Source of the DNA: Candidatus Parcubacteria bacterium | GTDB lineage: Bacteria; Patescibacteriota; Patescibacteriia; Patescibacteriales; UBA12075 | NCBI GenBank assembly: GCA_023137275.1 | Contig: JAGLPO010000040.1 | Coordinates: forward strand, 1 to 46,318 | DNA: 46,318 nucleotides | Direction of reading: 5' to 3' | In this document: one piece after another, positions 1 to 46,318 of the stretch | How the letters are laid out: every line of letters begins with the position of its first letter | Numbering within the stretch: position 1 is the stretch's first letter | Program-made: the position numbers and the translations under genes | Notes under the pieces: generated by a model | The model's database searches: none | What the model was told of the DNA's origin: nothing | Seen by the model: the letters and a program-made list of their open reading frames with translations, nothing else

Positions 1-81
1 TTACATTTATTATAACTTTTTCTAAGGTAAAATATTTAGCGCGTAAGGTGAGTAGATAATTAGTACTGTAATAATAAATGA

Positions 82-1659
82 ATGATAAATTTTTTAAATA
101 ATACAAAACCCAATAAAAAGATTTTTTTAAATATTATTTTGTTTGTAATCTGCGGAATATTATTGATATCTGTTACGAAAGGAATGGAGGGGAGCCCTAG
201 TGTTAATGAGTTTACTAGAAATGAATGGCGTGATGGAGGCCCTTTTGAATTATCTCCAGAAAGAGGCCGCTGGGGGTTGACGTACGCGTTTACGGAACTT
301 GGAACTTATAAATTTCCGATTGACTTAGGACGTTCAATTACTCCTGACCTGGCTATTAATAGTAAAAAAGAGTTTGTTTCACTTTTTGCGCCAGGTGTGT
401 CAGTACTGGCAATGCCTTTTTATTATATAGGAAAAATATTTGGGCATAGTCAATTTGGCACATTCTTAATGGTTGCTTTGTTTGCCCTGCTAAATGCTTA
501 CCTAATATACTTAATTGCCCAAAAATTAGGCTTGTCACACACAGCTTCCTGGCTTAGTATATTAACTTTTTTGTTTGCTACCACTGCTTTGCCATATGCA
601 ACATCATTATATCAACATCATATAACTACTTTTTTGATTCTCTTGTCTTTGTTCCTCTTAATTAGAAAAACAACTTACTTACATTTATTCGTGCTTTGGT
701 TTATGCTCGCTTTAAGTATTAGCATTGATAATCCAAATTTTTTCATACTTTTTCCAGTAGGAATTTGGACAATAATTAAGACATTCAATTTATTTTTTAA
801 TAATGAATTAAAAAAAGTTACTATAAATATAGATTTCAAAAAAATAATAGCTATTACAGGCGTCATTATTCCGATTGTATTATTTGGCATATACAATAAT
901 ATAGCTAATGGTTCTTACAAGCAATTGTCAGGAACTTTGCCTAGCGTAAAATGGATAACGGATGAAGGAAAAATTATTAATTATTTTAATGAAATACAAG
1001 AGGATACCACAGTGGAAGAAAAAAAAGCACTTTCATTTTTTGCTACCAGAAACATGATCAATGGCGTTTATACGCTAGTATTAAGTCCTGACAGAGGTTT
1101 TCTTTTGTATTCTCCAATAGTTGTATTTGGATTTTGGGGTTTGTTTTATGTTTATAGAAGGAATAAAGCAGTTGGAAATTATATTTTATCAATAGTGGGC
1201 GTTGTTTTTATATTATATTCAATGTGGGGCGATCCTTATGGTGGATGGGCATTTGGTCCAAGGTATCTTATTCCGGCGTTTGCCCTGCTTTCACTTGCAT
1301 CTGGTTTTTGGATTGATAAATATGGAAAAAAATCAATCTGGGTAATATTTTGGCTAATTATTTTTTTATATTCTTGCAGTGTGAATTCACTTGGGGCGCT
1401 AACCAGCAGTATGAATCCGCCAAGAACTGAAATTATAATATTAACCGAAGCTACCGGTAAAATCGAAGAATTTACGTATATAAGAAATTATAATTGGTTA
1501 AAGGAAAAAGGCGTAAAGTCATTTGTGTATAATAAAAATTTGAGTGAAAGAGTGTCTCCTTTCACGTATTGGATATTAGTGACGTCAATTATTTATATAA
1601 TTACTTTGTTCTTTAGCGCGCGCCTATTAATAAAAAAGAAAAATGATAAAGGAGTTTAG
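82..1659 (+). CDS. Polytopic membrane glycosyltransferase, GT-C fold (GT39/ArnT/PMT-like)
   Basis: 525-aa ORF with more than 10 hydrophobic helices. Charged first extracytoplasmic loop (EWRDGGPFELSPERGRW). Overlaps the next, similar ORF by 17 nt. Confidence 0.5.
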   Translation: MINFLNNTKPNKKIFLNIILFVICGILLISVTKGMEGSPSVNEFTRNEWRDGGPFELSPERGRWGLTYAFTELGTYKFPIDLGRSITPDLAINSKKEFVSLFAPGVSVLAMPFYYIGKIFGHSQFGTFLMVALFALLNAYLIYLIAQKLGLSHTASWLSILTFLFATTALPYATSLYQHHITTFLILLSLFLLIRKTTYLHLFVLWFMLALSISIDNPNFFILFPVGIWTIIKTFNLFFNNELKKVTINIDFKKIIAITGVIIPIVLFGIYNNIANGSYKQLSGTLPSVKWITDEGKIINYFNEIQEDTTVEEKKALSFFATRNMINGVYTLVLSPDRGFLLYSPIVVFGFWGLFYVYRRNKAVGNYILSIVGVVFILYSMWGDPYGGWAFGPRYLIPAFALLSLASGFWIDKYGKKSIWVIFWLIIFLYSCSVNSLGALTSSMNPPRTEIIILTEATGKIEEFTYIRNYNWLKEKGVKSFVYNKNLSERVSPFTYWILVTSIIYIITLFFSARLLIKKKNDKGV

Positions 1660-3235
1660 TTATAAAAAATTTCATAGTATTATAAAAAATGAAAAATACG
1701 TTGTGTATTTTATTCTATTTTTGTTATCGGCAATTTCTATAATATGTTTTATATATTATTATAAAAATGGCCTAGTCTGGACCTATAATGACGCTAAATC
1801 ACATTTGAATATTGGCCGAAGGGTAGTCGACGGCTTACGGCCAGGCCTTGCTCAGCTTGGGAGTGTTTGGCTTCCATTGCTACATCTACTTATGACATTA
1901 ACAATCTGGAATGATTTTATGTGGTATAGTGGTTTGGCCGGAGCAATATGGTCAATGTTTTCTTTCGTCGGCACGGGGATGTTAATATATTTTTATTTAA
2001 AAGAATTAAATGTTGGCATGGGCGGTAGATTACTTGGGGTCTTATTGTTTGCCGCAAATCTAAATATAATATATTTACAGTCAACTGCTATGACTGAATC
2101 CGTCCTATTATTCCTGCTGACTGCCGGTGCTTATTATTTTTTATTATGGCTAAAAAGAGAAAAATTATACTATCTTATAGCGACTTCTTTTTTTATAATG
2201 CTATCAACTTTAGTTAGATATGACGGATGGTTTATGTTGGCGCTAGTCGGTTTTATTCTTGCGGTATATTCATGGTATAAATTTGGGTTTAAAAAGGCTG
2301 AAGGGTTAACAGTTTTATTTTTTACATTCGGTGGATTTGGTATATTGATTTGGTTTGCTTGGAATTATTTAATTTTTGGTGATCCGCTATATTTTATTTT
2401 TGGACCATACTCAGCCCATGCCCAGCAAGAAAGCTTTGCTTCTGCCGGTCTTTTGCAAACAAAGTATAATATTTGGCTCTCGCTCTACTCTTATTTTCTA
2501 GCCATGATATATAATGTGGGAATATTAACGCTGTTATTGGGAGTTTATAGCACTGTTAGTTTTTGGATAAAAAAGAACGATCCTAGGTATAAAATTGCGA
2601 TTTTAGTTTTATTCTCTCCTTTCTTTTTTAATGTGATCGCTCTTTTTTTAGGACATTCAATTTTGTTTATACCAGAATACATAAATGATACCTGGTTTAA
2701 TGTCCGTTACGGTGTTATGGTCTTGCCGGCAATTGTAATAATGGTGGCGTGTTTGGTTGATAGATTAAAAAAAGCTCAAATTGTAATAGTATTATTAATA
2801 ATTTTTGTAATAATTATTTCCTTGCTAAGCAATGATTCGGTGGTAATTGAAGACGGAAAAGTGGGAATTAGTCATAAGGATATCAGTCTAATAAGCCAAG
2901 CTTTACACGAGCAAGCTGTTAACGAGAAAGGTTATGTTTTAATTGCAGTAGCCGCAAATGATACAATTGCTTTTTCAGCACATTTGCCAATGGACCAGTA
3001 TATTCACGAAGGGACTGATAGGTATTTTATAGAAGCTTTGAATAACCCTACAAAATGGGCAAGATGGATTGTTATGGATGAATATAATGAATATGATCTA
3101 ATATGGAAAACTATGAATGAAAAACAAGAATTTAAAGATTGTTATTACAGGTATGGCAAGTATCCGCATGCTTCACTTTTTACCATAAAAGATGAATGTT
3201 TTAATAATTTAATTCTTGAGCCAATATATGAATAA
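1643..3235 (+). CDS. Polytopic membrane glycosyltransferase, GT-C fold (GT39/ArnT-like), second member of the pair
   Basis: 530-aa ORF with many TM helices. Early loop YNDAKSHLNIGRRVVDG is typical of GT39-like proteins. Soluble C-terminal domain. Confidence 0.5.
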   Translation: MIKEFSYKKFHSIIKNEKYVVYFILFLLSAISIICFIYYYKNGLVWTYNDAKSHLNIGRRVVDGLRPGLAQLGSVWLPLLHLLMTLTIWNDFMWYSGLAGAIWSMFSFVGTGMLIYFYLKELNVGMGGRLLGVLLFAANLNIIYLQSTAMTESVLLFLLTAGAYYFLLWLKREKLYYLIATSFFIMLSTLVRYDGWFMLALVGFILAVYSWYKFGFKKAEGLTVLFFTFGGFGILIWFAWNYLIFGDPLYFIFGPYSAHAQQESFASAGLLQTKYNIWLSLYSYFLAMIYNVGILTLLLGVYSTVSFWIKKNDPRYKIAILVLFSPFFFNVIALFLGHSILFIPEYINDTWFNVRYGVMVLPAIVIMVACLVDRLKKAQIVIVLLIIFVIIISLLSNDSVVIEDGKVGISHKDISLISQALHEQAVNEKGYVLIAVAANDTIAFSAHLPMDQYIHEGTDRYFIEALNNPTKWARWIVMDEYNEYDLIWKTMNEKQEFKDCYYRYGKYPHASLFTIKDECFNNLILEPIYE

Positions 3236-3252
3236 TATGATGCGGCGCAGTG

Positions 3253-3329
3253 GACGGCAGACGACAGACGGCAGACGATAGACAGCAGACAGCAGACAGC
3301 AGACGACAGACAATAGATAACAGAATATA
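3253..3329. repeat. Degenerate heptanucleotide tandem repeat, 11 units, consensus GAC(A/G)NCA
   Basis: Units read directly: GACGGCA GACGACA GACGGCA GACGATA GACAGCA x3 GACGACA GACAATA GATAACA GAATATA. Almost no T on the + strand. Lies between the stop at 3235 and the ATG at 3334. Confidence 0.9.
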
Positions 3330-3333
3330 TATT

Positions 3334-4608
3334 ATGGTTAAATATTTTTATAAAATTTTAGTTATTTCCTGTATTTGTTTGCTGATTTTTATAGTCGCGA
3401 TGTTTTTGTATTTGTTTTATGTCTCAGAAAATGATTTTGAGTTGAAAGAGCTGGTTGGAGAAACGAGGTTCTGGGAAGCGCAGAGTATTGACACTATGAA
3501 GTATTCGCGGGATCTGGCTCGGGAAAAGCAGGGGAACCAGGCTTTTTTAACGGTTATTGATAAGCAGGTTGGAAATATCGCGCAAACAGGGGCTACCCAT
3601 GTGGCAATCTGCACGCCTTATGACAAGGAGTTTACGTTGTTTCTTAAAAACTGGGTAGCGGCTGCCAGAAAGCATGATCTAAATGTTTGGTTTAGGGGTA
3701 ATTTTTCCGGTTGGGAACAATGGTTTGAGTATCCGCAAATCAGTCCGGAAATACATATCAGAAAAACAGAAGATTTTATAATAACTAATCCTGATTTGTT
3801 TGCGGATGGTGATATTTTTTCTTCTTGTCCGGAATGTGAGAACGGGGGGCCGGGCGACCCGCGCGCCACCGGCGACACCAAAGGCTTTAGAGATTTTTTA
3901 ATTAAAGAGAATAATATTGCAGAAGAAGCGTTTAAGAAAATTAACAAGCAAGTCGCTACTAATTATTTCTCCATGAACGGGGATGTGGCCAGACTGATAA
4001 TGGACAAAGACACTACCAGAGAATTAGGCAACATTATAACAATAGACCATTATGTGGCTACAGCAAAGAAGCTGGCCAGCGATATTAATGAAATCGCGCA
4101 AGCCGGCAACGGCAAAGTAGTGCTTGGCGAGATGGGCAGCCCGATCCCGGATATTCATGGCCATCAGACCGAAAGCGAGCAGGCTGAGTGGCTGAATGAG
4201 GCGCTGGAGAGATTGAGCAAAATTGATAATTTAGTCGGTATTAATTACTGGACCGGTGTTGGCGGCAGCACCAGGCTCTGGAATGATGATGGAAGCGCCA
4301 GGGAGGCGGCAGCCGTCCTGGCTAAGTATTTTCAGCCTAAGCAAATCCATGGCCGTGTTGTTGATGAACTGGGACGGCCAATAGAAAACGCAAGTATTTT
4401 ATTGGCTGACAAAATAATTATGAGTGACGCGCGCGGAGCTTTTTATACTCTTGCTGTTGTTGAAAAAAATGATAAAATAAAAGTGACCGTTCCCGGCTAT
4501 GATAATAAGACTATTAACTTTAATGATGATTTACTTAATATTAGCTTGAATAAAATAAATAAAGGCATAATTTATAGAGCATTATTGTATTTAAAATCAG
4601 CCCTTTAA
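3334..4608 (+). CDS. Membrane-anchored or secreted glycoside-hydrolase-like protein with a C-terminal carboxypeptidase-regulatory-like beta-sandwich
   Basis: ATG at 3334 is followed directly by a signal anchor (ILVISCICLLIFIVAMFLYLFYV). C-terminal HGRVVDELGRPIENASILL resembles the CarboxypepD_reg fold. The ORF track starts at GTG 3250 and reads through the heptamer repeat, which looks like a non-native extension. Confidence 0.55.
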   Translation: MVKYFYKILVISCICLLIFIVAMFLYLFYVSENDFELKELVGETRFWEAQSIDTMKYSRDLAREKQGNQAFLTVIDKQVGNIAQTGATHVAICTPYDKEFTLFLKNWVAAARKHDLNVWFRGNFSGWEQWFEYPQISPEIHIRKTEDFIITNPDLFADGDIFSSCPECENGGPGDPRATGDTKGFRDFLIKENNIAEEAFKKINKQVATNYFSMNGDVARLIMDKDTTRELGNIITIDHYVATAKKLASDINEIAQAGNGKVVLGEMGSPIPDIHGHQTESEQAEWLNEALERLSKIDNLVGINYWTGVGGSTRLWNDDGSAREAAAVLAKYFQPKQIHGRVVDELGRPIENASILLADKIIMSDARGAFYTLAVVEKNDKIKVTVPGYDNKTINFNDDLLNISLNKINKGIIYRALLYLKSAL

Positions 4609-4629
4609 TAAGGCATAGGAGGTTTGGCC

Positions 4630-4719
4630 ATGAATAAAAATACAGCTTTACTTATCGTGTTTGTTATATTCACTTTACTTATGTTAATAGGAAAAAAATA
4701 TTTTGGCATAACTAGCTAA
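4630..4719 (+). CDS. Small hydrophobic peptide (29 aa, MNKNTALLIVFVIFTLLMLIGKKYFGITS)
   Basis: Strong AGGAGG 6 nt upstream of the ATG. One TM helix. Followed by an intrinsic terminator. Below the ORF-track length cutoff. Confidence 0.4.
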   Translation: MNKNTALLIVFVIFTLLMLIGKKYFGITS

Positions 4720-4734
4720 TGCCAAAAATAAAAA

Positions 4735-4773
4735 GCCGTTTCGCCTGTATAAAAGCGAAACGGTATTTTTTTT
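4735..4773. terminator. Intrinsic terminator, probably bidirectional
   Basis: Stem GCCGTTTCGC / GCGAAACGG followed by T8, with an A-run on the left side. Sits between convergent genes. Confidence 0.75.
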
Positions 4774-4794
4774 GCGATAGCCGCATTATTTAGA

Positions 4795-5046
4795 TTATTT
4801 GGCGATTGGCCAAATAATAGCGAGCACCATAACTGCCAGTGGACCCAAGCTAATAACAAGTTTTCGGATTTTGCCAAAGCTTGTTATGGAATTTAAAAAT
4901 AGATAAGCAAAGAAAAAAGCAACGGCTGTCCAAATGGCGGAAATTATTTTAACTTCCGTTATTGGATGAAAAAACAAAATTATTAACGGAGCCATATAGC
5001 TCCATACAAAAGTAGTTGAAACCATGACAATTAGTTTTGTCTTCAT
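4795..5046 (-). CDS. Small integral membrane protein (3 TM), unknown function
   Basis: 83-aa ORF. It is the only convincing minus-strand gene. GGAGGAAAA lies upstream of the ATG on the minus strand. Confidence 0.5.
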   Translation of the reverse strand: MKTKLIVMVSTTFVWSYMAPLIILFFHPITEVKIISAIWTAVAFFFAYLFLNSITSFGKIRKLVISLGPLAVMVLAIIWPIAK

Positions 5047-5215
5047 TGTTTTTCCTCCTTTTCTCCTTTTAGTGGTTTATCTAGCATCATTTTAGAATTC
5101 CGCTAGATGAAAGTGCTGGATTTAATATAATGTTACCACAAATATTGATTTATGTCAAGTGTATTTGTCAATATGGCAAATCATTGTGTAAATCATTGGA
5201 AAAAATTGTTTAAAG

Positions 5216-5224
5216 TGGTATAAT
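5216..5224 (+). promoter_or_regulatory. Extended -10 promoter element (TGGTATAAT)
   Basis: TGn-TATAAT about 40 nt upstream of the subtilisin ATG. Confidence 0.5.
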
Positions 5225-5265
5225 GGTTTATAATAAATTAAAATTTATAAAATAACTAAAAATTT

Positions 5266-6582
5266 ATGAAAAAACTTTTATTTTTATTGATTTTGGCGGT
5301 TGTTTTGACGCTGGCTGCCGGGGCGGTGGTGGTTGCCTCGGAAAAGGCGCAAAAAGACGAAATCAGGGTTTTTAACAATCTTGAAAAAAATAAAAACGCA
5401 AATGGCCCTAAATTTGTTCAAGACGAGATAATCGTTAAATTTAAGAATGACAACAAGCCATTTAGGGTTTTGAAAGTTCCTTATGGCCAGGTAAAAGAAA
5501 AGGTTAAAGAATACAAAGATAAAAAAGAAGTAGAATTTGTTGAACCGAATTATATTGCTAAAAGCTATATAGCTCCTAATGATCCGTTATATCCTTATCA
5601 ATGGCATTTTGACAACATTAATATGGAAGCAGCCTGGGATTTGGCCAGCGGAACCGGAATAACTGTTGCTGTGATTGATACTGGAATTACTCAGGGTCCG
5701 GATTTAGCTAATACTTGTTTTGAGGGTGGTTATGATTTTGTAAATGGTGATGGCGACGCTAGTGATGACAATGCTCACGGTACGCATGTGGCCGGAACAA
5801 TTGCTCAGCGCACTAACAACGGTGTGGGCGTTGCCGGCGTTGCCTATAACGCTTGTTTAATGCCAATCAAGGTTTTAGATTCAGGCGGTTCCGGAACTTA
5901 TGCTGATATTATCGCCGGTATTTATTATGCCGCTGATAATGGCGCTCACGTTATAAATATGAGTTTAGGAGGATCTTATGATTCGTATCTCATGGAGGAA
6001 GCTGTTGATTATGCTTATAATAAAGACGTTGTGATAGTGGCAGCTGCAGGAAATGACTACAGACAAAAGATTGGATATCCGGCCAGCTATAAGAATGTAA
6101 TAGCTGTAGGAGCAACCAGGTTTGATGATACTAAGGCAGCTTATTCCAATTATGGCAGGGATTTAGACATTGTAGCTCCTGGCGGAGATATGAACGTTGA
6201 TCAAAATGGAGATGGATATGGTGATGGAATTTTGCAAAACACTTTTGATCCAGACACAGGCGATTTTGGTTATTGGTTTTTTAATGGAACATCAATGGCA
6301 TCCCCTCATGTAGCTGGAGTAGCTGCTTTGATCCTTTCTCTTGATCCAAATTTAAGACCAATAGAGGTTCGCTCTATTTTAGAATCAAGTGCCTTAGACT
6401 TGGGAGCAACTGGCTGGGATAGGTATTATGGACACGGCCTTCTTGATGCTGAAGAGGCTTTGAATATGGTTAATAGCTCTCCAGATCCAGATCCAGAACC
6501 AGAACCAGAGTCTTATTGCGGTGATGGAGTATGCAATCGGCCAGAGGAAAGGAAAAAAACTTGCCCCGAAGACTGCGCGTAA
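5266..6582 (+). CDS. Secreted subtilisin-like serine protease (peptidase S8) with an acidic PD/PE linker and Cys-rich C-terminal tail
   Basis: Signal peptide. Catalytic motifs VAVIDTG (Asp), HGTHVAGTIA (His) and GTSMASPHVAG (Ser). Tail YCGDGVCNRPEERKKTCPEDC. Confidence 0.9.
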   Translation: MKKLLFLLILAVVLTLAAGAVVVASEKAQKDEIRVFNNLEKNKNANGPKFVQDEIIVKFKNDNKPFRVLKVPYGQVKEKVKEYKDKKEVEFVEPNYIAKSYIAPNDPLYPYQWHFDNINMEAAWDLASGTGITVAVIDTGITQGPDLANTCFEGGYDFVNGDGDASDDNAHGTHVAGTIAQRTNNGVGVAGVAYNACLMPIKVLDSGGSGTYADIIAGIYYAADNGAHVINMSLGGSYDSYLMEEAVDYAYNKDVVIVAAAGNDYRQKIGYPASYKNVIAVGATRFDDTKAAYSNYGRDLDIVAPGGDMNVDQNGDGYGDGILQNTFDPDTGDFGYWFFNGTSMASPHVAGVAALILSLDPNLRPIEVRSILESSALDLGATGWDRYYGHGLLDAEEALNMVNSSPDPDPEPEPESYCGDGVCNRPEERKKTCPEDCA

Positions 6583-6610
6583 GTAATTAATACTTTTCAG
6601 CAATAAATAA

Positions 6611-6648
6611 AAAAAGCTCTAAGTCTTTAAATATCTTAGAGCTTTTTT
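6611..6648 (+). terminator. Intrinsic terminator
   Basis: AAAAAGCTCTAAG ... CTTAGAGCTTTTT stem followed by a T-run. Confidence 0.75.
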
Positions 6649-6731
6649 GTCAGGAGTAAAATTTGCAAAAATCAGAAACGAAATTTTGATCACCCGGTTT
6701 TTTTATTTTATTTCCGTATTTTTAATAAGAA

Positions 6732-6740
6732 TGTTATAAT
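6732..6740 (+). promoter_or_regulatory. Extended -10 promoter element (TGTTATAAT)
   Basis: TGn-TATAAT about 37 nt upstream of the ATG at 6777. Confidence 0.45.
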
Positions 6741-6776
6741 GAATTTAATATTTTATTTTATTTTTTTAAAAAAATT

Positions 6777-7763
6777 ATGCAAAAAAAATTTTTAGTTTTT
6801 TTGGTGTTGTTCGCGTTTGTCTTTACTTTAATTTTTAATTTGCAAAGCTCAAGCGCTTCCCCTGGTTTAGCGTTTAGAAAAGTTAAAAACGTTAAAATTC
6901 ATCCCAAACAGTTTTTACCCGGGGAATCCGCGGTTAAAGGCAGGCCAAATGACGGCCCTCCGGGACTGGACAAGCCGGATGACGGCGATAGCGCTGTTGT
7001 CCGTTATACAACAGGCTCTCTAGGCTCTCCGCTGGCAAATAACGCGAATAAATACGCGATTGTGGTCGGTATTTGCGATTATGCCGACACTTACGAGGGC
7101 GACCCATATTATTACGCGAAAGATATTTGCCTTTCTGACGGCGACGCGAAAAATATGAATGAGGCCTTGGTAAATATTTACGGATATGATGAGAAAAATA
7201 TTATTCTTTTGCGCGACAGCGATGCCACATCAACAGGCATAGTAAACGCTATAAATAAAATTAGCGGCTTGGAAAAAGCAGGGGATGAAGTAGTCTTTTT
7301 TTATAGCGGACATGGAGTAACCGGTGAAATTCAAGGAAGCGGCGAGGATGTGGATGAGGGTATTTTCGTACATGACAGATTGGTAATCTGGGATGATGAT
7401 TTGCGGGATTTGTTTTTTGAGTTTGACACTGATAGGATAATTTTTATTTTTGATACTTGCAAGGCCGGCGGAATGGATGACCTTGATATAGCGGGAAGCA
7501 ACCGCGTTTTAGCAATGGCAACAGACGAAACCGGGAATGCGGGCGTGTATTCAACCGGCGAGAACGGCGAGGGTTTATTCAGCCATTGGTTTGTTAAAAG
7601 CGGAATTCTTGACGGCCGGGCTGATTTTGTTGATCATGACAATGACCGCAAGGCCAAAGATGTAACAATTGAAGAAGCTTTTGATTACGCGAGCAAAAAG
7701 ACGCGTACCAGAAATCCTCAAATGATTGATAATTTTGCTAATGATCTGTGGCTTGGCTATTAA
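6777..7763 (+). CDS. Secreted caspase-like cysteine protease (peptidase C14 fold)
   Basis: Signal peptide. KYAIVVGICDY start of the caspase fold. His in FFYSGHGV and Cys in IFIFDTCKAGG, with the spacing of the C14 catalytic dyad. Confidence 0.6.
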   Translation: MQKKFLVFLVLFAFVFTLIFNLQSSSASPGLAFRKVKNVKIHPKQFLPGESAVKGRPNDGPPGLDKPDDGDSAVVRYTTGSLGSPLANNANKYAIVVGICDYADTYEGDPYYYAKDICLSDGDAKNMNEALVNIYGYDEKNIILLRDSDATSTGIVNAINKISGLEKAGDEVVFFYSGHGVTGEIQGSGEDVDEGIFVHDRLVIWDDDLRDLFFEFDTDRIIFIFDTCKAGGMDDLDIAGSNRVLAMATDETGNAGVYSTGENGEGLFSHWFVKSGILDGRADFVDHDNDRKAKDVTIEEAFDYASKKTRTRNPQMIDNFANDLWLGY

Positions 7764-7793
7764 TTGTTTTAATTTTAGTTTTATTTGTCGGCC

Positions 7794-7827
7794 AAAAAGT
7801 GTACACCCAGGTGTACACTTTTTGTTT
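7794..7827 (+). terminator. Intrinsic terminator
   Basis: AAAAAGTGTACAC-CCAG-GTGTACACTTTTT perfect 13-bp stem plus T-run. Confidence 0.8.
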
Positions 7828-7867
7828 TGCTTTTACCCGCCTGCCACGGTATGGCATTTCGGGCAGG

Positions 7868-8035
7868 TAATTTCTTTATACTTTCTTTATAAAGATTTTA
7901 TGTTTTCTTTATGATTTCTTTATAAAAATGGGGATAGTTAGTGGATAATTTTTTTTAATTTTTTTAAAATAATTTTTTAATAAATAAGATTTTTATGATT
8001 TGCCAGAATATGCCATAATTTTGCTTTAAATTAGC
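7868..8035 (+). repeat. Direct repeat copy 1 (~165 bp) carrying five 11-bp-phased TTCTTTAT boxes and a promoter-like distal part
   Basis: A 66-bp block (7883-7948) is identical to 9675-9740. Flanking similarity extends to TTTATGATTT...CATAATTTTGCTTTAAA. Boxes start at 7872, 7883, 7894, 7905 and 7916. Confidence 0.9.
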
Positions 8036-8214
8036 CGATATTTTACTACAAAATTTATTGTTAGTTGCTAGTATGTCTGTTACATTTAAGTATGGAATTG
8101 TGCTATAATAATTATAAGATTGAGCATAAGATTATTTGCCTAAAAATTATTTTTTTTGGAATATAATAAAAATATAACCCTTTTTAATATTACAAGGTTA
8201 TTTTTATAATTTGT

Positions 8215-9495
8215 ATGAAAATTTTTTTAAGTTGTAGTTTTGATGAAGAAAGAGATAAAAAAGTAGCTGAACAACTACGGGAATTTATTTCAAAAACGAT
8301 TCCTGGTTTTATTTTAAAAAAGAAAAGGCCGGCAGTTGATATTCCTTGGCTTGAAATTAAACGCACAATAAATAAATGTCAAGGCGCTATTGTTATTTTA
8401 ACCAAACATGCGAGAGCCTTTGTCCCTGTTAAAGATGAATATGTGTATATTGGAAAAAGTATTGACTTTAATCAAAAAGATGAGAACGAATGGAAAGATG
8501 ATGAATGGAGGACAAAAGGATGGCTTTTAACAGAGGCCGCTTATTGTTTGGGGCAAAATAAAAATGTGGCTATTTTTCGTGAGCAAGGTGTTAAACAATT
8601 AGGTATTTTTGAGGCTCCTGAGTATCAGCCGTTTAGTAGAGACAAAAACGGTAATTTAAAATTAAATAAAAAAGACACAGCGCATTATCTTAAGTCTGTG
8701 TTTCAGCCGTATACAGAAGACCATGATAATTATTATATAAGCTCACGTGAGAGTTCTGTATCGATAAAAAAAGATGGCTTTAGTGAATCCGGGGATATCT
8801 TTAAAGCATGTATAGTCCCTGATAAAAAGGAAAATATTATAAAACATGAATTTTCGCTGCCTCGTGATTATAAAAATAAATTTTCTTTTAATGAAATGAT
8901 GGATAATCATAATAAAGAAATTCGAACAGATAATCCATCTTTTTTCTGTAGATTAATTGATAGTAATGTAAGTAGCGGTAAAGTAACGATGACTCCAGAG
9001 TCATGTAAAAATAGTACTAATCAACAAACAAAAAATTTTAGATTAGTTTTTTCTCCTAAACTTACTTCCGGAGATTCAGTTGTATATGCGTGGGGCTGGA
9101 CGTGTCCGCAATCTTATGTTATAACCAAAGAACATGCAAAAGAAAGAAAAAATGGTTTTCCCAAAGAAATTTGTGGGATTATTAAAGGTTTTGATGATTA
9201 TTTCGCAGTTGAGAGTAATAGGCCAACATCAAGATTATTGCTAAAAGTTTATTTTGAAGAAGGTTATCCCTTATTAGGTGTTCCTGAAATACGAATAACA
9301 AATAGTCAGGGTAGTTTAATTGATGATCATAAAATTAAAGGCGCTAATACATTTCCTCGCAAAGTAAATGAGCCGAATGGTGTAGAATTCCAAAAAGAAT
9401 GGGAAGATGGACAAGTTAAACAGCATGTGACATATTTTGTTTGTTGGAAAATAAAAAATTCTAAAAGATCAAATAATTTAACAAAATCTAAATAG
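8215..9495 (+). CDS. Cytoplasmic protein with an N-terminal TIR-like / nucleoside-2-deoxyribosyltransferase-like domain and an unknown ~250-aa C-terminal domain
   Basis: No signal peptide. MKIFLSCSFDEERDKK ... GAIVILTK ... GWLLTEAAYCLGQNKNVAIF matches the beta-alpha pattern and W..E region of TIR/NDT-fold proteins. Own extended -10 (TGCTATAAT, 8101-8109). Confidence 0.4.
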   Translation: MKIFLSCSFDEERDKKVAEQLREFISKTIPGFILKKKRPAVDIPWLEIKRTINKCQGAIVILTKHARAFVPVKDEYVYIGKSIDFNQKDENEWKDDEWRTKGWLLTEAAYCLGQNKNVAIFREQGVKQLGIFEAPEYQPFSRDKNGNLKLNKKDTAHYLKSVFQPYTEDHDNYYISSRESSVSIKKDGFSESGDIFKACIVPDKKENIIKHEFSLPRDYKNKFSFNEMMDNHNKEIRTDNPSFFCRLIDSNVSSGKVTMTPESCKNSTNQQTKNFRLVFSPKLTSGDSVVYAWGWTCPQSYVITKEHAKERKNGFPKEICGIIKGFDDYFAVESNRPTSRLLLKVYFEEGYPLLGVPEIRITNSQGSLIDDHKIKGANTFPRKVNEPNGVEFQKEWEDGQVKQHVTYFVCWKIKNSKRSNNLTKSK

Positions 9496-9509
9496 AAAGG
9501 TGGTGAAAT

Positions 9510-9551
9510 ATGAAAAATATAATTAAAAGTGAGGGTAGTTGTTCTGATTAA
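9510..9551 (+). CDS. Possible 13-aa micro-ORF (MKNIIKSEGSCSD)
   Basis: AAAGGTGGTGA Shine-Dalgarno-like sequence 5 nt upstream of the ATG, 15 nt after the stop of the TIR-like gene and before its terminator. Confidence 0.2.
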   Translation: MKNIIKSEGSCSD

Positions 9552-9618
9552 ATAAGTCTGACCCCAGAAAGCAGGTTTTATTGTAAAAAAGAAATGAATA
9601 TGTACATCAGAATCTGTT

Positions 9619-9646
9619 AAAAATCGCGCATTAGCGTGGTTTTTGA
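9619..9646 (+). terminator. Intrinsic terminator (weak)
   Basis: AAATCGCGC-ATTA-GCGTGGTTT stem with G-U pairs, followed by a T-run. Confidence 0.45.
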
Positions 9647-9659
9647 TTTGACGATTTTA

Positions 9660-9825
9660 TAATCTCTTTATACATTCTTTATAAAGATTTTATGTTTTCT
9701 TTATGATTTCTTTATAAAAATGGGGATAGTTAGTGGATAAATTTTTTAAAATAATTTAAATAATTTTAATACACAGAATTTTTATGATTTCTAAAAATAC
9801 GTCATAATTTTGCTTTAAAATTAGC
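9660..9825 (+). repeat. Direct repeat copy 2 (~165 bp), same phased box array
   Basis: Boxes start at 9664, 9675, 9686, 9697 and 9708. A 66-bp block is identical to copy 1. Confidence 0.9.
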
Positions 9826-9924
9826 TATTTTTTTAGTTTTTTTTAATTGACAAATTTGGTTTAATATGTTTAGATTATATTGGGATTAATTTTTAATGAT
9901 AGAGTTTTTGGACTCTATTTTTTT

Positions 9925-11214
9925 ATGAGTAAAAAGAACAAATTAAAACAGATTAGTGTTATTGGCCTGGGTTATGTCGGCTTGCCGTTAGCGCTTTTAG
10001 TCGATATAAAAGGCTACAGCGTAGTTGGGATAGACATTGACACTAAGAAAATAGAGCTTATCAAAAAGAGAATATCTCCATTTGAAGATAAGGCAATAAG
10101 TAAGCAATTAAAACAAAGCAGGATAGAAGTTACAGACGATTTTAGCCGATTAAAAGATTCTTCAATTGTTATTATTTGCGTACCCACGCCGGTGTATAAA
10201 AATCATATGCCGAATTTAGAGTTGGTGAAAAGCGCTTCAGAGAAAGTCGGTGAACATTTAAAAAAGGGTCAGCTTGTTATTCTGGAATCAACCGTAAACC
10301 CCGGAGTGTCAGAAGGAATAGTGCAACCCATTCTTGAGCGTACTTCCGGGCTTAAATCCGGTAAGGATTTTTATTTGGCGCATTGCCCGGAACGCATTAA
10401 TCCTGGGGATGAGAAGTGGAACGTACGTAATATAGACCGGGTCGTAGGCGCTTTAAGCGATAAGGGATTAAAGATTGCCGTAAATTTTTACAGATCTATT
10501 ATTGATGGAGATATTAAATCAATGAAGTCTATCAAGGAAGCGGAGGCAGTTAAAGTGGTTGAGAATTCTTTTCGTGACATTAATATTGCTTTTGTAAATG
10601 AATTGGCTATGTCTTTTGAAAAATTGGGGATAGATGTGGTAAATGTAATTGAGGGAGCGGCCACTAAGCCGTTTGCCTTTATGCCTCATTTTCCGGGCTG
10701 CGGTGTTGGCGGCCATTGTATACCGGTTGATCCGTATTATTTGATTGAGTATGCCAAGAAAAAAGGTTTTATTCATGATTTTCTTGCCTTGGCCAGACGC
10801 ATTAATAGTCAAATGCCGGAATACGCGGTTGAACAAGTCGTGAAAGGCTTGAATGAAAAAAAGAAATCAATTAATGGCGCCAAGGTCGCGGTTCTTGGTT
10901 TGTCCTATAAGCCTGATATTGGCGACTACAGAGAAAGCCCGTCGTTTGAAATAATTAAGCTATTAAAGAGTTATGGAGCCAAGGTGGCTAGTTATGATCC
11001 GTTTGTGCTGGAAAAGTCGTCGGTTAAATCATTAAAAGAAGCGCTTAAAGGCGCTGAGGCTGTCGTGGTTGCTACCGGCCATGCTAAATTTAAAAAGATA
11101 AGTCCTAAAATATATATTAAAAACGGCGTTAAGGTTGTGGTTGATGGCCGCAATTGTTTGAATAAAGAAAAATTTCAAAAAGCAGGGTTGGTGTATAAAG
11201 GGATTGGGAGATAA
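9925..11214 (+). CDS. Nucleotide-sugar 6-dehydrogenase (UDP-glucose/GDP-mannose dehydrogenase family), probably acting on a UDP-N-acetyl-hexosamine
   Basis: NAD-binding ISVIGLGYVGLPLA. Catalytic-Cys motif GGHCIPVDP resembles WecC/Cap5O/WbpA-type enzymes more than Ugd/HasB (GGxCxPKD), from memory. ATG at 9925 preferred over the TTG at 9880. Confidence 0.85.
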   Translation: MSKKNKLKQISVIGLGYVGLPLALLVDIKGYSVVGIDIDTKKIELIKKRISPFEDKAISKQLKQSRIEVTDDFSRLKDSSIVIICVPTPVYKNHMPNLELVKSASEKVGEHLKKGQLVILESTVNPGVSEGIVQPILERTSGLKSGKDFYLAHCPERINPGDEKWNVRNIDRVVGALSDKGLKIAVNFYRSIIDGDIKSMKSIKEAEAVKVVENSFRDINIAFVNELAMSFEKLGIDVVNVIEGAATKPFAFMPHFPGCGVGGHCIPVDPYYLIEYAKKKGFIHDFLALARRINSQMPEYAVEQVVKGLNEKKKSINGAKVAVLGLSYKPDIGDYRESPSFEIIKLLKSYGAKVASYDPFVLEKSSVKSLKEALKGAEAVVVATGHAKFKKISPKIYIKNGVKVVVDGRNCLNKEKFQKAGLVYKGIGR

Positions 11215-11217
11215 AAT

Positions 11218-11592
11218 ATGATTAAAGATAAGAGTATATACAAAAATAAAGGTTATAAGCATAAAATAGTAATTTATTTTATTGTTTTTGCTTTGTTAAT
11301 TATATTTTTTGGTAAGGCGTTTTTTGTTGAGTCTGATTATTTTTTGTTATATTTATATGGAGCTACTGTTACTTTTGTTCCTTTGGTTACTTTTTTGTTA
11401 AAAAAAGGGGGTGGGTTAACTATTCTTTGCGCATTTAACGCTTTATTCAAAAATATTAAAATAAAAAATCTGATAAAGAACTATTTCATAAGAAATAGCT
11501 TTTTATCAGATTTTTTTGTTGAACCAAAACAAAAACAAAAATACAAAATTTTTTATTTTAATTATTTTTTACCAATCATTATAATATTTTAA
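11218..11592 (+). CDS. Hypothetical small membrane protein
   Basis: 124-aa ORF, very AT-rich, two hydrophobic segments. Real coding status uncertain. Confidence 0.3.
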   Translation: MIKDKSIYKNKGYKHKIVIYFIVFALLIIFFGKAFFVESDYFLLYLYGATVTFVPLVTFLLKKGGGLTILCAFNALFKNIKIKNLIKNYFIRNSFLSDFFVEPKQKQKYKIFYFNYFLPIIIIF

Positions 11593-11626
11593 GAGATGAG
11601 AACTATGTGTCCTTTGACGCAGGGAG

Positions 11627-12937
11627 ATGTCTACAGTATATATGGCGATATTTAATAAAATAAATTTTTTTTTAAAAATTCATAGTATTAATTCATGGGT
11701 AGTTTTTTATATTTTGGTATATATAGTATTAATTATTAAGTTGATTACAATTACACAAATTGATACAGGATTTTTTTTTAAAACTTATAGCATTGTGGTG
11801 TCGCTATATATTTTGAGTCGTTTTATTATATCTTATTTTTACGACCATAAACATCCAAAATATAATATAGATTATGAACCAACAGTTGCATTTGGTATTC
11901 CTTCAAAAAACGAAGGAGAAAATATTCGCGAAACAATTTTAAGAATTGCAAATACTGATTATCCAGTAGATAAATTTGAAATTATAGCTGTAAATGATGG
12001 CTCAGATGATAATACTTTACAGGAAATGCTTAAAGCCAAAGAAATTGCTAAAAAAAATAAAAAAGTTTTAGTAAAAGTAATAAATTGGAAAAAAAATAGA
12101 GGGAAACGTGATGGTATGGCTGAATGCGTACGTCAATCAAATAGTGAAGTGATAATTTTTATAGATTCAGATAGTTTTGTTGAGCCCAATACAACAAAAG
12201 AATTAATTAAATATTTTTCAGATAAAAATGTAGCTGCTGTTGCGGGGCATGCGTATGTAGCAAATGCAAATATTAATTGGCTTACTAAAATGCAGGACGT
12301 AAGATATTATGTAGCCTTTAAGGCATACAAAGGTGCTGAGGCAATTTTTGGGGCAGTTACTTGCTGTTCTGGGTGTTGCTCTGCTTATAGAACAAAATAT
12401 GTTAGAGATGTTATGAATGATTGGTTGAGCCAATATTTTTTGGGGGTTCGTTGCACTTATGGCGATGACAGAAGTTTAACAAATTTTATATTAAGAAAAG
12501 GATATATAACATTATATAGTCCTTCTGCCGCATCACATACATTTGTGCCAAGTACATTAGCACAATTTATGAAGCAACAATTGCGTTGGAAAAAATCATG
12601 GATACGCGAAAGTCTTATAGCGGCTACATTTATATGGAAACGGCATCCAATTATGAGCACATCTTACTTGTTGGGAGTCGCGTTAACTCTATTAGCTCCT
12701 GTTGTGGTTATTCGTACCATGATTTGGTTTCCATTTAATACTGGCGAGTTTCCTTATTTTTACTTAATTGGTTTACTGTTAATGGCTACTATTTATGGCA
12801 TGTACTATTATGCTTATAAAAAAAATAATAATTGGATTTATGGTGTAATTTTTTCTCTTTTTTATACATTGATTTTAATTTGGCAACTACCTTACGCAAT
12901 TATTACGATAAGGGATACGCGTTGGGGAACAAGATAA
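11627..12937 (+). CDS. Processive family-2 glycosyltransferase, class I hyaluronan-synthase-like (HasA/NodC/chitin-synthase clade)
   Basis: DGSDD and DSDS acidic motifs, GDDRSLTN, QQLRWKKSWIRES (QxxRW) and terminal RDTRWGTR. These mirror streptococcal HasA motifs GDDRCLTN, QQNRWNKSFFRES and NTEWGTR, recalled from memory. N- and C-terminal TM helices. Confidence 0.8.
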   Translation: MSTVYMAIFNKINFFLKIHSINSWVVFYILVYIVLIIKLITITQIDTGFFFKTYSIVVSLYILSRFIISYFYDHKHPKYNIDYEPTVAFGIPSKNEGENIRETILRIANTDYPVDKFEIIAVNDGSDDNTLQEMLKAKEIAKKNKKVLVKVINWKKNRGKRDGMAECVRQSNSEVIIFIDSDSFVEPNTTKELIKYFSDKNVAAVAGHAYVANANINWLTKMQDVRYYVAFKAYKGAEAIFGAVTCCSGCCSAYRTKYVRDVMNDWLSQYFLGVRCTYGDDRSLTNFILRKGYITLYSPSAASHTFVPSTLAQFMKQQLRWKKSWIRESLIAATFIWKRHPIMSTSYLLGVALTLLAPVVVIRTMIWFPFNTGEFPYFYLIGLLLMATIYGMYYYAYKKNNNWIYGVIFSLFYTLILIWQLPYAIITIRDTRWGTR

Positions 12938-12953
12938 TTTTTAATTTTTTTAT

Positions 12954-14433
12954 TATGAAATTTAATAAACAAAAAAAAGCAATTTTTTTATTGATGTTAT
13001 CATGTTTAATTACTGGTTTTTTAATATTTGTATACCAATATTATTGGGGAACATTTTTTTGTATTAAAGGCTCTCAATTTCACAAAGATTCTATATTAAA
13101 AAAAGATATAGTTACTAAACAACAAACCATTATTAATCCATCAGGAACTATATATTATTTTAGAGATAATTTTAGTACATATGTTGAAAATTCTAAATCC
13201 TTGGAATCATTTGAGAAATTAAATAATATAGAATACGCGGATGATACTGATAGCTTAGCTCTCAGTAAAAATAGTTACAACGGAAATTATTCTTTATTGA
13301 TAAAAGTAAACGAAGAAACATCTAAAAATAATAAGAACATTACTATTGAAAAAAATTTTGATCAGCCAATTGACCTCAGCAGATGGTCTGATTTTGGTTT
13401 TTTTACTGCTTGGCTAGATATTGAAGATAGAAAAGGTTTATTAGGTATAAAATTAGTAATCGGAGATAGTAATAATGATCATAGAGAATTTAAAGAATTA
13501 CCAAATTTGCAATTAGATGTTCCCGATTCCTTTGATAATGATGATGTATTCCCAAACATAGAATATCCAGAGAGAGAATCGCCAGTAGATGAATGGACTG
13601 ATTTTAACTTACGACAAGGGTGGAATTTTTTGTTATGGAGATCTGAAAAAGGTTATTTTAAGGATAGTGGTATTTTAGATATGAGCAAGATTAGTTGGTT
13701 TAAAATTATTTTTAGAATAAGTAATGAGTTTAGGGAACAAGAAATATTGATTGATGATTTTCGCGTACAAGACGGTCTTCAAAAACAAAAAAATGCGCTT
13801 AACGGAGTATGGTATCCGCCTCATGGCAGACCTCAGTACGGAATTTTTGATGTTGACAAATATTCTGGCGAAAATTATAAATTAAAATTGTTAAATGTTC
13901 GGCAGACGCAATATCCGAGCAATGGTGATCATGGTCGTATGATTTTACGGCACAAAACACCATTAAATTTTACCATGAGGACAAGATTTATGTTAACAAA
14001 TTATAATAAAACAAATAACGTAAATACTTGGTTTCGAATGATGTATGATTTTGATCCTGTTTGGGATCCTGGACATGATTGGTTTGGTGTATATATATCT
14101 TTTGAGTGGAAAAAATTTGGTTTAATAACCGTAAAGCCAATAGAGCGTTTTTTTATTCAAGAACAAGAACCAAAAAAAGAAAATATTTTTGAATCCAGTA
14201 TAAACTTTAATCCACGTGAAAATATTTTGTATGAACTGCATTTAACTGTCATAGGGCAGAAAGCTAAGGCAACAATATACGAAGTAAGAAACGATAATTT
14301 AATAATCAAGGGCGAAGTTGAATATGAATTTACAAGATTGAGACATAAAAGTGATAAAAGATACCCATTTGCATTAGAAATTACTGGAGATGTAAAAACT
14401 ATTATAAATGAAGTTGAAATTATAGAATTATGA
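12954..14433 (+). CDS. Membrane-anchored extracytoplasmic protein with a lectin/glucanase-like beta-sandwich (unknown function)
   Basis: ATG at 12954 followed by the anchor AIFLLMLSCLITGFLIFVY. The track's upstream extension overlaps the GT2 gene. ILIDDFRVQDG-type strand is shared with downstream proteins. Confidence 0.55.
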
Positions 14434-14450
14434 AAGCGTATAAAAGAAAA

Positions 14451-14546
14451 ATGAGAAAAAGAGTATTATATATGATAATCCTAATTGCGATTCAGGCTTT
14501 TTTGTATATGCTTATTATGATAATCGAGATTATATTTCACAGTTAA
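14451..14546 (+). pseudogene. Detached N-terminal signal-anchor fragment of the polysaccharide deacetylase (frame change at a T6 tract)
   Basis: MRKRVLYMIILIAIQAFLYMLIM... ends at 14546. The deacetylase frame is open from 14444 with no ATG/GTG/TTG before 14717. Adding one T at 14498-14503 fuses the two frames. Confidence 0.6.
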
Positions 14547-14716
14547 ATTGGAGTAGTATAAAAAAAATTTATTACCCTATTTTTAAATTTAAAAATAATA
14601 ATATTACATATAGTTCTGAAAAAATTATAAATGGGACAATTCCCATTTTACTTTATCATGGAATTGTTAATAGGTCTGATGGCTCCAATACTTTAGTAGA
14701 AGATTTTAGAGATCAA

Positions 14717-16537
14717 ATGATTGCTTTAAAAAAAGCAGGGTATCAAACAATAACCTTGAAAGAATATCGCGATTTTATAGACGGGAAAAAAGAATTACCA
14801 CAAAAATCTTTTCTCTTAACTTTTGATGATGGCAGAAAAGATAGTTATTATCCCGTTGATCCTATTTTGAAAGCGTTGGATTATAAAGCGGTTATGTTTG
14901 TAATCACTGACACTTTTACACTAAAAAATAGTAATTATTATCTTTCAGTTAAAGAATTAAAGAAAATGATAAAATCTGGACGCTGGAAAATACAATCGCA
15001 TACTAAAAGCGGACAAGCCATGATAGATGTTGACGTTGACGGAAGAAAAGGAAAATTTTTTGCTAATAAATTATGGTTAAAAGATGAACAAAGATTAGAA
15101 ACGGATGAAGAATTTGAAAAAAGAATAAATGATGATTTTGTGACAGCCAAAGAAACGATAGAAAAAGAGTTTGGTATTAATGTGTACGGTCTGGCTTATC
15201 CTTATGGAGATTATGGACAAGAATCTCTTAATTATAAAGACGCTGAAAATATTGTTCCTAAAATCGCCAAATTGTATTATCCCGTAGCCTTTTATCAAGT
15301 AAATTTTAATAAAAATTTTATTGGAAATTATACAGATCAGGATATTCATTTTTCAAAAAGAATTAGCGTTAAGCCGAATTGGAAACCGAATGAATTATTA
15401 AAAATTTTAGAAGTAGGGGAAATAAAAGAACTGCCTTTTGAGGATACATTTGGTAATTACACAGGTTGGAAGAAAAATTACGGAAATTTTGAGTATGCAA
15501 ATAATAAAATGCTTTTAAATTCCAAGGAGGCGTCTACTGGGAATTTTGTATTTTTAGATGGAACTAAATCATGGCAAGATTATGCTTTTGAAGCTGATCT
15601 AAATTGGCAAAAAGGAAGCAATATTTTTCTTTTAGCAAGGTATAATGATGAATTAAATAATGTAATGTGTAATATATCTGATAAGTATATTAAAATTGAA
15701 AGTAAGATTGATGGCGAAAAAATAATTTTAAAAGAAATAAAACGAAATTTAGATATTTCAAAAGATAGTTTTAAGGCAGGTATTAAAGTTAACGGAAACA
15801 GGGTAGAGTGTTCGTTGGATAATAAAATTATTGCCTATTCAGATGAATTAAGCAATATCTTAATTAGCGGAGGAATCGGATTTAAAACATGGGACGAAGA
15901 AAAAGGTAATAGTGAGCTAATAGTTAAACATGTAAGAGTAGATGAAGAATGGAACAACACAAATCAAGTTATAGTAATTGACCCTAGCGCGCCAAAAAAA
16001 TTGCCATACGAAATTTCTTATTTTAATCAAGATCAGGGATGGAAAGCAACTTGGGGCACCTTGGAATATGATGATAAAAAATTAGTTTTAAAGTCAGGTG
16101 AAAAAAGTACCGGATGTTTAATTTTTTTAGAGGGATCTAAAGAATGGAAGAATTATTTTTTTGAAGCAAAGATTGATTGGCAAAAAGGGAATAATGTTTT
16201 ACTCGTAGCAAAATATAAAGATGACTTAAATTATGTAACATTCAATATTTCTGATAACTATTTTCGTATTGAAGAATTTGTAAACGGAGAAAAAACAATA
16301 TTGGAAGAGATTAAAGATAATATAGAATTATTAAAAAACAATTTAAATATAGGGTTTCGTGTTAACGGCAATAGATTAGAAGGCATTATTGATGATAATA
16401 TGGTTATATTTATAGATAATTCTCAACAAGAAGATAAAAACGGCGGAATTGGATTTAAAATTTGGGATCCAAACTATAATAATTCAGAATTAATTGTGAA
16501 AAAGATTAGGATAGAAAAAAATGAAAAAATTAATTAG
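14717..16537 (+). CDS. Polysaccharide deacetylase (NodB/CE4 domain) with two tandem C-terminal lectin-like (DUF1080/LamG-like) domains
   Basis: LLTFDDGRKDSY NodB motif. The conserved ILLYHGI lies upstream of the first ATG, so the true N-terminus is further 5'. Two ~180-aa repeats end in GGIGFK.WD...NSELIVK..R. Confidence 0.8.
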   Translation: MIALKKAGYQTITLKEYRDFIDGKKELPQKSFLLTFDDGRKDSYYPVDPILKALDYKAVMFVITDTFTLKNSNYYLSVKELKKMIKSGRWKIQSHTKSGQAMIDVDVDGRKGKFFANKLWLKDEQRLETDEEFEKRINDDFVTAKETIEKEFGINVYGLAYPYGDYGQESLNYKDAENIVPKIAKLYYPVAFYQVNFNKNFIGNYTDQDIHFSKRISVKPNWKPNELLKILEVGEIKELPFEDTFGNYTGWKKNYGNFEYANNKMLLNSKEASTGNFVFLDGTKSWQDYAFEADLNWQKGSNIFLLARYNDELNNVMCNISDKYIKIESKIDGEKIILKEIKRNLDISKDSFKAGIKVNGNRVECSLDNKIIAYSDELSNILISGGIGFKTWDEEKGNSELIVKHVRVDEEWNNTNQVIVIDPSAPKKLPYEISYFNQDQGWKATWGTLEYDDKKLVLKSGEKSTGCLIFLEGSKEWKNYFFEAKIDWQKGNNVLLVAKYKDDLNYVTFNISDNYFRIEEFVNGEKTILEEIKDNIELLKNNLNIGFRVNGNRLEGIIDDNMVIFIDNSQQEDKNGGIGFKIWDPNYNNSELIVKKIRIEKNEKIN

Positions 16538-16546
16538 TGTTATTTT

Positions 16547-17440
16547 ATGATTAGAATTTTACTGATATTTGCAATTTTAATTATATTGAGTGCATGCACT
16601 TTAAATATGGGCAAGCAAAATAAAGATGATAGTGCGGGTTTTGTAGATATAATTAAGTTGGCAAAAGAAAACCCGACTGTAGTTTTGACAGATTCAGATT
16701 TTAGTGACAGCTTTGATGCTGATTTAATCCTTGAAGAGACCAGGAAAATGAATGATAGTGAGGGTCTTTATTGGTGGGTAAATTCAGGAGCTTATTTTAT
16801 TCAAGAAAACGGCGTTGGCAAAACATTACAGGGAGAGCTAAGGCAGGATTCAGAATGGCAAATAAAGTATAAGGATCATAACGTGAATGAAACAGATGAT
16901 GGATTTCATCCGCAAAATATTTTTCGTCTCGTGACCAGAAGTAAGTGGCTTGATTACACGCAAGAAGTGGAATATAAAATAAATAAATATCACCTGAGTA
17001 AAGATGAGCACAGGAGCGCGTCAAACGGATTGCTTCTTTTTAATCGTTATCAGGATGGCGATAATTTATATTATACCGGCATAAGAGTTGACGGAGCAGC
17101 GGTTATAAAGAAAAAATATAAAGGCGAATATTATACCATGGATTATAAAACTATCATTGTGGATAGCAAATACGACAGAGAAACAAATCCGAATTTACTT
17201 CCGATAGAGGAATGGGTAAGTGTTAGGTCTGAGGTAAAAAATATTAATGATAAGCGAGTTGAAATAAAATTATATGTTAAATTACCAAATGATGTTGATT
17301 GGAATTTAGTGCTTGAGGCTATAGATGACGGCCAAGCTTTTGGCGGTGCTGCGATCACCAGTGAAGGTTTTGCCGGCGTTAGAACGGATTTTATGGATGT
17401 AGAATTTGATAATTTTAAAATTATCAAATTAGAAGAATAA
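16547..17440 (+). CDS. Lipoprotein with a lectin/glucanase-like domain
   Basis: Lipobox LSAC at residues 14-17. C-terminal GFAGVRTDFMDVEFDNFKII resembles the terminal strand of DUF1080-type domains. Confidence 0.55.
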   Translation: MIRILLIFAILIILSACTLNMGKQNKDDSAGFVDIIKLAKENPTVVLTDSDFSDSFDADLILEETRKMNDSEGLYWWVNSGAYFIQENGVGKTLQGELRQDSEWQIKYKDHNVNETDDGFHPQNIFRLVTRSKWLDYTQEVEYKINKYHLSKDEHRSASNGLLLFNRYQDGDNLYYTGIRVDGAAVIKKKYKGEYYTMDYKTIIVDSKYDRETNPNLLPIEEWVSVRSEVKNINDKRVEIKLYVKLPNDVDWNLVLEAIDDGQAFGGAAITSEGFAGVRTDFMDVEFDNFKIIKLEE

Positions 17441-17444
17441 AAAT

Positions 17445-18809
17445 ATGACAAAATTTATCAAAGAAAATTTATTTAATTTTATTTTAATTATTTGTGTGAC
17501 AACAATAACGGTCGGCTGGTTTTATTTTCCCGAAACCGCGGAAGCTCGCAGTGGCTGTTGTTCTTGGCATGGCGGAGTTTGCGGATGTTCTTGCTGTGAT
17601 GGTACTCCATTATCAGCAAAATGCGCTCCTTATTATCCGTGGTGTTCCAGAAGTTATACCCCATCTTACCCTGCATATACTGCTCCGTCTATTCCATCTT
17701 GTCCGTCCAATTCTTATTATGATTCTATTTCCAAAAGCTGTAAATGCAATTACGGCTATGTTGTTGAAAAAGATTTTTTGGGAAAAGAATCCTGCATATC
17801 AGGCAACAGTTATTGCAGTGATAAATACGGATACAATTCAAACTACAATAGCTTAAATAAAACTTGCCAATGCAATTATGGATATATAATGAACGGTGGA
17901 AAGTGCATCTCAGAAAATGAATATTGCAAAAATCTTTATGGCTATAATGCAAAATATAATATCTTAACTGATTCGTGCGAGTGTGTAAGCGGCTATGTTT
18001 TAGATAAAGATTTATTTAATGATGTTAAGTGCATTGATGGAGATGTCTATTGTCGGGATAAATATGGGTATTACTCAAGCTACAAATCATTTTCAAAAAA
18101 ATGTGAATGCGATTATGGCTATGAATTAGTTAATGGCAAGTGTAAGAAAAAGCAGGAAATAAGTTATACAAACAACATTTATACGCCTGACCTTTTAAAT
18201 TTATCAGACAATAATAAAATTTGTGGTAATAACTCTTATTTAACAAGTGATGATAAATGCACTTGTAAATTAGGATATATCTGGGTTGATGTAAATGACT
18301 CTAAAAATTTAGATTGCGAAAAGAAAATTATTTTGCCCTCAATTACATCCATTCAAAATAATGCGCCTCATGTCCAGAACAGCGTAATTGATACTGTCGT
18401 TGAAAGAGAAAAAAAGTTATTTAGCAAAAGTGATAATAATTTGATAAAAAGATTAGAAGGTAAAATATTATTACAAGTTGAAGAGAATGGAGAGGGGTGG
18501 TATATTTATCCAAATGACAAAAAGAAATATTATCTTGGTCAGCCCGCAGACGCGTTTAGTGTAATGCGAAAATTGGGTTTAGGCGCAACGCACGAATTTA
18601 TAACTAGCCATACAATATTTCCTGACCATGTTTTAGGAAAAATATTATTAGATGTAGAGCAAAATGGTGAAGCGTATTATATCTATCCAAAAGATAAAAA
18701 AGCGTATTATTTAGGCAGACCCGCAGACGCGTTTAGTGTAATGCGGAAATTAGGTTTAGGTATTACTAATAATGATGTCAGGAAGATAGATGTAGGGGAA
18801 ATTAAATAA
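17445..18809 (+). CDS. Secreted Cys-rich repeat protein with two C-terminal ~60-aa repeats
   Basis: N-terminal anchor. GCCSWHGGVCGC motif. Six C.C.YGY...GKC EGF-like repeats. Duplicated LLQVEENGE.WYIYP.DKK.YYLG.PADAFSVMRKLGLG units. Confidence 0.6.
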   Translation: MTKFIKENLFNFILIICVTTITVGWFYFPETAEARSGCCSWHGGVCGCSCCDGTPLSAKCAPYYPWCSRSYTPSYPAYTAPSIPSCPSNSYYDSISKSCKCNYGYVVEKDFLGKESCISGNSYCSDKYGYNSNYNSLNKTCQCNYGYIMNGGKCISENEYCKNLYGYNAKYNILTDSCECVSGYVLDKDLFNDVKCIDGDVYCRDKYGYYSSYKSFSKKCECDYGYELVNGKCKKKQEISYTNNIYTPDLLNLSDNNKICGNNSYLTSDDKCTCKLGYIWVDVNDSKNLDCEKKIILPSITSIQNNAPHVQNSVIDTVVEREKKLFSKSDNNLIKRLEGKILLQVEENGEGWYIYPNDKKKYYLGQPADAFSVMRKLGLGATHEFITSHTIFPDHVLGKILLDVEQNGEAYYIYPKDKKAYYLGRPADAFSVMRKLGLGITNNDVRKIDVGEIK

Positions 18810-18869
18810 CATAAAATAAAGAATAAAATTGCCCACATTTACCCACACTTTATTAACAATTTTTTCCCC

Positions 18870-18898
18870 TTGACATTTTTTAAATAATGATGTAATAA
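18870..18898 (+). promoter_or_regulatory. Sigma70-type promoter (TTGACA-17-TAATAA)
   Basis: Consensus -35, 17-nt spacer, AT-rich -10. About 55 nt upstream of the ATG at 18952. Confidence 0.55.
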
Positions 18899-18951
18899 TA
18901 ATTTTATATAGTAATATAGCTTTTTTAAGAAAATAAATATTATAAAAACCT

Positions 18952-21633
18952 ATGAAAAACCTCTCAAAATCAAGGGGGAGATTTTATAAAAAATTCGTGC
19001 AAGTTTTCAGTTTAACTGCGCTTGTGCTCAACATGTCGTTTATGGGCGTGTTTTTTATTGTCCCCGAGGCAGTGGCAACAGAGCCACAATGTACAAAAAC
19101 ATTAGATGAAGGATGTGGTGATTGTTATACAGATTTAATTTTAGGAGAGGAATGCGATAATGGCGAAGCTAATTGGCCAGAGGGGACCATGGATCCGGTT
19201 TGGGATTTTAATGAAGGTTATGGTGATAGAAATTATTGTTCCGATACCTGTTATATTTATCATGTGCCTGGAACTTGGTGCGGAGATGGGGAGGTTCAGG
19301 AATTAGATGAAGAATGTGAAGTTGATGAAGAATGTGATGAAGGGCAATATTGTGATGGATGTGTTTGTTATGATGAACCAGTATGTGATCCGTTGCCAGA
19401 AGATTGCACAAATCAAATTGATGACGACTGTGACTGTTTGATAGACTGTGACGATCCGGATTGTTCTGAGGATGATGCGTGTGTATGCCATGACGATGTT
19501 TATATTACAATTTATAAAGTTGAATGCAGCGATGAACAGTATTTGCCGAATTGGGGAGATGTTGAGCCGATTTTCGGCGAGCCGGACATGATTACTGCCA
19601 CTACTGCCGCAGATTATATAAACACTATTAATGATGCTAATGAATCTGAAGTGTGTTGGCTTGATGACGGTTGGGAATTTCAATGGGGCGACGCCACCAT
19701 GGAAAATCCAGGCAATAATATAGAATATGCAGAATATGCTAATGGTTGGAATACTGTTGGCCCTACGGTTGGCGGAGAAATTAGTTTTACAAGAGACAGT
19801 GATGCTAATCTTAAAATTCGGGAAGTAGTGCAAGACGGATATGTCCCATTCTCCGGCACTGAATCCGACGTGAGCGCGGAGATTTATTGTCATAACTATA
19901 TTGAGACTTACGATAACTACGCTCATTTGGACGAATGTGATAATGAGCTTACTTGGGGAGAAACATATTATTGCGTAGCTTTTAACGCGCCAGAACCGGA
20001 AGAAACAGCCACTGGCTCAATTACCATTATAAAAAGCACCAGCCAGGAGACCGGCATTGAATTTGAATTTTTTGGTGATTTAGGTGAATTCACACTTTCT
20101 GATGGCGAAAGCACTACAACCTCTGACTTAGCTACCGGCACTTATTATATATATGAAGATAATCTGCTGCCAGATTGGGATTTAACCGACATTGATTGCG
20201 GTGATGCCATTGTAGACCAGGCTGGCGATGGTGTGCACATTACTCTTGATGAAGGCGAAAATGCAACCTGCACCTTTTATAATACACATGAAACTTCACC
20301 GATTTCTACCGGCACGATCACAATCTGCAAACAGAATGACTTGAATGGCAATGGCGAACTTGAAGAAGGCGAGCCGTTTGTTGATGGCTGGTCATTCTAT
20401 ATGAATGATGTTCTATATACCGAGGACGGAAATTGCGTAGTTATTGATGATGTCCTATATGGCACCTATAATGTAACCGAAGTTATGCAAGAGGGCTGGA
20501 TTGCGACCGGCAAGACAGGCTCTTCTACGGGAAATGGCGTTTTTGAAAGCGACGGCTCTATTACTGTGACAGTAGGAAATTCAAATCCGGTTCCAATTGT
20601 TTATTTCCTTAATGCTGATAAAGATATTTGGGGCTGTAAATATAATGATGTTGATTCAGACGGACCGGCCGGAGAGGATTCAACTATTAGCGGTTGGACA
20701 ATTGAACTTTGGACATGCCCTTATCCTTTATTTGAAGTTCAAATCTCATCGGTTGATAATGGACCAATAGTAGGCGAGTGTCAAGTAGTTGATAGTACTA
20801 TTACTGGCGATGATGGATGTTATGCCTTTTATGGCCTGGGGAACGGAGGCCAATATCGGATAAAGGAAGTATTAAAAAGCAACTGGACACAAACTTATCC
20901 GACAAATCCAGATTATTATGATATGTGGTTAGGGGAAGATGAACCAATGAGTTATGATTTTTATAATCATAGCGATGATCCAACACCATACTGCGGCGAC
21001 GGCATGATAAATATGTGCGGAGAAGAATGTGATGATGGCAATAATGAAGATGGCGACGGCTGCAGCCATGATTGTAAGGAAGAAAGTAGCGGCGGCGGGA
21101 CCCTGTTCCCGACCAATCGCGGCGGCGGCTCAACCGGCCAGACATCCAGCCCGTCCACCCCGACAGTATTAGGCGAAGAAGGCGCTCCGGTTTTGGTCAT
21201 TAGCAAAACAGCAGATCAAGAATTCGTCAACATTGGCGATCAAGTAGAATATATAATTACTGTCACAAATAACGGCAACCTGACAGCTTTTGAAGTCAAT
21301 CTGGAAGACTTACTGCCAGAAGGTTTGGAATTTATTGACGACGAGTCAGCTTCCATGACCTGGGACCTGGGCGATATTTCCCCGGGCGTAAGCAAATCCG
21401 CGACTGTAATAGTCAAGGTTACCGGCGACATAACGATCGGCAAGATCACCAATACGGCCACTGCCGCGGCTGCCAACCATCCTATTGTGGAGGATTCGGT
21501 AGACGTGGAAGTAAGAGAGATCATGGTGCTGGCCGAATCAGGTTTTGACCTTAAAGAATTAATGCTAATGATCGGCAGTATTATCACTCTAATGGCGATA
21601 GCTCTCGGACTCAAACGCCGTTTACTGGTATAG
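18952..21633 (+). CDS. Large cell-surface protein: Cys/Asp-rich repeats, prealbumin/Cna-B-like domains, Myxococcus-type Cys-rich repeat, DUF11 repeat and a C-terminal sortase-type sorting signal
   Basis: Signal anchor. YCGDGMINMCGEECDDGNNEDGDGCSHDC. DUF11-like LVISKTADQEFVNIGDQVEYIITVTNNGN. C-terminus LAESG + hydrophobic helix + KRRLLV. Confidence 0.75.
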   Translation: MKNLSKSRGRFYKKFVQVFSLTALVLNMSFMGVFFIVPEAVATEPQCTKTLDEGCGDCYTDLILGEECDNGEANWPEGTMDPVWDFNEGYGDRNYCSDTCYIYHVPGTWCGDGEVQELDEECEVDEECDEGQYCDGCVCYDEPVCDPLPEDCTNQIDDDCDCLIDCDDPDCSEDDACVCHDDVYITIYKVECSDEQYLPNWGDVEPIFGEPDMITATTAADYINTINDANESEVCWLDDGWEFQWGDATMENPGNNIEYAEYANGWNTVGPTVGGEISFTRDSDANLKIREVVQDGYVPFSGTESDVSAEIYCHNYIETYDNYAHLDECDNELTWGETYYCVAFNAPEPEETATGSITIIKSTSQETGIEFEFFGDLGEFTLSDGESTTTSDLATGTYYIYEDNLLPDWDLTDIDCGDAIVDQAGDGVHITLDEGENATCTFYNTHETSPISTGTITICKQNDLNGNGELEEGEPFVDGWSFYMNDVLYTEDGNCVVIDDVLYGTYNVTEVMQEGWIATGKTGSSTGNGVFESDGSITVTVGNSNPVPIVYFLNADKDIWGCKYNDVDSDGPAGEDSTISGWTIELWTCPYPLFEVQISSVDNGPIVGECQVVDSTITGDDGCYAFYGLGNGGQYRIKEVLKSNWTQTYPTNPDYYDMWLGEDEPMSYDFYNHSDDPTPYCGDGMINMCGEECDDGNNEDGDGCSHDCKEESSGGGTLFPTNRGGGSTGQTSSPSTPTVLGEEGAPVLVISKTADQEFVNIGDQVEYIITVTNNGNLTAFEVNLEDLLPEGLEFIDDESASMTWDLGDISPGVSKSATVIVKVTGDITIGKITNTATAAAANHPIVEDSVDVEVREIMVLAESGFDLKELMLMIGSIITLMAIALGLKRRLLV

Positions 21634-21727
21634 AACCAAAAAAAACTCACCCGCGCCGGAGATTCATTCATTCAACCAATATTAGCTAGATATAAGCTTT
21701 AAAATTGAATAGATCCCCAAATTTATA

Positions 21728-21764
21728 AAAACCCCGCTTAGGCCAAGGCGGGGTTTGTTTATTT
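21728..21764 (+). terminator. Intrinsic terminator
   Basis: AACCCCGC...GCGGGGTTTGTTTATTT. Confidence 0.7.
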
Positions 21765-21848
21765 AAAAAACTTTAGACTCAAGCGCATGATTAATATTGC
21801 AGGAGATGCTAATTGTGTACTCAGGTCTAATACACTGCTATTTAACCT

Positions 21849-22091
21849 ATGTCGGAGATCGCTTACAAATATATCTGGCGGTGCGTCAAATGTGGCAGTC
21901 ATTTCGTTAATATTCACAAGGCGGACGGGGTGCTTAAACAGGAGAAAAAATGCTCTAAATGCAAGTCAGTCAACACGATCACGCTCACGGATAAAGAAAT
22001 TTATATACACTGCCGATTTTATGACCCGCAAAACAGCGGGTACCAGGAGGAATCCAGCGAAACTTATTCGTATCCTGTTATTGGCAGTTAA
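21849..22091 (+). CDS. Small zinc-ribbon protein (80 aa)
   Basis: CVKCG ... CSKCKS CxxC pairs. Preferred over the overlapping 21787..22128 frame, which is low-complexity and Arg/Ser-rich. No clear RBS. Confidence 0.4.
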   Translation: MSEIAYKYIWRCVKCGSHFVNIHKADGVLKQEKKCSKCKSVNTITLTDKEIYIHCRFYDPQNSGYQEESSETYSYPVIGS

Positions 22092-22118
22092 AAATCAAAA
22101 TTTACACATTTCATTTAT

Positions 22119-22322
22119 GTCATTCTGAGCCGCCCGTCTGACCGCGTTAGTCAGGCAGGTAGATGAAGAATCCCGTTGTGCCCCGTGTAAACGTAGTTTC
22201 TACCGGGGTGGATATAAAGACGAGATTCTTCACACGGCCTGATCATTCGCGGCCTCGCAGTGGCCCGCCTGCTTTCGCAGGCGAAGGGTGGTGGGTAGGG
22301 CCAGGCGGGCGCCCAGGATGAC
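22119..22322. other. GC-rich, multiply stem-looped non-coding element closed by a 12-bp stem
   Basis: GTCATTCTGAGC (22119-22130) pairs with GCCCAGGATGAC (22311-22322). Internal 9-bp stem 22164-22172 / 22224-22232. Hairpin CGCCTGC-TTTC-GCAGGCG competes with 22263-22271 / 22302-22310. GC content is far above its surroundings. Confidence 0.6.
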
Positions 22323-22334
22323 ACAAAAGATTTT

Positions 22335-22496
22335 AGAGGCTGTTTGAAAACCCCATTTTTACTGCAAATTCCAAATTTCGGCATAATTTTTTCTAAATTT
22401 TCTCGCCTATGCTTAGGCATAAGCTCAAAAATTTATAAAAAATTCTGCTCAAAATTTGAAATTTTCGTTACAAAAGCGGGTTTTCAAACAGCCTCT
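22335..22496. repeat. Long hairpin element E1 (19-bp perfect closing stem, 124-nt imperfectly palindromic interior)
   Basis: AGAGGCTGTTTGAAAACCC (22335-22353) is the exact reverse complement of 22478-22496. Apical hairpin TATGC-TTAG-GCATA at 22408-22421. Confidence 0.9.
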
Positions 22497-22561
22497 CAGA
22501 ACATCCAATATGTAAGCTATTTATTAACAATCTAAACACATTCGGGCATAAACGTATTTAG

Positions 22562-22687
22562 TATAATACATCAACGCCTCTTCGGAACAAGCTACTTCTT
22601 TTTGCGCGTTTTTAATTGATAATATTGCATTACGATTAAAATACACGCGCTTAAGGAGCGGCTGGTTCCGGGGAGGCGTATTTTTTT
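22562..22687 (+). ncRNA. Candidate small RNA or stand-alone terminator: TATAAT, ~105-nt rod-like hairpin, U7
   Basis: TATAAT at 22562-22567. ACGCCTCTTCGGAAC (22574-22588) pairs with GTTCCGGGGAGGCGT (22665-22679) using two G-U pairs. Inner GCGCGTTTTTAAT / ATTAAAA..ACGCGC helix. T7 at 22681-22687. Confidence 0.35.
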
Positions 22688-22725
22688 CCTTAGTTGTTAA
22701 CTAATTAATATATCCCGATAAGCAA

Positions 22726-22886
22726 TAGACTCACTGCACAATAAGTTTTGTAACGAAATTTTCAGATTTTGAGGCAAATTTTTTAAATAATTTTTGAGGT
22801 TTAGCCTAAGCTAAGCTGAAAAAATTTTTAGAAAATTTGACCAAAATATGGAAATTGCAGTAAAAAATTATTGTGCAGTGAGTCTA
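22726..22886. repeat. Long hairpin element E2 (19-bp perfect closing stem, interior homologous to E1 in the opposite orientation)
   Basis: TAGACTCACTGCACAATAA (22726-22744) is the exact reverse complement of 22868-22886. Extra outer 9-bp stem 22715-22723 / 22903-22911. Apical hairpin TTAGC-CTAA-GCTAA at 22801-22814. Confidence 0.9.
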
Positions 22887-23089
22887 ACAATAAAGATCCT
22901 CAGCTTATCGGCGCAATTTAAAGGTCGACTTTAAGCATTGCTTGAAGAAATATATTATTCCTTATTGCTTCCTGAAAATTCAGGGATTAACAAGGATTAT
23001 TAGGAGGAAAAATTAATATTAATATTAATTATTAAAGATAGCTATTTAATTTATTTTTAAATTAAATTAAATAGCGTCAAAAAAATCCT

Positions 23090-23821
23090 ATGTTTAAGAA
23101 GCTTACAATGGTAGTGGCAATCGTATTTATGTTTGCCTTTACCCTAACTCCGGCTTTGGCTGGCGACATGACCATGGTAATGAACGACAATGAAGGCGCG
23201 GCCGCTAATCTTGTCGGCGCCGAGGCCAATACCGGCGGTAATTACGCGGGCGGCAGCTATGCCGGCGACGGCGGCGACGGCGGTGATATGAAGAACAGCG
23301 GTACTGACATTGAAGACAGCTCTACCGGGGCAGGCGGCAATGGCGGCAGTTCCGGGGAAGGCGGGGCCGTAATTACCGGCGACGCTGACGCAAAGGCGGC
23401 CGGTGTAAATTTGGTTAATACCAACTACACGGAAGTTGACGATTGCGCCTGTGAAGATGAAGAGGAAGAGAACGGCGCAGTTGACAGTCAGCTGGATGGA
23501 CCGGGACCGGGACCGGGACCGGGAATGTGCTGCGGCGATAAAGTTATTGTGCGCAACCACAATCGCCATCTGGGCGAGAACATGGTCGGCGCTCGCGCCA
23601 ACACCGGTGAAAACATGGCTGATGGCAGTGAAGCCGGTTACGGCGGTGAAGGCGGTGAGATGAAGAATAAGGATGGAGAAGATATTGAAAGAAGCCACAC
23701 TGGCGCCGGTGGAACCGGCGGCAACAGCGGCGTGGGCGGTTATGTTGAAACCGGCCGGTCTGACTCGCGGGCTCTTGGCGTAAATATTCTGGGCACCAAT
23801 ATTACCCGGATCAGAAGGTAG
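23090..23821 (+). CDS. Secreted Gly/Asp-rich protein with two ANTGxN...TGD modules joined by a Cys-rich acidic linker
   Basis: Signal peptide. Repeated N.NEGAA.NLV.AEANTGGNYAGGSYAGDGGDGGDMKN...IEDSSTGAGGNGGSSGEGGAVITGDA...NLVNTNYT. Linker DDCACEDEEEE...PGPGPGPGMCCGD. Ends NITRIRR. Confidence 0.7.
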   Translation: MFKKLTMVVAIVFMFAFTLTPALAGDMTMVMNDNEGAAANLVGAEANTGGNYAGGSYAGDGGDGGDMKNSGTDIEDSSTGAGGNGGSSGEGGAVITGDADAKAAGVNLVNTNYTEVDDCACEDEEEENGAVDSQLDGPGPGPGPGMCCGDKVIVRNHNRHLGENMVGARANTGENMADGSEAGYGGEGGEMKNKDGEDIERSHTGAGGTGGNSGVGGYVETGRSDSRALGVNILGTNITRIRR

Positions 23822-23832
23822 GAGTTATTTTT

Positions 23833-23859
23833 GGGAAAGGGAGTTTTTCTCCCTTTCCC
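23833..23859 (+). terminator. Perfect 11-bp hairpin between the two paralogs (attenuating terminator or processing site)
   Basis: GGGAAAGGGAG-TTTTT-CTCCCTTTCCC. No downstream T-run. Confidence 0.35.
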
Positions 23860-23936
23860 GGGCAAAAAGAAAAATAAATAGTTATAAAACAAAACGTAAA
23901 GGTCAATAATTAATTAAAAAAGTAATAATAAAACGT

Positions 23937-25277
23937 ATGAAGAAAATAATAACTTTGTCAACAATTCTGGCGTTAACCGTGTTTTCTTCCCTGCTGGCTT
24001 TGCCGGTACAAGCCGATGTAACGCCCGCGCCCAACCCCACTTTGGAAGACGCTTGCGGTTTGGATATTGCCCTTGTTCTGGACGTTTCAGGAAGCATAGG
24101 CGGTGATTTGGGTACGCTGCAAACCGCGGCCAAAGGGTTTGTTGACGCGTTTCTGCCCAGTACGCCCACGCTTATGGGGCTGGTTTCTTTCAGCTCCAGC
24201 GCGACCATTGTTCGGGATCTGACCAGCGACGCGACAGATCTTAAAGGCGCCATTGACGCTCTAAGCTCCGGCGGTTCAACGAATTGGAAAGACGCGCTTA
24301 TAAAAGGGACTAGTCTCTTGGAAGGCGGACTTGACAGGGATGACACGGACCACCCGGACCTTTTGGTGATGTTCAGCGACGGCCTGCCGAACGTGAATCC
24401 TTTGGATGATTCAATCACAGCGGCTAACCAGGCAAAAATGTCAACTTCAAGCCTGCCTATCCGCATCGTAGCGGTAGGCGTAGGCAGCGCGAGCACTTCA
24501 ACCCTGGTCTCTATCTCCGGCCCGATAGTGTCGCCACCGGCGGCAGTAACGAAAGATACTGATGTTATAATGAGTAATTTTGACGATCTGGCGACCACGC
24601 TCGGCAATCTGGCAAACGCCCTTTGCGATGACGCGAACGGATGCGTTGATTGCGACCATGGCCCGGATATTGTCATCAATGACAATGAAGGCGCGGCAAT
24701 AAATCTGGTCAGCGCCGAGGCCAATACCGGCGGTAATTACGCGGGCGGCAGCTACGGAGGCGATGGCGGTGACGGCGGTGACATGAAAAACGGGAATGAA
24801 GAAGAAGGCGGTGATATTGAAGACAGCTCTACCGGGGCAGGCGGCAATGGCGGCAGTTCCGGAGAAGGCGGGGCCGTAATTACCGGCGACGCTTCTTCTA
24901 CAGCCGGCGCTCTTAATGTCGTTAATACTAATTATACCGACATTGATCGCTGCGCTTGTCAAGAGGAGAATTGCTGCGAGGATGAATGCTGCTGTGATCT
25001 TGACCTGGTGCGTAACCGCAACCGGGCGATTGCCTTTAACGGCGTAAGAGCGCGGGCCAACACCGGTGAAAACATGGCTGATGGCAGTTATGCCGGTTAC
25101 GGCGGTGAAGGCGGCAAGATGAAAAATGAAGGCAACGATATAGAAGGCAGCCACACAGGTACCGGCGGTACAGGCGGTAATAGCGGCCCTGGCGGCTACG
25201 TCGAAACCGGACGGTCAGATGCCAGAGCTTTTGGTGTAAACATAGTCAACACCAATATTACCCGCATAAGACGCTAG
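23937..25277 (+). CDS. Secreted von Willebrand factor A (vWA) domain protein fused to two ANTGxN...TGD modules
   Basis: Signal peptide. MIDAS LDVSGS ... GGSTNW ... MFSDG. C-terminal half is paralogous to 23090..23821, with long near-identical DNA stretches. Same NITRIRR end. Confidence 0.8.
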   Translation: MKKIITLSTILALTVFSSLLALPVQADVTPAPNPTLEDACGLDIALVLDVSGSIGGDLGTLQTAAKGFVDAFLPSTPTLMGLVSFSSSATIVRDLTSDATDLKGAIDALSSGGSTNWKDALIKGTSLLEGGLDRDDTDHPDLLVMFSDGLPNVNPLDDSITAANQAKMSTSSLPIRIVAVGVGSASTSTLVSISGPIVSPPAAVTKDTDVIMSNFDDLATTLGNLANALCDDANGCVDCDHGPDIVINDNEGAAINLVSAEANTGGNYAGGSYGGDGGDGGDMKNGNEEEGGDIEDSSTGAGGNGGSSGEGGAVITGDASSTAGALNVVNTNYTDIDRCACQEENCCEDECCCDLDLVRNRNRAIAFNGVRARANTGENMADGSYAGYGGEGGKMKNEGNDIEGSHTGTGGTGGNSGPGGYVETGRSDARAFGVNIVNTNITRIRR

Positions 25278-25282
25278 CGGCA

Positions 25283-25334
25283 TGAAGGCGGATTTTAATC
25301 CATTCCGCCCCGACACAGTCGGGGCGGACCTTCA
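25283..25334 (+). terminator. GC-rich nested hairpin downstream of the vWA gene
   Basis: CCGCCCCGAC-ACA-GTCGGGGCGG inside TGAAGG...CCTTCA. No T-run. Confidence 0.35.
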
Positions 25335-25380
25335 CACAAGTTTATATCAAAAAATGTAAATTTATGAGAAGGAAAAAATA

Positions 25381-26031
25381 ATGTATATAATAAAATGTCA
25401 AATTAAATATGTATTAATTATCGCGGCAGCCATATTGTTGCTTATGATCCCGTTTATTGTTAAAGCCGAACATCTGGACATGGATGAGTTTTTTAATGAT
25501 CTGGATGAATTTATCCAGACGCAAAGCGTGAATAGTTCTGAAACACAGGCCATAAACCAGGTGACTGCCAGCGCCAACACCGGGGGCAACATTGCTGAAT
25601 CCGGTGAAATAATTCAGGGCGAAGCTGAATCAAGCGCAAGCATAAAGACTATTATTAACGGAGAGACAGTAGTTGATGAAGAATACAGCAAAAAAGGCGA
25701 AGAAGAAGCGAATATAAAAATAGAGAATAAAGTTGAAGTTAATACTGATGAGGCTGTGGTAGAAACTAATATCAATATAAACGGTGAAGAAAGCCACGTA
25801 GAATATACAGTGCCGATCAATAATTCAAGTGAAACATCAGATAACCCGGAGCAAAACAAAGAGATAGATACAGCGGATATTAAAGATAATGATGTTGAAG
25901 AGAATAATTTTGAGGATATTCAAAATAATAATAACAAAGATGACAGTGAAGCCGTAATAATAAGCCTTTGGCAACGCATTTTGGAAAGCTTTAGGAATCA
26001 AATAATAAAGCTATTAAATATATTCGCTTAA
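25381..26031 (+). CDS. Small secreted or anchored protein with a single ANTGxN module and an acidic Asn/Glu-rich tail
   Basis: N-terminal anchor. NQVTASANTGGNIAESGEIIQGEAESSASIKTIING. C-terminal amphipathic helix. Confidence 0.55.
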   Translation: MYIIKCQIKYVLIIAAAILLLMIPFIVKAEHLDMDEFFNDLDEFIQTQSVNSSETQAINQVTASANTGGNIAESGEIIQGEAESSASIKTIINGETVVDEEYSKKGEEEANIKIENKVEVNTDEAVVETNININGEESHVEYTVPINNSSETSDNPEQNKEIDTADIKDNDVEENNFEDIQNNNNKDDSEAVIISLWQRILESFRNQIIKLLNIFA

Positions 26032-26055
26032 TTAATTAATAATAATTACAAAAAT

Positions 26056-29000
26056 ATGACAATTTCAACCCCTGTAAATCAAAAACCAAAGCGTAAAATA
26101 TTAGTTTATGCCGTGGCTTTTGTGTTTATCTGCCAAACTTTATTCGCAATACCGATCTTAGCCGCTGATGAGGCTGGCGACGCTGTCATAGATACCGGCG
26201 ACGCAACCGCTACAATTGACGTGGATAATCAGGTAAATCAAAATGAATTTACCAATGATCCGCCGCCGATAGATGAGCCAGCACCAGGGGACGATCCGCC
26301 AGGTGATGACAGTGAAACATTGCCCGGCGAAGCATTGGCAGATGGCAATACCACCGAACTTGCCAATAACAATGAAGCTGAAGTGGATAACACGCTCGCT
26401 GGCGATGGCAATACCGGCGCAAACGAGATTCCGGGCGGCGAGGGAAACTCAATAATTATTACCGGCGACGCTGATATTGATTCCACGCTTACCAATGACG
26501 TGAACGGTAATACAGCAGTGGTTGAATGCGATCCTTGTGATAATGGCGATGATGCCAGCAGCACCATTATGGTTAAAAATACAAATAATGCCAGCACTAC
26601 TAATGATGTTGACTTATCCGGCAACACCGGCGATAACGAGATCAGTTCTACCAGTGGTACGGCTATTATCAGCACCGGTGATATCGGCATAATCAACGTG
26701 ATCATAAATTTCATCAACCATAATATTTTCGGCCAGGGTTCGCAGTTTTTTATAAACGTCTGGAATTCTGTTACGGAAACGATCGATCTGTCCGGTTTTG
26801 GCAAAGAGTCGGAAGAGCTGGCAAGCGAACTGGGCGTTTGCGAAGTGAATAACTGCCAGATCTCAATTAATAACACTAATACCGGCGAGATCGCCAATGA
26901 CGTTATCATTAACGCCAATACCGGCGCTAATCTGATCACCAATACCGGCGCGGAAAGCATTATTGAGACCGGCGACATAAATATCGCCAGCGATGTTTTA
27001 AATATCGCTAATCTGAACATTACCGGCAATGACTGGTTTTTTGCTGTTGTTAATATATTCGGCGAGCTTGAGGGCGATGTTATTCTGCCGCCGCCGGATA
27101 TGGCCGGCGAAGCCGACTCGGAAGCAGCGGAGGATTTGAATCTGGCCGAAGCGATTGAAGAGATCGGGGAGCATACTGCCGAAGTTATTATTACCAATAC
27201 CAACAATGTTAATGTCATGAATAATTTGAGTATTGAGGCGAATTCCGGGGAGAACAGCATCAGCTCCGGCACCAGCGCCCTGATAGATACCGGCAATGTC
27301 AATGCCAGGGCAATGGCCTTTAACCTGGTTAATTATAATATTTTCGGCGATTCCTGGAAGTTTGCCCGGGTCAATATATTTGGCAGCTGGCAGGGCTTTA
27401 TCAACGGTCTGCCGGATGATTATAGCTACTTTGAGGATGAATTCGGAATAACCGTGTATAGCGATATCCTGGATGACCCGGAGCTGAATGAACAGTTTGC
27501 TTTGCTTATGGTGGATAATAATAATTACGCTTCCAGCACCAATAACGTGGCGATTATTGCCAACACCGGCCAAAATACTATTCTCCACGGCGGCGATGCC
27601 GGCATCAGCACCGGAAATATTAATATTTATAATAGTTTGCTTAATTTTATCAATTCCAATTTTATTGGTAATAATTGGGAATTCTCAATGATCAACGTGT
27701 TTGGCGATTGGCAGGGCAACCTGGCTTTTGGCCAGCCCGAGCTGTGGATCACGGAAACTATGAAGCCGAAAAAAGAAGTTATGTATGGGGACAGAGTTAC
27801 CTATACTTTTCTTTTTGGCAATAATGGCGACGCTGTCGCGACCGACGTGGTGATAGTTGATGATTTTGACGAGGATATGATCCGGATCAAAAATAACGGC
27901 GGCGGGCAGAGGAACCAAGGCCATATTGAGTGGTATCTGGGGGACATCCCGCCGAATACTACCGGCAGCATCAGCTATACCGTGCAAGTTGACGGCGCGG
28001 TAGAGCGCGGCTATAGCACTTTGGTAAATGAGGTTGCGATCTTTAGCGCGGAAAATGATCGCGATACAAGCAATAATACATCCGGGGGCAGCGTATCCGT
28101 GTATTTACCGCCGCGAAAGACCTTTGATTTTCAAGCAGCCGCCGGCGGACAAGCCACGGTTAATTTGTCGGTTATCAAAACCAATGACGCTGTTGACGTG
28201 CTTTCACCCGGCGATATAGTCAATTTTGACATTATTATAAAAAATAACGGAGAAGGCGTTTCCCAAAAAGTATATGTCATGGATACAATGAGCAGCATTG
28301 CCACCGGACAGGTGATAAATGAAGCTTTTTGGGATCTGGAAACCGTTTATGACCAGGAAGAAATAATTATTGAGTACGCTTTGGAGATCACGCCGGATAT
28401 CAGGAGCGGCGAATATATTAATGAAGTAATGGTTGAAGGCTGGGATCCGGAACTGGGCGATTATATTGTCGCGGTTGCTTCTTCCAAAATTAAGGTGGAG
28501 AATAATTTACTGGGTCCGCAAAAGCAGGATGGCCCTAATCTGGTGGTTTCCAAAGTCAGGAAAAGCAGCTGGGCCAATCCTGGTAACACTATTGAATACG
28601 AGATCATTATCGCCAATGACGGCCTGGTAAAAGCTGACGATGTGGTGGTAACAGAAAGACTGCCCGAGGGTTTGGTATTTGGAAAAGAAAACGGTTTAAC
28701 GCTAAAGCGATGGGATCTGGAACATATGAATCCGGGCAAAATTGAGCGCTTAAGCTATACAATAATAGTTGGTAATAACACAGAACCGGGATTTTATTTA
28801 AGCGAGGCCGAAATTATAGCCGAGAACCATGATACCTTGTATATTAAAACCGAACTGGAGGTCAGAGCGGTGGTGGCTTTAGCGCTTGAATATACTGAGC
28901 CGGTGCAAACACCAACTATAATTTTAGCCGGCCCGGACAAGAGCGCTGATCCAATTATTTTGGCAGTTAATGATGATAATAGCATAAACGAAGATGACAA

Positions 29001-29211
29001 AACCGCGATAATAGAAATAGAGGAAACAAAGCTTAATTTATCAGCCAAAGAGGCATCGGCCGCGAGCCTGAGCGCGGTTAGCCCCGAAGTTAGCGTAAGC
29101 AGTGAAAATACGTTTCGCCTTATTGCCAAATTTTTGTTAGGGCTTACCATGCTTATATTTTTTATTGTTTTGTTTAATTTTATTAAAAACAAGCGAGAAC
29201 AAGTGTTTTAG
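26056..29211 (+). CDS. 1051-aa surface protein: five ANTGxN...TGD + N..N.NIFG..W.F..VNIFG modules, three DUF11-like repeats and a C-terminal TM anchor
   Basis: Signal anchor. Modules such as INANTGANLITNTGAESIIETGDINIASDVLNIANLNITGNDWFFAVVNIFG. DUF11-like GDRVTYTFLFGNNGD, GDIVNFDIIIKNNGE and GNTIEYEIIIANDGL. C-terminal hydrophobic helix + KNKREQVF. Confidence 0.75.
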   Translation: MTISTPVNQKPKRKILVYAVAFVFICQTLFAIPILAADEAGDAVIDTGDATATIDVDNQVNQNEFTNDPPPIDEPAPGDDPPGDDSETLPGEALADGNTTELANNNEAEVDNTLAGDGNTGANEIPGGEGNSIIITGDADIDSTLTNDVNGNTAVVECDPCDNGDDASSTIMVKNTNNASTTNDVDLSGNTGDNEISSTSGTAIISTGDIGIINVIINFINHNIFGQGSQFFINVWNSVTETIDLSGFGKESEELASELGVCEVNNCQISINNTNTGEIANDVIINANTGANLITNTGAESIIETGDINIASDVLNIANLNITGNDWFFAVVNIFGELEGDVILPPPDMAGEADSEAAEDLNLAEAIEEIGEHTAEVIITNTNNVNVMNNLSIEANSGENSISSGTSALIDTGNVNARAMAFNLVNYNIFGDSWKFARVNIFGSWQGFINGLPDDYSYFEDEFGITVYSDILDDPELNEQFALLMVDNNNYASSTNNVAIIANTGQNTILHGGDAGISTGNINIYNSLLNFINSNFIGNNWEFSMINVFGDWQGNLAFGQPELWITETMKPKKEVMYGDRVTYTFLFGNNGDAVATDVVIVDDFDEDMIRIKNNGGGQRNQGHIEWYLGDIPPNTTGSISYTVQVDGAVERGYSTLVNEVAIFSAENDRDTSNNTSGGSVSVYLPPRKTFDFQAAAGGQATVNLSVIKTNDAVDVLSPGDIVNFDIIIKNNGEGVSQKVYVMDTMSSIATGQVINEAFWDLETVYDQEEIIIEYALEITPDIRSGEYINEVMVEGWDPELGDYIVAVASSKIKVENNLLGPQKQDGPNLVVSKVRKSSWANPGNTIEYEIIIANDGLVKADDVVVTERLPEGLVFGKENGLTLKRWDLEHMNPGKIERLSYTIIVGNNTEPGFYLSEAEIIAENHDTLYIKTELEVRAVVALALEYTEPVQTPTIILAGPDKSADPIILAVNDDNSINEDDKTAIIEIEETKLNLSAKEASAASLSAVSPEVSVSSENTFRLIAKFLLGLTMLIFFIVLFNFIKNKREQVF

Positions 29212-29298
29212 CGGAGGTTTATTTATATTAACAAAATGTAATTATTAATAAATGGTATTGAATTAATAAAAATTAATTCAATCATCGTTTAAAAATCT

Positions 29299-32200
29299 AT
29301 GAAAAAAATCATTATGAAAAATTTTTGGCTTGCTTTAGGTTTAGCTGTTTTGCTTGTCAGCTTTACTTTAATCCAGACAAGCAGAGTGATTCTCGCTACT
29401 CACGTGGAACCCGTTTTTATTGAAGGTAATCCCAGTTGCGAAGACCTGGGATATCCGCTTGAGTACAAAATTGAATCACAGCCATACGAGGGAACATATG
29501 TTATTGATGATATTGGCAACACTATATCCGTATTTAATGAAGATCGTACAGGAGGTGAATCTTACGTTTTTGACTGGTCATCAACCCTGGGGATGGACGT
29601 GGTTTTTGTAAAAGCCGGAAACGGAGGCAATTTATACGCGTATGATCCTGAATCATTCGACGATTCAGGCCTTGAATCACCGAACCAACAGAATGGCATT
29701 AGCCATATTTCTTTCTGCTATGATTATGAATTGGATATTAGCAAAGACGCTGTCACTTCTTTTACCCGTACCCATGAGTGGGAGATAACCAAGTCAGTTG
29801 ACCAGGATACCCATTATTTGCCGATTGATGGCAGTGGAGACTCCGCTTATACGGTTGAAGTGGCTAAAACCGGATATACGGACAGCGAATGGGCAGTAGA
29901 AGGAACTATTACGATCCATAATCCGGCGCCGTTCACGGCCACAATAGAATCAGTCAACGATTCAATAAACGGAATTGAGCCAACAATAAATTGCGGCGTA
30001 AGTTTTCCGCATGAGTTGTTGTCCGGCCAGACTCTTGAATGCGATTACAGCGCGGATCTGCCGGATGGCGATCCCCGCCTTAATACGGCCACGGTTGAAT
30101 CCAGCGGACCTGTTGCCGGAGGATCAGCAGAAGCGGACGTTGACTTTTCATCCGCTGCAATAACCGAAGTTAACGCGGAAATCAATGTTACGGACACTAA
30201 TGGTGAGGCCTGGGGGCCGGTGTCTGGAGGAAATTTCTGGAGCTATGATATTGGATTTGATTGTTCTGATCCGGATCTAATATGGGAAGACAATCATGCC
30301 ATGTATGAGTTTCCAAATACCGCTGCTATTACTGAAACCGGACAATCAGACAGTGCTTCCGTAACTGTTCATTGCTATGACTGGGAGCTGGAAATCAGCA
30401 AAACAGCGAGTACTTCTTTGGTCAAAACCTATGAATGGGATATTGATAAAGATGTTTCTCCTTCCGTCTGGGATCTGCTTGATGGCAATAGCGGCCAGTC
30501 CCAATACGCGGTTACAGCCGCTAAAACAGGTTTTACGGAAAGCGGCTGGGCGGTATCCGGCATTATTACCATTCATAATCCGGCGCCGTTCACGGCCACA
30601 ATAGAATCAGTCAACGATTCAATGGACGGAATTGAGCCAACAATAGATTGCGGCGTAGATTTTCCGCATGAGTTGTTGTCCGGCCAGACTCTTGAATGCG
30701 ATTACAGCGCGGATCTGCCGGATAACTCAGCCTGCCTTAATACGGCCACGGTTGAATCCAGCGGACTTGTTGCCGGAGGATCAGCAGAAGCGGACGTTGA
30801 CTTTTCATCCGCTGCAATAACCGAAGTTAACGCGGAAATCAATGTTACGGACACTAATGGTGAGGCCTGGGGGCCGGTATCTGATACCGCTACCTGGTAT
30901 TACTATAGGACTTTTTACTGCGGCGATGATAGCGGCACGCATGATAATACCGCCACTATTACTGAAACCGGACAATCAGATGATGCTTCCGTAATTGTTA
31001 ATTGTTATCAGCTTGATGTTTCCAAGACAGCTGAAACTTCATTAACCCGTACCTGGGACTGGACAATTAATAAAACCGGCGATCAAACCGATATAACATT
31101 ATCTCCGGGCCAGCAATTTTCAGTAAACTACGCGGTTGATGTCAACGCAACCGGCATTGACAGCGATTGGTCGGCAGCGGGTAATATTGATATTCATAAC
31201 CCGGCTCCTTTTTCCGTCAAAATTAATAGCGTTGAAGATCTTGTAAATGGCGCAACAGCCGATGTTAACTGCGGTGTTACCTTTCCACACACTCTGCCAT
31301 CCGGCAATACTTTGGCTTGCTCATATAGCGCTAGCTTGAGCGACGATTCTAATCGTACTAATACGGCCACGGTTGAACTGCAGAATTATAACATTGATTA
31401 CGAGGGTTGTATAACCGAAGCCGGCACCACGGATTTTTCCGGTTCCGCGGCTGTTGATTTTAGCGCCGCTTCTGTCAGCGAAATAGATGAATGCGTTGAT
31501 GTAAATGACGATCAATATGGTGGCCTTTTAGGCGCGATTTGCGCTAACCAGGCGCCTTATACGTTCAACTACAGCATGTTCGTAGGTCCTTATAGCGATT
31601 GCGGCCAGTATCAATTTGTTAATACTTCCTCTTTTTTAACAAACGATACCGGAGTTGTCGGATCTTATTATTGGACAATTAATATTGATGTGCCGTGTGA
31701 AGGCTGTTCTTTGACTCCGGGCTATTGGAAGACTCATTCCGACTACGGCCCGGCTTCTTATGATGATACCTGGGGCTTGTTGCCAAACGACGCTGATACT
31801 GTTTTTTTCCTGTCCGGTAAGAGTTATTATGAGGTTCTTTGGACCGCCTCATCAAAAGGCAATGCCTATTATATCCTGGCTCATGCTTATATCGCGGCTG
31901 AGTTAAATGGTTTAAACGGCGCTGATCTTTCTGTTATCGGCAGTGAAATGGGCGAAGCTGAAGAATTATTTAATACATACACCCCTGAATATGTGCTTGA
32001 TAAAAAAGGCAAGAACGGTAAAGAGTTAAGGGATGATTTTATCAGTTTAGCCGGTATAATTGACGATTACAACAACGGTTATATCGGTCCGGGCCACTGC
32101 AGTGAAGAAGATGAAGTTGTCTATTCCACGGATGTTTATTCCATTTCGCAGTCAGCGAATGGGGATAGCGACGGTGACGGATTGTCTGATGATGACGAGA

Positions 32201-32448
32201 GTATTTACGGCACGGATCCCGGCAATCCCGATACTGACGGCGACGGCTATCTTGACGGCGTGGAAGTGGCCAACGGTTATGATCCCTTAGGTGAAGGGAG
32301 ATTAATTAGCGATTTGGACAGGGACAGCGACGGATTATCCGATAATGACGAGAGTATTTACGGCACGGATCCCAGCAATCCCGATACTGACGGCGACGGC
32401 TATCTTGACGGCGTGGAAGTGGCCAACGGTTATGATCCCTTAAGCTAA
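29299..32448 (+). CDS. 1049-aa secreted protein with three ~215-aa repeat domains and C-terminal thrombospondin-type-3-like Ca-binding repeats
   Basis: Signal peptide. Repeats contain W.I.K...IHNPAPF...NTATVES. The first two are ~96% identical at DNA level over 306 bp. Duplicated DESIYGTDP.NPDTDGDGYLDGVEVANGYDPL. Confidence 0.75.
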   Translation: MKKIIMKNFWLALGLAVLLVSFTLIQTSRVILATHVEPVFIEGNPSCEDLGYPLEYKIESQPYEGTYVIDDIGNTISVFNEDRTGGESYVFDWSSTLGMDVVFVKAGNGGNLYAYDPESFDDSGLESPNQQNGISHISFCYDYELDISKDAVTSFTRTHEWEITKSVDQDTHYLPIDGSGDSAYTVEVAKTGYTDSEWAVEGTITIHNPAPFTATIESVNDSINGIEPTINCGVSFPHELLSGQTLECDYSADLPDGDPRLNTATVESSGPVAGGSAEADVDFSSAAITEVNAEINVTDTNGEAWGPVSGGNFWSYDIGFDCSDPDLIWEDNHAMYEFPNTAAITETGQSDSASVTVHCYDWELEISKTASTSLVKTYEWDIDKDVSPSVWDLLDGNSGQSQYAVTAAKTGFTESGWAVSGIITIHNPAPFTATIESVNDSMDGIEPTIDCGVDFPHELLSGQTLECDYSADLPDNSACLNTATVESSGLVAGGSAEADVDFSSAAITEVNAEINVTDTNGEAWGPVSDTATWYYYRTFYCGDDSGTHDNTATITETGQSDDASVIVNCYQLDVSKTAETSLTRTWDWTINKTGDQTDITLSPGQQFSVNYAVDVNATGIDSDWSAAGNIDIHNPAPFSVKINSVEDLVNGATADVNCGVTFPHTLPSGNTLACSYSASLSDDSNRTNTATVELQNYNIDYEGCITEAGTTDFSGSAAVDFSAASVSEIDECVDVNDDQYGGLLGAICANQAPYTFNYSMFVGPYSDCGQYQFVNTSSFLTNDTGVVGSYYWTINIDVPCEGCSLTPGYWKTHSDYGPASYDDTWGLLPNDADTVFFLSGKSYYEVLWTASSKGNAYYILAHAYIAAELNGLNGADLSVIGSEMGEAEELFNTYTPEYVLDKKGKNGKELRDDFISLAGIIDDYNNGYIGPGHCSEEDEVVYSTDVYSISQSANGDSDGDGLSDDDESIYGTDPGNPDTDGDGYLDGVEVANGYDPLGEGRLISDLDRDSDGLSDNDESIYGTDPSNPDTDGDGYLDGVEVANGYDPLS

Positions 32449-32493
32449 GGAAAGCATGGCTGCTACTTTGGAAATAACGATAGTTGAGGCAAA

Positions 32494-32535
32494 CAAAAAA
32501 ACCTGCCATAAGCGCGGCTTGCGGCAGGTTTTTTC
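32494..32535 (+). terminator. Intrinsic terminator
   Basis: AAAAAAACCTGCC...GGCAGGTTTTTT. Confidence 0.8.
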
Positions 32536-32660
32536 TATTTCAAGCTACTTTTTTTATTGGACATTAGTGGCTTAAGTTTAACAAATTTGATAAAATAGAA
32601 TTAGTGTATTAAAATATTTACATAAATACGCAAATATATAATAAATAAAGTTTAAAATAA

Positions 32661-33293
32661 ATGTTTTTAAAAAAGAAAAAAAAGCCGGTTTTAAAAATTT
32701 TGGTTTTATTTTTGGAATTTTCAGCCATTGCCCTGGTTTTATATTTAATTGCTTTGCCTTTTTATCCTTCAGTTAAATATAAAACTACGATAAAAGAATA
32801 TAGCCAATTGCCGGAAGCTGAGGAAAGAGTGATCATTCAGGAGCAAGTGGCGGAATTTAAGAGCGGCTTGCCGACAAATGAATTTGATGTTTCGCCAAAC
32901 AGGGTAATAATCCCCAAAATCGGGGTTAACGCGCCTATTGTTGTTACTGAGAATTCCAAATACGGGCTTAGCCAGGGGGCCTGGCTGGTGCCAAATACCT
33001 CCACGCCTGATAAAGGCGGCAACACGGTAATAACGGGCCATCGTTTTAAATATTTGCCTCCTCATAATTTAACATTTTATTTGTTTCACAAACTGGAAAC
33101 AGGGGATTTGGTTTCAATCGTCTGGAAAGAGCGTGATTATTTATATAGAATTAAAGAAACGCGGATCGTTGAACCCACCGAAGTTTCAATCATGGATCCA
33201 ACCAAAGAACCAACCCTGACCATGTTTACCTGCCACCCGATCTATTCAACCGAGCAAAGATTAGTTGTAATAAGTGAACTGGTGGAAAGTTAA
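32661..33293 (+). CDS. Sortase-family transpeptidase
   Basis: N-terminal anchor. His in NTVITGHRF, Cys in TLTMFTCHP (TLxTC motif), Arg in EQRLVV. Confidence 0.8.
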   Translation: MFLKKKKKPVLKILVLFLEFSAIALVLYLIALPFYPSVKYKTTIKEYSQLPEAEERVIIQEQVAEFKSGLPTNEFDVSPNRVIIPKIGVNAPIVVTENSKYGLSQGAWLVPNTSTPDKGGNTVITGHRFKYLPPHNLTFYLFHKLETGDLVSIVWKERDYLYRIKETRIVEPTEVSIMDPTKEPTLTMFTCHPIYSTEQRLVVISELVES

Positions 33294-33305
33294 TACAGAT
33301 GCTAT

Positions 33306-33341
33306 AATAAAATGTACGTACATATGTACGTACATTTTATT
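33306..33341. promoter_or_regulatory. 36-bp perfect palindrome (two TGTACGTACA boxes) overlapping a TATAAT; probable operator of the AbrB-like gene
   Basis: AATAAAATGTACGTACATATGTACGTACATTTTATT read directly. TATAAT at 33303-33308. Confidence 0.6.
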
Positions 33342-33356
33342 TTTAAAATTATTTTT

Positions 33357-33527
33357 ATGAGATCATATTCATCCAAAAATATCAGAAAATTAACCAAAAC
33401 CGGTTCGGGCAGTTATTATTGCATTATCCCAAAAGAATTTATCAGGGATTTGGGCTGGAGCGAGCGGCAGAAATTTGTGGTTAAAAAAATAGGAAAAAAA
33501 ATTGTGATTGAGGATTGGAAACGGTAA
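33357..33527 (+). CDS. AbrB/MazE/SpoVT-type swapped-hairpin DNA-binding protein (56 aa)
   Basis: KLTKTGSGSYYCIIPKEFIRDLGW...KFVVKKIGKKIVIE matches the AbrB-fold pattern. ATG at 33357 preferred over the track start at 33312. Confidence 0.6.
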   Translation: MRSYSSKNIRKLTKTGSGSYYCIIPKEFIRDLGWSERQKFVVKKIGKKIVIEDWKR

Positions 33528-33694
33528 GAATACGCCGTAACGCGTTCTGGTGAATATTTTACAAAACATTAAAAATCGTTTATATTTAAGGTAAGGCAAA
33601 TATTAATTTGTGTATTAATGAATTTTAGATTTAATTTATTTATTATTAGATAAGCGCCAAAACATGTAGTTTTTGGTGTTTTTTTTGTTTTTAT

Positions 33695-36600
33695 ATGAAG
33701 TATTTATTTTCAAAAAAAGTTTTTTTAGGTTTGGTGGTTTTTGTTTTTATGCTTATAGCACAAAGCAGCACAATGGTTTCTTTGGCAGAAGATGGTGAAT
33801 TTATAGCGACAGGAAGCATGAATGTTCCTCGACTAGGACATACTGCCACGCTTCTGTCTAATGGGAAAGTGCTTATCACTGGCGGAGATAGCAGTAATAA
33901 TATCGCGAAATATCATAATTCCGCTGAACTCTATGATCCTGCATCTGGCACGTTCAGTTATACGGGCAGCATGTCAACGGGAAGGAGTGCGCACACGGCC
34001 ACATTATTAGCCAATGGCAAAGTCCTGATTACCGGGGGCATGGATCAATACTTAACTGATCATACTCTCGATTCAGCGGAGATTTATGATCCTGAAACAG
34101 GTACGTTTATCCCAACAGAAAAAATGACAACAAAACGCCAGTGGCATCAGGCTGTTTTATTGAATGATGGCCGTGTTCTGATAGCTGGCGGGTTTGACAG
34201 TCAAGCCCCTACTACATATTTAAATTCTTCCGAAATCTACGATCCTGCTACGGGCTTATTCACTCCCACGGGAAGTATGAACGTTCCAAGGATTTGGTTT
34301 GCGATGACGGCTTTAAGCGACGGCCGCGTGTTGGTTGCGGGCGGATCTGATCATTATGCGGGGTCGACTGAAACTAGCGAATTGTATGATATTTCTACTG
34401 GAATATTTTCTTATTCTGGAAATTTTGCTACTCCTAGGTGGATTCATGAAGGAGTGTTGCTTAATAATGGCGACGTGCTATTTGCCGGCGGCTCTAGTTA
34501 TGCCTCAGGCGAGACGCGTCTTAGATCGGTAGAAATTTTCAACATATCAAATAAAGAATTTTCTTCGGCAGCCGATATGAATAGTGCGAGACAGGGTCCT
34601 TCCGCGACACTTCTTGCGGATGGCAACGTCTTTGTTGCCGGAGGACACAATGGCGCTGTTATTGTAGATACAGCTGAGATTTATGATAAAGATTCCGGCG
34701 TATTTACTCTGACAAACAGTGCTATGACCACAGCTCGATACGGGCATAAGGCAACTAAGTTAAATGACAATACTGTATTATTGACTGGAGGACTAAATGA
34801 GAATAATGTCATATTGGCATCCTCGGAGAGATATGTTACCGTCCCAAAGTCGGCTGAAAATGTTTTATTCTATGATGATTTTAATGACAACGTTATTGAT
34901 TCAGCCAAATGGACCATATCGGGCAATAGTGTGTATGAACAAGATGGTGTAATGCAAGTAAAAACGGAGGTAACTGATTCCGGTGGCCATCTTTGGTCAA
35001 AATGGATGCCGATAAATGGCGTTGAACCAATTATAGTAAGCCGCAGAACATTTCAACATTTTCAAGGTAACTACATTGGACGCCATCAGTTATTATTTGA
35101 TTTAGATGGCGACAATGTAACAGATTTTGGTTTCGGCGTTGGATATGCAGATGACTCATATGTTAATTCGTCAACTGATAACTGCGCTCGGTTTGGTTTT
35201 TATTTATATGAAGGATTGAGTGGTTACGGAAGGTGCTCAACTATTCATAGCGGTCCAATTTCGCCTATATGGGATACATGGTTTGATGAAGAAATTACTT
35301 ATGATCCCGTCTCTGGAATTTTAAGTTATGCAATAAACGGCCAAGTACAAGATGCTTTGGCAGTCGGTATGTTGCCGACAACTCAGAATATCCGAATGCG
35401 ACTGCATTTTGTGGCATGGGGATGGTATACGGGGCATTACGATTATTTTGACGATATTTCGGTTGTTCAGTCAAGCCAAAATCAGCTGCAATGCTCCGAT
35501 TGGATTGATAATGACGGAGATGGTTTTGTGGATATGAATGATCCAGGGTGCCATACAGATTATGATGCGAATAATAGTGATTCGTATGATCCGTTAATTT
35601 CTAACGAACAAAGAGATGAAAATATCGGCTTGGTTGCGTATTATCCTTTTTCTGACGGCGCTAATGACGAAAGCGGCAATGAAAGACATGGCGTTGTTTA
35701 TGGCGCTTCGCCTTTCAGCAACAATATGATATCTTCTGCCTATTACTTTGATGGTGTTGATGACTATATTGATATTCCGGATCTTTATTTTAAGAATGTT
35801 ACTGTTTCCGCAATCGCGCGTTATGACCTTGAATCAGTTCCTCTAAATAGTAACGACAAGAAAGTCTCTAATATTATTAATGGGTGGAAGGATACAGAAA
35901 ATTTTTCGCTTCTAATAAGAGAATATCCTGAAGGTAAAAAATTTGTAGGCGCGTTTCATGAATATGTTGAAACAGGCGTTTGCTATAAAGAATTTAAGAC
36001 TTTATCCAATACAATTATCCAGGCCGGAGAATATTATCATGTAGCGCTTACTTATAATGGAGAGTATATTCGTATGTATATTAACGGTGAATTTGAAAGC
36101 GAAGCCATGCGATCTGATGTTGCTTATAGTTGTTCCGCAGACATTTCTATTCTGCCGGATATACGCATAGGCGTGGATAGGGTGGATTCAGGGCACTTCA
36201 AAGGATTGATTGATGAAGTTCGTTTATATGATATGGCTCTATCGGAAGCTGAAATTCAAAAACTTTATAATACTAAAGAGCCAATTCTTGAATATTCAAC
36301 TGAAGCTGGGTACAAAGACACAGAACTTGAGGAGCCGGAACCTTTCAATATAAACTTTGGGCTTCATCCCGACAAAGGTACGGCAAATAAAGACGAGTTG
36401 ACATTTAAAGTGGTGTGCAAAAACAAAGACAAGCCTGATGAAGTAAATGTTATTCTTGATCACATCGTTGGTATTGACGAGAAAAATGCTTTTTACGAAC
36501 AGTCTGTTGCGTTTATCAAACCTGATAATGGCACGATCCTATTTAGAGAGATAGACGATAACCCGCTTTATAGTTATGTTGGATATGACTCACCAGGTGC

Positions 36601-39583
36601 TGATAGAGATGGTTTTACTGAAGGAGAATCAATAGATTTTGTTTTTTCAGGATATCCCAAAAAAGAAATAAAAATCGGTCTTATGGTGGAAGAGTCAGGT
36701 TCATGGCCGGGTCTTCCGTATGTTACACTGCAACTGCAAACCTATTACGCTGACGGATCTTTTATTTCGGAAACAGAAGAAACATTTTCTTTCGAAGAAG
36801 GGTTTGATAAGGAAGAATGGGCCGGTGTTCGTATTTTGCACGAAAAAAGCGATATAGCTAAAGTAAAAATGAGCATTAAAGAAAGCAGTCAAACTGAAAC
36901 TTGGATAAGAATGTTTGAAATAATAGAATCCATACCTATGCAAGTTGACACGCAGTCAGAATCAGCTGAATTTAGAGACACTAATTATGAGAACGGTGAG
37001 CAGTACTTCGCATCATCAACTTTCCCCAAAGGAGAATATCAATTTTATTTTGAAGCAAGCAACGGAACAGAAGCGGCAAGACTTCCTGCCACAACCACGC
37101 TTTCCTTTACCACGGGGTATAATGGCATAGCTTTTTTGCCCGGGATAATGGGTAGTAATTTAATGATAGATGGTGAAGACATATGGCCATTGGAGCATGA
37201 TGTGGTAGATGATTTAAAAATGAAGAATGGAGAAAGTGATAATAAAAATGTTTATACCACAGAAGCAAGAATTAACATTCCTCCATTGGTGGATAAAAAT
37301 GGTAAGTTTATTGATTATTTAGAAAAATTAGATGTGCCAATTAAGACAATACCCTATGACTGGAGATTGGACTTTGATTCAGTTATAGAAAATGGTGTAG
37401 ATGTTGATGGAAATATATATTATGCAAGCACAACTTTATCTACCACATCTAAATCATTTGTTCTAAATACTATAAAGAATTTAAGTGAAGAATCATCTAG
37501 CGGTAAAGTGACTATAGTGGCTCACAGTATGGGGGGATTAGTTATGAAAAGGTTAATGCAAAGATTGCAAAATGACGATCCAGTGCTTAGTGAATATAAC
37601 TATTTGCTAAAAAAAATTGACAGAATAATATTTGTAGCTTCTCCTCAAATTGGCACACCGGATGGTCTAAAAAGTCTTTTGCATGGAAAGGATTTACCTG
37701 GTTTTTATCTAATTCCAAGTAAAGACGAGGTTAGGAAATTGGGCAGGGATACTATTAGCACTTGTTCACTTATTCCATCTCAAGAATATTTTGACAAGGT
37801 TAATGAATTGGATGAGAATGATAATCCGGTGCCAGTGGAAGTTATTAAGTTTGATAAAAACATAGAAAATATTAATTACGAAGATGATGAATATTTTGCT
37901 GAATATTATAATAATTATGATTTTAAAGATAATGAATATTATTTTATAAAAGATTATAATGAATTAATAGAATTTGCTACAGATCAAGAACGAGATGGGC
38001 ATGTTGAGAATTTAATTGACCCACTGGTGTTAAAACCACATATAATAAGTTCTGCCAGTAGTACCCATACTGACAAATATGGAATTGATGATTGGAAAGT
38101 GCCAAATAATTTGAAAATATACCAAATAGCTGGATATGGCAAAGATAAAACAGTAAGAGGAGTCCGCTATTTCGCAGATAAAATATGGTTCAAAAATCCT
38201 TTCACAGAAGCTAAATTTAAACTGGGGAAAGAGATTTTGCATACGCCGGAGGGCGACGAAACTGTTGTTGTGCCAAGCGCGGTATATCTTGATAATGTGG
38301 AGTCTTTTTATGTAAATTTAGAAGAAACCGGAGGAAAGCATAGCGATATAATGGATGTTCAAGAAATAATAGATTTTGTTGATAATCTGATATTTCGAGA
38401 TGATAATATTATATTAACCGATGACATTGGTACAACCTCTCCTCAAACTAGCAGAATGTACATCAGCGTCCATTCCCCAATCACAATCGGCGTATATGAC
38501 AATCAAGATAATTTTACAGGGATAATTTATGATGACGAAATTGGCGCATTAACCATTTACGAAGAAATACCCAATAGTTCTTATTTTGAAGAAGGTGAAG
38601 GAAAATATTTATCGCTTGAACCAAGACAGGAATACCATGTAGTAATGAAAGGTATGGACGAAGGTTATTTTACTTTTTTTGCAGAAGAAGTTCATGGAAT
38701 GAGTGCTGTCCAAGAAATTGCATATCATAATGTGCCTGTTAAACCCAATACTGTTGCCAGAATAACATTTAATGAAGAAAATATAGTCGGAGAATTGATC
38801 ATGGATGAAGACGGAGATGGAGAAACGGATTATTTAATACCGTCATCTGAAAGTTATTCAGACAACGAAGCTCCTACTTCTGAGATAGATTTAATCGGTT
38901 ATGAAATCAATGATTTAATTTTTATCAATGAAGTAGAAATAGTAATTAACGCGGAGGATAATAATGGAGGAGTTGGTGTTGAGAAAATAGAATATTCTTT
39001 TGATAATGGAGAAACCTGGCAAGAATACACCGATCCTATTACTATTTCAAATTACGGAGAACATACAATTCAATACCGCAGCGAAGACTGGTTCGGAAAT
39101 TTAGAAGAAACAAAGAGTGAAACCTTTTGGGTGGTTACAGCCAATGAGCTTATTGGCGATGTTCTGGGTGAGTTATTAAATTACGAAGGTGATAAAAGTA
39201 TTGTAGCAACAGCCACCAAACAAATTGAATTAGCTTTGAATGAAAAGTTTTGGTCGGATAATAACCACCTGGAAAAGAACGGGGGACAGAGCGTATTCTC
39301 GCATTTAGAAAACGCAATAAGGCATCTGGAGGGAATTGAGAGCATGGAAGAAGTAAGGCGTAAGATCGCGTTGGCAGTTGAAATTTTAGTTACATTAGAG
39401 ATGGAAGAAGTGGAAGGATTTGAGAGTGATAAGAAAAATCAAAAAGCCATTAATAAAGCCAATGATAAGATGAATGAATATTATGACGAAGCTCAAGATG
39501 GCGAGAACGCATTGGACAAAATAATTGGTTTATTCAGTAAAGTTTGGCATACTGTGATGCAGATTAAAAATTTATTAAAGTAA
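33695..39583 (+). CDS. 1962-aa secreted multidomain protein: Kelch beta-propeller, concanavalin/LamG domains, lipase-like alpha/beta hydrolase and Ig-like C-terminal domains
   Basis: Signal peptide. Six to seven Kelch-like repeats (R.GHTATLL.NGKVLITGG). LamG_3-like LVAYYPF...HVALTYNGEYIRMYINGEF...IDEVRLYDMALSEAEIQKLY. Nucleophile elbow VTIVAHSMGGLV (AHSMG as in Bacillus LipA-type lipases). Confidence 0.75.
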   Translation: MKYLFSKKVFLGLVVFVFMLIAQSSTMVSLAEDGEFIATGSMNVPRLGHTATLLSNGKVLITGGDSSNNIAKYHNSAELYDPASGTFSYTGSMSTGRSAHTATLLANGKVLITGGMDQYLTDHTLDSAEIYDPETGTFIPTEKMTTKRQWHQAVLLNDGRVLIAGGFDSQAPTTYLNSSEIYDPATGLFTPTGSMNVPRIWFAMTALSDGRVLVAGGSDHYAGSTETSELYDISTGIFSYSGNFATPRWIHEGVLLNNGDVLFAGGSSYASGETRLRSVEIFNISNKEFSSAADMNSARQGPSATLLADGNVFVAGGHNGAVIVDTAEIYDKDSGVFTLTNSAMTTARYGHKATKLNDNTVLLTGGLNENNVILASSERYVTVPKSAENVLFYDDFNDNVIDSAKWTISGNSVYEQDGVMQVKTEVTDSGGHLWSKWMPINGVEPIIVSRRTFQHFQGNYIGRHQLLFDLDGDNVTDFGFGVGYADDSYVNSSTDNCARFGFYLYEGLSGYGRCSTIHSGPISPIWDTWFDEEITYDPVSGILSYAINGQVQDALAVGMLPTTQNIRMRLHFVAWGWYTGHYDYFDDISVVQSSQNQLQCSDWIDNDGDGFVDMNDPGCHTDYDANNSDSYDPLISNEQRDENIGLVAYYPFSDGANDESGNERHGVVYGASPFSNNMISSAYYFDGVDDYIDIPDLYFKNVTVSAIARYDLESVPLNSNDKKVSNIINGWKDTENFSLLIREYPEGKKFVGAFHEYVETGVCYKEFKTLSNTIIQAGEYYHVALTYNGEYIRMYINGEFESEAMRSDVAYSCSADISILPDIRIGVDRVDSGHFKGLIDEVRLYDMALSEAEIQKLYNTKEPILEYSTEAGYKDTELEEPEPFNINFGLHPDKGTANKDELTFKVVCKNKDKPDEVNVILDHIVGIDEKNAFYEQSVAFIKPDNGTILFREIDDNPLYSYVGYDSPGADRDGFTEGESIDFVFSGYPKKEIKIGLMVEESGSWPGLPYVTLQLQTYYADGSFISETEETFSFEEGFDKEEWAGVRILHEKSDIAKVKMSIKESSQTETWIRMFEIIESIPMQVDTQSESAEFRDTNYENGEQYFASSTFPKGEYQFYFEASNGTEAARLPATTTLSFTTGYNGIAFLPGIMGSNLMIDGEDIWPLEHDVVDDLKMKNGESDNKNVYTTEARINIPPLVDKNGKFIDYLEKLDVPIKTIPYDWRLDFDSVIENGVDVDGNIYYASTTLSTTSKSFVLNTIKNLSEESSSGKVTIVAHSMGGLVMKRLMQRLQNDDPVLSEYNYLLKKIDRIIFVASPQIGTPDGLKSLLHGKDLPGFYLIPSKDEVRKLGRDTISTCSLIPSQEYFDKVNELDENDNPVPVEVIKFDKNIENINYEDDEYFAEYYNNYDFKDNEYYFIKDYNELIEFATDQERDGHVENLIDPLVLKPHIISSASSTHTDKYGIDDWKVPNNLKIYQIAGYGKDKTVRGVRYFADKIWFKNPFTEAKFKLGKEILHTPEGDETVVVPSAVYLDNVESFYVNLEETGGKHSDIMDVQEIIDFVDNLIFRDDNIILTDDIGTTSPQTSRMYISVHSPITIGVYDNQDNFTGIIYDDEIGALTIYEEIPNSSYFEEGEGKYLSLEPRQEYHVVMKGMDEGYFTFFAEEVHGMSAVQEIAYHNVPVKPNTVARITFNEENIVGELIMDEDGDGETDYLIPSSESYSDNEAPTSEIDLIGYEINDLIFINEVEIVINAEDNNGGVGVEKIEYSFDNGETWQEYTDPITISNYGEHTIQYRSEDWFGNLEETKSETFWVVTANELIGDVLGELLNYEGDKSIVATATKQIELALNEKFWSDNNHLEKNGGQSVFSHLENAIRHLEGIESMEEVRRKIALAVEILVTLEMEEVEGFESDKKNQKAINKANDKMNEYYDEAQDGENALDKIIGLFSKVWHTVMQIKNLLK

Positions 39584-39695
39584 ATCCGTAGGAACGCGCC
39601 GCGGCGCGTTCTGGTAACAAAAATAATTTTGAAAATTTGTAAAAAAGTAAAAAGTATGATATTATACAAATTAATTAACATAACTGTTAATCTTT

Positions 39696-40262
39696 ATGTC
39701 TAATATCACTAAAAGAATAGTAAAATTAGCAATTTCAAAAAAATCGGTTTTCACTACCGATGAATTGGCTTTGGCATGGAAAATTACAAACAAAAATGTT
39801 TTGCGGGTAACAATTAACAGAAGCATTAAAAATAATTTTCTTAAAAAAATCAGAAGAGGAATTTATTCATTGGACAAAAAAGAAATCAATGTTTTTGAGT
39901 TAGCCTGCAAACTTAAAAAAAGGTCATATATCAGTTTTGAAACAGTATTAAGCCAAGAGGGAATAATATTTCAATGGCAAGATAAAATATTTTTAGCCAG
40001 CGACAGGACGTCAGAGATAAAAAATAAGCAAGGGAAATTTGTTTATAAAAAAATACCTGATAAAGCATTATATAATAATGACGGAATAATTAATAAAAAA
40101 AATTATTTTATTGCCACCAAAGAAAGGGCATTGTGCGACAAAATATATAAAGACGGTATAAGCTATTTTGATGATTTATCAGGGATAGATAGAAAAAAAA
40201 TATTTAGAATAGCCAGGCTTTATAATAAAAGGCTGGAAAGAGATATTAAAAAAATATTATGA
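39696..40262 (+). CDS. abiEi: AbiEi-like antitoxin / transcriptional regulator (type IV TA, abortive-infection AbiE family)
   Basis: N-terminal wHTH-like VFTTDELALAWKI...NFLKKIRRGIYSL. 4-nt overlap (ATGA) with the downstream AbiEii-like gene. Confidence 0.55.
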   Translation: MSNITKRIVKLAISKKSVFTTDELALAWKITNKNVLRVTINRSIKNNFLKKIRRGIYSLDKKEINVFELACKLKKRSYISFETVLSQEGIIFQWQDKIFLASDRTSEIKNKQGKFVYKKIPDKALYNNDGIINKKNYFIATKERALCDKIYKDGISYFDDLSGIDRKKIFRIARLYNKRLERDIKKIL

Positions 40263-40981
40263 GAATAGATAAAGAAAAACATAAAAAAATAATGCTGAGC
40301 ATATTGGCGGATATTTCCAAAGATCCCGAGTTATCTGTTAATCTTGGCTTTAAAGGCGGTACCTGCTGTTATTTTGTTTATGGTTTGGATAGATTTTCCG
40401 TAGATTTGGATTTTGATTTGCTGGACGCGGGAAAAAAAGATTTGGTTTTAAAAAAAATGGATGAATTATTAAAAAAATACGGAACAATTAAAAAAGAAAG
40501 CAAAGAATCGCGCGTAAAATTAAAATATTCAGATGACAGCAGCGCTTTAAAGATTGATATTTCATCAAGAGATGAATTAAATCGTTTAAATAGCTATGAA
40601 ATTACAGATATTGTATCAGGCGTTCCCTTGAATATATTAAAACAAGAAGATATGTTCGCGCACAAGCTTGTGGCAGTTAAAGATAGATTTGAAAATAAAT
40701 CAGCAAATAAAATAATCGCTAATAGGGATATTTATGATATAAATTTTTTCTTTAATAAAAATTGGGGGATTAATTATGAGATAGTAGCGCTTAGAAGAAA
40801 AAAAGACGCGAAATTATATTTTAAAGAATTAATGGAATTCATAAAAAAGAATGTTGATAATAAAAATATTTTAGACGGGATTGGGGCTTTGGTCAGTGAT
40901 GAAAAAAGAAAATGGGTAAAAAATGAATTAAAAAATGAAGTTATCAAACAATTGGCTATTCAAATTAAGTCAATGGAGTAA
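40259..40981 (+). CDS. abiEii: AbiEii/AbiGii-family nucleotidyltransferase toxin (DUF1814)
   Basis: FKGGTCCYFVYGLDRFSVDLDFD matches the GG[TS]...R.S.D[IL]DF nucleotidyltransferase signature of AbiEii. Confidence 0.65.
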   Translation: MRIDKEKHKKIMLSILADISKDPELSVNLGFKGGTCCYFVYGLDRFSVDLDFDLLDAGKKDLVLKKMDELLKKYGTIKKESKESRVKLKYSDDSSALKIDISSRDELNRLNSYEITDIVSGVPLNILKQEDMFAHKLVAVKDRFENKSANKIIANRDIYDINFFFNKNWGINYEIVALRRKKDAKLYFKELMEFIKKNVDNKNILDGIGALVSDEKRKWVKNELKNEVIKQLAIQIKSME

Positions 40982-41016
40982 TTTTACGGTTTATTAGATT
41001 TTTTATTTATTTCACA

Positions 41017-41115
41017 AATCCCATCAAAAAGCCGACCCTGACCATGTTTACCTGCCACCCGATCTATTCAACCGAGAAAAGATTAGTGGTGATAAGTGAG
41101 CTGATAGAAAATTAA
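41017..41115 (+). pseudogene. Orphan 3'-terminal fragment of a sortase gene (second copy)
   Basis: 41035-41122 matches 33213-33300 (81/88 nt). Translates in frame to TLTMFTCHPIYSTEKRLVVISELIEN-stop. No upstream coding continuation. Confidence 0.85.
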
Positions 41116-41187
41116 TACAGATATTTCCGTAGGAACGCGCCGTGGCGCGTTCCTGTAAATAGCCAATAGAAGAATTGCGATTTTTTT

Positions 41188-41216
41188 TTGACAAATATCA
41201 GCTAATATGCTATAAT
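41188..41216 (+). promoter_or_regulatory. Consensus sigma70 promoter TTGACA-17-TATAAT
   Basis: Exact consensus hexamers with a 17-nt spacer, read directly. Confidence 0.75.
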
Positions 41217-41222
41217 TTTTTA

Positions 41223-41368
41223 TGTTAATAGCTTTTAGTCAAGGAATTTGAATACCCCAAGGGTGCCCCGCAGGAAATGCTCTTGGGGTGCACTTCTTTC
41301 GGGGCGTATTCCCGACTACTGTTAGTGCCCTTTGGGCATAGAATGCCCCTTTTAGGGCCAATTTAATT
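41223..41368 (+). promoter_or_regulatory. ~145-nt structured 5' leader (riboswitch or attenuator candidate)
   Basis: ACCCCAAG / CTTGGGGT 8-bp helix (41254-41261 / 41282-41289). Successive mutually exclusive hairpins TGCCC/GGGCA, GGGCAT/ATGCCC and GCCC/GGGC, the last overlapping the only purine-rich RBS-like AGGG. Confidence 0.45.
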
Positions 41369-42757
41369 ATGGCAAAAAAGAAGAGCAAAAATAAAATAAA
41401 AAAGAAATGGATAATTTGGCTGATATTAGGCGGAATTTTTTATTTGTTTAAAGATTTAGTAAAAGTTGGGAAAAAAGCAAAAAAGATTGAACAAGAAATA
41501 AAAGAATATACCAAAGAAGAAAAAAGAGAGATCAACGAATTAATGGATCACAAAGAAAGCTGGTCTAAATTTTCCAGTGATTCCAAAAAGCTTTTAAAAG
41601 ATTATTTCATACCGCACAGCGGCAACTGCCATAAGCCTAAATTTCTTCATCCAAAGTCATTAATAACAATTGCCCTGGTTGTGCTGCTTATCAAAGCCGC
41701 GACTGTCGGCTTTTTGCTTTTATCATACCCGCAGGGGGCCAGGGTATCAAGCCAGATAGTCAGCCGCGTTCTGGAGCTGGTTAACGCGGACAGGACAGAG
41801 GCCGGCTTTGGCGCGCTTGCCGTGAATCAGGCATTAGCCGCTTCCGCTTTGGCCAAGGCCGACAACTTGATCGCTAATGATTATTTTGCTCATACCTGTC
41901 CGGAAGGCAGAAAGCCCTGGGACTGGATAGATCGCGGGCAATACCAGTATTTATTTGTCGGTGAGAATCTGGCAATGAATTTTACGACCGCTGATTCGGT
42001 TCACGCGGCATTAATGAATTCGCCCAGCCACAAACAGAATATTTTAAATGACCGCTATAATGATGTCGGAATCGCCATGGTAAGCGGGCAGATCAATGGC
42101 CGGCAGACCAATGTGCTGGTCCAGCATTTTGCCGCCAGAAATAATCCCCACGCGGCTATTGCCGCGATCAAAGACAGTTCTGCCGGAACAACCAGGGAAG
42201 CGGCTCTGCCGCCCCCGGCGCCAGACATTGAGCGGGAAGAAACAGAATCAGCGCTGGCAGCGCAGGAAAAAATCGCGGTATTAAAAAAGGAAGCCTTGCC
42301 ATTGCCTCCGCCACCTCCCAGCATCGCCGAAGTACCTATGGCCAGCGAGTTTTTGCCAGCGGTTAATTTAATAAGCCAAAATCATATTGGCGGCAGGGAA
42401 GAGAATATCGCGCCTGAGTTGATTTCGGATATGGAGCAAATTAATCCGGCGGCCGCCAACATCAGTCCTAATGAAGCTCTGGAAAAGAACCTTGTAACCC
42501 GGGTGCTTTCGGTCGCGAATCCGGTTGATGAAAAACTGGTGCTAACAAGCAAGCGGGTTAAATATGCTAATTATATATTTTTAAGCATTTTAACTCTGGT
42601 AATAATTGCCTTGATCATAAATATCATTATTCGCGTAGAAATCCAGCATAAGCATGTGATCGCCCGGACTTTAGCCTTAATTTTGTTTATTTCCAGTATG
42701 ATATTTTTCAAATTTCATTATCTGGAAAGCGGAATCTCTAACATTTTACTTTTATAA
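41369..42757 (+). CDS. Membrane-anchored CAP/SCP/PR-1 (YkwD-like) domain protein with a Pro-rich region and C-terminal TM helices
   Basis: NADRTEAGFGALAVNQALAASA...DYFAHTCPEG...GENLA...MNSPSHKQNIL...DVGIA is the CAP-domain pattern. Confidence 0.75.
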   Translation: MAKKKSKNKIKKKWIIWLILGGIFYLFKDLVKVGKKAKKIEQEIKEYTKEEKREINELMDHKESWSKFSSDSKKLLKDYFIPHSGNCHKPKFLHPKSLITIALVVLLIKAATVGFLLLSYPQGARVSSQIVSRVLELVNADRTEAGFGALAVNQALAASALAKADNLIANDYFAHTCPEGRKPWDWIDRGQYQYLFVGENLAMNFTTADSVHAALMNSPSHKQNILNDRYNDVGIAMVSGQINGRQTNVLVQHFAARNNPHAAIAAIKDSSAGTTREAALPPPAPDIEREETESALAAQEKIAVLKKEALPLPPPPPSIAEVPMASEFLPAVNLISQNHIGGREENIAPELISDMEQINPAAANISPNEALEKNLVTRVLSVANPVDEKLVLTSKRVKYANYIFLSILTLVIIALIINIIIRVEIQHKHVIARTLALILFISSMIFFKFHYLESGISNILLL

Positions 42758-42780
42758 ACCAAAACAGCAAGAAAAATGTA

Positions 42781-43842
42781 GTGGTCGCGATGTCGGGCGG
42801 AGTGGATTCGTCGGTCGCGGCCTGTTTGCTTTTGCGCGCCGGCTACAATGTAATGGGCGTTTTTATGCGTTTGCATGATAACTACCAGGAAGCGGAAATG
42901 GCGGCTCGGGCGGTTTGCGCGAAATTGAAAATAAAATTTTATCCAATCAGCGCCAAAGAATCGTTTGAGCGCGAAGTAGTGGATTATTTTACTAAAAGCT
43001 ACATGGCCGGCATTACCCCTAACCCCTGCGTGGTTTGTAATAAAGCAATTAAATTCGGAGTTCTTTTAAAGTTAATGCAAGAATTAGAAGCAGACTATCT
43101 GGCAACAGGCCACTACGTGGCCAGACAACAGACAACAGACAACAGACAACAGAAGAAATATAACCTGCTTAAAGGTATAGACAAGGAAAAAGATCAGTCG
43201 TATTTTTTATATACACTTACGCAGGAACAGTTGAAGTATTTACTTTTTCCATTGGGTGAATATACTAAAGAAGAGATCAAAAAAATCGCCAGGCAAGAGA
43301 ATCTTCCGACGCTTAAAACCGAGAGCCAGGATGTTTGCTTTTTGGTTAATGAGGGGAAAATTGTGGAGCATAATGATTTTTTAAAGAAACGCCTTAAGCT
43401 TAAGCCGGGGGATATTAGAATTTTATCAGGAGAAAAAATCGGGGAACACAAAGGTCTGCCGCTTTATACTATTGGGCAGAGAAAAGGGGTGGAGATCGGC
43501 GGAATCGGGCCGTACTATGTCGCGCGTTGTGATTATAAAACCAATACTCTTTACGTTGTTAATGATCCGGATGATCCGGCGCTGTATAGCGATAAGTTTT
43601 TAGTGAATAACGTGAATTGGATCAGCGGTAAAGAGCCAAAAATGCCTTATGACACAAAAGTAGTGATAAGATACCGGCACTCTCCCGTAGTTTGTAAAGT
43701 CAAAAGTTGTAAAGTCAAAAGTAATAGTTATTTGGTAGAATTAAAAAAGCCAGTGCGAGCAATAACTTCGGGCCAAAGCGCGGTTTTTTATGATAATGAT
43801 GAGGTTATTGGCGGAGGTATAATATCAAATAGAGCGGATTAA
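42781..43842 (+). CDS. mnmA: tRNA-specific 2-thiouridylase MnmA
   Basis: PP-loop VAMSGGVDSSVAA. CVVCN. ATGHY. DQSYFLY. The exact start is uncertain (GTG at 42781; the conserved KKNVVV lies upstream with no start codon). Confidence 0.9.
   Translation: MVAMSGGVDSSVAACLLLRAGYNVMGVFMRLHDNYQEAEMAARAVCAKLKIKFYPISAKESFEREVVDYFTKSYMAGITPNPCVVCNKAIKFGVLLKLMQELEADYLATGHYVARQQTTDNRQQKKYNLLKGIDKEKDQSYFLYTLTQEQLKYLLFPLGEYTKEEIKKIARQENLPTLKTESQDVCFLVNEGKIVEHNDFLKKRLKLKPGDIRILSGEKIGEHKGLPLYTIGQRKGVEIGGIGPYYVARCDYKTNTLYVVNDPDDPALYSDKFLVNNVNWISGKEPKMPYDTKVVIRYRHSPVVCKVKSCKVKSNSYLVELKKPVRAITSGQSAVFYDNDEVIGGGIISNRAD
43124..43151. repeat. Perfect heptanucleotide tandem repeat (GACAACA)x4 inside mnmA
   Basis: Read directly. 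Encodes part of RQQTTDNRQQ in a variable loop after GHYVA. Confidence 0.9.
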
Positions 43843-43859
43843 AGTATATTATTTGACTA

Positions 43860-43898
43860 TTGTCAATATTGACAAAAACCGGCTTATGGTGTTATATA
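43860..43898 (+). promoter_or_regulatory. Promoter with an overlapping 16-bp perfect palindrome (TTGTCAATATTGACAA)
   Basis: TTGACA at 43869-43874 lies within the palindrome. TGT-TATATA extended -10 18 nt downstream. Confidence 0.5.
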
Positions 43899-43987
43899 TA
43901 ATATCATAAATAAAATAAAAAATAGAGGAAAGTAGGGTATAGGCAATTATACTATCTTAAAAGAATAAGGCAAAAGGAGGTGGCTTT

Positions 43988-44536
43988 ATGAAGATCGTAA
44001 TTTTGAACGGCAACCCGGTGGAAAACACTGGATTTGACAATTATTTAAAGAACCTGGCCAGTTTATTAGAGTCAAGAAATCACGTAGTAACCATCTTAAA
44101 ATTAAGGGAGATGAAGATTAAATACTGTACAGGTTTTTTTGGATGCTGGGTTAAAACACCTGGCAAATGCGTTATAAAAGATGATATGAGTAATATATGC
44201 CGTGAATACATTTGCTCTGATTTAGCACTGTTTACCTCGCCTGTTATAATGGGGTTTCCCAGCGCTTTGCTTAAAAAAGCGCATGAAAGGATAATACCAT
44301 TGCTTCATCCTTACTTTGAGTTTATTCAAAATGAAGTCCATCATTTGTCAAGGTATGACAAATACCCGTTAATAGGGCTTCTGCTTGAAAAAGAGGGTGA
44401 CACAGACGAGGAAGATATTGAAATTATCTCGGGTATCTACAGGCGGACTGCCATTAATCTTAATACTTCACTTTGTTTTGTAAAGCTTACAAGTGATTTA
44501 ATAGAGGAGGTGGCAAATGAGATTAACAGTATTTAA
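43988..44536 (+). CDS. Flavodoxin-like fold NAD(P)H-dependent FMN oxidoreductase family protein
   Basis: MKIVILNGNP start. YCTGFFGCWVKTPGKCVIKDDM motif. GGAGGTGG RBS. Confidence 0.65.
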   Translation: MKIVILNGNPVENTGFDNYLKNLASLLESRNHVVTILKLREMKIKYCTGFFGCWVKTPGKCVIKDDMSNICREYICSDLALFTSPVIMGFPSALLKKAHERIIPLLHPYFEFIQNEVHHLSRYDKYPLIGLLLEKEGDTDEEDIEIISGIYRRTAINLNTSLCFVKLTSDLIEEVANEINSI

Positions 44537-45164
44537 CGGCTCCCCGCGCGGAACAAAAAGTAATACAGACATTCTCATAAATAGCTTTTTAGATGGCTTT
44601 ATGAGAAGTGATGGGAATACTTATGAACTGGCTTATTTGAAGCGTATAAAGGAGAGTAATAACTTTATAAAGTTATTCCAGGCTACTGAACAAGTTTTGC
44701 TGGCATTCCCTCTTTATCTTGACGGCCCGCCGGCAATCGTGAAAACTTTTATAGAGTTACTTGAACCGCTTTGCGGTCGCGCTGATAACCCTGGCGTTGG
44801 GTTTATCGTACAGTCTGGTTTTCCTGAAGCAAATCACTCGCGCTGGCTTGAGCGTTATTTGAAAAAGCTGGCCAGCCGGCTTAACTGCGAGTACAAAGGC
44901 ACGGTAATCAAGGGCGGGGTTGAGGGTATTCAGGCATTGCCGGCGCTGGCAAGCAGGAAGCTTTTAAGATCTTTTTATAAACTAGGAAAGACCTTTGGTG
45001 AAACTGGTGAATTTGATCAGCAAATAGTACGTAAGTTAGCCCAGCCCGAGAGACTTACGAAATTTCAATTTTGGAGATTTAACTTATTAGGAAAGTTTTA
45101 TTGGAATACGATGCTAAGAAAAAATAAAGCATTTGGCAAAAGGTTTGATAAACCTTACAGTTAA
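44517..45164 (+). CDS. Flavodoxin-like fold NAD(P)H oxidoreductase family protein (paralogous partner)
   Basis: MRLTVFNGSPRGTKSNT start. Overlaps the upstream gene by 20 nt. GGAGGTGG RBS. Confidence 0.6.
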   Translation: MRLTVFNGSPRGTKSNTDILINSFLDGFMRSDGNTYELAYLKRIKESNNFIKLFQATEQVLLAFPLYLDGPPAIVKTFIELLEPLCGRADNPGVGFIVQSGFPEANHSRWLERYLKKLASRLNCEYKGTVIKGGVEGIQALPALASRKLLRSFYKLGKTFGETGEFDQQIVRKLAQPERLTKFQFWRFNLLGKFYWNTMLRKNKAFGKRFDKPYS

Positions 45165-45184
45165 GTATCGAGAACTGATACTGC

Positions 45185-45230
45185 GTGAACGGGAGCATAA
45201 GTAAAGCACTCACTCCCGTTCACAAAAATT
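45185..45230 (+). terminator. Intrinsic terminator
   Basis: GTGAACGGGAG ... CTCCCGTTCAC 11-bp stem followed by AAAAATTTT. Confidence 0.6.
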
Positions 45231-45482
45231 TTCAAGACAAGACATTGACAGAAACCAACTTTTATTATAATTTATATATGTGGCCAAAAGCCATATTTAT
45301 TATTTAAATTAATTAATCACACATACCTTGAATTTTATTCCTTCCCGCCTTCGCTCCATGCCTATCGGCATGAAGCTACGGCGGGCAAGCCCGCCACATT
45401 ATCGGGCAAGCAAGGTAGAGGTGTTAAGCCGCCGTTGTTTATTGCCTTTGGCAAAAACTATGGCGAGCTGAAAAAGGAAATT

Positions 45483-46172
45483 ATGACAATACCAAGTATT
45501 GAACAGATGCTTAAGGCAGGCATGCATTTTGGGCATCAAACAAGCAAATGGCACCCTAAAATGGAGCCTTTTATTTTTACCCAAAGAAACAAGGTGCATA
45601 TTATTGATTTGGTTAAATCAAAGCGTATGCTGGCTAATGCCATGGATTTTATTAATAAATTTTCCAGTGAAGGCAAATTAATTTTATTCGTGGGAACCAA
45701 AATGCAGGTAAAGCAGCCGCTTAAAAATTTGGCTGTTGACATTGAAATGCCTTATGTTATGGGAAAATGGCTGGGCGGTACCTTGACCAATTTCAGCGTT
45801 ATCAAGCGCATGATCAAGAAATATGAAGATCTGGTCTCAGACAAAAAGGCCGGCAAGCTTGATAAATACACCAAGAAAGAGCAATTGGAACTTGCCCGGG
45901 AAACAAAGAAATTAGAAGAAAGAGTAGGCGGTCTGGTAAGGCTTACCCGTTTGCCGGACGCGTTGTTTATCTGGGATATCAAAACCGAGCGAACCGCCGT
46001 GGTTGAGGCCAGGAAGAAGAATATTCCGATCATCGCGGTTTGTGATACAAATGTAAATCCGGATAATATAAATTATGTTATTCCTTCCAATGATGACGCG
46101 ACCAAGACAATTAAGTTGATCCTGGGAGTGGTTAAAGAAGCGGTTAAGGAGGGTAAAACAAAAAAGGTGTAG
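45483..46172 (+). CDS. rpsB: 30S ribosomal protein S2
   Basis: MTIPSIEQMLKAGMHFGHQTSKWHPKM... canonical S2 N-terminus. ATG at 45483 preferred over the TTG at 45435. Confidence 0.95.
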   Translation: MTIPSIEQMLKAGMHFGHQTSKWHPKMEPFIFTQRNKVHIIDLVKSKRMLANAMDFINKFSSEGKLILFVGTKMQVKQPLKNLAVDIEMPYVMGKWLGGTLTNFSVIKRMIKKYEDLVSDKKAGKLDKYTKKEQLELARETKKLEERVGGLVRLTRLPDALFIWDIKTERTAVVEARKKNIPIIAVCDTNVNPDNINYVIPSNDDATKTIKLILGVVKEAVKEGKTKKV

Positions 46173-46216
46173 TTTTTTAATTTATTTAACTCATGTTACG
46201 CGCTTATCGCGTGAAC

Positions 46217-46307
46217 AAAGTTATTATTAACATAATTTAAACAAAAACGAGGATAAAAACAAGTTTTATCTTAGCGTTTTTGTTTAAATTATGTTAATTA
46301 TAACTTT
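46217..46307. repeat. 91-nt hairpin with a ~33-bp stem (one mismatch) downstream of rpsB
   Basis: 46217-46249 pairs with 46275-46307, checked base by base. The right arm continues into a 22-nt sequence also present at 9-30. Confidence 0.85.
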
Positions 46308-46318
46308 TTCTAAGGTAA

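Follow-up and report, generated by a model that had tools for sequence, protein, structure and literature searches.

The closest described systems are single-protein defenses that cleave NAD. SpbK, carried by ICEBs1 of Bacillus subtilis, is a single-protein TIR NADase that acts by abortive infection and becomes active once the phage portal protein YonE clusters its TIR domains (PMC12847820). Vulcan is a single-protein NIR/DUF4062–HEAT defense with the catalytic residue E98 (bioRxiv 10.64898/2026.09.04.749371). ThsB, the TIR signal producer of Thoeris, is a small bacterial TIR protein. Nucleoside 2-deoxyribosyltransferases (NDTs; PF05014) are single-domain metabolic enzymes. The gene compared with them here comes from a Parcubacteria genome from a cold seep and lies in a 46,318-nt stretch of DNA (the window). 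With roughly even confidence, we read it as a horizontally acquired, single-protein TIR candidate defense gene behind a duplicated promoter-upstream module.

The gene is the sole long open reading frame at its place in the window, where the initial annotation had put it, and the N-terminal motifs quoted there are present in its translation. The product is cytoplasmic and has no signal peptide. It is flanked by genes for secreted peptidases and by a polysaccharide operon, and not by a defense island. The features of the locus are:

6777–7763, forward strand: upstream neighbor, a caspase-like Peptidase_C14 gene (Pfam PF00656; PADLOC 'caspase', E = 7e-11)
7793–7824, forward strand: intrinsic terminator of the Peptidase_C14 gene, an inverted repeat with a 14-bp stem and, directly after it, a run of T
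8102–8110, forward strand: extended −10 box TGcTATAAT, predicted to drive the TIR gene with a leader of about 100 nt
8215–9495, forward strand: TIR gene, 426 aa from an ATG, encoding the TIR plus β-sandwich protein
9616–9647, forward strand: terminator-like hairpin 3′ of the TIR gene (14-bp stem between an A-tract and a U-tract)
9847–9876, forward strand: TTGACA-18-TAGATT, a promoter-like site for the polysaccharide operon, found by consensus scan downstream of repeat copy B
9925–11214, forward strand: nucleotide-sugar dehydrogenase gene (Ugd/WbpA-like), the first gene of the ugd–GT2–deacetylase operon

The TIR gene forms a transcription unit by itself, with a predicted promoter and a terminator of its own. 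The terminator proposed by the initial annotation is matched by the hairpin at 9616–9647 (ΔG = −16.1 kcal/mol, z = −3.6); the putative promoter is a −10 box read by eye from the sequence and not flagged by a two-hexamer consensus scan. The Peptidase_C14 protein has a hydrophobic N-terminal signal or anchor, and its gene probably lies outside the TIR unit. A search of region 7000–11000 against Rfam found no RNA family. Composition was considered as a mark of foreign origin and rejected, because the GC3 of the TIR gene (0.20) matches that of the downstream glycosyltransferase genes, from which its GC content does not differ either.

The gene is flanked by direct repeats:

7838–7867, forward strand: GC-rich hairpin CCTGCC...GGCAGG directly 5′ of copy A (weak, z = −1.6)
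7868–8044, forward strand: direct repeat copy A, a promoter-upstream module (self-comparison, blastn)
7883–7948, forward strand: 66-nt core of copy A, 100% identical to 9675–9740
9660–9833, forward strand: direct repeat copy B, with its core at 9675–9740, upstream of the ugd promoter and without a GC hairpin in front

The copies align by blastn with 87.7% identity over 163 nt (2 gaps, E = 9e-39), and they run slightly past the ends first given for them (8035 and 9825). The identical 66-bp core described earlier was recovered exactly. It occurs twice in the 46-kb window and had no matches in 100 shuffles. Identity is uneven along the length, with 13/15 positions matching (T7872 and T7882 are variants specific to copy A), then 66/66, then 75/97, and a perfect run of 66 columns is unexpected at the overall identity of 86.5% (permutation p = 1.4e-4). 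The sequence GTGGATAA within the core was considered as a DnaA box or an origin and rejected: the window has 18 matches where 14 are expected, and its GC skew does not switch.

The left ~60 nt of copy A (7868 to ~7927) consist of arrayed units of ~11 nt, TTTCTTTAT(A/G)N, and include the palindrome TCTTTATAAAGA. Arrays of TTTCTTTAT units with TTTCTTTATAAAGATTTTAT are found at three separate intergenic sites of a related genome (L006), each after a hairpin and before TTGACA promoters, and the order of GC hairpin followed by array seen at copy A recurs in two of these three elements. The unit array is lineage-specific and also precedes other promoters in related Parcubacteria. The window copies have ~115 further nt in common, running from ATGGGGATAGTTAGTGGATAA... 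to ...TTTTGCTTTAAATTAG. Neither the L006 elements nor the JGI metagenome collection contains this part; a copy-specific 21-mer had no matches in the JGI metagenome contigs and a generic 20-mer had 32, mostly by chance in coding DNA. Copies A and B both lie ahead of promoters, and the TIR gene and the ugd operon thus each bear the same upstream module.

This arrangement allows an explanation without any insertion scar, which we regard as possible but unlikely. The repeats would be two independent instances of a dispersed, lineage-specific regulatory module, such as a binding-site array for one transcription factor, and the TIR-like gene and the polysaccharide operon would be co-regulated neighbors. 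The three arrays in L006 and the position of both window copies upstream of promoters are consistent with it, and a 66/66 core amid 77% identity is suggestive of gene conversion or of selective constraint rather than of a fresh duplication. The ~115 nt missing from the L006 elements and the JGI collection and the occurrence of the full module only twice in 46 kb argue against it, however: they make the window copies each other's closest relatives, as a local duplication predicts. A duplicated module in front of an acquired gene remains the reading that we carry forward to the protein, whose parts are:

8215–8715, forward strand: TIR-type N-terminal domain (aa 1–167), from profile matches and the AlphaFold model
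8410–8514, forward strand: insertion of about 29–35 aa (aa ~66–100) between βC and αC, present in the window protein only (pLDDT 44–47)
8533–8535, forward strand: GAG codon of Glu107, the putative catalytic Glu of W103-L-L-T-E107, from the family and 7xoz alignment
8731–9453, forward strand: C-terminal all-β domain (aa 173–413), from AlphaFold and Foldseek

The whole protein was modeled with AlphaFold from a 16-sequence alignment (mean pLDDT 77.8); a model from a 2-sequence alignment (pLDDT 41) was not used. The N-terminal domain is modeled as βA 2–6, αA 12–28, βB 33–35, αB 45–54, βC 57–62, αC 102–113, βD 117–123, βE 138–142 and αE 152–167, which is the flavodoxin-like β–α–β alternation expected of TIR, a fold that by itself does not tell TIR from NDT. 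Foldseek against the viral library BFVD matched the domain to small TIR/NDT-like proteins over 134–193 columns (probability 0.99–1.0) and to giant-virus nucleoside 2-deoxyribosyltransferases (probability 0.99, TMt 0.55–0.60). The fold match is readable from BFVD only, because matches of the C-terminal domain filled the PDB top 50 of the whole model.

Sequence profiles point to TIR. By far the commonest and strongest Pfam match in the family is TIR_2 (PF13676), which matches 8 of the 16 members (E ≤ 1), and CAP12-PCTIR_TIR matches 4 of the 16. One homolog, P0010, is the sole member above the curated TIR_2 cut-off (31.2 bits against 28; model positions 4–119 of 122). It has the two-domain layout of the window protein and matches it at E = 5.7e-9. 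The window protein by itself reached no Pfam threshold (16.2 bits against PF01582 TIR, cut-off 21.3, E = 0.009), so that its membership among TIR domains rests on transitive homology through P0010. Searched against the PDB, the N-terminal part of the family profile matched TIR chains only (SNC1, RPP1, 7xoz, Cat1 and SARM1), at weak E-values; direct phmmer of the window protein against PDB sequences gave no match. The NIR/DUF4062 profile (PF13271) matched only P0010 among the 16 members (E = 0.12, 13 bits against a cut-off of 24.7), and Nuc_deoxyrib_tr (PF05014) matched only P0011 (E = 0.003, 18.2 bits against 28.8).

These results agree with the TIR- or NDT-type N-terminus of ~165 aa proposed by the initial annotation, which had named the loss of the catalytic Glu among the grounds for abandoning it. 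The residue is present, as E107 of a W-x-x-x-E motif. In the profile-to-PDB alignment W103 and E107 pair with the W and the catalytic E of SSSWCLDEL in the plant TIR 7xoz, and the Glu is kept in 14 of the 15 members that have the N-terminal domain. Glu107 is likely the catalytic residue, as assigned by best motif match and not by structure superposition, an alternative alignment (5h3c) moving the register by 5 residues. The low-confidence insertion of ~30 aa just before the catalytic helix, unique to the window protein, might impair activity.

The C-terminal domain belongs to no Pfam family. Among the top 50 Foldseek matches in the PDB were 3kd4, LTA4H, ERAP2 and OST subunits (E = 3e-6 to 5e-4, ~260–290 columns), and BFVD gave VIT-family and M1-like proteins. 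The fold is akin to the M1-aminopeptidase N-domain, DUF3857 (3kd4), ribophorin and VIT domains; with the M1 N-domain, DUF3857 and VIT it has a large β-sandwich in common. With 5–12% identity and TM scores of 0.22–0.31 normalized to the whole query, the likeness to the M1 N-domain, 3kd4 and VIT is at fold level only, and in contrast to those proteins the one here carries no peptidase, transglutaminase or vWA domain. A sub-threshold match to RWD in the β-domain (E = 0.003), the only Pfam match of the full-length protein, was judged spurious because it is absent from all other family members. The fusion partner, first annotated as an unknown domain of ~250 aa, is as modeled a previously undescribed β-sandwich of ~240 aa, for which sensing or assembly is the most likely role.

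Like SpbK, the window gene would join a TIR domain to a non-TIR sensor domain in one protein, and SpbK is also carried on horizontally moving DNA. The order is reversed, however, with the sensor N-terminal and the TIR C-terminal in SpbK (PMC12847820) and the TIR domain N-terminal here, and the putative sensor is an unrelated β-sandwich. No sequence similarity to SpbK was detected, and SpbK was absent among the PDB and PADLOC matches. In Vulcan, too, the N-terminal domain cleaves NAD and belongs to the TIR-like clan, with its catalytic Glu close to residue 100 (E98, compared with the putative E107); in a single gene it is fused directly to a C-terminal protein-binding domain, a role that is predicted for the domain here. 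Unlike Vulcan, the N-terminal domain matches TIR_2 and not DUF4062, and the C-terminal domain is all-β and not made of HEAT repeats. ThsB has its Pfam clan in common with the window protein but lacks this C-terminal domain. No family member gave a PADLOC match to ThsB, and neither the window gene nor the inspected relatives had a ThsA partner gene (SIR2 or Macro/SLOG) next to them. NDTs resemble the window protein in their flavodoxin-like fold and in an N-glycosidic chemistry that depends on a Glu, putative here, whereas the sequence profiles favor TIR_2 (8/16) over NDT (1/16, sub-threshold).

Members of the family are extremely scarce: among 1.84 billion representatives, an exhaustive HMMER search returned 15 proteins (clusters) at E ≤ 1e-3. 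A word-indexed search of a 5.8-billion-protein database found one relative, and a profile search of the same database added only P0015 and P0017. All members are 357–426 aa long with one common two-domain layout, and their hosts are patchily spread over Parcubacteria, Sungiibacteriota, Elusimicrobia and Woesearchaeota. Relatives on viral contigs were not found. Defense-type genes adjoin five of the eight relatives with informative contexts, a small sample, and housekeeping genes adjoin the other three. The five contexts comprise HEC-01 A/B with two methyltransferases and a resolvase; two N6_N4 methyltransferases; an IetA-like ATPase; a Ppl-like protein with a ThsB-like TIR with 8xMP (next to P0012); and a cytoplasmic caspase-like protein. 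Such recurrence of defense neighbors in unrelated genomes is what marks a defense-island resident; the window itself does not show such neighbors. These neighbors make plausible the single-gene defense or NADase effector of the initial annotation, which had proposed PADLOC as a check; no PADLOC model matched the window protein or any of the 16 family members.

A metabolic role is improbable on this evidence. The protein would then serve metabolism or regulation as an N-glycosidase of the wider TIR/NDT/LOG-like clan, with nucleosides or nucleotides as substrates, or would be a scaffold without catalysis, maybe tied to envelope polysaccharide synthesis through the common module. The NDT fold matches, the Nuc_deoxyrib_tr match of one member and the silence of PADLOC are in line with this, as are the position of the window gene beside a nucleotide-sugar operon with the same upstream module and that of one relative between an NAD(P)HX dehydratase and a FAD oxidoreductase. 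TIR_2 is nevertheless the strongest profile and the PDB profile matches are TIR chains only, the rarity and patchiness of the family are unlike those of a metabolic enzyme, and no relative lies beside polysaccharide genes while five of eight lie beside defense genes.

The initial annotation had further described the gene as inserted as a cassette between the repeats. The repeats are real, and the 66 identical nt of their core would suffice for homologous recombination to remove the gene, the precise deletion that had been supposed. The cassette reading is supported only in part, because the left part of the repeat belongs to a promoter-proximal array dispersed in the related genome; the copies have also diverged outside the core. 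In the assembly graph of the source metagenome, from which the Logan contig of run SRR13892604 was used, depth was 25.8 for the cassette, 21.6 for the left flank and 50.3 for the core, which stands apart as its own unitig with roughly double the depth of flank or cassette. As the cassette is not below the left flank, no cassette-free subpopulation is visible, and contig-level data would miss a rare deletion, the 66-nt core being too long for a 31-mer to bridge. No empty site was found, the closest relatives not being syntenic upstream of ugd. A relative with a syntenic ugd–GT2–deacetylase operon lacks a TIR-type gene upstream. No repeats flank the gene at six homologous loci. The scanned window ORFs yielded no integrase, recombinase or transposase. 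The neighboring recombinase and the sites traveling with the gene that mark a mobile cassette were thus not seen, and the repeat is a promoter-upstream module and not an attC-like hairpin site. Across the depth, empty-site and recombinase searches, there was no sign that recombination at the core actually deletes the TIR gene.

An active cassette, in which a ~1.79-kb circle with the gene and one module copy integrates by a Campbell-type single crossover in the core and loops out again in a mixed population, would suit the identical core with divergence on both sides, the complete transcription unit between the copies and the core depth of 50.3, but it is very unlikely given the undiminished cassette depth, the lack of a recombination enzyme among the scanned ORFs, and homologs that are without flanking repeats and off viral contigs.

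We return to a TIR candidate defense gene, probably acquired horizontally, that sits behind one of two copies of a local module. By analogy with SpbK and Vulcan, the TIR plus all-β protein is probably a one-gene anti-phage suicide switch. The cytoplasmic two-domain protein would pair an N-terminal TIR-family N-glycosidase with a C-terminal β-sandwich. Binding of a phage-derived protein or ligand to the C-terminal domain would cluster the TIR domains, the clustered domains would cleave NAD+, acting by depletion and/or an ADPR-type product, and infection would abort.

A more far-reaching version, which we put forward tentatively and hold to be doubtful, is that the protein is the founding example of an undescribed family of single-protein TIR immune sensors, whose hosts are mainly ultra-small symbionts among the CPR bacteria and the archaea of DPANN. 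The β-sandwich, M1-N/VIT-like in fold, would recognize a phage component and so trigger TIR clustering and NAD+ cleavage, and the gene would lie in a recombination-prone unit, bounded by the identical module cores, that could be lost and regained in the population.

How Parcubacteria regulate transcription is a little-known field, into which the TTTCTTTAT-unit module offers a separate lead. Little of the immunity of CPR and DPANN organisms has been mapped, and standard defense finders miss the TIR gene entirely. Should the protein prove to be a phage-triggered NADase, the modular repertoire of TIR effectors would gain a new sensor domain, and the gene would be one of few candidate single-gene defenses in organisms with minimal genomes.

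The open reading frame at 8215–9495 was confirmed as real, and its flanks were consistent with the initial annotation, which had given it its own promoter and terminator. As read from the sequence, the gene probably forms its own transcription unit. The features of the locus are:

7793–7824, terminator of the upstream gene for a caspase-like Peptidase_C14 protein (C14)
7868–8044, direct repeat, copy A
8102–8110, putative extended –10 box TGcTATAAT after copy A
8215–9495, + strand, TIR-family ORF, 426 aa
9616–9647, terminator-like hairpin after the ORF (z = −3.6)
9660–9833, direct repeat, copy B
9847–9876, promoter-like site of the nucleotide-sugar dehydrogenase gene (ugd) after copy B

Directly after the TIR stop codon (9497–9552), a strong Shine–Dalgarno-like AAAGGTGGTGA lies 5 nt ahead of an ATG that opens a 13-codon ORF only (MKNIIKSEGSCSD). 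It could represent a micro-ORF, or what is left of a downstream gene since lost.

Searched alone, the window protein gave nothing above the Pfam threshold, its sole Pfam match being a sub-threshold RWD, and no match in a PDB sequence search or in PADLOC. The defence search proposed for the protein at the outset therefore returned nothing, and none of the defence database models covers the family. The family is extremely rare: one relative emerged from a word-indexed search of 5.8 billion proteins, and 15 proteins at E ≤ 1e-3 from an exhaustive HMMER comparison with 1.84 billion cluster representatives. Full-length members have 357–426 aa and a single common architecture. A Pfam scan of all members gave hits to TIR_2 in 8/16, to CAP12-PCTIR_TIR in 4/16, and to Nuc_deoxyrib_tr and DUF4062 in one each of the 16. 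Family member P0010 scored above the TIR_2 gathering score (31.2 bits vs 28) with nearly the whole model covered, while the window N-domain alone matched PF01582 TIR at E 0.009, below threshold. The N-terminal part of the family profile matched only TIR chains in the PDB (SNC1, RPP1, 7xoz, Cat1 and SARM1), at weak E values of 0.02–1.4. In the 7xoz alignment, W103-L-L-T-E107 lies opposite the W and catalytic E of SSSWCLDEL, and the Glu of W-x-x-x-E is conserved in 14 of the 15 members having the N-domain.

The AlphaFold model calculated from the 16-sequence alignment was usable (pLDDT 77.8, pTM 0.66). Residues 1–167 follow the beta–alpha–beta order of a TIR/flavodoxin-like domain and residues 173–413 are all-beta. 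An insertion of ~30 aa (aa ~66–100, window 8410–8514; pLDDT <50) between strand C and the catalytic helix is unique to the window protein among the 16 members. Foldseek against BFVD matched the N-domain to small TIR/NDT-like proteins, giant-virus nucleoside 2-deoxyribosyltransferases included (probability 0.99, TMt 0.55–0.60). The family Pfam matches, the PDB profile alignment and the structure model therefore support the proposed TIR/NDT-like fold with a catalytic Glu, fused to a domain of ~250 aa. Support for TIR superfamily membership comes from transitive homology, fold and catalytic motif, the window protein itself having no direct above-threshold match; by sequence, TIR is a better assignment than NDT. 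Fold matches of the C-domain were the M1 aminopeptidase N-terminal beta-domain, PDB 3kd4 (a putative protease of DUF3857 type), VIT-family proteins and ribophorin-type subunits of OST, at E values of 3e-6 to 5e-4, 5–12% identity and modest TM scores, and no family was assigned.

Copies A and B bracket the TIR gene, as first noted, with 87.7% identity over 163 nt (blastn, E 9e-39). Their core (7883–7948 = 9675–9740) is perfectly identical over 66 nt and occurs exactly twice in the window vs none in 100 shuffles. Identity is very uneven along the copies (13/15, then 66/66, then 75/97), and the overall identity would not predict such a perfect run (permutation p = 1.4e-4). Binding-site constraint, gene conversion or a crossover in that segment would each explain an identical core amid diverged flanks, and the data fit all three. 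Over its left ~60 nt, each copy consists of an array of ~11-nt TTTCTTTAT(A/G)N units with TTTCTTTATAAAGATTTTAT at the end. A/B homology begins exactly at this array, which is preceded by a GC hairpin in copy A and by the TIR terminator in copy B. Because the other ~115 nt (ATGGGGATAGTTAGTGGATAA ... TTTTGCTTTAAATTAG) is common to the two window copies only, they are a genuine local duplication of one module.

In the related genome L006, which comes from the same study and has the closest Ugd (83% identity), TTTCTTTAT-unit arrays were found at three separate intergenic sites, all preceding TTGACA promoters and two directly following a GC-rich hairpin, as in copy A. The dispersed element (560–700, 1403–1503 and 12249–12304) runs from a GC-rich hairpin through 2–6 TTTCTTTAT(A/G)N units, their number varying among copies, to AAGCTTAAGYGGGGAAAGGGGTTTGACATAGGCAGGAAAA. 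Either an array that binds a regulator or a small parcubacterial repeat element may be at hand. The motif context recurs in a few JGI metagenome contigs; of the 32 exact 20-mer matches, most look like chance. From these sites it follows that the left part of the repeat is a lineage-wide promoter-proximal motif, not an insertion product, and "duplicated promoter-upstream module" is the better description of the repeat. Downstream of two L006 elements, a ~200-nt segment is duplicated (~1500–1710 and ~12300–12510). With a promoter-like site (TTGACT...TAGAAT) and a terminator at its end (AACCGCCTTTTGGCGGTTTT), the segment may represent a small RNA gene in two copies.

The proposal of a cassette was assessed further. 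Source-run depths were 25.8 for the cassette unitig, 21.6 for the left-flank contig and 50.3 for the 66-nt core unitig. The core is thus present twice per genome and the cassette shows no deficit; rare deletions are invisible to the contigs because a 31-mer cannot span the core. Low-depth fragments identical to the TIR gene occurred in four other runs, one from another study. The suggested search for a single-repeat empty site provided none among the relatives examined: L006 is not syntenic with the locus, and in the genomes whose ugd-GT2-deacetylase operon is syntenic (Ugd 73% identical) the genes upstream differ and a CTATGAAAG tandem array is present instead. In two of these (L009 7352–7425; L010 2842–3050, where the array contains an assembly gap), at least 8 copies of this 9-mer separate a promoter-like site from the start of ugd and look like a simple-sequence tract of the phase-variation type.

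The window ORFs scanned yielded no recombinase, and no repeats flank the gene at six homologous loci. Upstream of P0010 (L016 995–1395), a 425-nt region holds three ~37-nt direct repeats (TAATAATAAAATGAAAGGATGTAGAGTATAATTTGAT-like), all on that side of the gene. Base composition is uninformative on the TIR gene's history, since its GC3 (0.20) equals that of the downstream glycosyltransferase genes. From these tests, insertion or duplication is a reasonable history of the locus and the 66 identical bases make a RecA-type deletion plausible, but an active cassette is not supported, so that the cassette proposal holds only in part.

The window, from a cold-seep metagenome, is AT-rich (37.7% GC), with every long ORF on the + strand; its nucleotide-sugar dehydrogenase best matches Candidatus Parcubacteria/Patescibacteria proteins. 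Two ORFs at 23090–25277, one with a vWA domain, are compositional outliers (GC 0.54–0.57 vs a window average of 0.38). They lie among clustered genes for surface proteins of very large size (DUF11, SpaA-like, TSP3, Kelch, LCAT), with a sortase at 32661–33293. An AbiEi/AbiEii toxin–antitoxin/abortive-infection pair lies at 39696–40981, 30 kb from the TIR gene (PADLOC E 2e-38 and 6e-54).

Family members occur in Parcubacteria (the window), Sungiibacteriota, Elusimicrobia and one Woesearchaeota archaeon. Such patchiness is typical of genes that move horizontally; no member was on a viral contig. Their neighbours are:

P0002, HEC-01 A/B pair, two DNA methyltransferases (one with an Mrr-type nuclease domain) and a resolvase
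P0003, two N6/N4 methyltransferases
P0006, downstream of an IetA-like AAA ATPase
P0010, the Elusimicrobia locus and the window, housekeeping or envelope genes
P0011, directly behind a cytoplasmic caspase-like protein
P0012, a Ppl-like protein on one side, a ThsB-like TIR with an 8xMP protein on the other

A C14 gene is the immediate upstream neighbour of the TIR-family gene both in the window (6777–7763) and at the distant member P0011 (L054 13–960). The two C14 proteins share 22% identity (E 0.002), the window's having a signal peptide or anchor and the other being cytoplasmic; the adjacency may be coincidence or a loose association.

The window protein is not a member of Thoeris ThsB, having neither an adjacent partner gene nor a model match, nor by sequence of NIR/DUF4062 or NDT. 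In mechanism the nearest precedents are SpbK, a TIR NADase acting as a single protein, in which docking of the sensor domain on a phage portal clusters the TIR domains (PMC12847820), and Vulcan, an N-terminal NIR/DUF4062 NADase with catalytic E98 fused to HEAT repeats (bioRxiv 10.64898/2026.09.04.749371). By analogy, its putative working would be most like that of single-protein TIR/NIR abortive-infection effectors, and the beta-sandwich C-domain would act as the sensor, by the same logic as in SpbK and Vulcan. The family gene looks stand-alone at every locus examined and, by guilt by association in a small sample, points to a single-gene conflict system.

Follow-up and report, generated by a model that had tools for sequence, protein, structure and literature searches.

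Correia elements (CREE/NEMIS) of Neisseria are non-coding, intergenic elements of 100–160 bp with terminal inverted repeats (TIRs) of about 26 bp and a short AT target duplication, and the whole element forms a hairpin. Several variants of their ends and cores are combined mosaically. RNase III cuts Correia transcripts where the TIRs pair (PMC10969869). In prokaryotes generally, MITEs are defined as AT-rich elements of less than 500 bp with TIRs of 4–30 bp and direct repeats that fade with age, which are inserted into AT-rich intergenic targets and whose transcripts form stable stem-loops (PMC10969869). The MITEs derived from IS630/Tc1-mariner (RUP of S. pneumoniae and the eukaryotic Stowaway) are likewise small foldback elements, with TIRs of about 20–25 bp, and for an IS630-type transposase a 24-bp TIR is sufficient in cis (PMC2170065). 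The MITEs of the IS5-family/PIF-Harbinger type (Tourist-like) make a 3-bp AT-rich target duplication of the form TNA/TWA. In addition, REPINs (REP doublets mobilised by RAYT) are hairpin-forming, non-coding, intergenic and multi-copy; they are elements of about 100 nt in which compensatory change maintains the pairing (PMC3116915). They consist of two short GC-rich REPs, lack a signature of TIRs plus target-site duplication, and pass by vertical inheritance together with a single RAYT gene. In the literature searched, no MITE has been described in Patescibacteria (CPR), and the 2024 review of PMC10969869 makes no mention of the phylum.

The locus considered here lies in a stretch of 46,318 nucleotides from a Candidatus Parcubacteria bacterium (hereafter the window), which is low in GC, has one coding strand, and carries glycosyltransferases, DUF11/VWA surface proteins, a sortase, an AbiEii toxin, MnmA and ribosomal protein S2; the homologues of its small proteins carry Patescibacteria labels. 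It holds two rod-shaped elements of 161–162 bp, E1 (22335–22496) and E2 (22726–22886), and their coordinates and anatomy, each with a perfect 19-bp closing stem, were borne out as the first-pass annotation had given them. E1 and E2 are very probably members of a single MITE family, a non-autonomous foldback transposable element, and represent two of its subfamilies. This family is previously undescribed and is absent from Rfam and the searchable literature, where string searches for the motifs and arm sequences gave irrelevant matches only. It appears to be the first MITE family for Patescibacteria, and of an ordinary kind.

E1 is a complete foldback element of the subfamily with GAGGCTG/AGAG arms, and it lies on the + strand in the standard orientation of the family (5′-arm-TTTTTACTGCAA...TTTCGTTACAAAA-arm-3′). 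Its left TIR (22335–22353, 19 bp, AGAGGCTGTTTGAAAACCC) is a perfect match to the right TIR (22478–22496, 19 bp), both on the + strand; inside them lie the left subterminal motif TTTTTACTGCAA (22356–22367, + strand) and the right subterminal motif TTTCGTTACAAAA (22463–22475, + strand), and the apical hairpin TATGC-TTAG-GCATA (22408–22421, + strand) represents the family-wide apex, with the consensus GTAGC-N4-GCTAC. E2 is a complete element of the TAGAC arm subfamily and stands in the standard orientation on the − strand. Its two TIRs, 22726–22744 (TAGACTCACTGCACAATAA) and 22868–22886, each of 19 bp and given on the + strand, also pair perfectly, and its TTTCGTTACAAAA motif (22746–22758), its apical hairpin TTAGC-TTAG-GCTAA (22801–22814) and its TTTTTACTGCAA motif (22855–22866) are read on the − strand. 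The element proper is probably 22727–22885 (AGAC...GTCT), and it is flanked on the + strand by a putative target-site duplication, with the left copy AAT at 22724–22726 and the right copy AAC at 22886–22888 (one mismatch), which corresponds to the AWT direct repeat of TAGAC-type copies and is fitted by the empty site discussed below.

The interiors of E1 and E2 are homologous in opposite orientation, as had been claimed at 75–80%; the identity is 81% between the motifs and about 83% over the whole alignment of E1 with the reverse complement of E2, which breaks down exactly at the start of the arms. The three blocks said to be common to both interiors (TTTTTACTGCAA, TTTCGTTACAAAA and GCTTAGGC) were all found. 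Each element does fold into a long rod, far more stable than shuffled sequence, with z-scores of −12.4 (E1) and −10.0 (E2) for the RNA folds, and of −11.6 and −12.5, respectively, for the DNA folds. The statement that the arms share nothing could not be upheld: when they are anchored on the conserved motif, the arms of E1 and E2 match at 8 of 19 positions (a tip AG.CT, then TG.A.A), and they are points on a continuum of related arms. As for the apical hairpin, compensatory pair changes are present (TATGC/GCATA against TTAGC/GCTAA), two clean ones instead of the three proposed. No reading frame is conserved, as was also noted before; Pfam gave no hit for the sole ORF (22344–22535, 63 aa), and E2 does not keep it. 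No tRNA was found in a search of E1 and E2, and the window, which is only 46 kb of the host genome, contains no further family copy beyond these two.

Related copies were sought by exact-pattern scans with two end blocks (TTTACTGCAA N90–115 TTCGTTACAAA) and by an nhmmer profile search of the fetched DNA. Of the stretches that matched the exact pattern, about 17 of 28 in GTDB species genomes and about 30 of 38 in JGI metagenomes were real; with the divergent copies added by the profile search, the family amounts to about 58 copies in 28 clusters (subfamilies) at 93% identity. The hosts are mainly Patescibacteria MAGs (Parcubacteria/Paceibacterota, Falkowbacteria, Komeilibacteria and Berkelbacteria), together with a few bins of Bacteroidota, Planctomycetota and Gammaproteobacteria, labelled Bacteroidales, Flavobacterium, Gammaproteobacteria and Pirellulales. 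Every copy shares the same architecture, namely arms of about 21 bp, two motifs just inside them, a rod-like, imperfectly palindromic core of about 95–115 nt and a small apical hairpin. The motif pair TTTTTACTGCAA / TTTCGTTACAAA is conserved, asymmetric, subterminal and at a fixed distance from the tip; the invariance of both motifs is partly an artefact of the search, in which they served as the query, and the divergent copies found by profile bear motif variants such as TTCTACTGCAA, TTTCGTCGCAA and TTTCGCTGCGAA. The apical hairpin (GTAGC-N4-GCTAC, with flanks TC... and ...CTC) is conserved in all subfamilies. The same apex is kept in sister foldback families on the same contigs, which have other arms and are without the two motifs.

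The number of copies per genome ranges from 2 to at least 10. MAG021 contains at least five near-identical copies with identical arms (TAGACTTGTCGCGTAATTA) at unrelated sites, and the metagenome Ga0209542 contains at least ten near-identical copies with identical arms (TAGACTTGTCCCTTAATAA), two of which are on one contig. The copies are intergenic, with a median distance of about 33 nt to the neighbouring ORFs. One copy (L049) is placed within a 23S rRNA gene, in the same sense as the gene; it occupies the terminal loop of a helix of this rRNA, as part of a 391-nt stem-closed insertion. The orientation of copies between tandem genes is unbiased (nine opposite, five same), convergent and divergent settings also occur, and no protein family recurs among the ORFs beside the copies at the fetched loci. 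Carriage by phage or plasmid was rejected, as no family copy was found on viral contigs and the plasmid BLAST gave no hits. In Rfam, no family matched E1, E2 or the window at the gathering score; a permissive threshold returned only generic long-hairpin plant MIR models, far below their cut-offs. A hammerhead-like core at the apex was also considered and rejected, no Rfam ribozyme matching the window or 18 loci, and an association with Flavo-1 RNA was seen at L018 only and was absent at five other Flavobacterium-type copies.

The whole hairpin with its arms is the unit of insertion, and its copies amplify within genomes with the arms intact. When the VWA gene that follows E2 was used as a protein query, an 85%-identical orthologue was found on a contig of a sister sample (L069). 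This contig is collinear with the window, at 94% identity to 22589–22724 and 91% to 22889–23200, and it is without E2: exactly 22726–22888 is absent. Because the whole of E2, arms included, is missing there, the arms were inserted as part of the element and did not come from the target. L069 is the sole empty site at the nucleotide level and has small indels at the junction. The idea that the arms are target-derived, or that insertion took place into a pre-existing palindrome, was rejected, since the arms travel with the element; it is also countered by the arm sequences of E1 and E2, which have no other occurrence within the 46-kb window, and by the lack of arms-only palindromes. E2 sits in a small host hairpin (CCGATAAGC at 22715–22723 and GCTTATCGG at 22903–22911), within its AT-rich loop; this hairpin is intact in L069. 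A general targeting of hairpin loops, suggested by this site and by the rRNA copy, was rejected, as the complementarity of true flank pairs (−4.04 kcal/mol) did not exceed that of mismatched ones (−4.15 kcal/mol). For E1 the evidence is indirect and comes from three more distant relatives (L071–L073): the block matching 22544–22690 begins there about 33 nt past a conserved 80-aa ORF, and in the window about 450 nt past the same ORF (21849–22091), so that the surplus of about 420 nt corresponds to a GC-rich repeat block plus E1. At the recG locus no second empty site was found; a relative of 99% identity carries the element as well, and synteny does not extend to the next one.

With the copies anchored on the motifs, the arms of all subfamilies are paired over 21 positions, and at the 22nd the pairing breaks off sharply. 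The tip of the element is conserved (A in 29/37, G in 28/37, A or C, then C in 26/37, with the complement at the opposite end), giving tips of the form AGAC/AGAG...GTCT/CTCT, and the two positions outside each end are nearly always A or T. When the element is taken as AGAC...GTCT in the TAGAC subfamily, the same triplet (AAT or ATT) flanks both ends in 12 of 19 independent insertions, compared with 6.8 of 19 on average for mismatched flank pairs (p = 0.006), and triplets of the inverted type occur in only two of the 19. The pre-insertion site under a 3-bp model (GCAATAATAAAGATCC) differs from the site in L069 (GCATAATAAATATCC) by one 1-nt indel and one substitution, and the 3-bp AWT model fits L069 better than a TA duplication or none. 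A TA...TA boundary is found in 17 of 19 TAGAC-type copies, where it is indistinguishable from the inverted repeat itself, and in E1-type copies TA occurs on one side only. The latter show no clear target duplication, as is expected for older insertions (PMC10969869). The target is AT-rich intergenic DNA, with a putative 3-bp (AWT) duplication in the TAGAC subfamily.

How can the interiors of E1 and E2 be so similar when their arms are so different? The two have similar interiors and different arms because, as the sequence comparisons show it, arms and cores behave as modules that have been reassorted across the family. In a set of 27 representatives, two-sided changes affect every one of the 21 arm pairs, 86% of the arm cells are paired compared with 36–43% when the partner is slid, wobble intermediates are few, and in the core the pairing is kept through two-sided changes at 36 of 66 pairs overall. 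The similarity of the arms is only loosely correlated with that of the cores (r = 0.57), and in some cases the two plainly disagree. At least four arm types occur with the AT-rich core whose apex is TTAGC, namely TAGAC..., GAGGCTG... (E1), GGCACTATCACC... (L032) and GGAACTTTTTTC... (L049); E1-like arms (76% identical) in L035 enclose a core that is only 57% identical, and TAGACTTGT arms enclose two different cores. Between E2 and the MAG021 copies, the core is 91–92% identical and the arms 63%, with seven of 19 arm positions different and all of them compensated; in this pair the arms have changed much faster than the core, yet they stay perfectly paired. Local gene conversion between E1 and E2 was rejected, since the E1 core is equally near to copies in other genomes (80%) and to E2 (81%). 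Recombination between arms and cores is most simply placed at the conserved motifs, and the seemingly unrelated arms of E1 and E2 are diverged terminal inverted repeats.

The first-pass annotation had read a conserved interior with replaced but still paired termini as the reverse of a MITE and as an argument for selection on secondary structure. The former impression arises from comparing two subfamilies with reassorted arms and interiors, and its case against a MITE is answered by further copies that share arms within subfamilies, by the 3-bp direct repeats of TAGAC-type copies and by the empty site in L069. The latter holds insofar as pairing is kept through massive two-sided change in both arms and interior, which makes a constraint on the foldback, as ssDNA or RNA, plausible; in the present data such a constraint is inseparable from co-evolution of TIRs with a transposase. 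Taken against the definition given at the outset, the elements are short and have no conserved ORF, their arms are perfect inverted repeats of 19 bp (21 positions family-wide), same-arm copies are dispersed in MAG021 and Ga0209542, the insertion is polymorphic at L069, and AT-rich elements with a stable stem-loop fold are found in intergenic targets.

In kind, the family is closest to the Correia elements, the RUP/Stowaway-type MITEs or the Tourist-type MITEs. It resembles the Correia elements in size, in its terminal inverted repeats, in its non-coding and intergenic nature, in the putative short AT target duplication, in the hairpin formed by the whole element and in the mosaic combination of ends and cores. 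However, there is no sequence similarity between them, the Correia elements belong to one genus while this family occurs in several classes of Patescibacteria and in other phyla, and the arms here are far more diverse, whereas two 12-nt subterminal motifs and the apex are conserved. The TA...TA bounds of the TAGAC subfamily in AT-rich DNA recall the IS630/Tc1-mariner MITEs, but both the flanks and the empty site are better explained by AWT than by TA, E1-type copies have TA on one side only, and no such transposase with the family ends was found in the window or at the fetched loci. The putative 3-bp AT-rich duplication is a likeness to the IS5/PIF-Harbinger type, where the triplet is TNA/TWA instead of AWT. 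On sequence grounds, the TA-bounded ends point to IS630/Tc1-mariner and the 3-bp duplication to an IS5/Harbinger-like superfamily; presumably, the GAG- or GG-initial terminal repeats of IS5/Harbinger-like elements also resemble the E1-type arms. In contrast to REPINs, the family has a conserved tip, a putative duplication, AT-rich rods and a spread across phyla; a REPIN/RAYT system was rejected in view of the architecture of TIRs, motifs and rod, with no RAYT near any copy in the neighbourhoods of the copies. The intervening sequences (IVS) of 23S rRNA, which are removed by RNase III, resemble the L049 copy alone, one of about 58, and E1 and E2 are intergenic. An integron attC site has conserved R″/R′ core sites (RYYYAAC/GTTRRRY) at the base of its hairpin, and attC sites form same-orientation arrays that are recognised by IntI. 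In the present elements the hairpin base is the variable part, E1 and E2 stand in opposite orientation and no integrase is encoded in the window, so that attC was rejected. The msr/msd of a retron was rejected as well, no RT being found in the window or beside the copies.

A candidate for the mobilising enzyme was sought in the same DNA. About 450 kb of fetched loci yielded neither an autonomous element nor a transposase whose ends match; searches there for an autonomous partner by orphan half-sites, long-range inverted repeats and recurrent ORFs were all negative, and no transposase, recombinase or RT was seen beside any copy in the window or the fetched loci. The MITE would then be mobilised in trans, by a DDE-type transposase that is encoded elsewhere in the genome or has since been lost. 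This enzyme would bind the terminal repeats and the subterminal motif and move the element by cut-and-paste; the arm length of the family matches the 24-bp repeat of the IS630 type (PMC2170065). New combinations of arm and core would probably come from recombination or template switching at the conserved motifs. A transcript crossing an inserted element may fold into a rod of about 75 bp that is structurally self-contained and likely to be an RNase III substrate, and a self-contained rod would explain why the element is tolerated in tight intergenic spacers and in the loop of a 23S rRNA helix.

Three other explanations have to be weighed against the MITE. It had been suggested that E1, E2 or the 229-bp segment between them (22497–22725) flips as an invertible or structure-gated promoter switch controlling the surface-protein operon, in accordance with the mutually inverted E1 and E2 upstream of that operon. 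This is extremely improbable, because the promoter sites are not above chance, there is no recombinase and the orientation is constant. The promoter put forward (TTGACC-18-TAAAAA, 22837–22866) was not called in a scan of 21600–23150, where promoter-like sites numbered 3 against 5.0 expected by chance and the terminator scan was also at chance level. The earlier remark that no recombinase, RT or nuclease is nearby holds for the entire 46-kb window, and a transposase is absent too. Three assemblies and the relatives agree on the orientation of the segment 22497–22725, and flipping would leave the near-palindromic interiors practically as they are. In L069 the operon and the 200 nt upstream of it are present and E2 is missing, and other family members are found between unrelated genes. 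E1 and E2 are most likely passive insertions upstream of the operon. Selection as RNA is the second explanation: the rod and closing stem would belong to a structured ncRNA gene or an RNA-level module (of the RNase III or terminator type) copied round the genome. Strong covariation in arms and core and very stable folds speak for it, the copy in sense orientation inside the 23S rRNA gene must be tolerated or removed as RNA, and transcripts of Correia-type MITEs are known substrates of RNase III (PMC10969869). Covariation, however, is equally expected for terminal inverted repeats and palindromic DNA and does not discriminate; the orientation relative to flanking genes shows no preference, promoter and terminator signals do not exceed chance, Rfam gave no family match, and a copy number from 2 to at least 10 per genome goes together with insertion polymorphism. 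The excess of wobble-type mismatches (G.T over A.C) is modest, 27 against 13, and varies by subfamily, so that it was rejected as proof of RNA. With so modest and variable an excess, and with copies in either orientation to the genes, a strand-specific RNA gene is unlikely, and selection as RNA in general must be rated very unlikely.

The third explanation, a single-strand mobile element dependent on its hairpin, has somewhat more in its favour and is still improbable. Here an enzyme acting on folded ssDNA, for example an HUH/Y1 transposase as in REP/REPIN-RAYT or IS200/IS605, would read the asymmetric internal loops and the GTAGC apex and cut at about 21 bp, with the consequence that the arm sequence is free to vary while pairing holds. 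In 23 of 28 representatives the strand reading 5′-TTTGTAACGAAA...TTGCAGTAAAAA-3′ has the more stable fold, by 10–20 kcal/mol. On it the asymmetry of the left and right motifs is conserved, and in every subfamily they are predicted to produce an identical pair of small internal loops. The arm pairing survives changes at all 21 positions, the arm length counted from the motif is fixed, one core occurs with at least four unrelated arm types, and the apex is conserved even in the sister families without motifs. Against this stand the putative 3-bp direct duplication and the conserved tip, which are hallmarks of DDE enzymes, whereas HUH/Y1 elements lack TIRs and do not duplicate their target; the excess of G.T over A.C is weak and depends on the subfamily, and no HUH gene adjoins any copy at the fetched loci. 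It must be said that compensated arm turnover, asymmetric motifs and a conserved apex fit the MITE model less comfortably, and that fast, perfectly compensated turnover of the arms is easier to account for if a folded single strand is constrained or repaired internally than if the TIRs simply decay. There is accordingly a small chance that the family is moved by an unrecognised structure-reading enzyme, which, on a folded single strand, would recognise the apical GTAGC hairpin and the asymmetric internal loops next to the arms and cut at a fixed distance of about 21 bp.

For the window, the MITE reading means that E1 and E2 are insertions and not regulators of the surface-protein operon. More generally, the family is easy to recognise and marks recent activity of mobile DNA in very small genomes with few obvious transposases, and its copies probably break assemblies and create spurious ORFs. 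The reassortment of arms and cores, the spread across phyla and the copy in 23S rRNA are leads to the mobilising enzyme and to the rRNA insertions of CPR. If a structure-reading enzyme were to prove true, the 21-bp arms would be freely exchangeable and kept perfectly paired by repair within the foldback, and the element could spread across phyla and sit harmlessly in structured RNAs such as 23S rRNA.

Upstream of E1, the real gene at this locus is a conserved 80-aa ORF (21849-22091), rather than the overlapping 113-aa ORF (21787-22128), for which no record was found. The former has 14 homologues with 52-73% identity to it, one of which is named 'phage FluMu protein Com' by one source. Between this gene and E1, immediately 5′ of the latter, lies a GC-rich block (22119-22322; first bases GTCATTCTGAG, last bases CCCAGGATGAC), whose GC content is about 60% versus about 35% genome-wide. 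Similar repeats exist in L046 (7331-7527 and 9792-10028), a locus fetched from outside the window, and in L073 (about 1640-1990), one of the more distant relatives; the block seems to be a member of another small GC-rich hairpin repeat family, distinct from that of E1 and E2. At the equivalent place in the relatives L071-L073, no such block is present.

Between E1 and E2 there is a conserved non-coding block (22544-22690), in which a TATAAT-like sequence is flanked by two CATnAACG boxes, followed by a hairpin (AACGCCTC...GAGGCGT) and then by a T-run. Its homologues in L071/L072 (about 1343-1440) and L073 are located directly 3′ of the small (80-aa) ORF. This block may represent either a small RNA or an operator combined with a terminator. 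E2 itself sits within the loop of an older 9-bp host hairpin (22715-22723 and 22903-22911, arms CCGATAAGC/GCTTATCGG), and the same hairpin is uninterrupted in L069 (about 129-165), the collinear, E2-free contig of a sister sample. Hairpin-loop insertion was rejected as a general rule for the family.

Elsewhere in the window, a hairpin 3′ of rpsB (46217-46307) has 33-nt arms with 97% complementarity and a 25-nt loop, and its sequence is unrelated to E1 and E2. In the region 39696-40981, an AbiEii-type nucleotidyltransferase toxin gene (40259-40981) is preceded and overlapped by a 188-aa ORF with no Pfam match; the two probably constitute a type IV toxin-antitoxin pair.

In other genomes, one family member lies inside a 23S rRNA gene, within a 391-nt insertion (L049:5797-6187; element core 5858-5976). 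The insertion is predicted to fold into two long hairpins borne on one closing stem, the second of which is a decayed family member in sense orientation relative to the rRNA. The insertion site, at position ~2238 of the Rfam LSU model, falls in domain V, where it occupies the terminal loop of one helix. In L018, a Flavo-1 RNA (5345-5426; Rfam RF01705, 52.9 bits) is 3 nt away from a Flavobacterium-type copy; since none was found adjoining five other copies of that subfamily, this adjacency is probably a coincidence.

Contigs carrying the family also contain other foldback elements (L043:4300-4530 and 4010-4220, L054:1090-1320, L051:1890-2100, L037:5460-5640 and 2360-2540, and L020:4600-4840), which are 170-210 nt long with perfect arms of 20-26 bp (for example, TATAGACAYCRCATCCGTTAA.., TAGATAAAACATTCCAGAATCGGACT, GGGACTGTCGCCAAACACCGC and ..CTTGAATTACGAAA..). 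The two subterminal motifs of the E1/E2 family are absent from them or present in variant form, but both have the GTAGC-N4-GCTAC hairpin at the apex in common and, in some cases, the core too. The E1/E2 family and these elements form one larger superfamily.

Follow-up and report, generated by a model that had tools for sequence, protein, structure and literature searches.

What do four neighbouring genes for secreted proteins build when they share a module that belongs to no named family and have a sortase gene nearby? The question is raised by a 46,318-nucleotide contig stretch from an ultrasmall (Patescibacteria/CPR) bacterium, a Candidatus Parcubacteria (the window, analysed at its full length), the whole of which is an island of envelope-biogenesis and surface genes. 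A sequence-only reading had seen here a candidate surface fibre or adhesin system of pilus-like architecture, with a sortase adjacent. The open reading frames on which it built are present at the coordinates given (Table 1). The conserved order of the genes points to a surface adhesin or fibre that is anchored in the membrane and does not resemble a sortase-built pilus.

The ANTG module

The module spans about 56 residues with the consensus N-x-N-x-A...A-N-T-G-x-N...T-G-D-A...N-x-x-N-x-N, and its conserved residues are almost exclusively N, G, T and A. In a six-frame translation of the whole window the core [AGS]N[TS]GxN occurs ten times, always inside A243 (two), B446 (two), C216 (one) or D1051 (five). 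Profile HMMs likewise recover ten full modules plus one half-module in D1051, and give no significant match in any ORF segment of the window outside these four proteins. A/B-type modules align with D-type modules over 54-56 columns (hhalign, about 97% probability and E 1e-11 to 1e-12 for D modules 2-5; 89-95% probability for D module 1), the Gly-rich part of the A/B type being an insertion of about 35 residues relative to the D type. By these alignments the two types are homologous, and the claim that four genes share one module holds.

Table 1. Features of the cluster and its surroundings, in window coordinates
Feature	Position	Strand	Basis
U893: Cys-rich/SpaA/CLIPPER adhesin, neighbour of the cluster	18952..21633	+	Pfam/NCBIfam, synteny with L001
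U893 cell-wall sorting signal: LAESG, hydrophobic segment, KRRLLV	21529..21630	+	translation
Terminator-like hairpin after U893, upstream cluster boundary	21729..21756	+	
A243: signal peptide ending PALA, two Gly-rich ANTG modules, NITRIRR C-terminus	23090..23821	+	ORF
A module 1	23171..23443	+	hmmsearch i-Evalue 5e-30
A module 2, ends in N-x-T-R-I-x-R	23543..23818	+	hmmsearch 1e-32
Stem-loop after gene A	23830..23862	+	14-bp stem, 5-nt loop, -22.5 kcal/mol
B446: VWA head, two-module unit, NITRIRR end	23937..25277	+	ORF, Pfam
VWA domain of B446 (aa 43-195)	24063..24521	+	Pfam PF00092 1.1e-14
B module 1	24666..24950	+	profile HMM 8e-30
B module 2	25005..25274	+	profile HMM 8e-34
Second stable hairpin window, directly after B446	25281..25330	+	
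C216: signal peptide, degenerate single module, acidic low-complexity region, C-terminal amphipathic helix	25381..26031	+	
C module	25519..25668	+	hmmsearch E 3.8e-5, D-type profile not trained on C
C216 C-terminal amphipathic helix, VIISLWQRILESFRNQIIKLLNIFA	25954..26028	+	hydrophobic moment 1.47
D1051: signal peptide, half-module, Pro-rich linker, five modules, CLIPPER/DUF11 stalk	26056..29211	+	
D1051 N-terminal half-module (TGD half only)	26167..26250	+	profile HMM 1.7e-4
D1051 five full modules	26350..27729	+	profile HMM 9e-9 to 1e-26
D modules 1-5	26350-26514, 26563-26769, 26857-27090, 27184-27396, 27508-27729	+	profile HMMs
D1051 CLIPPER/DUF11 stalk	27733..28845	+	Pfam PF01345 1.6e-24, 3 stretches; TIGR01451
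D1051 C-terminal TM anchor, then KNKREQVF	29131..29184	+	translation
E1049: secreted repeat protein, four TSP3_bac Ca-binding repeats	29299..32448	+	Pfam 8.7e-20
Sortase	32661..33293	+	Pfam 3.5e-25
Terminator-like hairpin after sortase, downstream cluster boundary	33652..33681	+	

The module also stays outside any named family, as had been supposed: it has no match in Pfam, NCBIfam or PDB, and AlphaFold models of good confidence find no fold match in PDB or BFVD, the only hits, all non-significant, being beta-solenoids that include the FapC amyloid (Foldseek E 0.5-1.6, TM about 0.1). The module profile retrieved 3,685 protein clusters, nearly all from Patescibacteria and "hypothetical" in every source name seen; the 68 homologues of A243 are all unannotated proteins of Patescibacteria. 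We regard the module as a new, unannotated all-beta family in Patescibacteria. The Gly-rich insert had been likened to a calcium-binding beta-roll, a resemblance that we could not uphold: its glycines recur with period 3, as just two short (GGx)3-4 runs in each insert, with no tandem nonapeptide and no HemolysinCabind match in Pfam, and an RTX/beta-roll assignment was rejected.

Anchored and anchorless proteins in a conserved gene order

Besides its signal peptide (called by eye, as in the other proteins) and two modules, for which AF2 gives folded models with pLDDT about 90, A243 has an acidic CxC...CC linker and carries neither head domain nor anchor. The CxC after module 1 is kept in at least 90% of A/B-type relatives, in line with the Cys-rich linkers described earlier, and some A-type members, such as P0004, have no Cys at all. 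The NITRIRR ends of A243 and B446 prove to be a family-wide signature, N-x-T-R-I-x-R being the extreme C-terminus in the large majority of two-module relatives (about 45 of 59), and an anchor was never found in A/B-type proteins among the relatives examined. B446 adds the VWA head that had been read in it, its MIDAS-type residues DVSGS...GGSTN...FSDG following the DxSxS...T...D pattern in the translation. This fusion recurs in the syntenic locus L001, in L009 and in P0050, and heads are interchangeable across the family: VWA, a DUF642-like domain, or a domain of about 170 residues that is possibly discoidin-like, by a sub-threshold assignment. Swappable heads, a constant two-module unit and a conserved C-terminus are the pattern one would expect of a docking or assembly unit.

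D1051 has both the DUF11 repeats and the C-terminal TM segment that had been attributed to it, the latter followed by a basic tail; the view that these proteins are secreted or anchored at the surface, one with an adhesin-type head, stands. A W/F-rich extension (NIxGxxWxxxxVNIFGxWxG) marks D modules 2-5. AF2 predicts a compact multi-module body for the N-terminus (pLDDT 83, pTM 0.76), and the half-module, retained in the D family consensus and modelled with confidence (pLDDT 85-91), may dock on that body and close its end, where an edge would otherwise lie open. Anchoring varies among D-type proteins: 141 of 231 have a TM segment with a basic tail; some carry PG_binding_1, and LPxTG is rare. 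C-like proteins elsewhere have amphipathic tails equivalent to that of C216.

Relatives keep the genes together, as the earlier reading requires: the same-strand order A-type, C-like, D-type is kept in 10 of 14 Parcubacteria-type loci, and at least 13 of 18 loci, three of the four from Microgenomates among them, have a C-like gene next to a D-type gene. In 11 of 11 loci a stable hairpin, unrelated in sequence, comes after the final two-module gene (z -3.1 to -6.3). In the window the hairpin between A and B was rightly spotted, but "weak" does not describe its 14-bp stem; it has an A-run downstream, not a U-run, and the post-A hairpins, which have no U-tracts, may act in termination, attenuation or stabilisation of the mRNA. 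The hairpin window after B446 is among eight window sites at or below -22.5 kcal/mol. Because the stable hairpin follows the two-module gene or genes in every one of the 11 loci, it is plausible that A is expressed under a control of its own, which favours the stoichiometric control proposed before. GC content is elevated as had been remarked, GC3 included (0.59 in A and 0.55 in B, against 0.20-0.43 in most genes).

High expression of A243, implied by the hairpin, would also suit an S-layer-like lattice or coat, structural and protective rather than adhesive, with abundant A243 tethered through D1051; PG_binding_1 on some D-type proteins and the envelope-biogenesis genes all around fit it as well. 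We think this improbable, given the adhesin- and lectin-type heads fused to the two-module unit and the lack of any match to an S-layer family or SLH-type domain in Pfam and NCBIfam.

The nearby sortase and U893

The sortase domain and the thrombospondin-type calcium sites of E1049 are both real, but E1049 does not belong to the conserved set: it has no counterpart in L001 and, judged by this synteny, is a lineage-specific insert. The sortase scores 60-66 bits against class C, D and E models, below their cut-offs of 140-165. It lies 3.4 kb 3' of D1051 with E1049 between; in L001 a sortase of 66% identity directly follows the D-type gene.

Adhesins with a VWA domain typically stand at the tip of Gram-positive pili. 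A pilus whose ANTG subunits are polymerised or anchored by the sortase, with B446 at the tip, would account for this proximity, for the sortase gene near a D-type gene in three of four Microgenomates loci, whose 3-module paralogue, just 5' of the sortase, ends in VLGLS(D/A)TS and a TM segment (plus basic tail), and for the true LPxTG in a few D-type proteins (P0166, P0116). It is nevertheless very improbable. The four ANTG proteins have no LPxTG-like signal, a point on which the sequence-only reading was correct; A243, B446 and C216 also have no hydrophobic C-terminal segment, D1051 has no sortase motif before its TM segment, and such motifs occur in just 2-4 of 141 D-type tails. No sortase lies in the flanks of 12 other related loci, and the subunits do not have the CnaA/CnaB fold of pilins. 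A better substrate lies upstream in U893, whose LAESG, TM segment and KRR form the sole sortase-type signal in the window and whose counterparts by synteny in L001 are three LAETG paralogues. The class E sortase signal is LAXTG (PMC5148588), and U893 is likely to be the true substrate. The pilus-like, sortase-linked architecture hence finds no support here; because a sortase recurs by D-type genes in three of the four Microgenomates loci, a looser link between the ANTG system and sortase-anchored proteins is possible.

A putative scaffold with docking subunits

What the sequences show is the module homology, the domain content, the export and anchor signals, the co-conserved genes and the conserved hairpin. 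We favour, tentatively and at slightly under even odds (about 0.48), a Patescibacteria-specific surface assembly with D1051 as membrane-anchored scaffold and A243 and B446 as anchorless docking subunits. The TM segment would hold the scaffold in the membrane and the CLIPPER isopeptide-type stalk would raise it, with five and a half modules displayed at the distal end of D1051. A243 and B446, Sec-exported without anchors of their own, would attach to D1051, and possibly to each other, through the two-module unit with its free N-x-T-R-I-x-R C-terminus, by module-to-module beta-sheet association. A243 would be the abundant structural subunit, its expression set apart from that of C and D by the hairpin; B446 would supply the ligand-binding domain, a VWA with its metal-ion-dependent adhesion site, as head-bearing paralogues would in other genomes; and C216, likewise conserved, would play an accessory part, perhaps as an adaptor or cap. 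The assembly would probably serve to attach the bacterium to a host cell or a substrate; the adjacent sortase would serve the separate LAESG-bearing adhesin U893. We infer the association of A243, B446 and C216 with D1051, the abundance of A243 and the adhesive role, which is read from the head domains, VWA being the only one of them that is firmly identified.

Tandem duplication alone can keep paralogues together, which counts against the scaffold-docking reading. Gene adjacency would need no other explanation if the module served as a rigid, beta-rich spacer or stalk in several secreted proteins that make no contact with one another, A243 and B446 being soluble or matrix-bound lectin-like proteins and D1051 a separate anchored adhesin; a complete fibrillar-adhesin layout already exists in D1051, its half-module may cap the array, and the interface between A/B and D is one that we infer. 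Yet a headless, anchorless A243 would then be a stalk presenting nothing, and gene order, the conserved free C-terminus and the hairpin point to coordinated function, so that we hold independent adhesins to be unlikely.

Slightly less likely again is an open-ended, self-polymerising fibre akin to functional amyloids or to the chaplin and curli systems, in which the D array would nucleate A243 into long beta-rich filaments, perhaps held together by CxC disulfides or metal sites, with B446 as the adhesive subunit. It would follow the logic of the chaplins, whose long forms are anchored and two-domain and whose short forms are secreted (PMC3079736). AF2, however, gives A243 two folded modules, not an amyloid-prone peptide, and the Cys-free A-type members speak against disulfide locking, although CxC is so widely conserved in A/B-type proteins. 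The N, G, T and A conservation is like that of ladder-type beta structures and the only fold-search matches, though non-significant, are beta-solenoids including FapC, but the curli, Fap and chaplin families give no significant match in Pfam or the fold search. The hairpin, for its part, suggests A243 in excess.

Likeness to known surface systems

RrgA, SpaC and GBS104 are VWA tip adhesins of Gram-positive sortase-assembled pili. The ANTG cluster shares with such pili a VWA/MIDAS member, isopeptide-type stalks (CLIPPER in D1051) and a nearby sortase, but its proteins have no sorting signals and no CnaA/CnaB pilin-type fold, and in most loci the A-C-D triad is kept without the sortase. Curli (CsgA/CsgB) and Fap (FapC) combine imperfect Asn/Gln and Gly repeats in stacked beta structures with a surface-bound nucleator paralogue and a secreted major subunit. 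Asn/Gly-rich imperfect repeats and a bound paralogue beside a secreted one recur here, and FapC structures top the fold-search list, yet at values that amount to no real match. The ANTG proteins have no Curlin or Fap match in Pfam, the system has no outer-membrane secretion machinery, and its strands of about 21 residues (AF2) contrast with the short solenoid rungs of curli and Fap.

Polyglycine-II (PGII) helices are built from GGX triplets (PMC7830552), and the A/B inserts resemble the PGII sandwich regions of PE_PGRS proteins, phage S16 gp38 and the snow-flea antifreeze protein (sfAFP) in their GGx triplets and periodicity of 3; they differ in the brevity of their runs and find no sfAFP or gp38 match in the fold search.

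In the Streptomyces chaplins, as here, a small beta-rich domain occurs in anchored multi-domain proteins (long, ChpA-C) and in small secreted paralogues (short, ChpD-H), which in the chaplins co-assemble at the cell surface (PMC3079736); conserved Cys residues matter for fibril morphology, and the organism also encodes a LAXTG-recognising sortase (PMC3079736, PMC5148588). The two systems have no sequence or family relationship (Pfam, NCBIfam). A chaplin domain consists of about 40 hydrophobic residues and an ANTG module is polar and N/G/T-rich; the anchored ANTG member uses a TM segment rather than sortase, and the small members, whose co-assembly is putative, contain two modules each and in many cases a binding head.

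CLIPPER domains form isopeptide-bonded stalks, and D1051, with signal peptide, distal region, stalk and anchor, has the canonical layout of a CLIPPER fibrillar adhesin (bioRxiv 10.1101/2025.04.25.650565). What is not described for those adhesins is its distal region, an unannotated array that is also found in the anchorless proteins encoded upstream.

The ANTG module and its predicted fold

Four neighbouring secreted-protein genes, A243, B446, C216 and D1051 (here A, B, C and D), share the ANTG module, an all-beta repeat of about 56 residues built around ANTGxN...TGD, and are followed by a further secreted-protein gene, E1049 (E), and a sortase gene. The ORFs match the description in the sequence-only reading and lie on the plus strand throughout, and the module it saw in four genes proved better founded than it had stated, given the size of the family, the strict synteny and the conservation of a hairpin. 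All ten matches to the core [AGS]N[TS]GxN in a six-frame translation of the 46-kb window fall in these genes (two in A, two in B, one in C, five in D). Profile HMMs built on relatives, from which the module boundaries were taken, add a conserved N-terminal half-module in D that comprises the TGD half only, and gave no significant module match in any further ORF segment of the window. The single module of C is degenerate (E 3.8e-5 with a profile trained without C).

Features of the window, with coordinates on the forward strand
Feature	Coordinates	Strand	Description
S8 subtilisin gene	5266-6582		secreted
Polysaccharide genes	8215-18809		block, GC3 0.20-0.30
U893	18952-21633	+	SpaA/CLIPPER adhesin
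Terminator-like hairpin	21729-21756		cluster's upstream bracket
80-aa Zn-ribbon ORF	21849-22091	+	between U893 and A
GC-rich element, ~205 nt	22120-22325		in the spacer upstream of A
Long hairpins	22331-22886		several, after the ~205-nt element
A243	23090-23821	+	ORF
B446	23937-25277	+	ORF
C216	25381-26031	+	ORF
D1051	26056-29211	+	ORF
E1049	29299-32448	+	ORF
Sortase, 210 aa	32661-33293	+	ORF
Terminator-like hairpin	33652-33681		cluster's downstream bracket
1,962-aa secreted protein	33695-39583	+	Kelch, Laminin_G_3, LCAT-like
AbiEii-type toxin and preceding 188-aa ORF	39696-40981		nucleotidyltransferase
CAP gene	41369-42757		cysteine-rich secretory protein family

The module comes in a Gly-rich form in two-module (A/B-type) proteins and a compact form in D-type proteins. 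In profile-profile comparison the A/B-type modules matched D modules 2-5 at ~97% probability (E 1e-11 to 1e-12) and D module 1 at 89-95%, over alignments of 54-56 columns in which the Gly-rich part is a ~35-residue insertion in the A/B-type, and by this comparison we regard the two forms as homologous along their entire length. The core consensus reads NxNxAxxxNxxxxxA(N/D)TGxNxA...GxxxIxTGDAxxxAxVxNxxNxN, extended in D-type modules 2-5 by a W/F-rich stretch, NIxGxxWxxxxVNIFGxWxGxIxxP.

What kind of domain is this? Sequence and profile searches of Pfam-A, NCBIfam and PDB with A, the N-terminus of D and a 64-sequence module profile gave no module match, in keeping with the sequence-only reading, which could assign the module to no named family. 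AlphaFold2 models built with family alignments show the modules of A at pLDDT ~90 with a disordered linker between them (mean 76, pTM 0.49), and D residues 1-565 as a confident multi-module body (pLDDT 83.3, pTM 0.76); the single module is predicted to be all-beta, an unusually long strand of ~21 residues followed by shorter strands interrupted at the TGxN and TGD turns. Foldseek comparison of both models with the PDB, and of the D model with BFVD, returned nothing significant (best E 0.09, all TM <=0.13), and beta-helix and beta-solenoid proteins dominated the non-significant lists (FapC amyloid, pectate-lyase-like enzymes, tailspikes, ice-binding proteins). We consider the ANTG module to be a new domain family, with a predicted fold that lacks a solved relative.

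The family is large. A single-module profile run against 1.84 billion cluster representatives found 3,685 proteins at E<=1e-3, counted as clusters at 50% identity, and 1,340 at E<=1e-30; a typical match has 600-1,200 aa and 4-9 modules, and every source name encountered was "hypothetical protein" or a generic repeat label. Neither Pfam nor NCBIfam contains it, which makes it a new candidate for curation as a domain family. The sources are Parcubacteria/Paceibacterota, Kaiser-, Zambryski-, Ryan-, Woese-, Roizman- and Levybacteria and Saccharibacteria, together with a few MAGs whose labels are at odds with their content (loci L007 and L017, Gammaproteobacteria; locus L016 and protein P0309, Clostridia). 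L007 is probably a mislabelled or misbinned Patescibacteria contig, because it codes for proteins that rank among the nearest relatives of A and D from the window (48-50% identity). Among the full-text papers retrieved on surface structures, sortases and pili, on cryo-ET and appendages, and on VWA proteins and adhesins, we found no earlier description of the ANTG system in Patescibacteria.

Two-module proteins, anchored partners and gene order

All 59 aligned A/B-type proteins have two modules and a signal peptide ending P-A-L-A or similar, none has an anchor, and in the great majority N-x-T-R-I-x-R is followed by the stop within two residues. A CxC directly follows module 1 in at least 90% of them, usually inside an acidic linker; a family-wide Cys cross-link site, considered at first, was kept for the A/B-type alone, since just 11-20 of 61 D-type linkers contain Cys pairs. 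About half bear an N-terminal head, which in 22 of the 26 head-bearing proteins is ~170 aa long and gave nothing in profile searches beyond sub-threshold discoidin/CBM32-like signals; one head is DUF642-like (with a second one in locus L005) and two are VWA domains. Interchangeable heads on a constant C-terminal unit with a constrained free C-terminus are the pattern one would expect of a docking or assembly unit. In B the head is a VWA domain that passes the Pfam cut-offs (PF00092, 1.1e-14; PF13519, 6.2e-11), and its translation carries DVSGS, GGSTN and FSDG at the MIDAS positions, a predicted metal site that retains the DxSxS...T...D residues and agrees with the intact MIDAS noted earlier.

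The Gly/Asp insert had been likened to Ca-binding beta-rolls. Two isolated GGxGxDxUx nonapeptides of the RTX/haemolysin type do occur among the 59 A/B-type proteins, none in tandem, with no HemolysinCabind match; the glycines recur with period 3 (lags 3 and 6 give the autocorrelation maxima), and because of this period and the lack of tandem nonapeptides we set the beta-roll aside. There are 116 (GGx)3 sites, spread over 38 of the 59 proteins. The GGX triplet is the building unit of polyglycine-II helices (PMC7830552), and the GGx stretches of the A model, non-beta and non-helical in DSSP yet predicted at pLDDT ~90, would fit a polyglycine-II state.

D has the layout of a CLIPPER fibrillar adhesin: a signal peptide, tandem CLIPPER/DUF11 domains in three stretches (PF01345, 86.9 bits against a cut-off of 24.6, 1.6e-24; TIGR01451, 47.5 bits) and a C-terminal TM segment with a basic tail. 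CLIPPER is a recently characterised CnaA-like stalk domain of fibrillar adhesins, with an intramolecular isopeptide bond in many, not all, members (bioRxiv 10.1101/2025.04.25.650565). A TM segment plus basic tail ends 141 of 231 D-type proteins, an LPxTG-like motif occurs in 2-4 of those 141 tails, and some other D-type proteins carry PG_binding_1; the tails of the window's D and of its orthologue in the syntenic Parcubacteria locus L001 are not conserved. Because the tails vary in this way, the mode of anchoring is interchangeable.

How constant is the gene order? Thirteen related loci were retrieved with a 12-sequence alignment through its C-terminal NxTRI pattern only, a sampling that under-represents the family. 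A C-like gene, whose product has a signal peptide, in most cases a recognisable module, and an amphipathic or hydrophobic helix at its very C-terminus, adjoins a D-type gene in at least 13 of 18 loci, which supplies the co-conservation in relatives on which the sequence-only reading had been prepared to stand or fall. The order A-type, C-like, D-type on one strand is kept in 10 of 14 Parcubacteria-type loci. L001, on a 1.27-Mb contig, encodes in turn three CLIPPER/SpaA proteins, an 80-aa Zn-ribbon ORF, A-like, VWA-bearing B-like, C-like and D-like proteins and a sortase, with no counterpart of E. Three of four Microgenomates loci have a four-module protein with a similar C-terminal helix upstream of D, and two (L020, L023) a three-module, TM-tailed paralogue downstream of it. 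Across these loci C and D form the conserved core, joined in Parcubacteria by the A/B-type two-module proteins.

Two genes of the window's cluster deserve separate mention. E has four bacterial TSP3 repeats (8.7e-20) and, upstream of them, three internal repeats of ~200 aa (translation YDWELEISK...IHNPAPFTATIESVNDS...CDYSADLPD), two of them nearly identical, with no family matches for the repeats. The 80-aa ORF upstream of A has two CxxC pairs and a weak Zn_ribbon_8 match, and shares 70% identity with its positional counterpart in L001, against 33-66% for the neighbouring surface proteins and sortase; possibly it acts as a small regulator of the cluster.

The hairpin pointed out between A and B in the sequence-only reading is a stem-loop with a 14-bp stem (-22.5 kcal/mol), followed by A's instead of U's. 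A counterpart follows the last two-module gene in all 11 loci examined, with unrelated sequences and energies of -18.5 to -33.7 kcal/mol (z -3.1 to -6.3 relative to every 50-nt window of that locus), and just 1-12 sites per locus of 13-46 kb are equally stable. Hairpins resembling the A-B stem-loop also follow B and E in the window. The stem-loop after the last two-module gene is a conserved positional feature that would set A/B expression apart from C and D. Rfam and tRNA scans of the window gave no gathering-level match. The ORF-poor spacer of ~1 kb upstream of A, whose Rfam matches were generic, sub-threshold ones to hairpin families, contains a GC-rich element of ~205 nt with a folding energy of -102 kcal/mol (z -5.2 on the plus strand, -5.9 on the minus strand). 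The equivalent spacer of L001 lacks this element, for which a MITE-like insertion and an unknown RNA are both conceivable.

The GC excess of the cluster over neighbouring genes is real and reaches third codon positions (GC3 0.59 in A, 0.55 in B and 0.49 in D, against 0.20-0.43 in most genes). We rejected it as a marker of the family or of strong expression: the A-type genes of ten related loci do not differ from their neighbours in GC3, and for this reason the excess is specific to the window's cluster and not a family property. The syntenic L001 lineage has GC3 of ~0.6, compatible with an old lateral origin of the window's cluster. The window is compositionally mosaic, since the block of polysaccharide genes (UDP-glucose dehydrogenase, a GT2/chitin-synthase-like enzyme, polysaccharide deacetylase) has a much lower GC3 than rpsB, A and B (0.47-0.59).

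The sortase and other neighbours

Does the sortase assemble the ANTG proteins into a pilus, as their pilus-like, sortase-linked architecture had suggested? The 210-aa protein has a sortase domain (3.5e-25), scoring 60-66 bits against class C, D and E models (C 66, E 65) whose cut-offs are 140-165 (C and E 160). Its gene is adjacent in the window, in L001 and in three further loci (L020, L021, L023), and is absent from the flanks of 12 others. A, B and C have no C-terminal hydrophobic segment, and no sorting motif precedes the TM segment and basic tail of D. Nor do A, B and C contain CnaA/CnaB-type domains, with no match in Pfam or NCBIfam and AlphaFold2 folds without a PDB match; among the four proteins CLIPPER is confined to D. 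The missing sorting signals, together with the absence of such domains in A-C, leave a sortase-dependent pilus unsupported, and with it that part of the sequence-only reading.

A different substrate presents itself. U893, an adhesin with Cys-rich acidic repeats, SpaA-like prealbumin domains and a CLIPPER domain, ends in LAESG (S replacing T), a hydrophobic/TM segment and KRRLLV, the window's sole sortase-type signal. The sortase most probably serves U893. Three U893 paralogues in L001 (1177-8813) end in LAETG, and class E sortases recognise LAXTG (PMC5148588); U893 and these paralogues look like a class-E-type substrate set in Patescibacteria. Sortase genes also recur near D-type genes in 3 of 4 Microgenomates loci, where their neighbours are an LADTG protein or three-module proteins ending in VLGLS(D/A)TS plus a TM segment, and because of this recurrence a looser association of sortase-anchored proteins with the ANTG system is conceivable.

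Several further genes lie around the cluster and its relatives. The 1,962-aa secreted protein combines an N-terminal Kelch propeller, Laminin_G_3 and an LCAT-like alpha/beta-hydrolase (lipase) region; a giant LCAT-containing protein (NosD/Beta_helix plus LCAT) flanks the cluster in L005 and L006 too, and L009 and L013 gave weak matches to the window's protein. In Microgenomates, TasA/camelysin-type proteins (Peptidase_M73, N-terminal AYF(T/S)DTE; L021 10322-12544, L022 10061-13882) lie beside D-type genes, as does a protein with an SGSMSPT signal-peptidase-like N-terminus fused to an LTD domain, and these neighbours resemble a SipW/TasA fibre system. A CAP gene comes directly after the sortase in L020 (7362-8219) and L023 (12080-13063); the window has one 8 kb downstream of its sortase. 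An S8 subtilisin gene with a secreted product is found a few genes from the ANTG cluster in L003 (13911-15623), L005 (8094-9320) and L020 (3-1346), and 17 kb upstream in the window; the protease might process ANTG proteins, or the proximity might be coincidental. The AbiEii-type nucleotidyltransferase toxin (4e-19) is overlapped by 4 nt by the preceding 188-aa ORF, with which it probably forms an AbiE-like toxin-antitoxin pair.

A candidate surface assembly and its analogues

How might these proteins work together? From the observed homology, domain content, signals and anchors, synteny and hairpin we infer a physical association, a stoichiometry and an adhesive role along the following lines. 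D would be the membrane-anchored scaffold of a surface structure, to whose distal module array the anchorless A and B would attach by module-to-module beta-sheet association, possibly binding each other in the same way. A would be the major subunit, B and its head-bearing relatives would supply ligand binding, and C would be a conserved accessory protein. Such a structure would probably serve attachment to a host cell or substrate. A bolder version, which we think unlikely, is a new Patescibacteria-specific class of appendage, independent of sortase and type IV pili, in which D primes open-ended polymerisation of A via the new beta fold, the CxC/acidic linker and basic C-terminus stabilise the polymer, and VWA or lectin-like paralogues form interchangeable host-recognition tips; if true, Parcubacteria would have in it a main organelle of host attachment.

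Patescibacteria account for much of bacterial diversity, and those in culture live attached to host cells. Type IV pili aside, almost nothing is known of the molecules of this contact. Because a conserved operon joins an anchored scaffold to secreted partners with swappable binding heads, the ANTG system is a concrete candidate, open to testing, for a structure of surface attachment in these bacteria, and mature A243, at ~220 aa, offers a small soluble target for structural and assembly studies.

Comparison with known systems is one of logic. Chaplins, curli and Fap have no family relationship to the ANTG proteins, with no Curlin_rpt, Fap or chaplin family matches in Pfam or NCBIfam, and FapC (Foldseek E 0.5-1.6, TM ~0.1 against the ANTG models) has no matching fold. 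The closest working analogy is the chaplins, where one domain is common to the anchored "long" proteins, which have two domains, and the secreted "short" ones (PMC3079736), and by this analogy the logic of the ANTG surface system resembles that of known systems of anchored and secreted paralogues.

Follow-up and report, generated by a model that had tools for sequence, protein, structure and literature searches.

A stranded sortase 3′ end at a hypervariable slot between sortase and CAP genes is best read as a scar of recombination between strains

Downstream of an intact sortase gene, beyond about 7.7–7.8 kb of unrelated genes, lies a short in-frame copy of the 3′ end of that gene, which is best read as an ordinary scar at a hypervariable slot, left by a mechanism already known. 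The explanation given somewhat better than even weight is that homology-facilitated illegitimate recombination joined an AbiE-bearing haplotype to an island-free one. At the same level of confidence, the insert would be made up of cassettes that move separately and were brought together by ordinary recombination between strains, rather than being a single mobile element, and the orphan itself would be non-functional and without a role.

The window analysed is the whole 46,318-nt contig, and its host lineage is an uncultured member of the Falkowbacteria (CPR). The features of the locus are collected in Table 1. The window sortase gene closes a cluster for sortase-dependent surface proteins, within which p893 and CLIP1051, encoded upstream, have C-termini like those of sortase substrates, with a hydrophobic segment and a basic tail; the sortase shares 93% amino acid identity with protein P0002 of locus L003, the relative referred to most often below.

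Table 1. Features of the sortase–CAP interval, in coordinates of the window
Feature	Position	Strand	Description
Intact sortase gene, 210 aa	32661–33293	+	Pfam Sortase E 3.5e-25; NCBIfam sortase_fam
Left repeat copy	33196–33300	+	Last 33 sortase codons, stop codon and 3′UTR heptamer TACAGAT; within-window BLAST E = 6e-35
Nested AbrB cassette	33301–33527	+	Extended −10 box (TGCTATAAT), 36-bp palindrome, 56-aa SpoVT/AbrB(MazE)-like ORF at 33357–33527
Decayed sortase terminator hairpin and promoter vestige of lost cassette	33528–33567	+	Hairpin at 33528–33549; TTTACA at 33558
1962-aa secreted protein	33695–39583	+	Signal peptide, Kelch propeller, LamG, LCAT-like alpha/beta hydrolase; no C-terminal sorting signal
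Second intact GC hairpin	39586–39617	+	GGAACGCGCCGCGGCGCGTTCT; directly 3′ of giant gene; origin unexplained
Autonomous AbiE cassette	39624–40994	+	Own promoter, inverted repeat TTAACATAACTGTTAA (39675–39690), AbiEi (39696–40262), AbiEii (40259–40981)
Spacer common to L041	40982–41019	+	Ends in decayed CAP promoter −35 copy (41006–41019, TTTATTTCACAAAT); junction after ...CACAAAT
Orphan sortase 3′ fragment	41020–41122	+	31 codons and stop (41020–41115), then TACAGAT; start probable
Native sortase terminator hairpin, uninterrupted	41127–41158	+	−19.7 kcal/mol, z = −3.75 (41132–41153)
CAP gene promoter	41183–41216	+	T-run, TTGACA, 17-nt spacer, TGCTATAAT; 12/12 consensus
GC-rich structured insert in CAP 5′UTR, 128 nt	41235–41362	+	z = −3.46; missing from L041 and L040
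CAP/YkwD-domain membrane protein	41369–42757	+	Pfam CAP; conserved right-hand sortase neighbour; synteny sortase-CAP-mnmA-rpsB

An ungapped alignment of 33213–33300 with 41035–41122 bears out the repeat described in an earlier note on this DNA, with 81 of 88 nt identical, including all of the first 42. The seven differences are also as that note had them, comprising Q>K, V>I (two nucleotides), S>N and three synonymous changes, with frame and stop codon kept. In the output of a repeat finder the pair is longer, spanning 105 nt with 89% identity (33196–33300 and 41018–41122), and the additional 17 nt upstream differ in a coding-like manner too (D>N, T>I, E>K and two synonymous changes). By tblastn the orphan is recovered as NPIKKPTLTMFTCHPIYSTEKRLVVISELIEN*, an in-frame sortase C-terminus of 32 codons equivalent to residues 179–210. 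Its sortase-derived part probably starts at 41020, because 41006–41019 copies the −35 region of the CAP promoter.

The 42 identical nucleotides encode the stretch around the catalytic Cys, with the motif TLTMFTCHP; 24 of the 42 are invariant in all orthologues, and in L003 the stretch is identical to either window copy at 41 positions. It was rejected as a recombination core on these grounds, and the identity pattern of the repeat is evidently explained by coding constraint, with no special recombination signal in the 42 nt. A source allele for the orphan was sought among 120 sortase homologues, where the C-terminal peptide proved too conserved for placement: it is identical at 28 of 32 residues to several distant sortases, and at 26 of 32 to the sortase of the window. 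The TAA-TACAGAT 3′UTR of the orphan is common only to the window sortase and L003. Permissive tblastn searches of 29 sortase-bearing loci found no orphan sortase ends in relatives, and a full-length, island-free sortase allele ending ...NPIKKP...ELIEN was not found among the relatives searched.

The position of the orphan is clarified by loci at which the insert is missing. In six lineages (L007, L013, L016, L017, L025 and L028) the CAP promoter and gene follow the sortase directly, which is the empty site that the earlier note had proposed to look for (sortase followed by 41123 onward), and a single gene lies between the two in L004 (Fic) and L026 (AAA_14-DUF4143 ATPase). From the orphan stop codon to the CAP −35 box there are 72 nt, compared with 75–81 nt in L028 and L025. 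Because the sortase and CAP adjoin in six lineages and the orphan is placed like their sortase 3′ end, the DNA between the repeat copies is evidently a net insertion that relatives lack, and the orphan the displaced native sortase 3′ end. This agrees with the earlier suggestion that the fragment sits at the ancestral sortase-terminator-promoter junction; the promoter at this junction is the full consensus match that had been claimed, has a TG extension (41188–41216), and is conserved in L004, L007, L025, L026, L028, L040 and L041. The ancestral order is surface-protein cluster, sortase, TAA-TACAGAT, GC hairpin, CAP promoter, CAP, mnmA and rpsB. The closest CAP relative, P0242 of L040 (88% identical), has unrelated upstream sequence and is uninformative. 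Depending on the lineage, the slot holds nothing, Fic, a STAND-like ATPase, AbrB with a giant protein, or AbiE, and toxin-antitoxin modules (MNT-HEPN, AbiE) vary upstream of the sortase as well. Rfam and tRNA scans of the window found nothing; the insert in the CAP 5′UTR, which has no Rfam match, may have arrived with the orphan-bearing haplotype.

At the left end, the homology between the copies does not stop at TACAGAT, where the earlier note had ended the repeat. Past the AbrB cassette it starts again at the hairpin, with 33528–33549 equivalent to 41132–41153. The duplicated unit consists of the sortase 3′ end, TACAGAT and the hairpin, and AbrB is nested in the left copy, where it splits TACAGAT from the terminator hairpin; the two are contiguous in the orphan copy. 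Evidently the AbrB cassette was inserted within the sortase terminator and is nested there, and since the duplicated unit runs on beyond it, the left repeat is not an element boundary. The 36-bp palindromic operator assigned to this regulator is indeed a perfect palindrome (33306–33341), but the AbrB label itself is weak, as the Pfam MazE/SpoVT-AbrB match (E = 0.0057) lies below the curated cut-off; a PDB sequence search with the ORF gave nothing significant.

Comparison with L003 and L026 assigns the promoter vestige beyond the decayed hairpin to a lost AAA_14-DUF4143 ATPase cassette. In L003 the intact hairpin (7518–7539) is followed by TTGACAAACCTTAG..., a promoter region close to that between the sortase and ATPase genes of L026, and L003 retains the ATPase promoter together with a gene remnant closely matching L026. 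L003 also features AbrB and an LCAT-type giant protein, and has neither AbiE nor the orphan. Its giant protein is 1427 aa long and shares with that of the window only the LCAT region (45% amino acid identity; 84% nucleotide identity over 800 nt) and the 5′ leader (92.6%). The 1962-aa protein reported from the window stands, as a secreted protein with Kelch, LamG and LCAT-like domains.

The GC hairpin reported after the orphan was likewise found (41132–41153). Within the 46-kb window it is intact only after the giant gene and after the orphan, and there are three or four copies in all, every one at this locus. The preferred reading of the hairpin is that of a sortase terminator which was duplicated locally; a role as an attC- or REP-like site of recombination was rejected, the copies being few and confined to this locus. 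The scar reading leaves the copy after the giant gene unexplained.

The AbiEi/AbiEii module named in the earlier note is well supported (PADLOC E values of 1.9e-38 and 6e-54, respectively; Pfam AbiEii 4e-19), and the two genes overlap by 4 nt (ATGA, 40259–40262), so that the pair qualifies as an AbiE type IV toxin-antitoxin system. The same cassette is found before the sortase in L025 (92% nucleotide identity), before a tRNA synthetase in L030 (86%), before GAPDH in L038 (88%) and before the CAP promoter in L041 (98%). AbiE is evidently an autonomous 1.36-kb promoter-to-stop cassette, known from five contexts including the window, and a nested passenger here. In L025 it is bordered by a duplication of about 42 nt of AbiEi 5′ sequence. 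A different AbiE lies directly upstream of a full-length sortase in L004, and in L026 and L025 the start of the sortase gene is fused to scars of AbiE deletion. GC3 is 0.25 in AbiE, versus 0.41–0.48 in the flanking core genes, and is heterogeneous within the insert (0.25–0.36). The proposed comparison of composition between island and flanks therefore finds AbiE AT-rich, but the first 19 kb of the window are AT-rich too, and the comparison is not decisive.

The right-hand joint can be compared with L041, a 1-kb contig from a sibling sample that is 98% identical at the nucleotide level and carries AbiEii, the same spacer, the live CAP promoter and CAP. Its spacer continues as TTTTTTTGACAAAT-ATTAGC, which is the live CAP promoter, with neither the 177-nt orphan block nor the insert in the CAP 5′UTR. 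In the window, the 14 nt directly 5′ of the orphan match the −35 region of the CAP promoter at 12 positions, and the two substitutions are found in neither live promoter copy; the orphan block is flanked by a 14-nt direct repeat of this region. On its left side the joint follows L041 through the −35 box, and on its right side it is sortase from codon 180 onward, for which the island-free parent allele was not recovered. Because L041 is without the orphan block and the −35 repeat bounds that block, the comparison points to an illegitimate joint of two haplotypes rather than an attR. The direction of change between the window and L041 is one that we infer. Deletion between the two 14-nt repeats could instead have removed the orphan block from L041, but the −35-like sequence beside the orphan would then be a coincidence, estimated at roughly 1 in 100.

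Under the favoured explanation, one sub-lineage would have gathered promoter-bearing cassettes between the sortase and the CAP promoter, as L026, L003 and L041 suggest. The AAA_14-DUF4143 ATPase, since lost, would have come first, followed by the small AbrB-like gene between TACAGAT and the hairpin, then by the LCAT-type giant secreted protein, and last by the AbiE toxin-antitoxin directly before the CAP promoter. Island-bearing DNA would then have undergone recombination with a haplotype from the same sub-clade that lacked the island. Homologous pairing at one end would have been in CAP, in the sortase or upstream of it, and the other end would be an illegitimate joint between ...TTCACAAAT and CCCATC..., leading from the island's CAP promoter −35 box to codon 180 of the other sortase. 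The outcome would be one intact sortase upstream and the last 31 codons of the other allele stranded downstream, where the fragment would keep its own 3′UTR, terminator, promoter and 5′UTR insert. No recombinase would be required, or encoded by the segment. Indirect signs of DNA uptake and recombination are that the identity of the cassettes is much higher than that of the DNA beside them: AbrB with its TACAGAT flank (33294–33527) is 99% identical to L003, versus 91% for the adjacent sortase, and AbiE is 92% identical to L025, versus 72–82% for the flanks there. These bacteria are taken to be competent for DNA uptake, as CPR genomes in general suggest.

Alternatively, a circle carrying the accessory genes and about 140 nt of sortase 3′ end with terminator could have entered by a single homologous crossover in the sortase 3′ end, in the manner of Campbell, so that the homologous segment was duplicated, with later loss of the right copy in L041. 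Direct repeats of the gene end, 3′UTR and hairpin do flank the insert, recombination between them would rebuild the ancestral junction exactly, and other cassettes of the clade have short flanking duplications, such as the AbiEi 5′ sequence in L025 and TTTTTTGACAAA at the ATPase of L026. However, this route leaves the decayed CAP −35 box exactly at the 5′ edge of the orphan unexplained, demands a donor circle in which AbiE was already neighbour to a truncated sortase, and has to contend with a composite cargo whose parts differ in age. We consider it unlikely.

It is improbable that the locus passed through a stage with two sortases, in which an L025-like AbiE-sortase-CAP arrangement gained a second sortase and its downstream genes upstream of AbiE, and the downstream sortase, now redundant, lost its 5′ 530 nt. 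The AbiE cassettes directly upstream of full-length sortases in L025 (the same cassette) and L004, as well as the deletion scars fused to sortase starts, are in its favor. Yet none of 27 independent loci (the 29 sortase-bearing loci minus copies of the window's own contig) has two sortases, each giving a single tblastn hit and only the own contig a second; tandem full-length sortases, which the earlier note had named as evidence for simple duplication, occur in no relative. Furthermore, the sequence from the AbiEii stop to the orphan is the AbiE-CAP-promoter spacer of L041 and not the AbiE-sortase spacer of L025, and the orphan matches the L025 sortase end at only 80% although AbiE matches at 92%.

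On the surface, the geometry fits the discrete attL/attR-like element of the earlier note, an island that targets the sortase 3′ end site-specifically and brings a replacement end, with its integrase lost or supplied in trans. The replacement end would lie on the left and the orphan on the right, beside the native terminator and promoter; relatives show empty sites, and the left junction is common to L003. Against this, no recombinase, transposase or relaxase family was found by Pfam among all window ORFs of at least 100 aa and the AbrB-like ORF, in keeping with the earlier remark that no integrase lies between the copies, and no tRNA, phage or plasmid signatures were found. The cargo was never seen as one unit: sortase-based scans of GTDB genomes and JGI metagenomes did not find it elsewhere, and neither blastn of 33301–41017 against phage and plasmid collections nor IMG/VR scans with AbiEii and sortase gave a second copy or mobile-element relatives. 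L003 has AbrB and the LCAT giant protein, whereas L025, L030, L038 and L041 have AbiE only, and the AbiE and AbrB cassettes are independent, with separate distributions and ages. The repeats are not at the ends of an element, since homology extends beyond the proposed att site and the right copy is preceded by the −35 remnant common to L041, which itself lacks the orphan; the would-be core is the conserved active-site coding already described. The locus thus shows the empty target site of an att-bounded island, with no recombinase among the window ORFs, no exact repeat ends and no unit-wise presence, and the reading as a discrete element, to which we attach a low probability, fails.

An undescribed CPR system for cassette shuffling, acting in trans or without a dedicated recombinase, is given a very small chance of having left these footprints. 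Promoter-to-stop cassettes (AbiE, AbrB, ATPase) at gene ends, short border duplications of the target end or promoter, and the GC palindrome after three units could be cues to it, and if it were true, the sortase 3′ end with the hairpin would be one preferred recombination site. Three further candidates were rejected. An integron-like cassette array would need an integrase, which is not seen, and the 22-nt GC palindrome after three units lacks attC architecture, being a short perfect hairpin, and is missing from the AbiE and AbrB cassettes found elsewhere. TTTTTTGACAAA as a cassette junction site is a generic T-run and −35 box of strong promoters, also present before MNT genes. A polymorphic toxin locus (Rhs/CDI/T6SS) is not indicated by a duplicated end that is the conserved sortase catalytic C-terminus, nearly invariant among orthologues. 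Finally, a contig chimera of two strain haplotypes is hardly credible: although the contig is metagenome-assembled and at least two haplotypes occur in sibling samples, the putative parents share at most about 6 nt at the junction, too little for a k-mer graph, the −35 remnant has substitutions in neither live promoter copy, and the ENA scaffold and NCBI MAG contig have the same locus arrangement.

Homology-facilitated illegitimate recombination is documented in naturally transformable bacteria (PMC5361080 and references therein), and has been proposed for the orphaned 3′ ends, or C-terminal displacement, of Rhs, CDI and T6SS loci (Jackson et al., 2009; Poole et al., 2011; Kirchberger et al., 2017; as cited in PMC5361080). 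As in those strain-variable loci, an intact copy of the gene is kept here and an older 3′ end lies downstream as an in-frame fragment beside its native flank; no recombinase is involved, one homologous anchor and one illegitimate joint being sufficient. Unlike in them, the displaced end belongs to a housekeeping-type sortase and is its conserved catalytic C-terminus, with no toxin or immunity gene and no functional diversification, and there is a single orphan rather than an array, the gained material being unrelated cassettes. Islands and prophages that integrate at gene 3′ ends with a duplicated att site, such as islands that target tRNA or tmRNA genes and restore the end of the gene, similarly have the gene end on both sides, a left copy that keeps the gene intact, and empty relatives; they differ from this locus, which has no integrase seen in the window, no precise repeat boundary, no unit-wise presence, and parts with independent histories. 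The AbiE pair resembles type IV toxin-antitoxin and abortive-infection modules in its wHTH AbiEi, nucleotidyltransferase AbiEii, gene overlap and promoter inverted repeat, but unlike typical AbiE it behaves as a passenger that precedes five different genes or promoters across several lineages of Patescibacteria. The variable content between a conserved gene pair recalls defence islands and integration hotspots, but here the genome is the very small one of a CPR bacterium, and the slot shows no mobile-element machinery.

The AbiE cassette, almost unchanged before different housekeeping genes, is a by-product perhaps more useful than the orphan, and a second is that AbiE deletion scars now provide the promoter and start codon of some sortases. 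The locus also carries a caution, in that a duplicated gene end is not always an att site; relatives and a sibling strain altered the interpretation here. Ultimately, it offers a base-level example of how very small genomes of uncultured Falkowbacteria acquire and rearrange genes for defence and for surface or secreted proteins, by way of cassettes nested between two conserved genes and recombination from strain to strain, at a site where mobile-element machinery is not seen.

The window lies on the metagenome-assembled contig DAOWBO010000003.1 of GCA_030634025.1, equivalent to ENA scaffold ZHAN22-2_SAMN18200496 scaffold_50, and its closest named relatives are Candidatus Falkowbacteria and Parcubacteria. 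Comparison of the window proteins by tblastn with loci fetched around sortase homologues reveals a conserved row of a CLIPPER-type surface protein, sortase, a CAP-domain protein, mnmA, and rpsB, which persists to sortases of ~50% identity. The CAP gene directly adjoins the sortase gene in six distinct lineages (relatives' loci L007, L013/L021, L016/L023, L017, L025, and L028), and in two lineages a single gene lies between them, encoding Fic (L004-L006) or an AAA_14-DUF4143 ATPase (L026). The CAP promoter (T-run, TTGACAAATAT..., TGCTATAAT) is kept in all close relatives. From the stop codon of the orphan, the second, partial sortase 3′ end, to the -35 box is 72 nt, compared with 75-81 nt from the real sortase stop in L028 and L025. 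This matching distance, together with the ancestral sortase-CAP adjacency, places the orphan at the site of the ancestral sortase end, and the 7.8 kb between the two copies is extra DNA, an insertion. The insertion, the displaced native end, and the ancestral sortase-terminator-promoter junction proposed in the earlier note are therefore borne out. Two tandem sortases in relatives, the contrary case, were looked for with tblastn and not found: all 27 independent loci bearing a sortase gave a single hit for it.

Other positions in the row also vary. A second variable slot lies between mnmA and rpsB, where the window carries two FMN-reductase-like genes (43988-45164) that are absent from L004 (14705-14894), while L007 (3635-4123) has a PBECR3-domain gene there instead. 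The slot 5′ of the sortase is as variable as the downstream one: it holds a gene for a 1049-aa TSP3-repeat protein in the window (29216-32640), MNT-HEPN and a 63-aa ORF in L003 (5201-6634), and MNT followed by AbiE in L004 and L025. Between the sortase and Fic genes of L004 (10660-10810) is a GC-rich element with the ends GTCATCCTG...CAGAATGAC, resembling a MITE- or REP-type repeat.

The duplication of the sortase 3′ end itself is confirmed. Segments 33213-33300 and 41035-41122 align without gaps at 81/88 nt, the first 42 nt without any difference, and a repeat finder extends the pair to 33196-33300 and 41018-41122, a length of 105 nt with 89% identity (BLAST E = 6e-35 within the window). Translated in frame, the orphan reads NPIKKPTLTMFTCHPIYSTEKRLVVISELIEN*, the sortase C-terminus with its catalytic TxxTC motif. 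Its stop codon is followed by TACAGAT, ATTTC, and a hairpin, whereas the left copy and the L003 locus have the AbrB cassette interposed between TACAGAT and the same hairpin, which is intact in L003 (7518-7539) and decayed in the window (33528-33549). Since TACAGAT and hairpin are contiguous in the orphan copy and split in the left one, the duplicated unit comprises the sortase end, 3′UTR, and terminator, with AbrB a later insert nested in the left copy. The GC palindrome of the hairpin, GGAACGCGCCGYGGCGCGTTCC, is confined within the 46-kb window to this locus, with one copy following each of AbrB, the giant gene (39591-39612), and the orphan, and it also occurs at the L003 site. The copy directly 3′ of the giant gene has a 5′ flank like that of the orphan copy and a 3′ flank like that of the AbrB copy, and may be a record of earlier recombination at the terminator. 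As for the 42 identical nucleotides, which encode TLTMFTCHPIYSTE, 24/42 are invariant across all orthologues examined, and L003 differs from either window copy at just one position (41/42). The identity reflects coding constraint within the sub-clade, and the stretch was rejected as a crossover core because it is conserved coding sequence to which L003 is equally close.

The cargo between the copies is a mosaic of separately mobile cassettes. Window (33294-33527) and L003 (7284-7517) share the AbrB cassette at 99% identity, compared with 91% for the adjacent sortase, which indicates either a recent cassette exchange or patchy recombination within the sortase. The two sortase genes diverge strongly in patches, over nt 121-160 (55%) and over the final 33 nt (79%). 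L003 encodes an LCAT-type giant protein with N-terminal domains unlike those of the window protein, and neither AbiE nor an orphan is found on its contig. L003 also retains, between its AbrB and giant genes, the promoter of the ATPase cassette found whole in L026, along with a remnant of that cassette; in the window just a vestige of its -35 box is left.

AbiE, here an ordinary module of its kind, forms a self-contained ~1.36-kb cassette (39624-40994) running from its own promoter, which carries the inverted repeat TTAACATAACTGTTAA, to just beyond the AbiEii stop codon. At 86-98% nucleotide identity the cassette stands before five different downstream genes or promoters in various Patescibacteria lineages. 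It precedes a full-length sortase in L025 (607-1957; 92%, with flanking genes at only 72-82%), GAPDH in L038 (4-1310; 88%), and the CAP promoter in L041 (54-828; 98%), and in L030-L037, from other Patescibacteria, it ends 10 nt before a class-I tRNA synthetase (86%; L030 7363-8723). No recombinase or terminal repeats were seen in these copies. In L026 and L025 the sortase start is made of AbiEi-derived codons (MPDIIKKILKLAIF...), directly preceded in L026 (1-93) by the AbiE promoter, and L004 (8334-8411) retains part of the AbiE promoter with the start codon, 5′ of a different AbiE module of its own. Such remnants have the look of cassette-loss scars that today provide a promoter and start codon.

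The earlier note, which had read the segment (33213-41122) as one att-flanked element, is thus only partly supported: its geometry and displaced native end are right, and its mechanism, unit, and boundaries wrong. The parts of the cargo are distributed separately, and homology of the copies resumes past the proposed att end, at the hairpin beyond AbrB. In line with the note, which had seen no integrase in the segment, no window ORF of at least 100 aa matches a recombinase family, and neither a tRNA nor any phage or plasmid similarity was found. Three of the four defining features of att-flanked islands were tested and found lacking, and membership was rejected for want of a recombinase, exact repeat ends, and a single unit.

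The most informative relative is a 1-kb contig, L041, whose source is the sibling sample SAMN18200491. Across AbiEii, the adjoining 27-nt spacer, the CAP promoter, and the first part of CAP, L041 and the window share 98-99% identity, and the L041 spacer leads straight into the live CAP promoter, ...GATCTTTTATTTTTTTGACAAATATTAGC.... The window has two additional blocks, one of 177 nt (orphan, TACAGAT, hairpin, 33 nt, and the promoter T-run and -35 box) and a 128-nt GC-rich insert in the CAP 5′UTR. The 14 nt directly 5′ of the orphan (41006-41019), TTTATTTCACAAAT, match the T-run and -35 box of L041 at 12/14 positions, and this similarity ends exactly at ...AAAT, with sortase codon 180 (CCC) beginning there. 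The simplest reading of these alignments is that the orphan junction is a joint between two haplotypes. One would have had AbiE and spacer directly before the CAP promoter; the other, island-free, would have run sortase, TACAGAT, hairpin, promoter, 5′UTR insert, and CAP. Since the TAA-TACAGAT-hairpin 3′UTR is common only to the orphan, the window sortase, and L003, the island-free haplotype probably came from the same sub-clade. The joint would lie just past the -35 box of the AbiE haplotype and within the sortase of the island-free one. One homologous anchor and one illegitimate joint would constitute homology-facilitated illegitimate recombination, with DNA uptake the presumed supplier of the partner; which side served as anchor, and the polarity of the window-L041 difference, are likewise deduced.

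Polarity could possibly be the reverse, with the window-like state ancestral and the block removed from L041 by a deletion between the 14-nt repeats. Such a history would favor a Campbell-type or two-sortase origin, but reduces the -35-like sequence at the orphan's edge to coincidence. That CPR bacteria have a cassette system working in trans or independently of a recombinase is improbable, with little that points to it specifically.

The remaining features described in the earlier note are present (see table), save that only the small ORF of its AbrB-like regulator stands firmly.

Features of the segment and its flanks in window coordinates
Feature	Position	Remarks
Sortase gene	32661-33293	intact
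AbrB cassette	33301-33527	
Perfect palindrome, 36 bp	33306-33341	
AbrB-like small ORF		weak, sub-threshold SpoVT/AbrB-MazE match
1962-aa secreted (giant) protein	33695-39583	signal peptide; Kelch, LamG, LCAT-like hydrolase domains; sorting signal absent
AbiEi/AbiEii		overlapping gene pair
Orphan	41020-41122	
GC hairpin	41132-41153	
CAP promoter	41188-41216	12/12 consensus match
CAP gene	41369-42757	

An extended -10 box precedes the 36-bp palindrome, AATAAAATGTACGTACATATGTACGTACATTTTATT, and a T-run follows it. The palindrome is nearly unchanged in three more distant Parcubacteria genomes (L011 ~5240-5310, L012 ~7100-7170, L020 ~3720-3790), lying 3′ of a ClpB/ClpC-like gene in L012 and L020, with a MraY/WecA-like gene next in L012. 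Because it recurs in other gene contexts, it is not specific to the AbrB-like gene, and its role may be that of a conserved operator (GTAC-N4-GTAC) or of a terminator. The 128-nt insert (41235-41362), between the CAP promoter and start codon, is absent from L040 as well as the 98%-identical L041; the region 41220-41368 folds at -53.8 kcal/mol (z = -3.5), and the insert has no Rfam match and no further copy in the window or fetched loci. Elsewhere, tandem heptamers (CAGACRA)n occur at 3248-3331, at the start of ORF 3250-4608, and at 43112-43160 within the coding region of mnmA, encoding ...ARQQTTDNRQQKK... in the latter. A large imperfect inverted repeat (22356-22475/22746-22866), with one pair of arms of 93 nt (76%) and another of 49 nt (84%), occupies a region of few genes between those for surface proteins.

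According to PMC5361080 and its references 41, 42, 44-47, homology-facilitated illegitimate recombination is described in naturally transformable bacteria and is also the explanation offered for 'C-terminal displacement', by which Rhs, CDI, and T6SS loci come to hold orphaned 3′ ends. A polymorphic toxin locus was rejected here, as the displaced end is a conserved enzyme end and no toxin domain. The kind of mechanism would be the same as in those scars, but the host group is unusual and a conserved enzyme end takes the place of a toxin domain. The locus thus probably adds a further case to a familiar class of scar, in which the 3′ end of a gene is displaced at a strain-variable hotspot.
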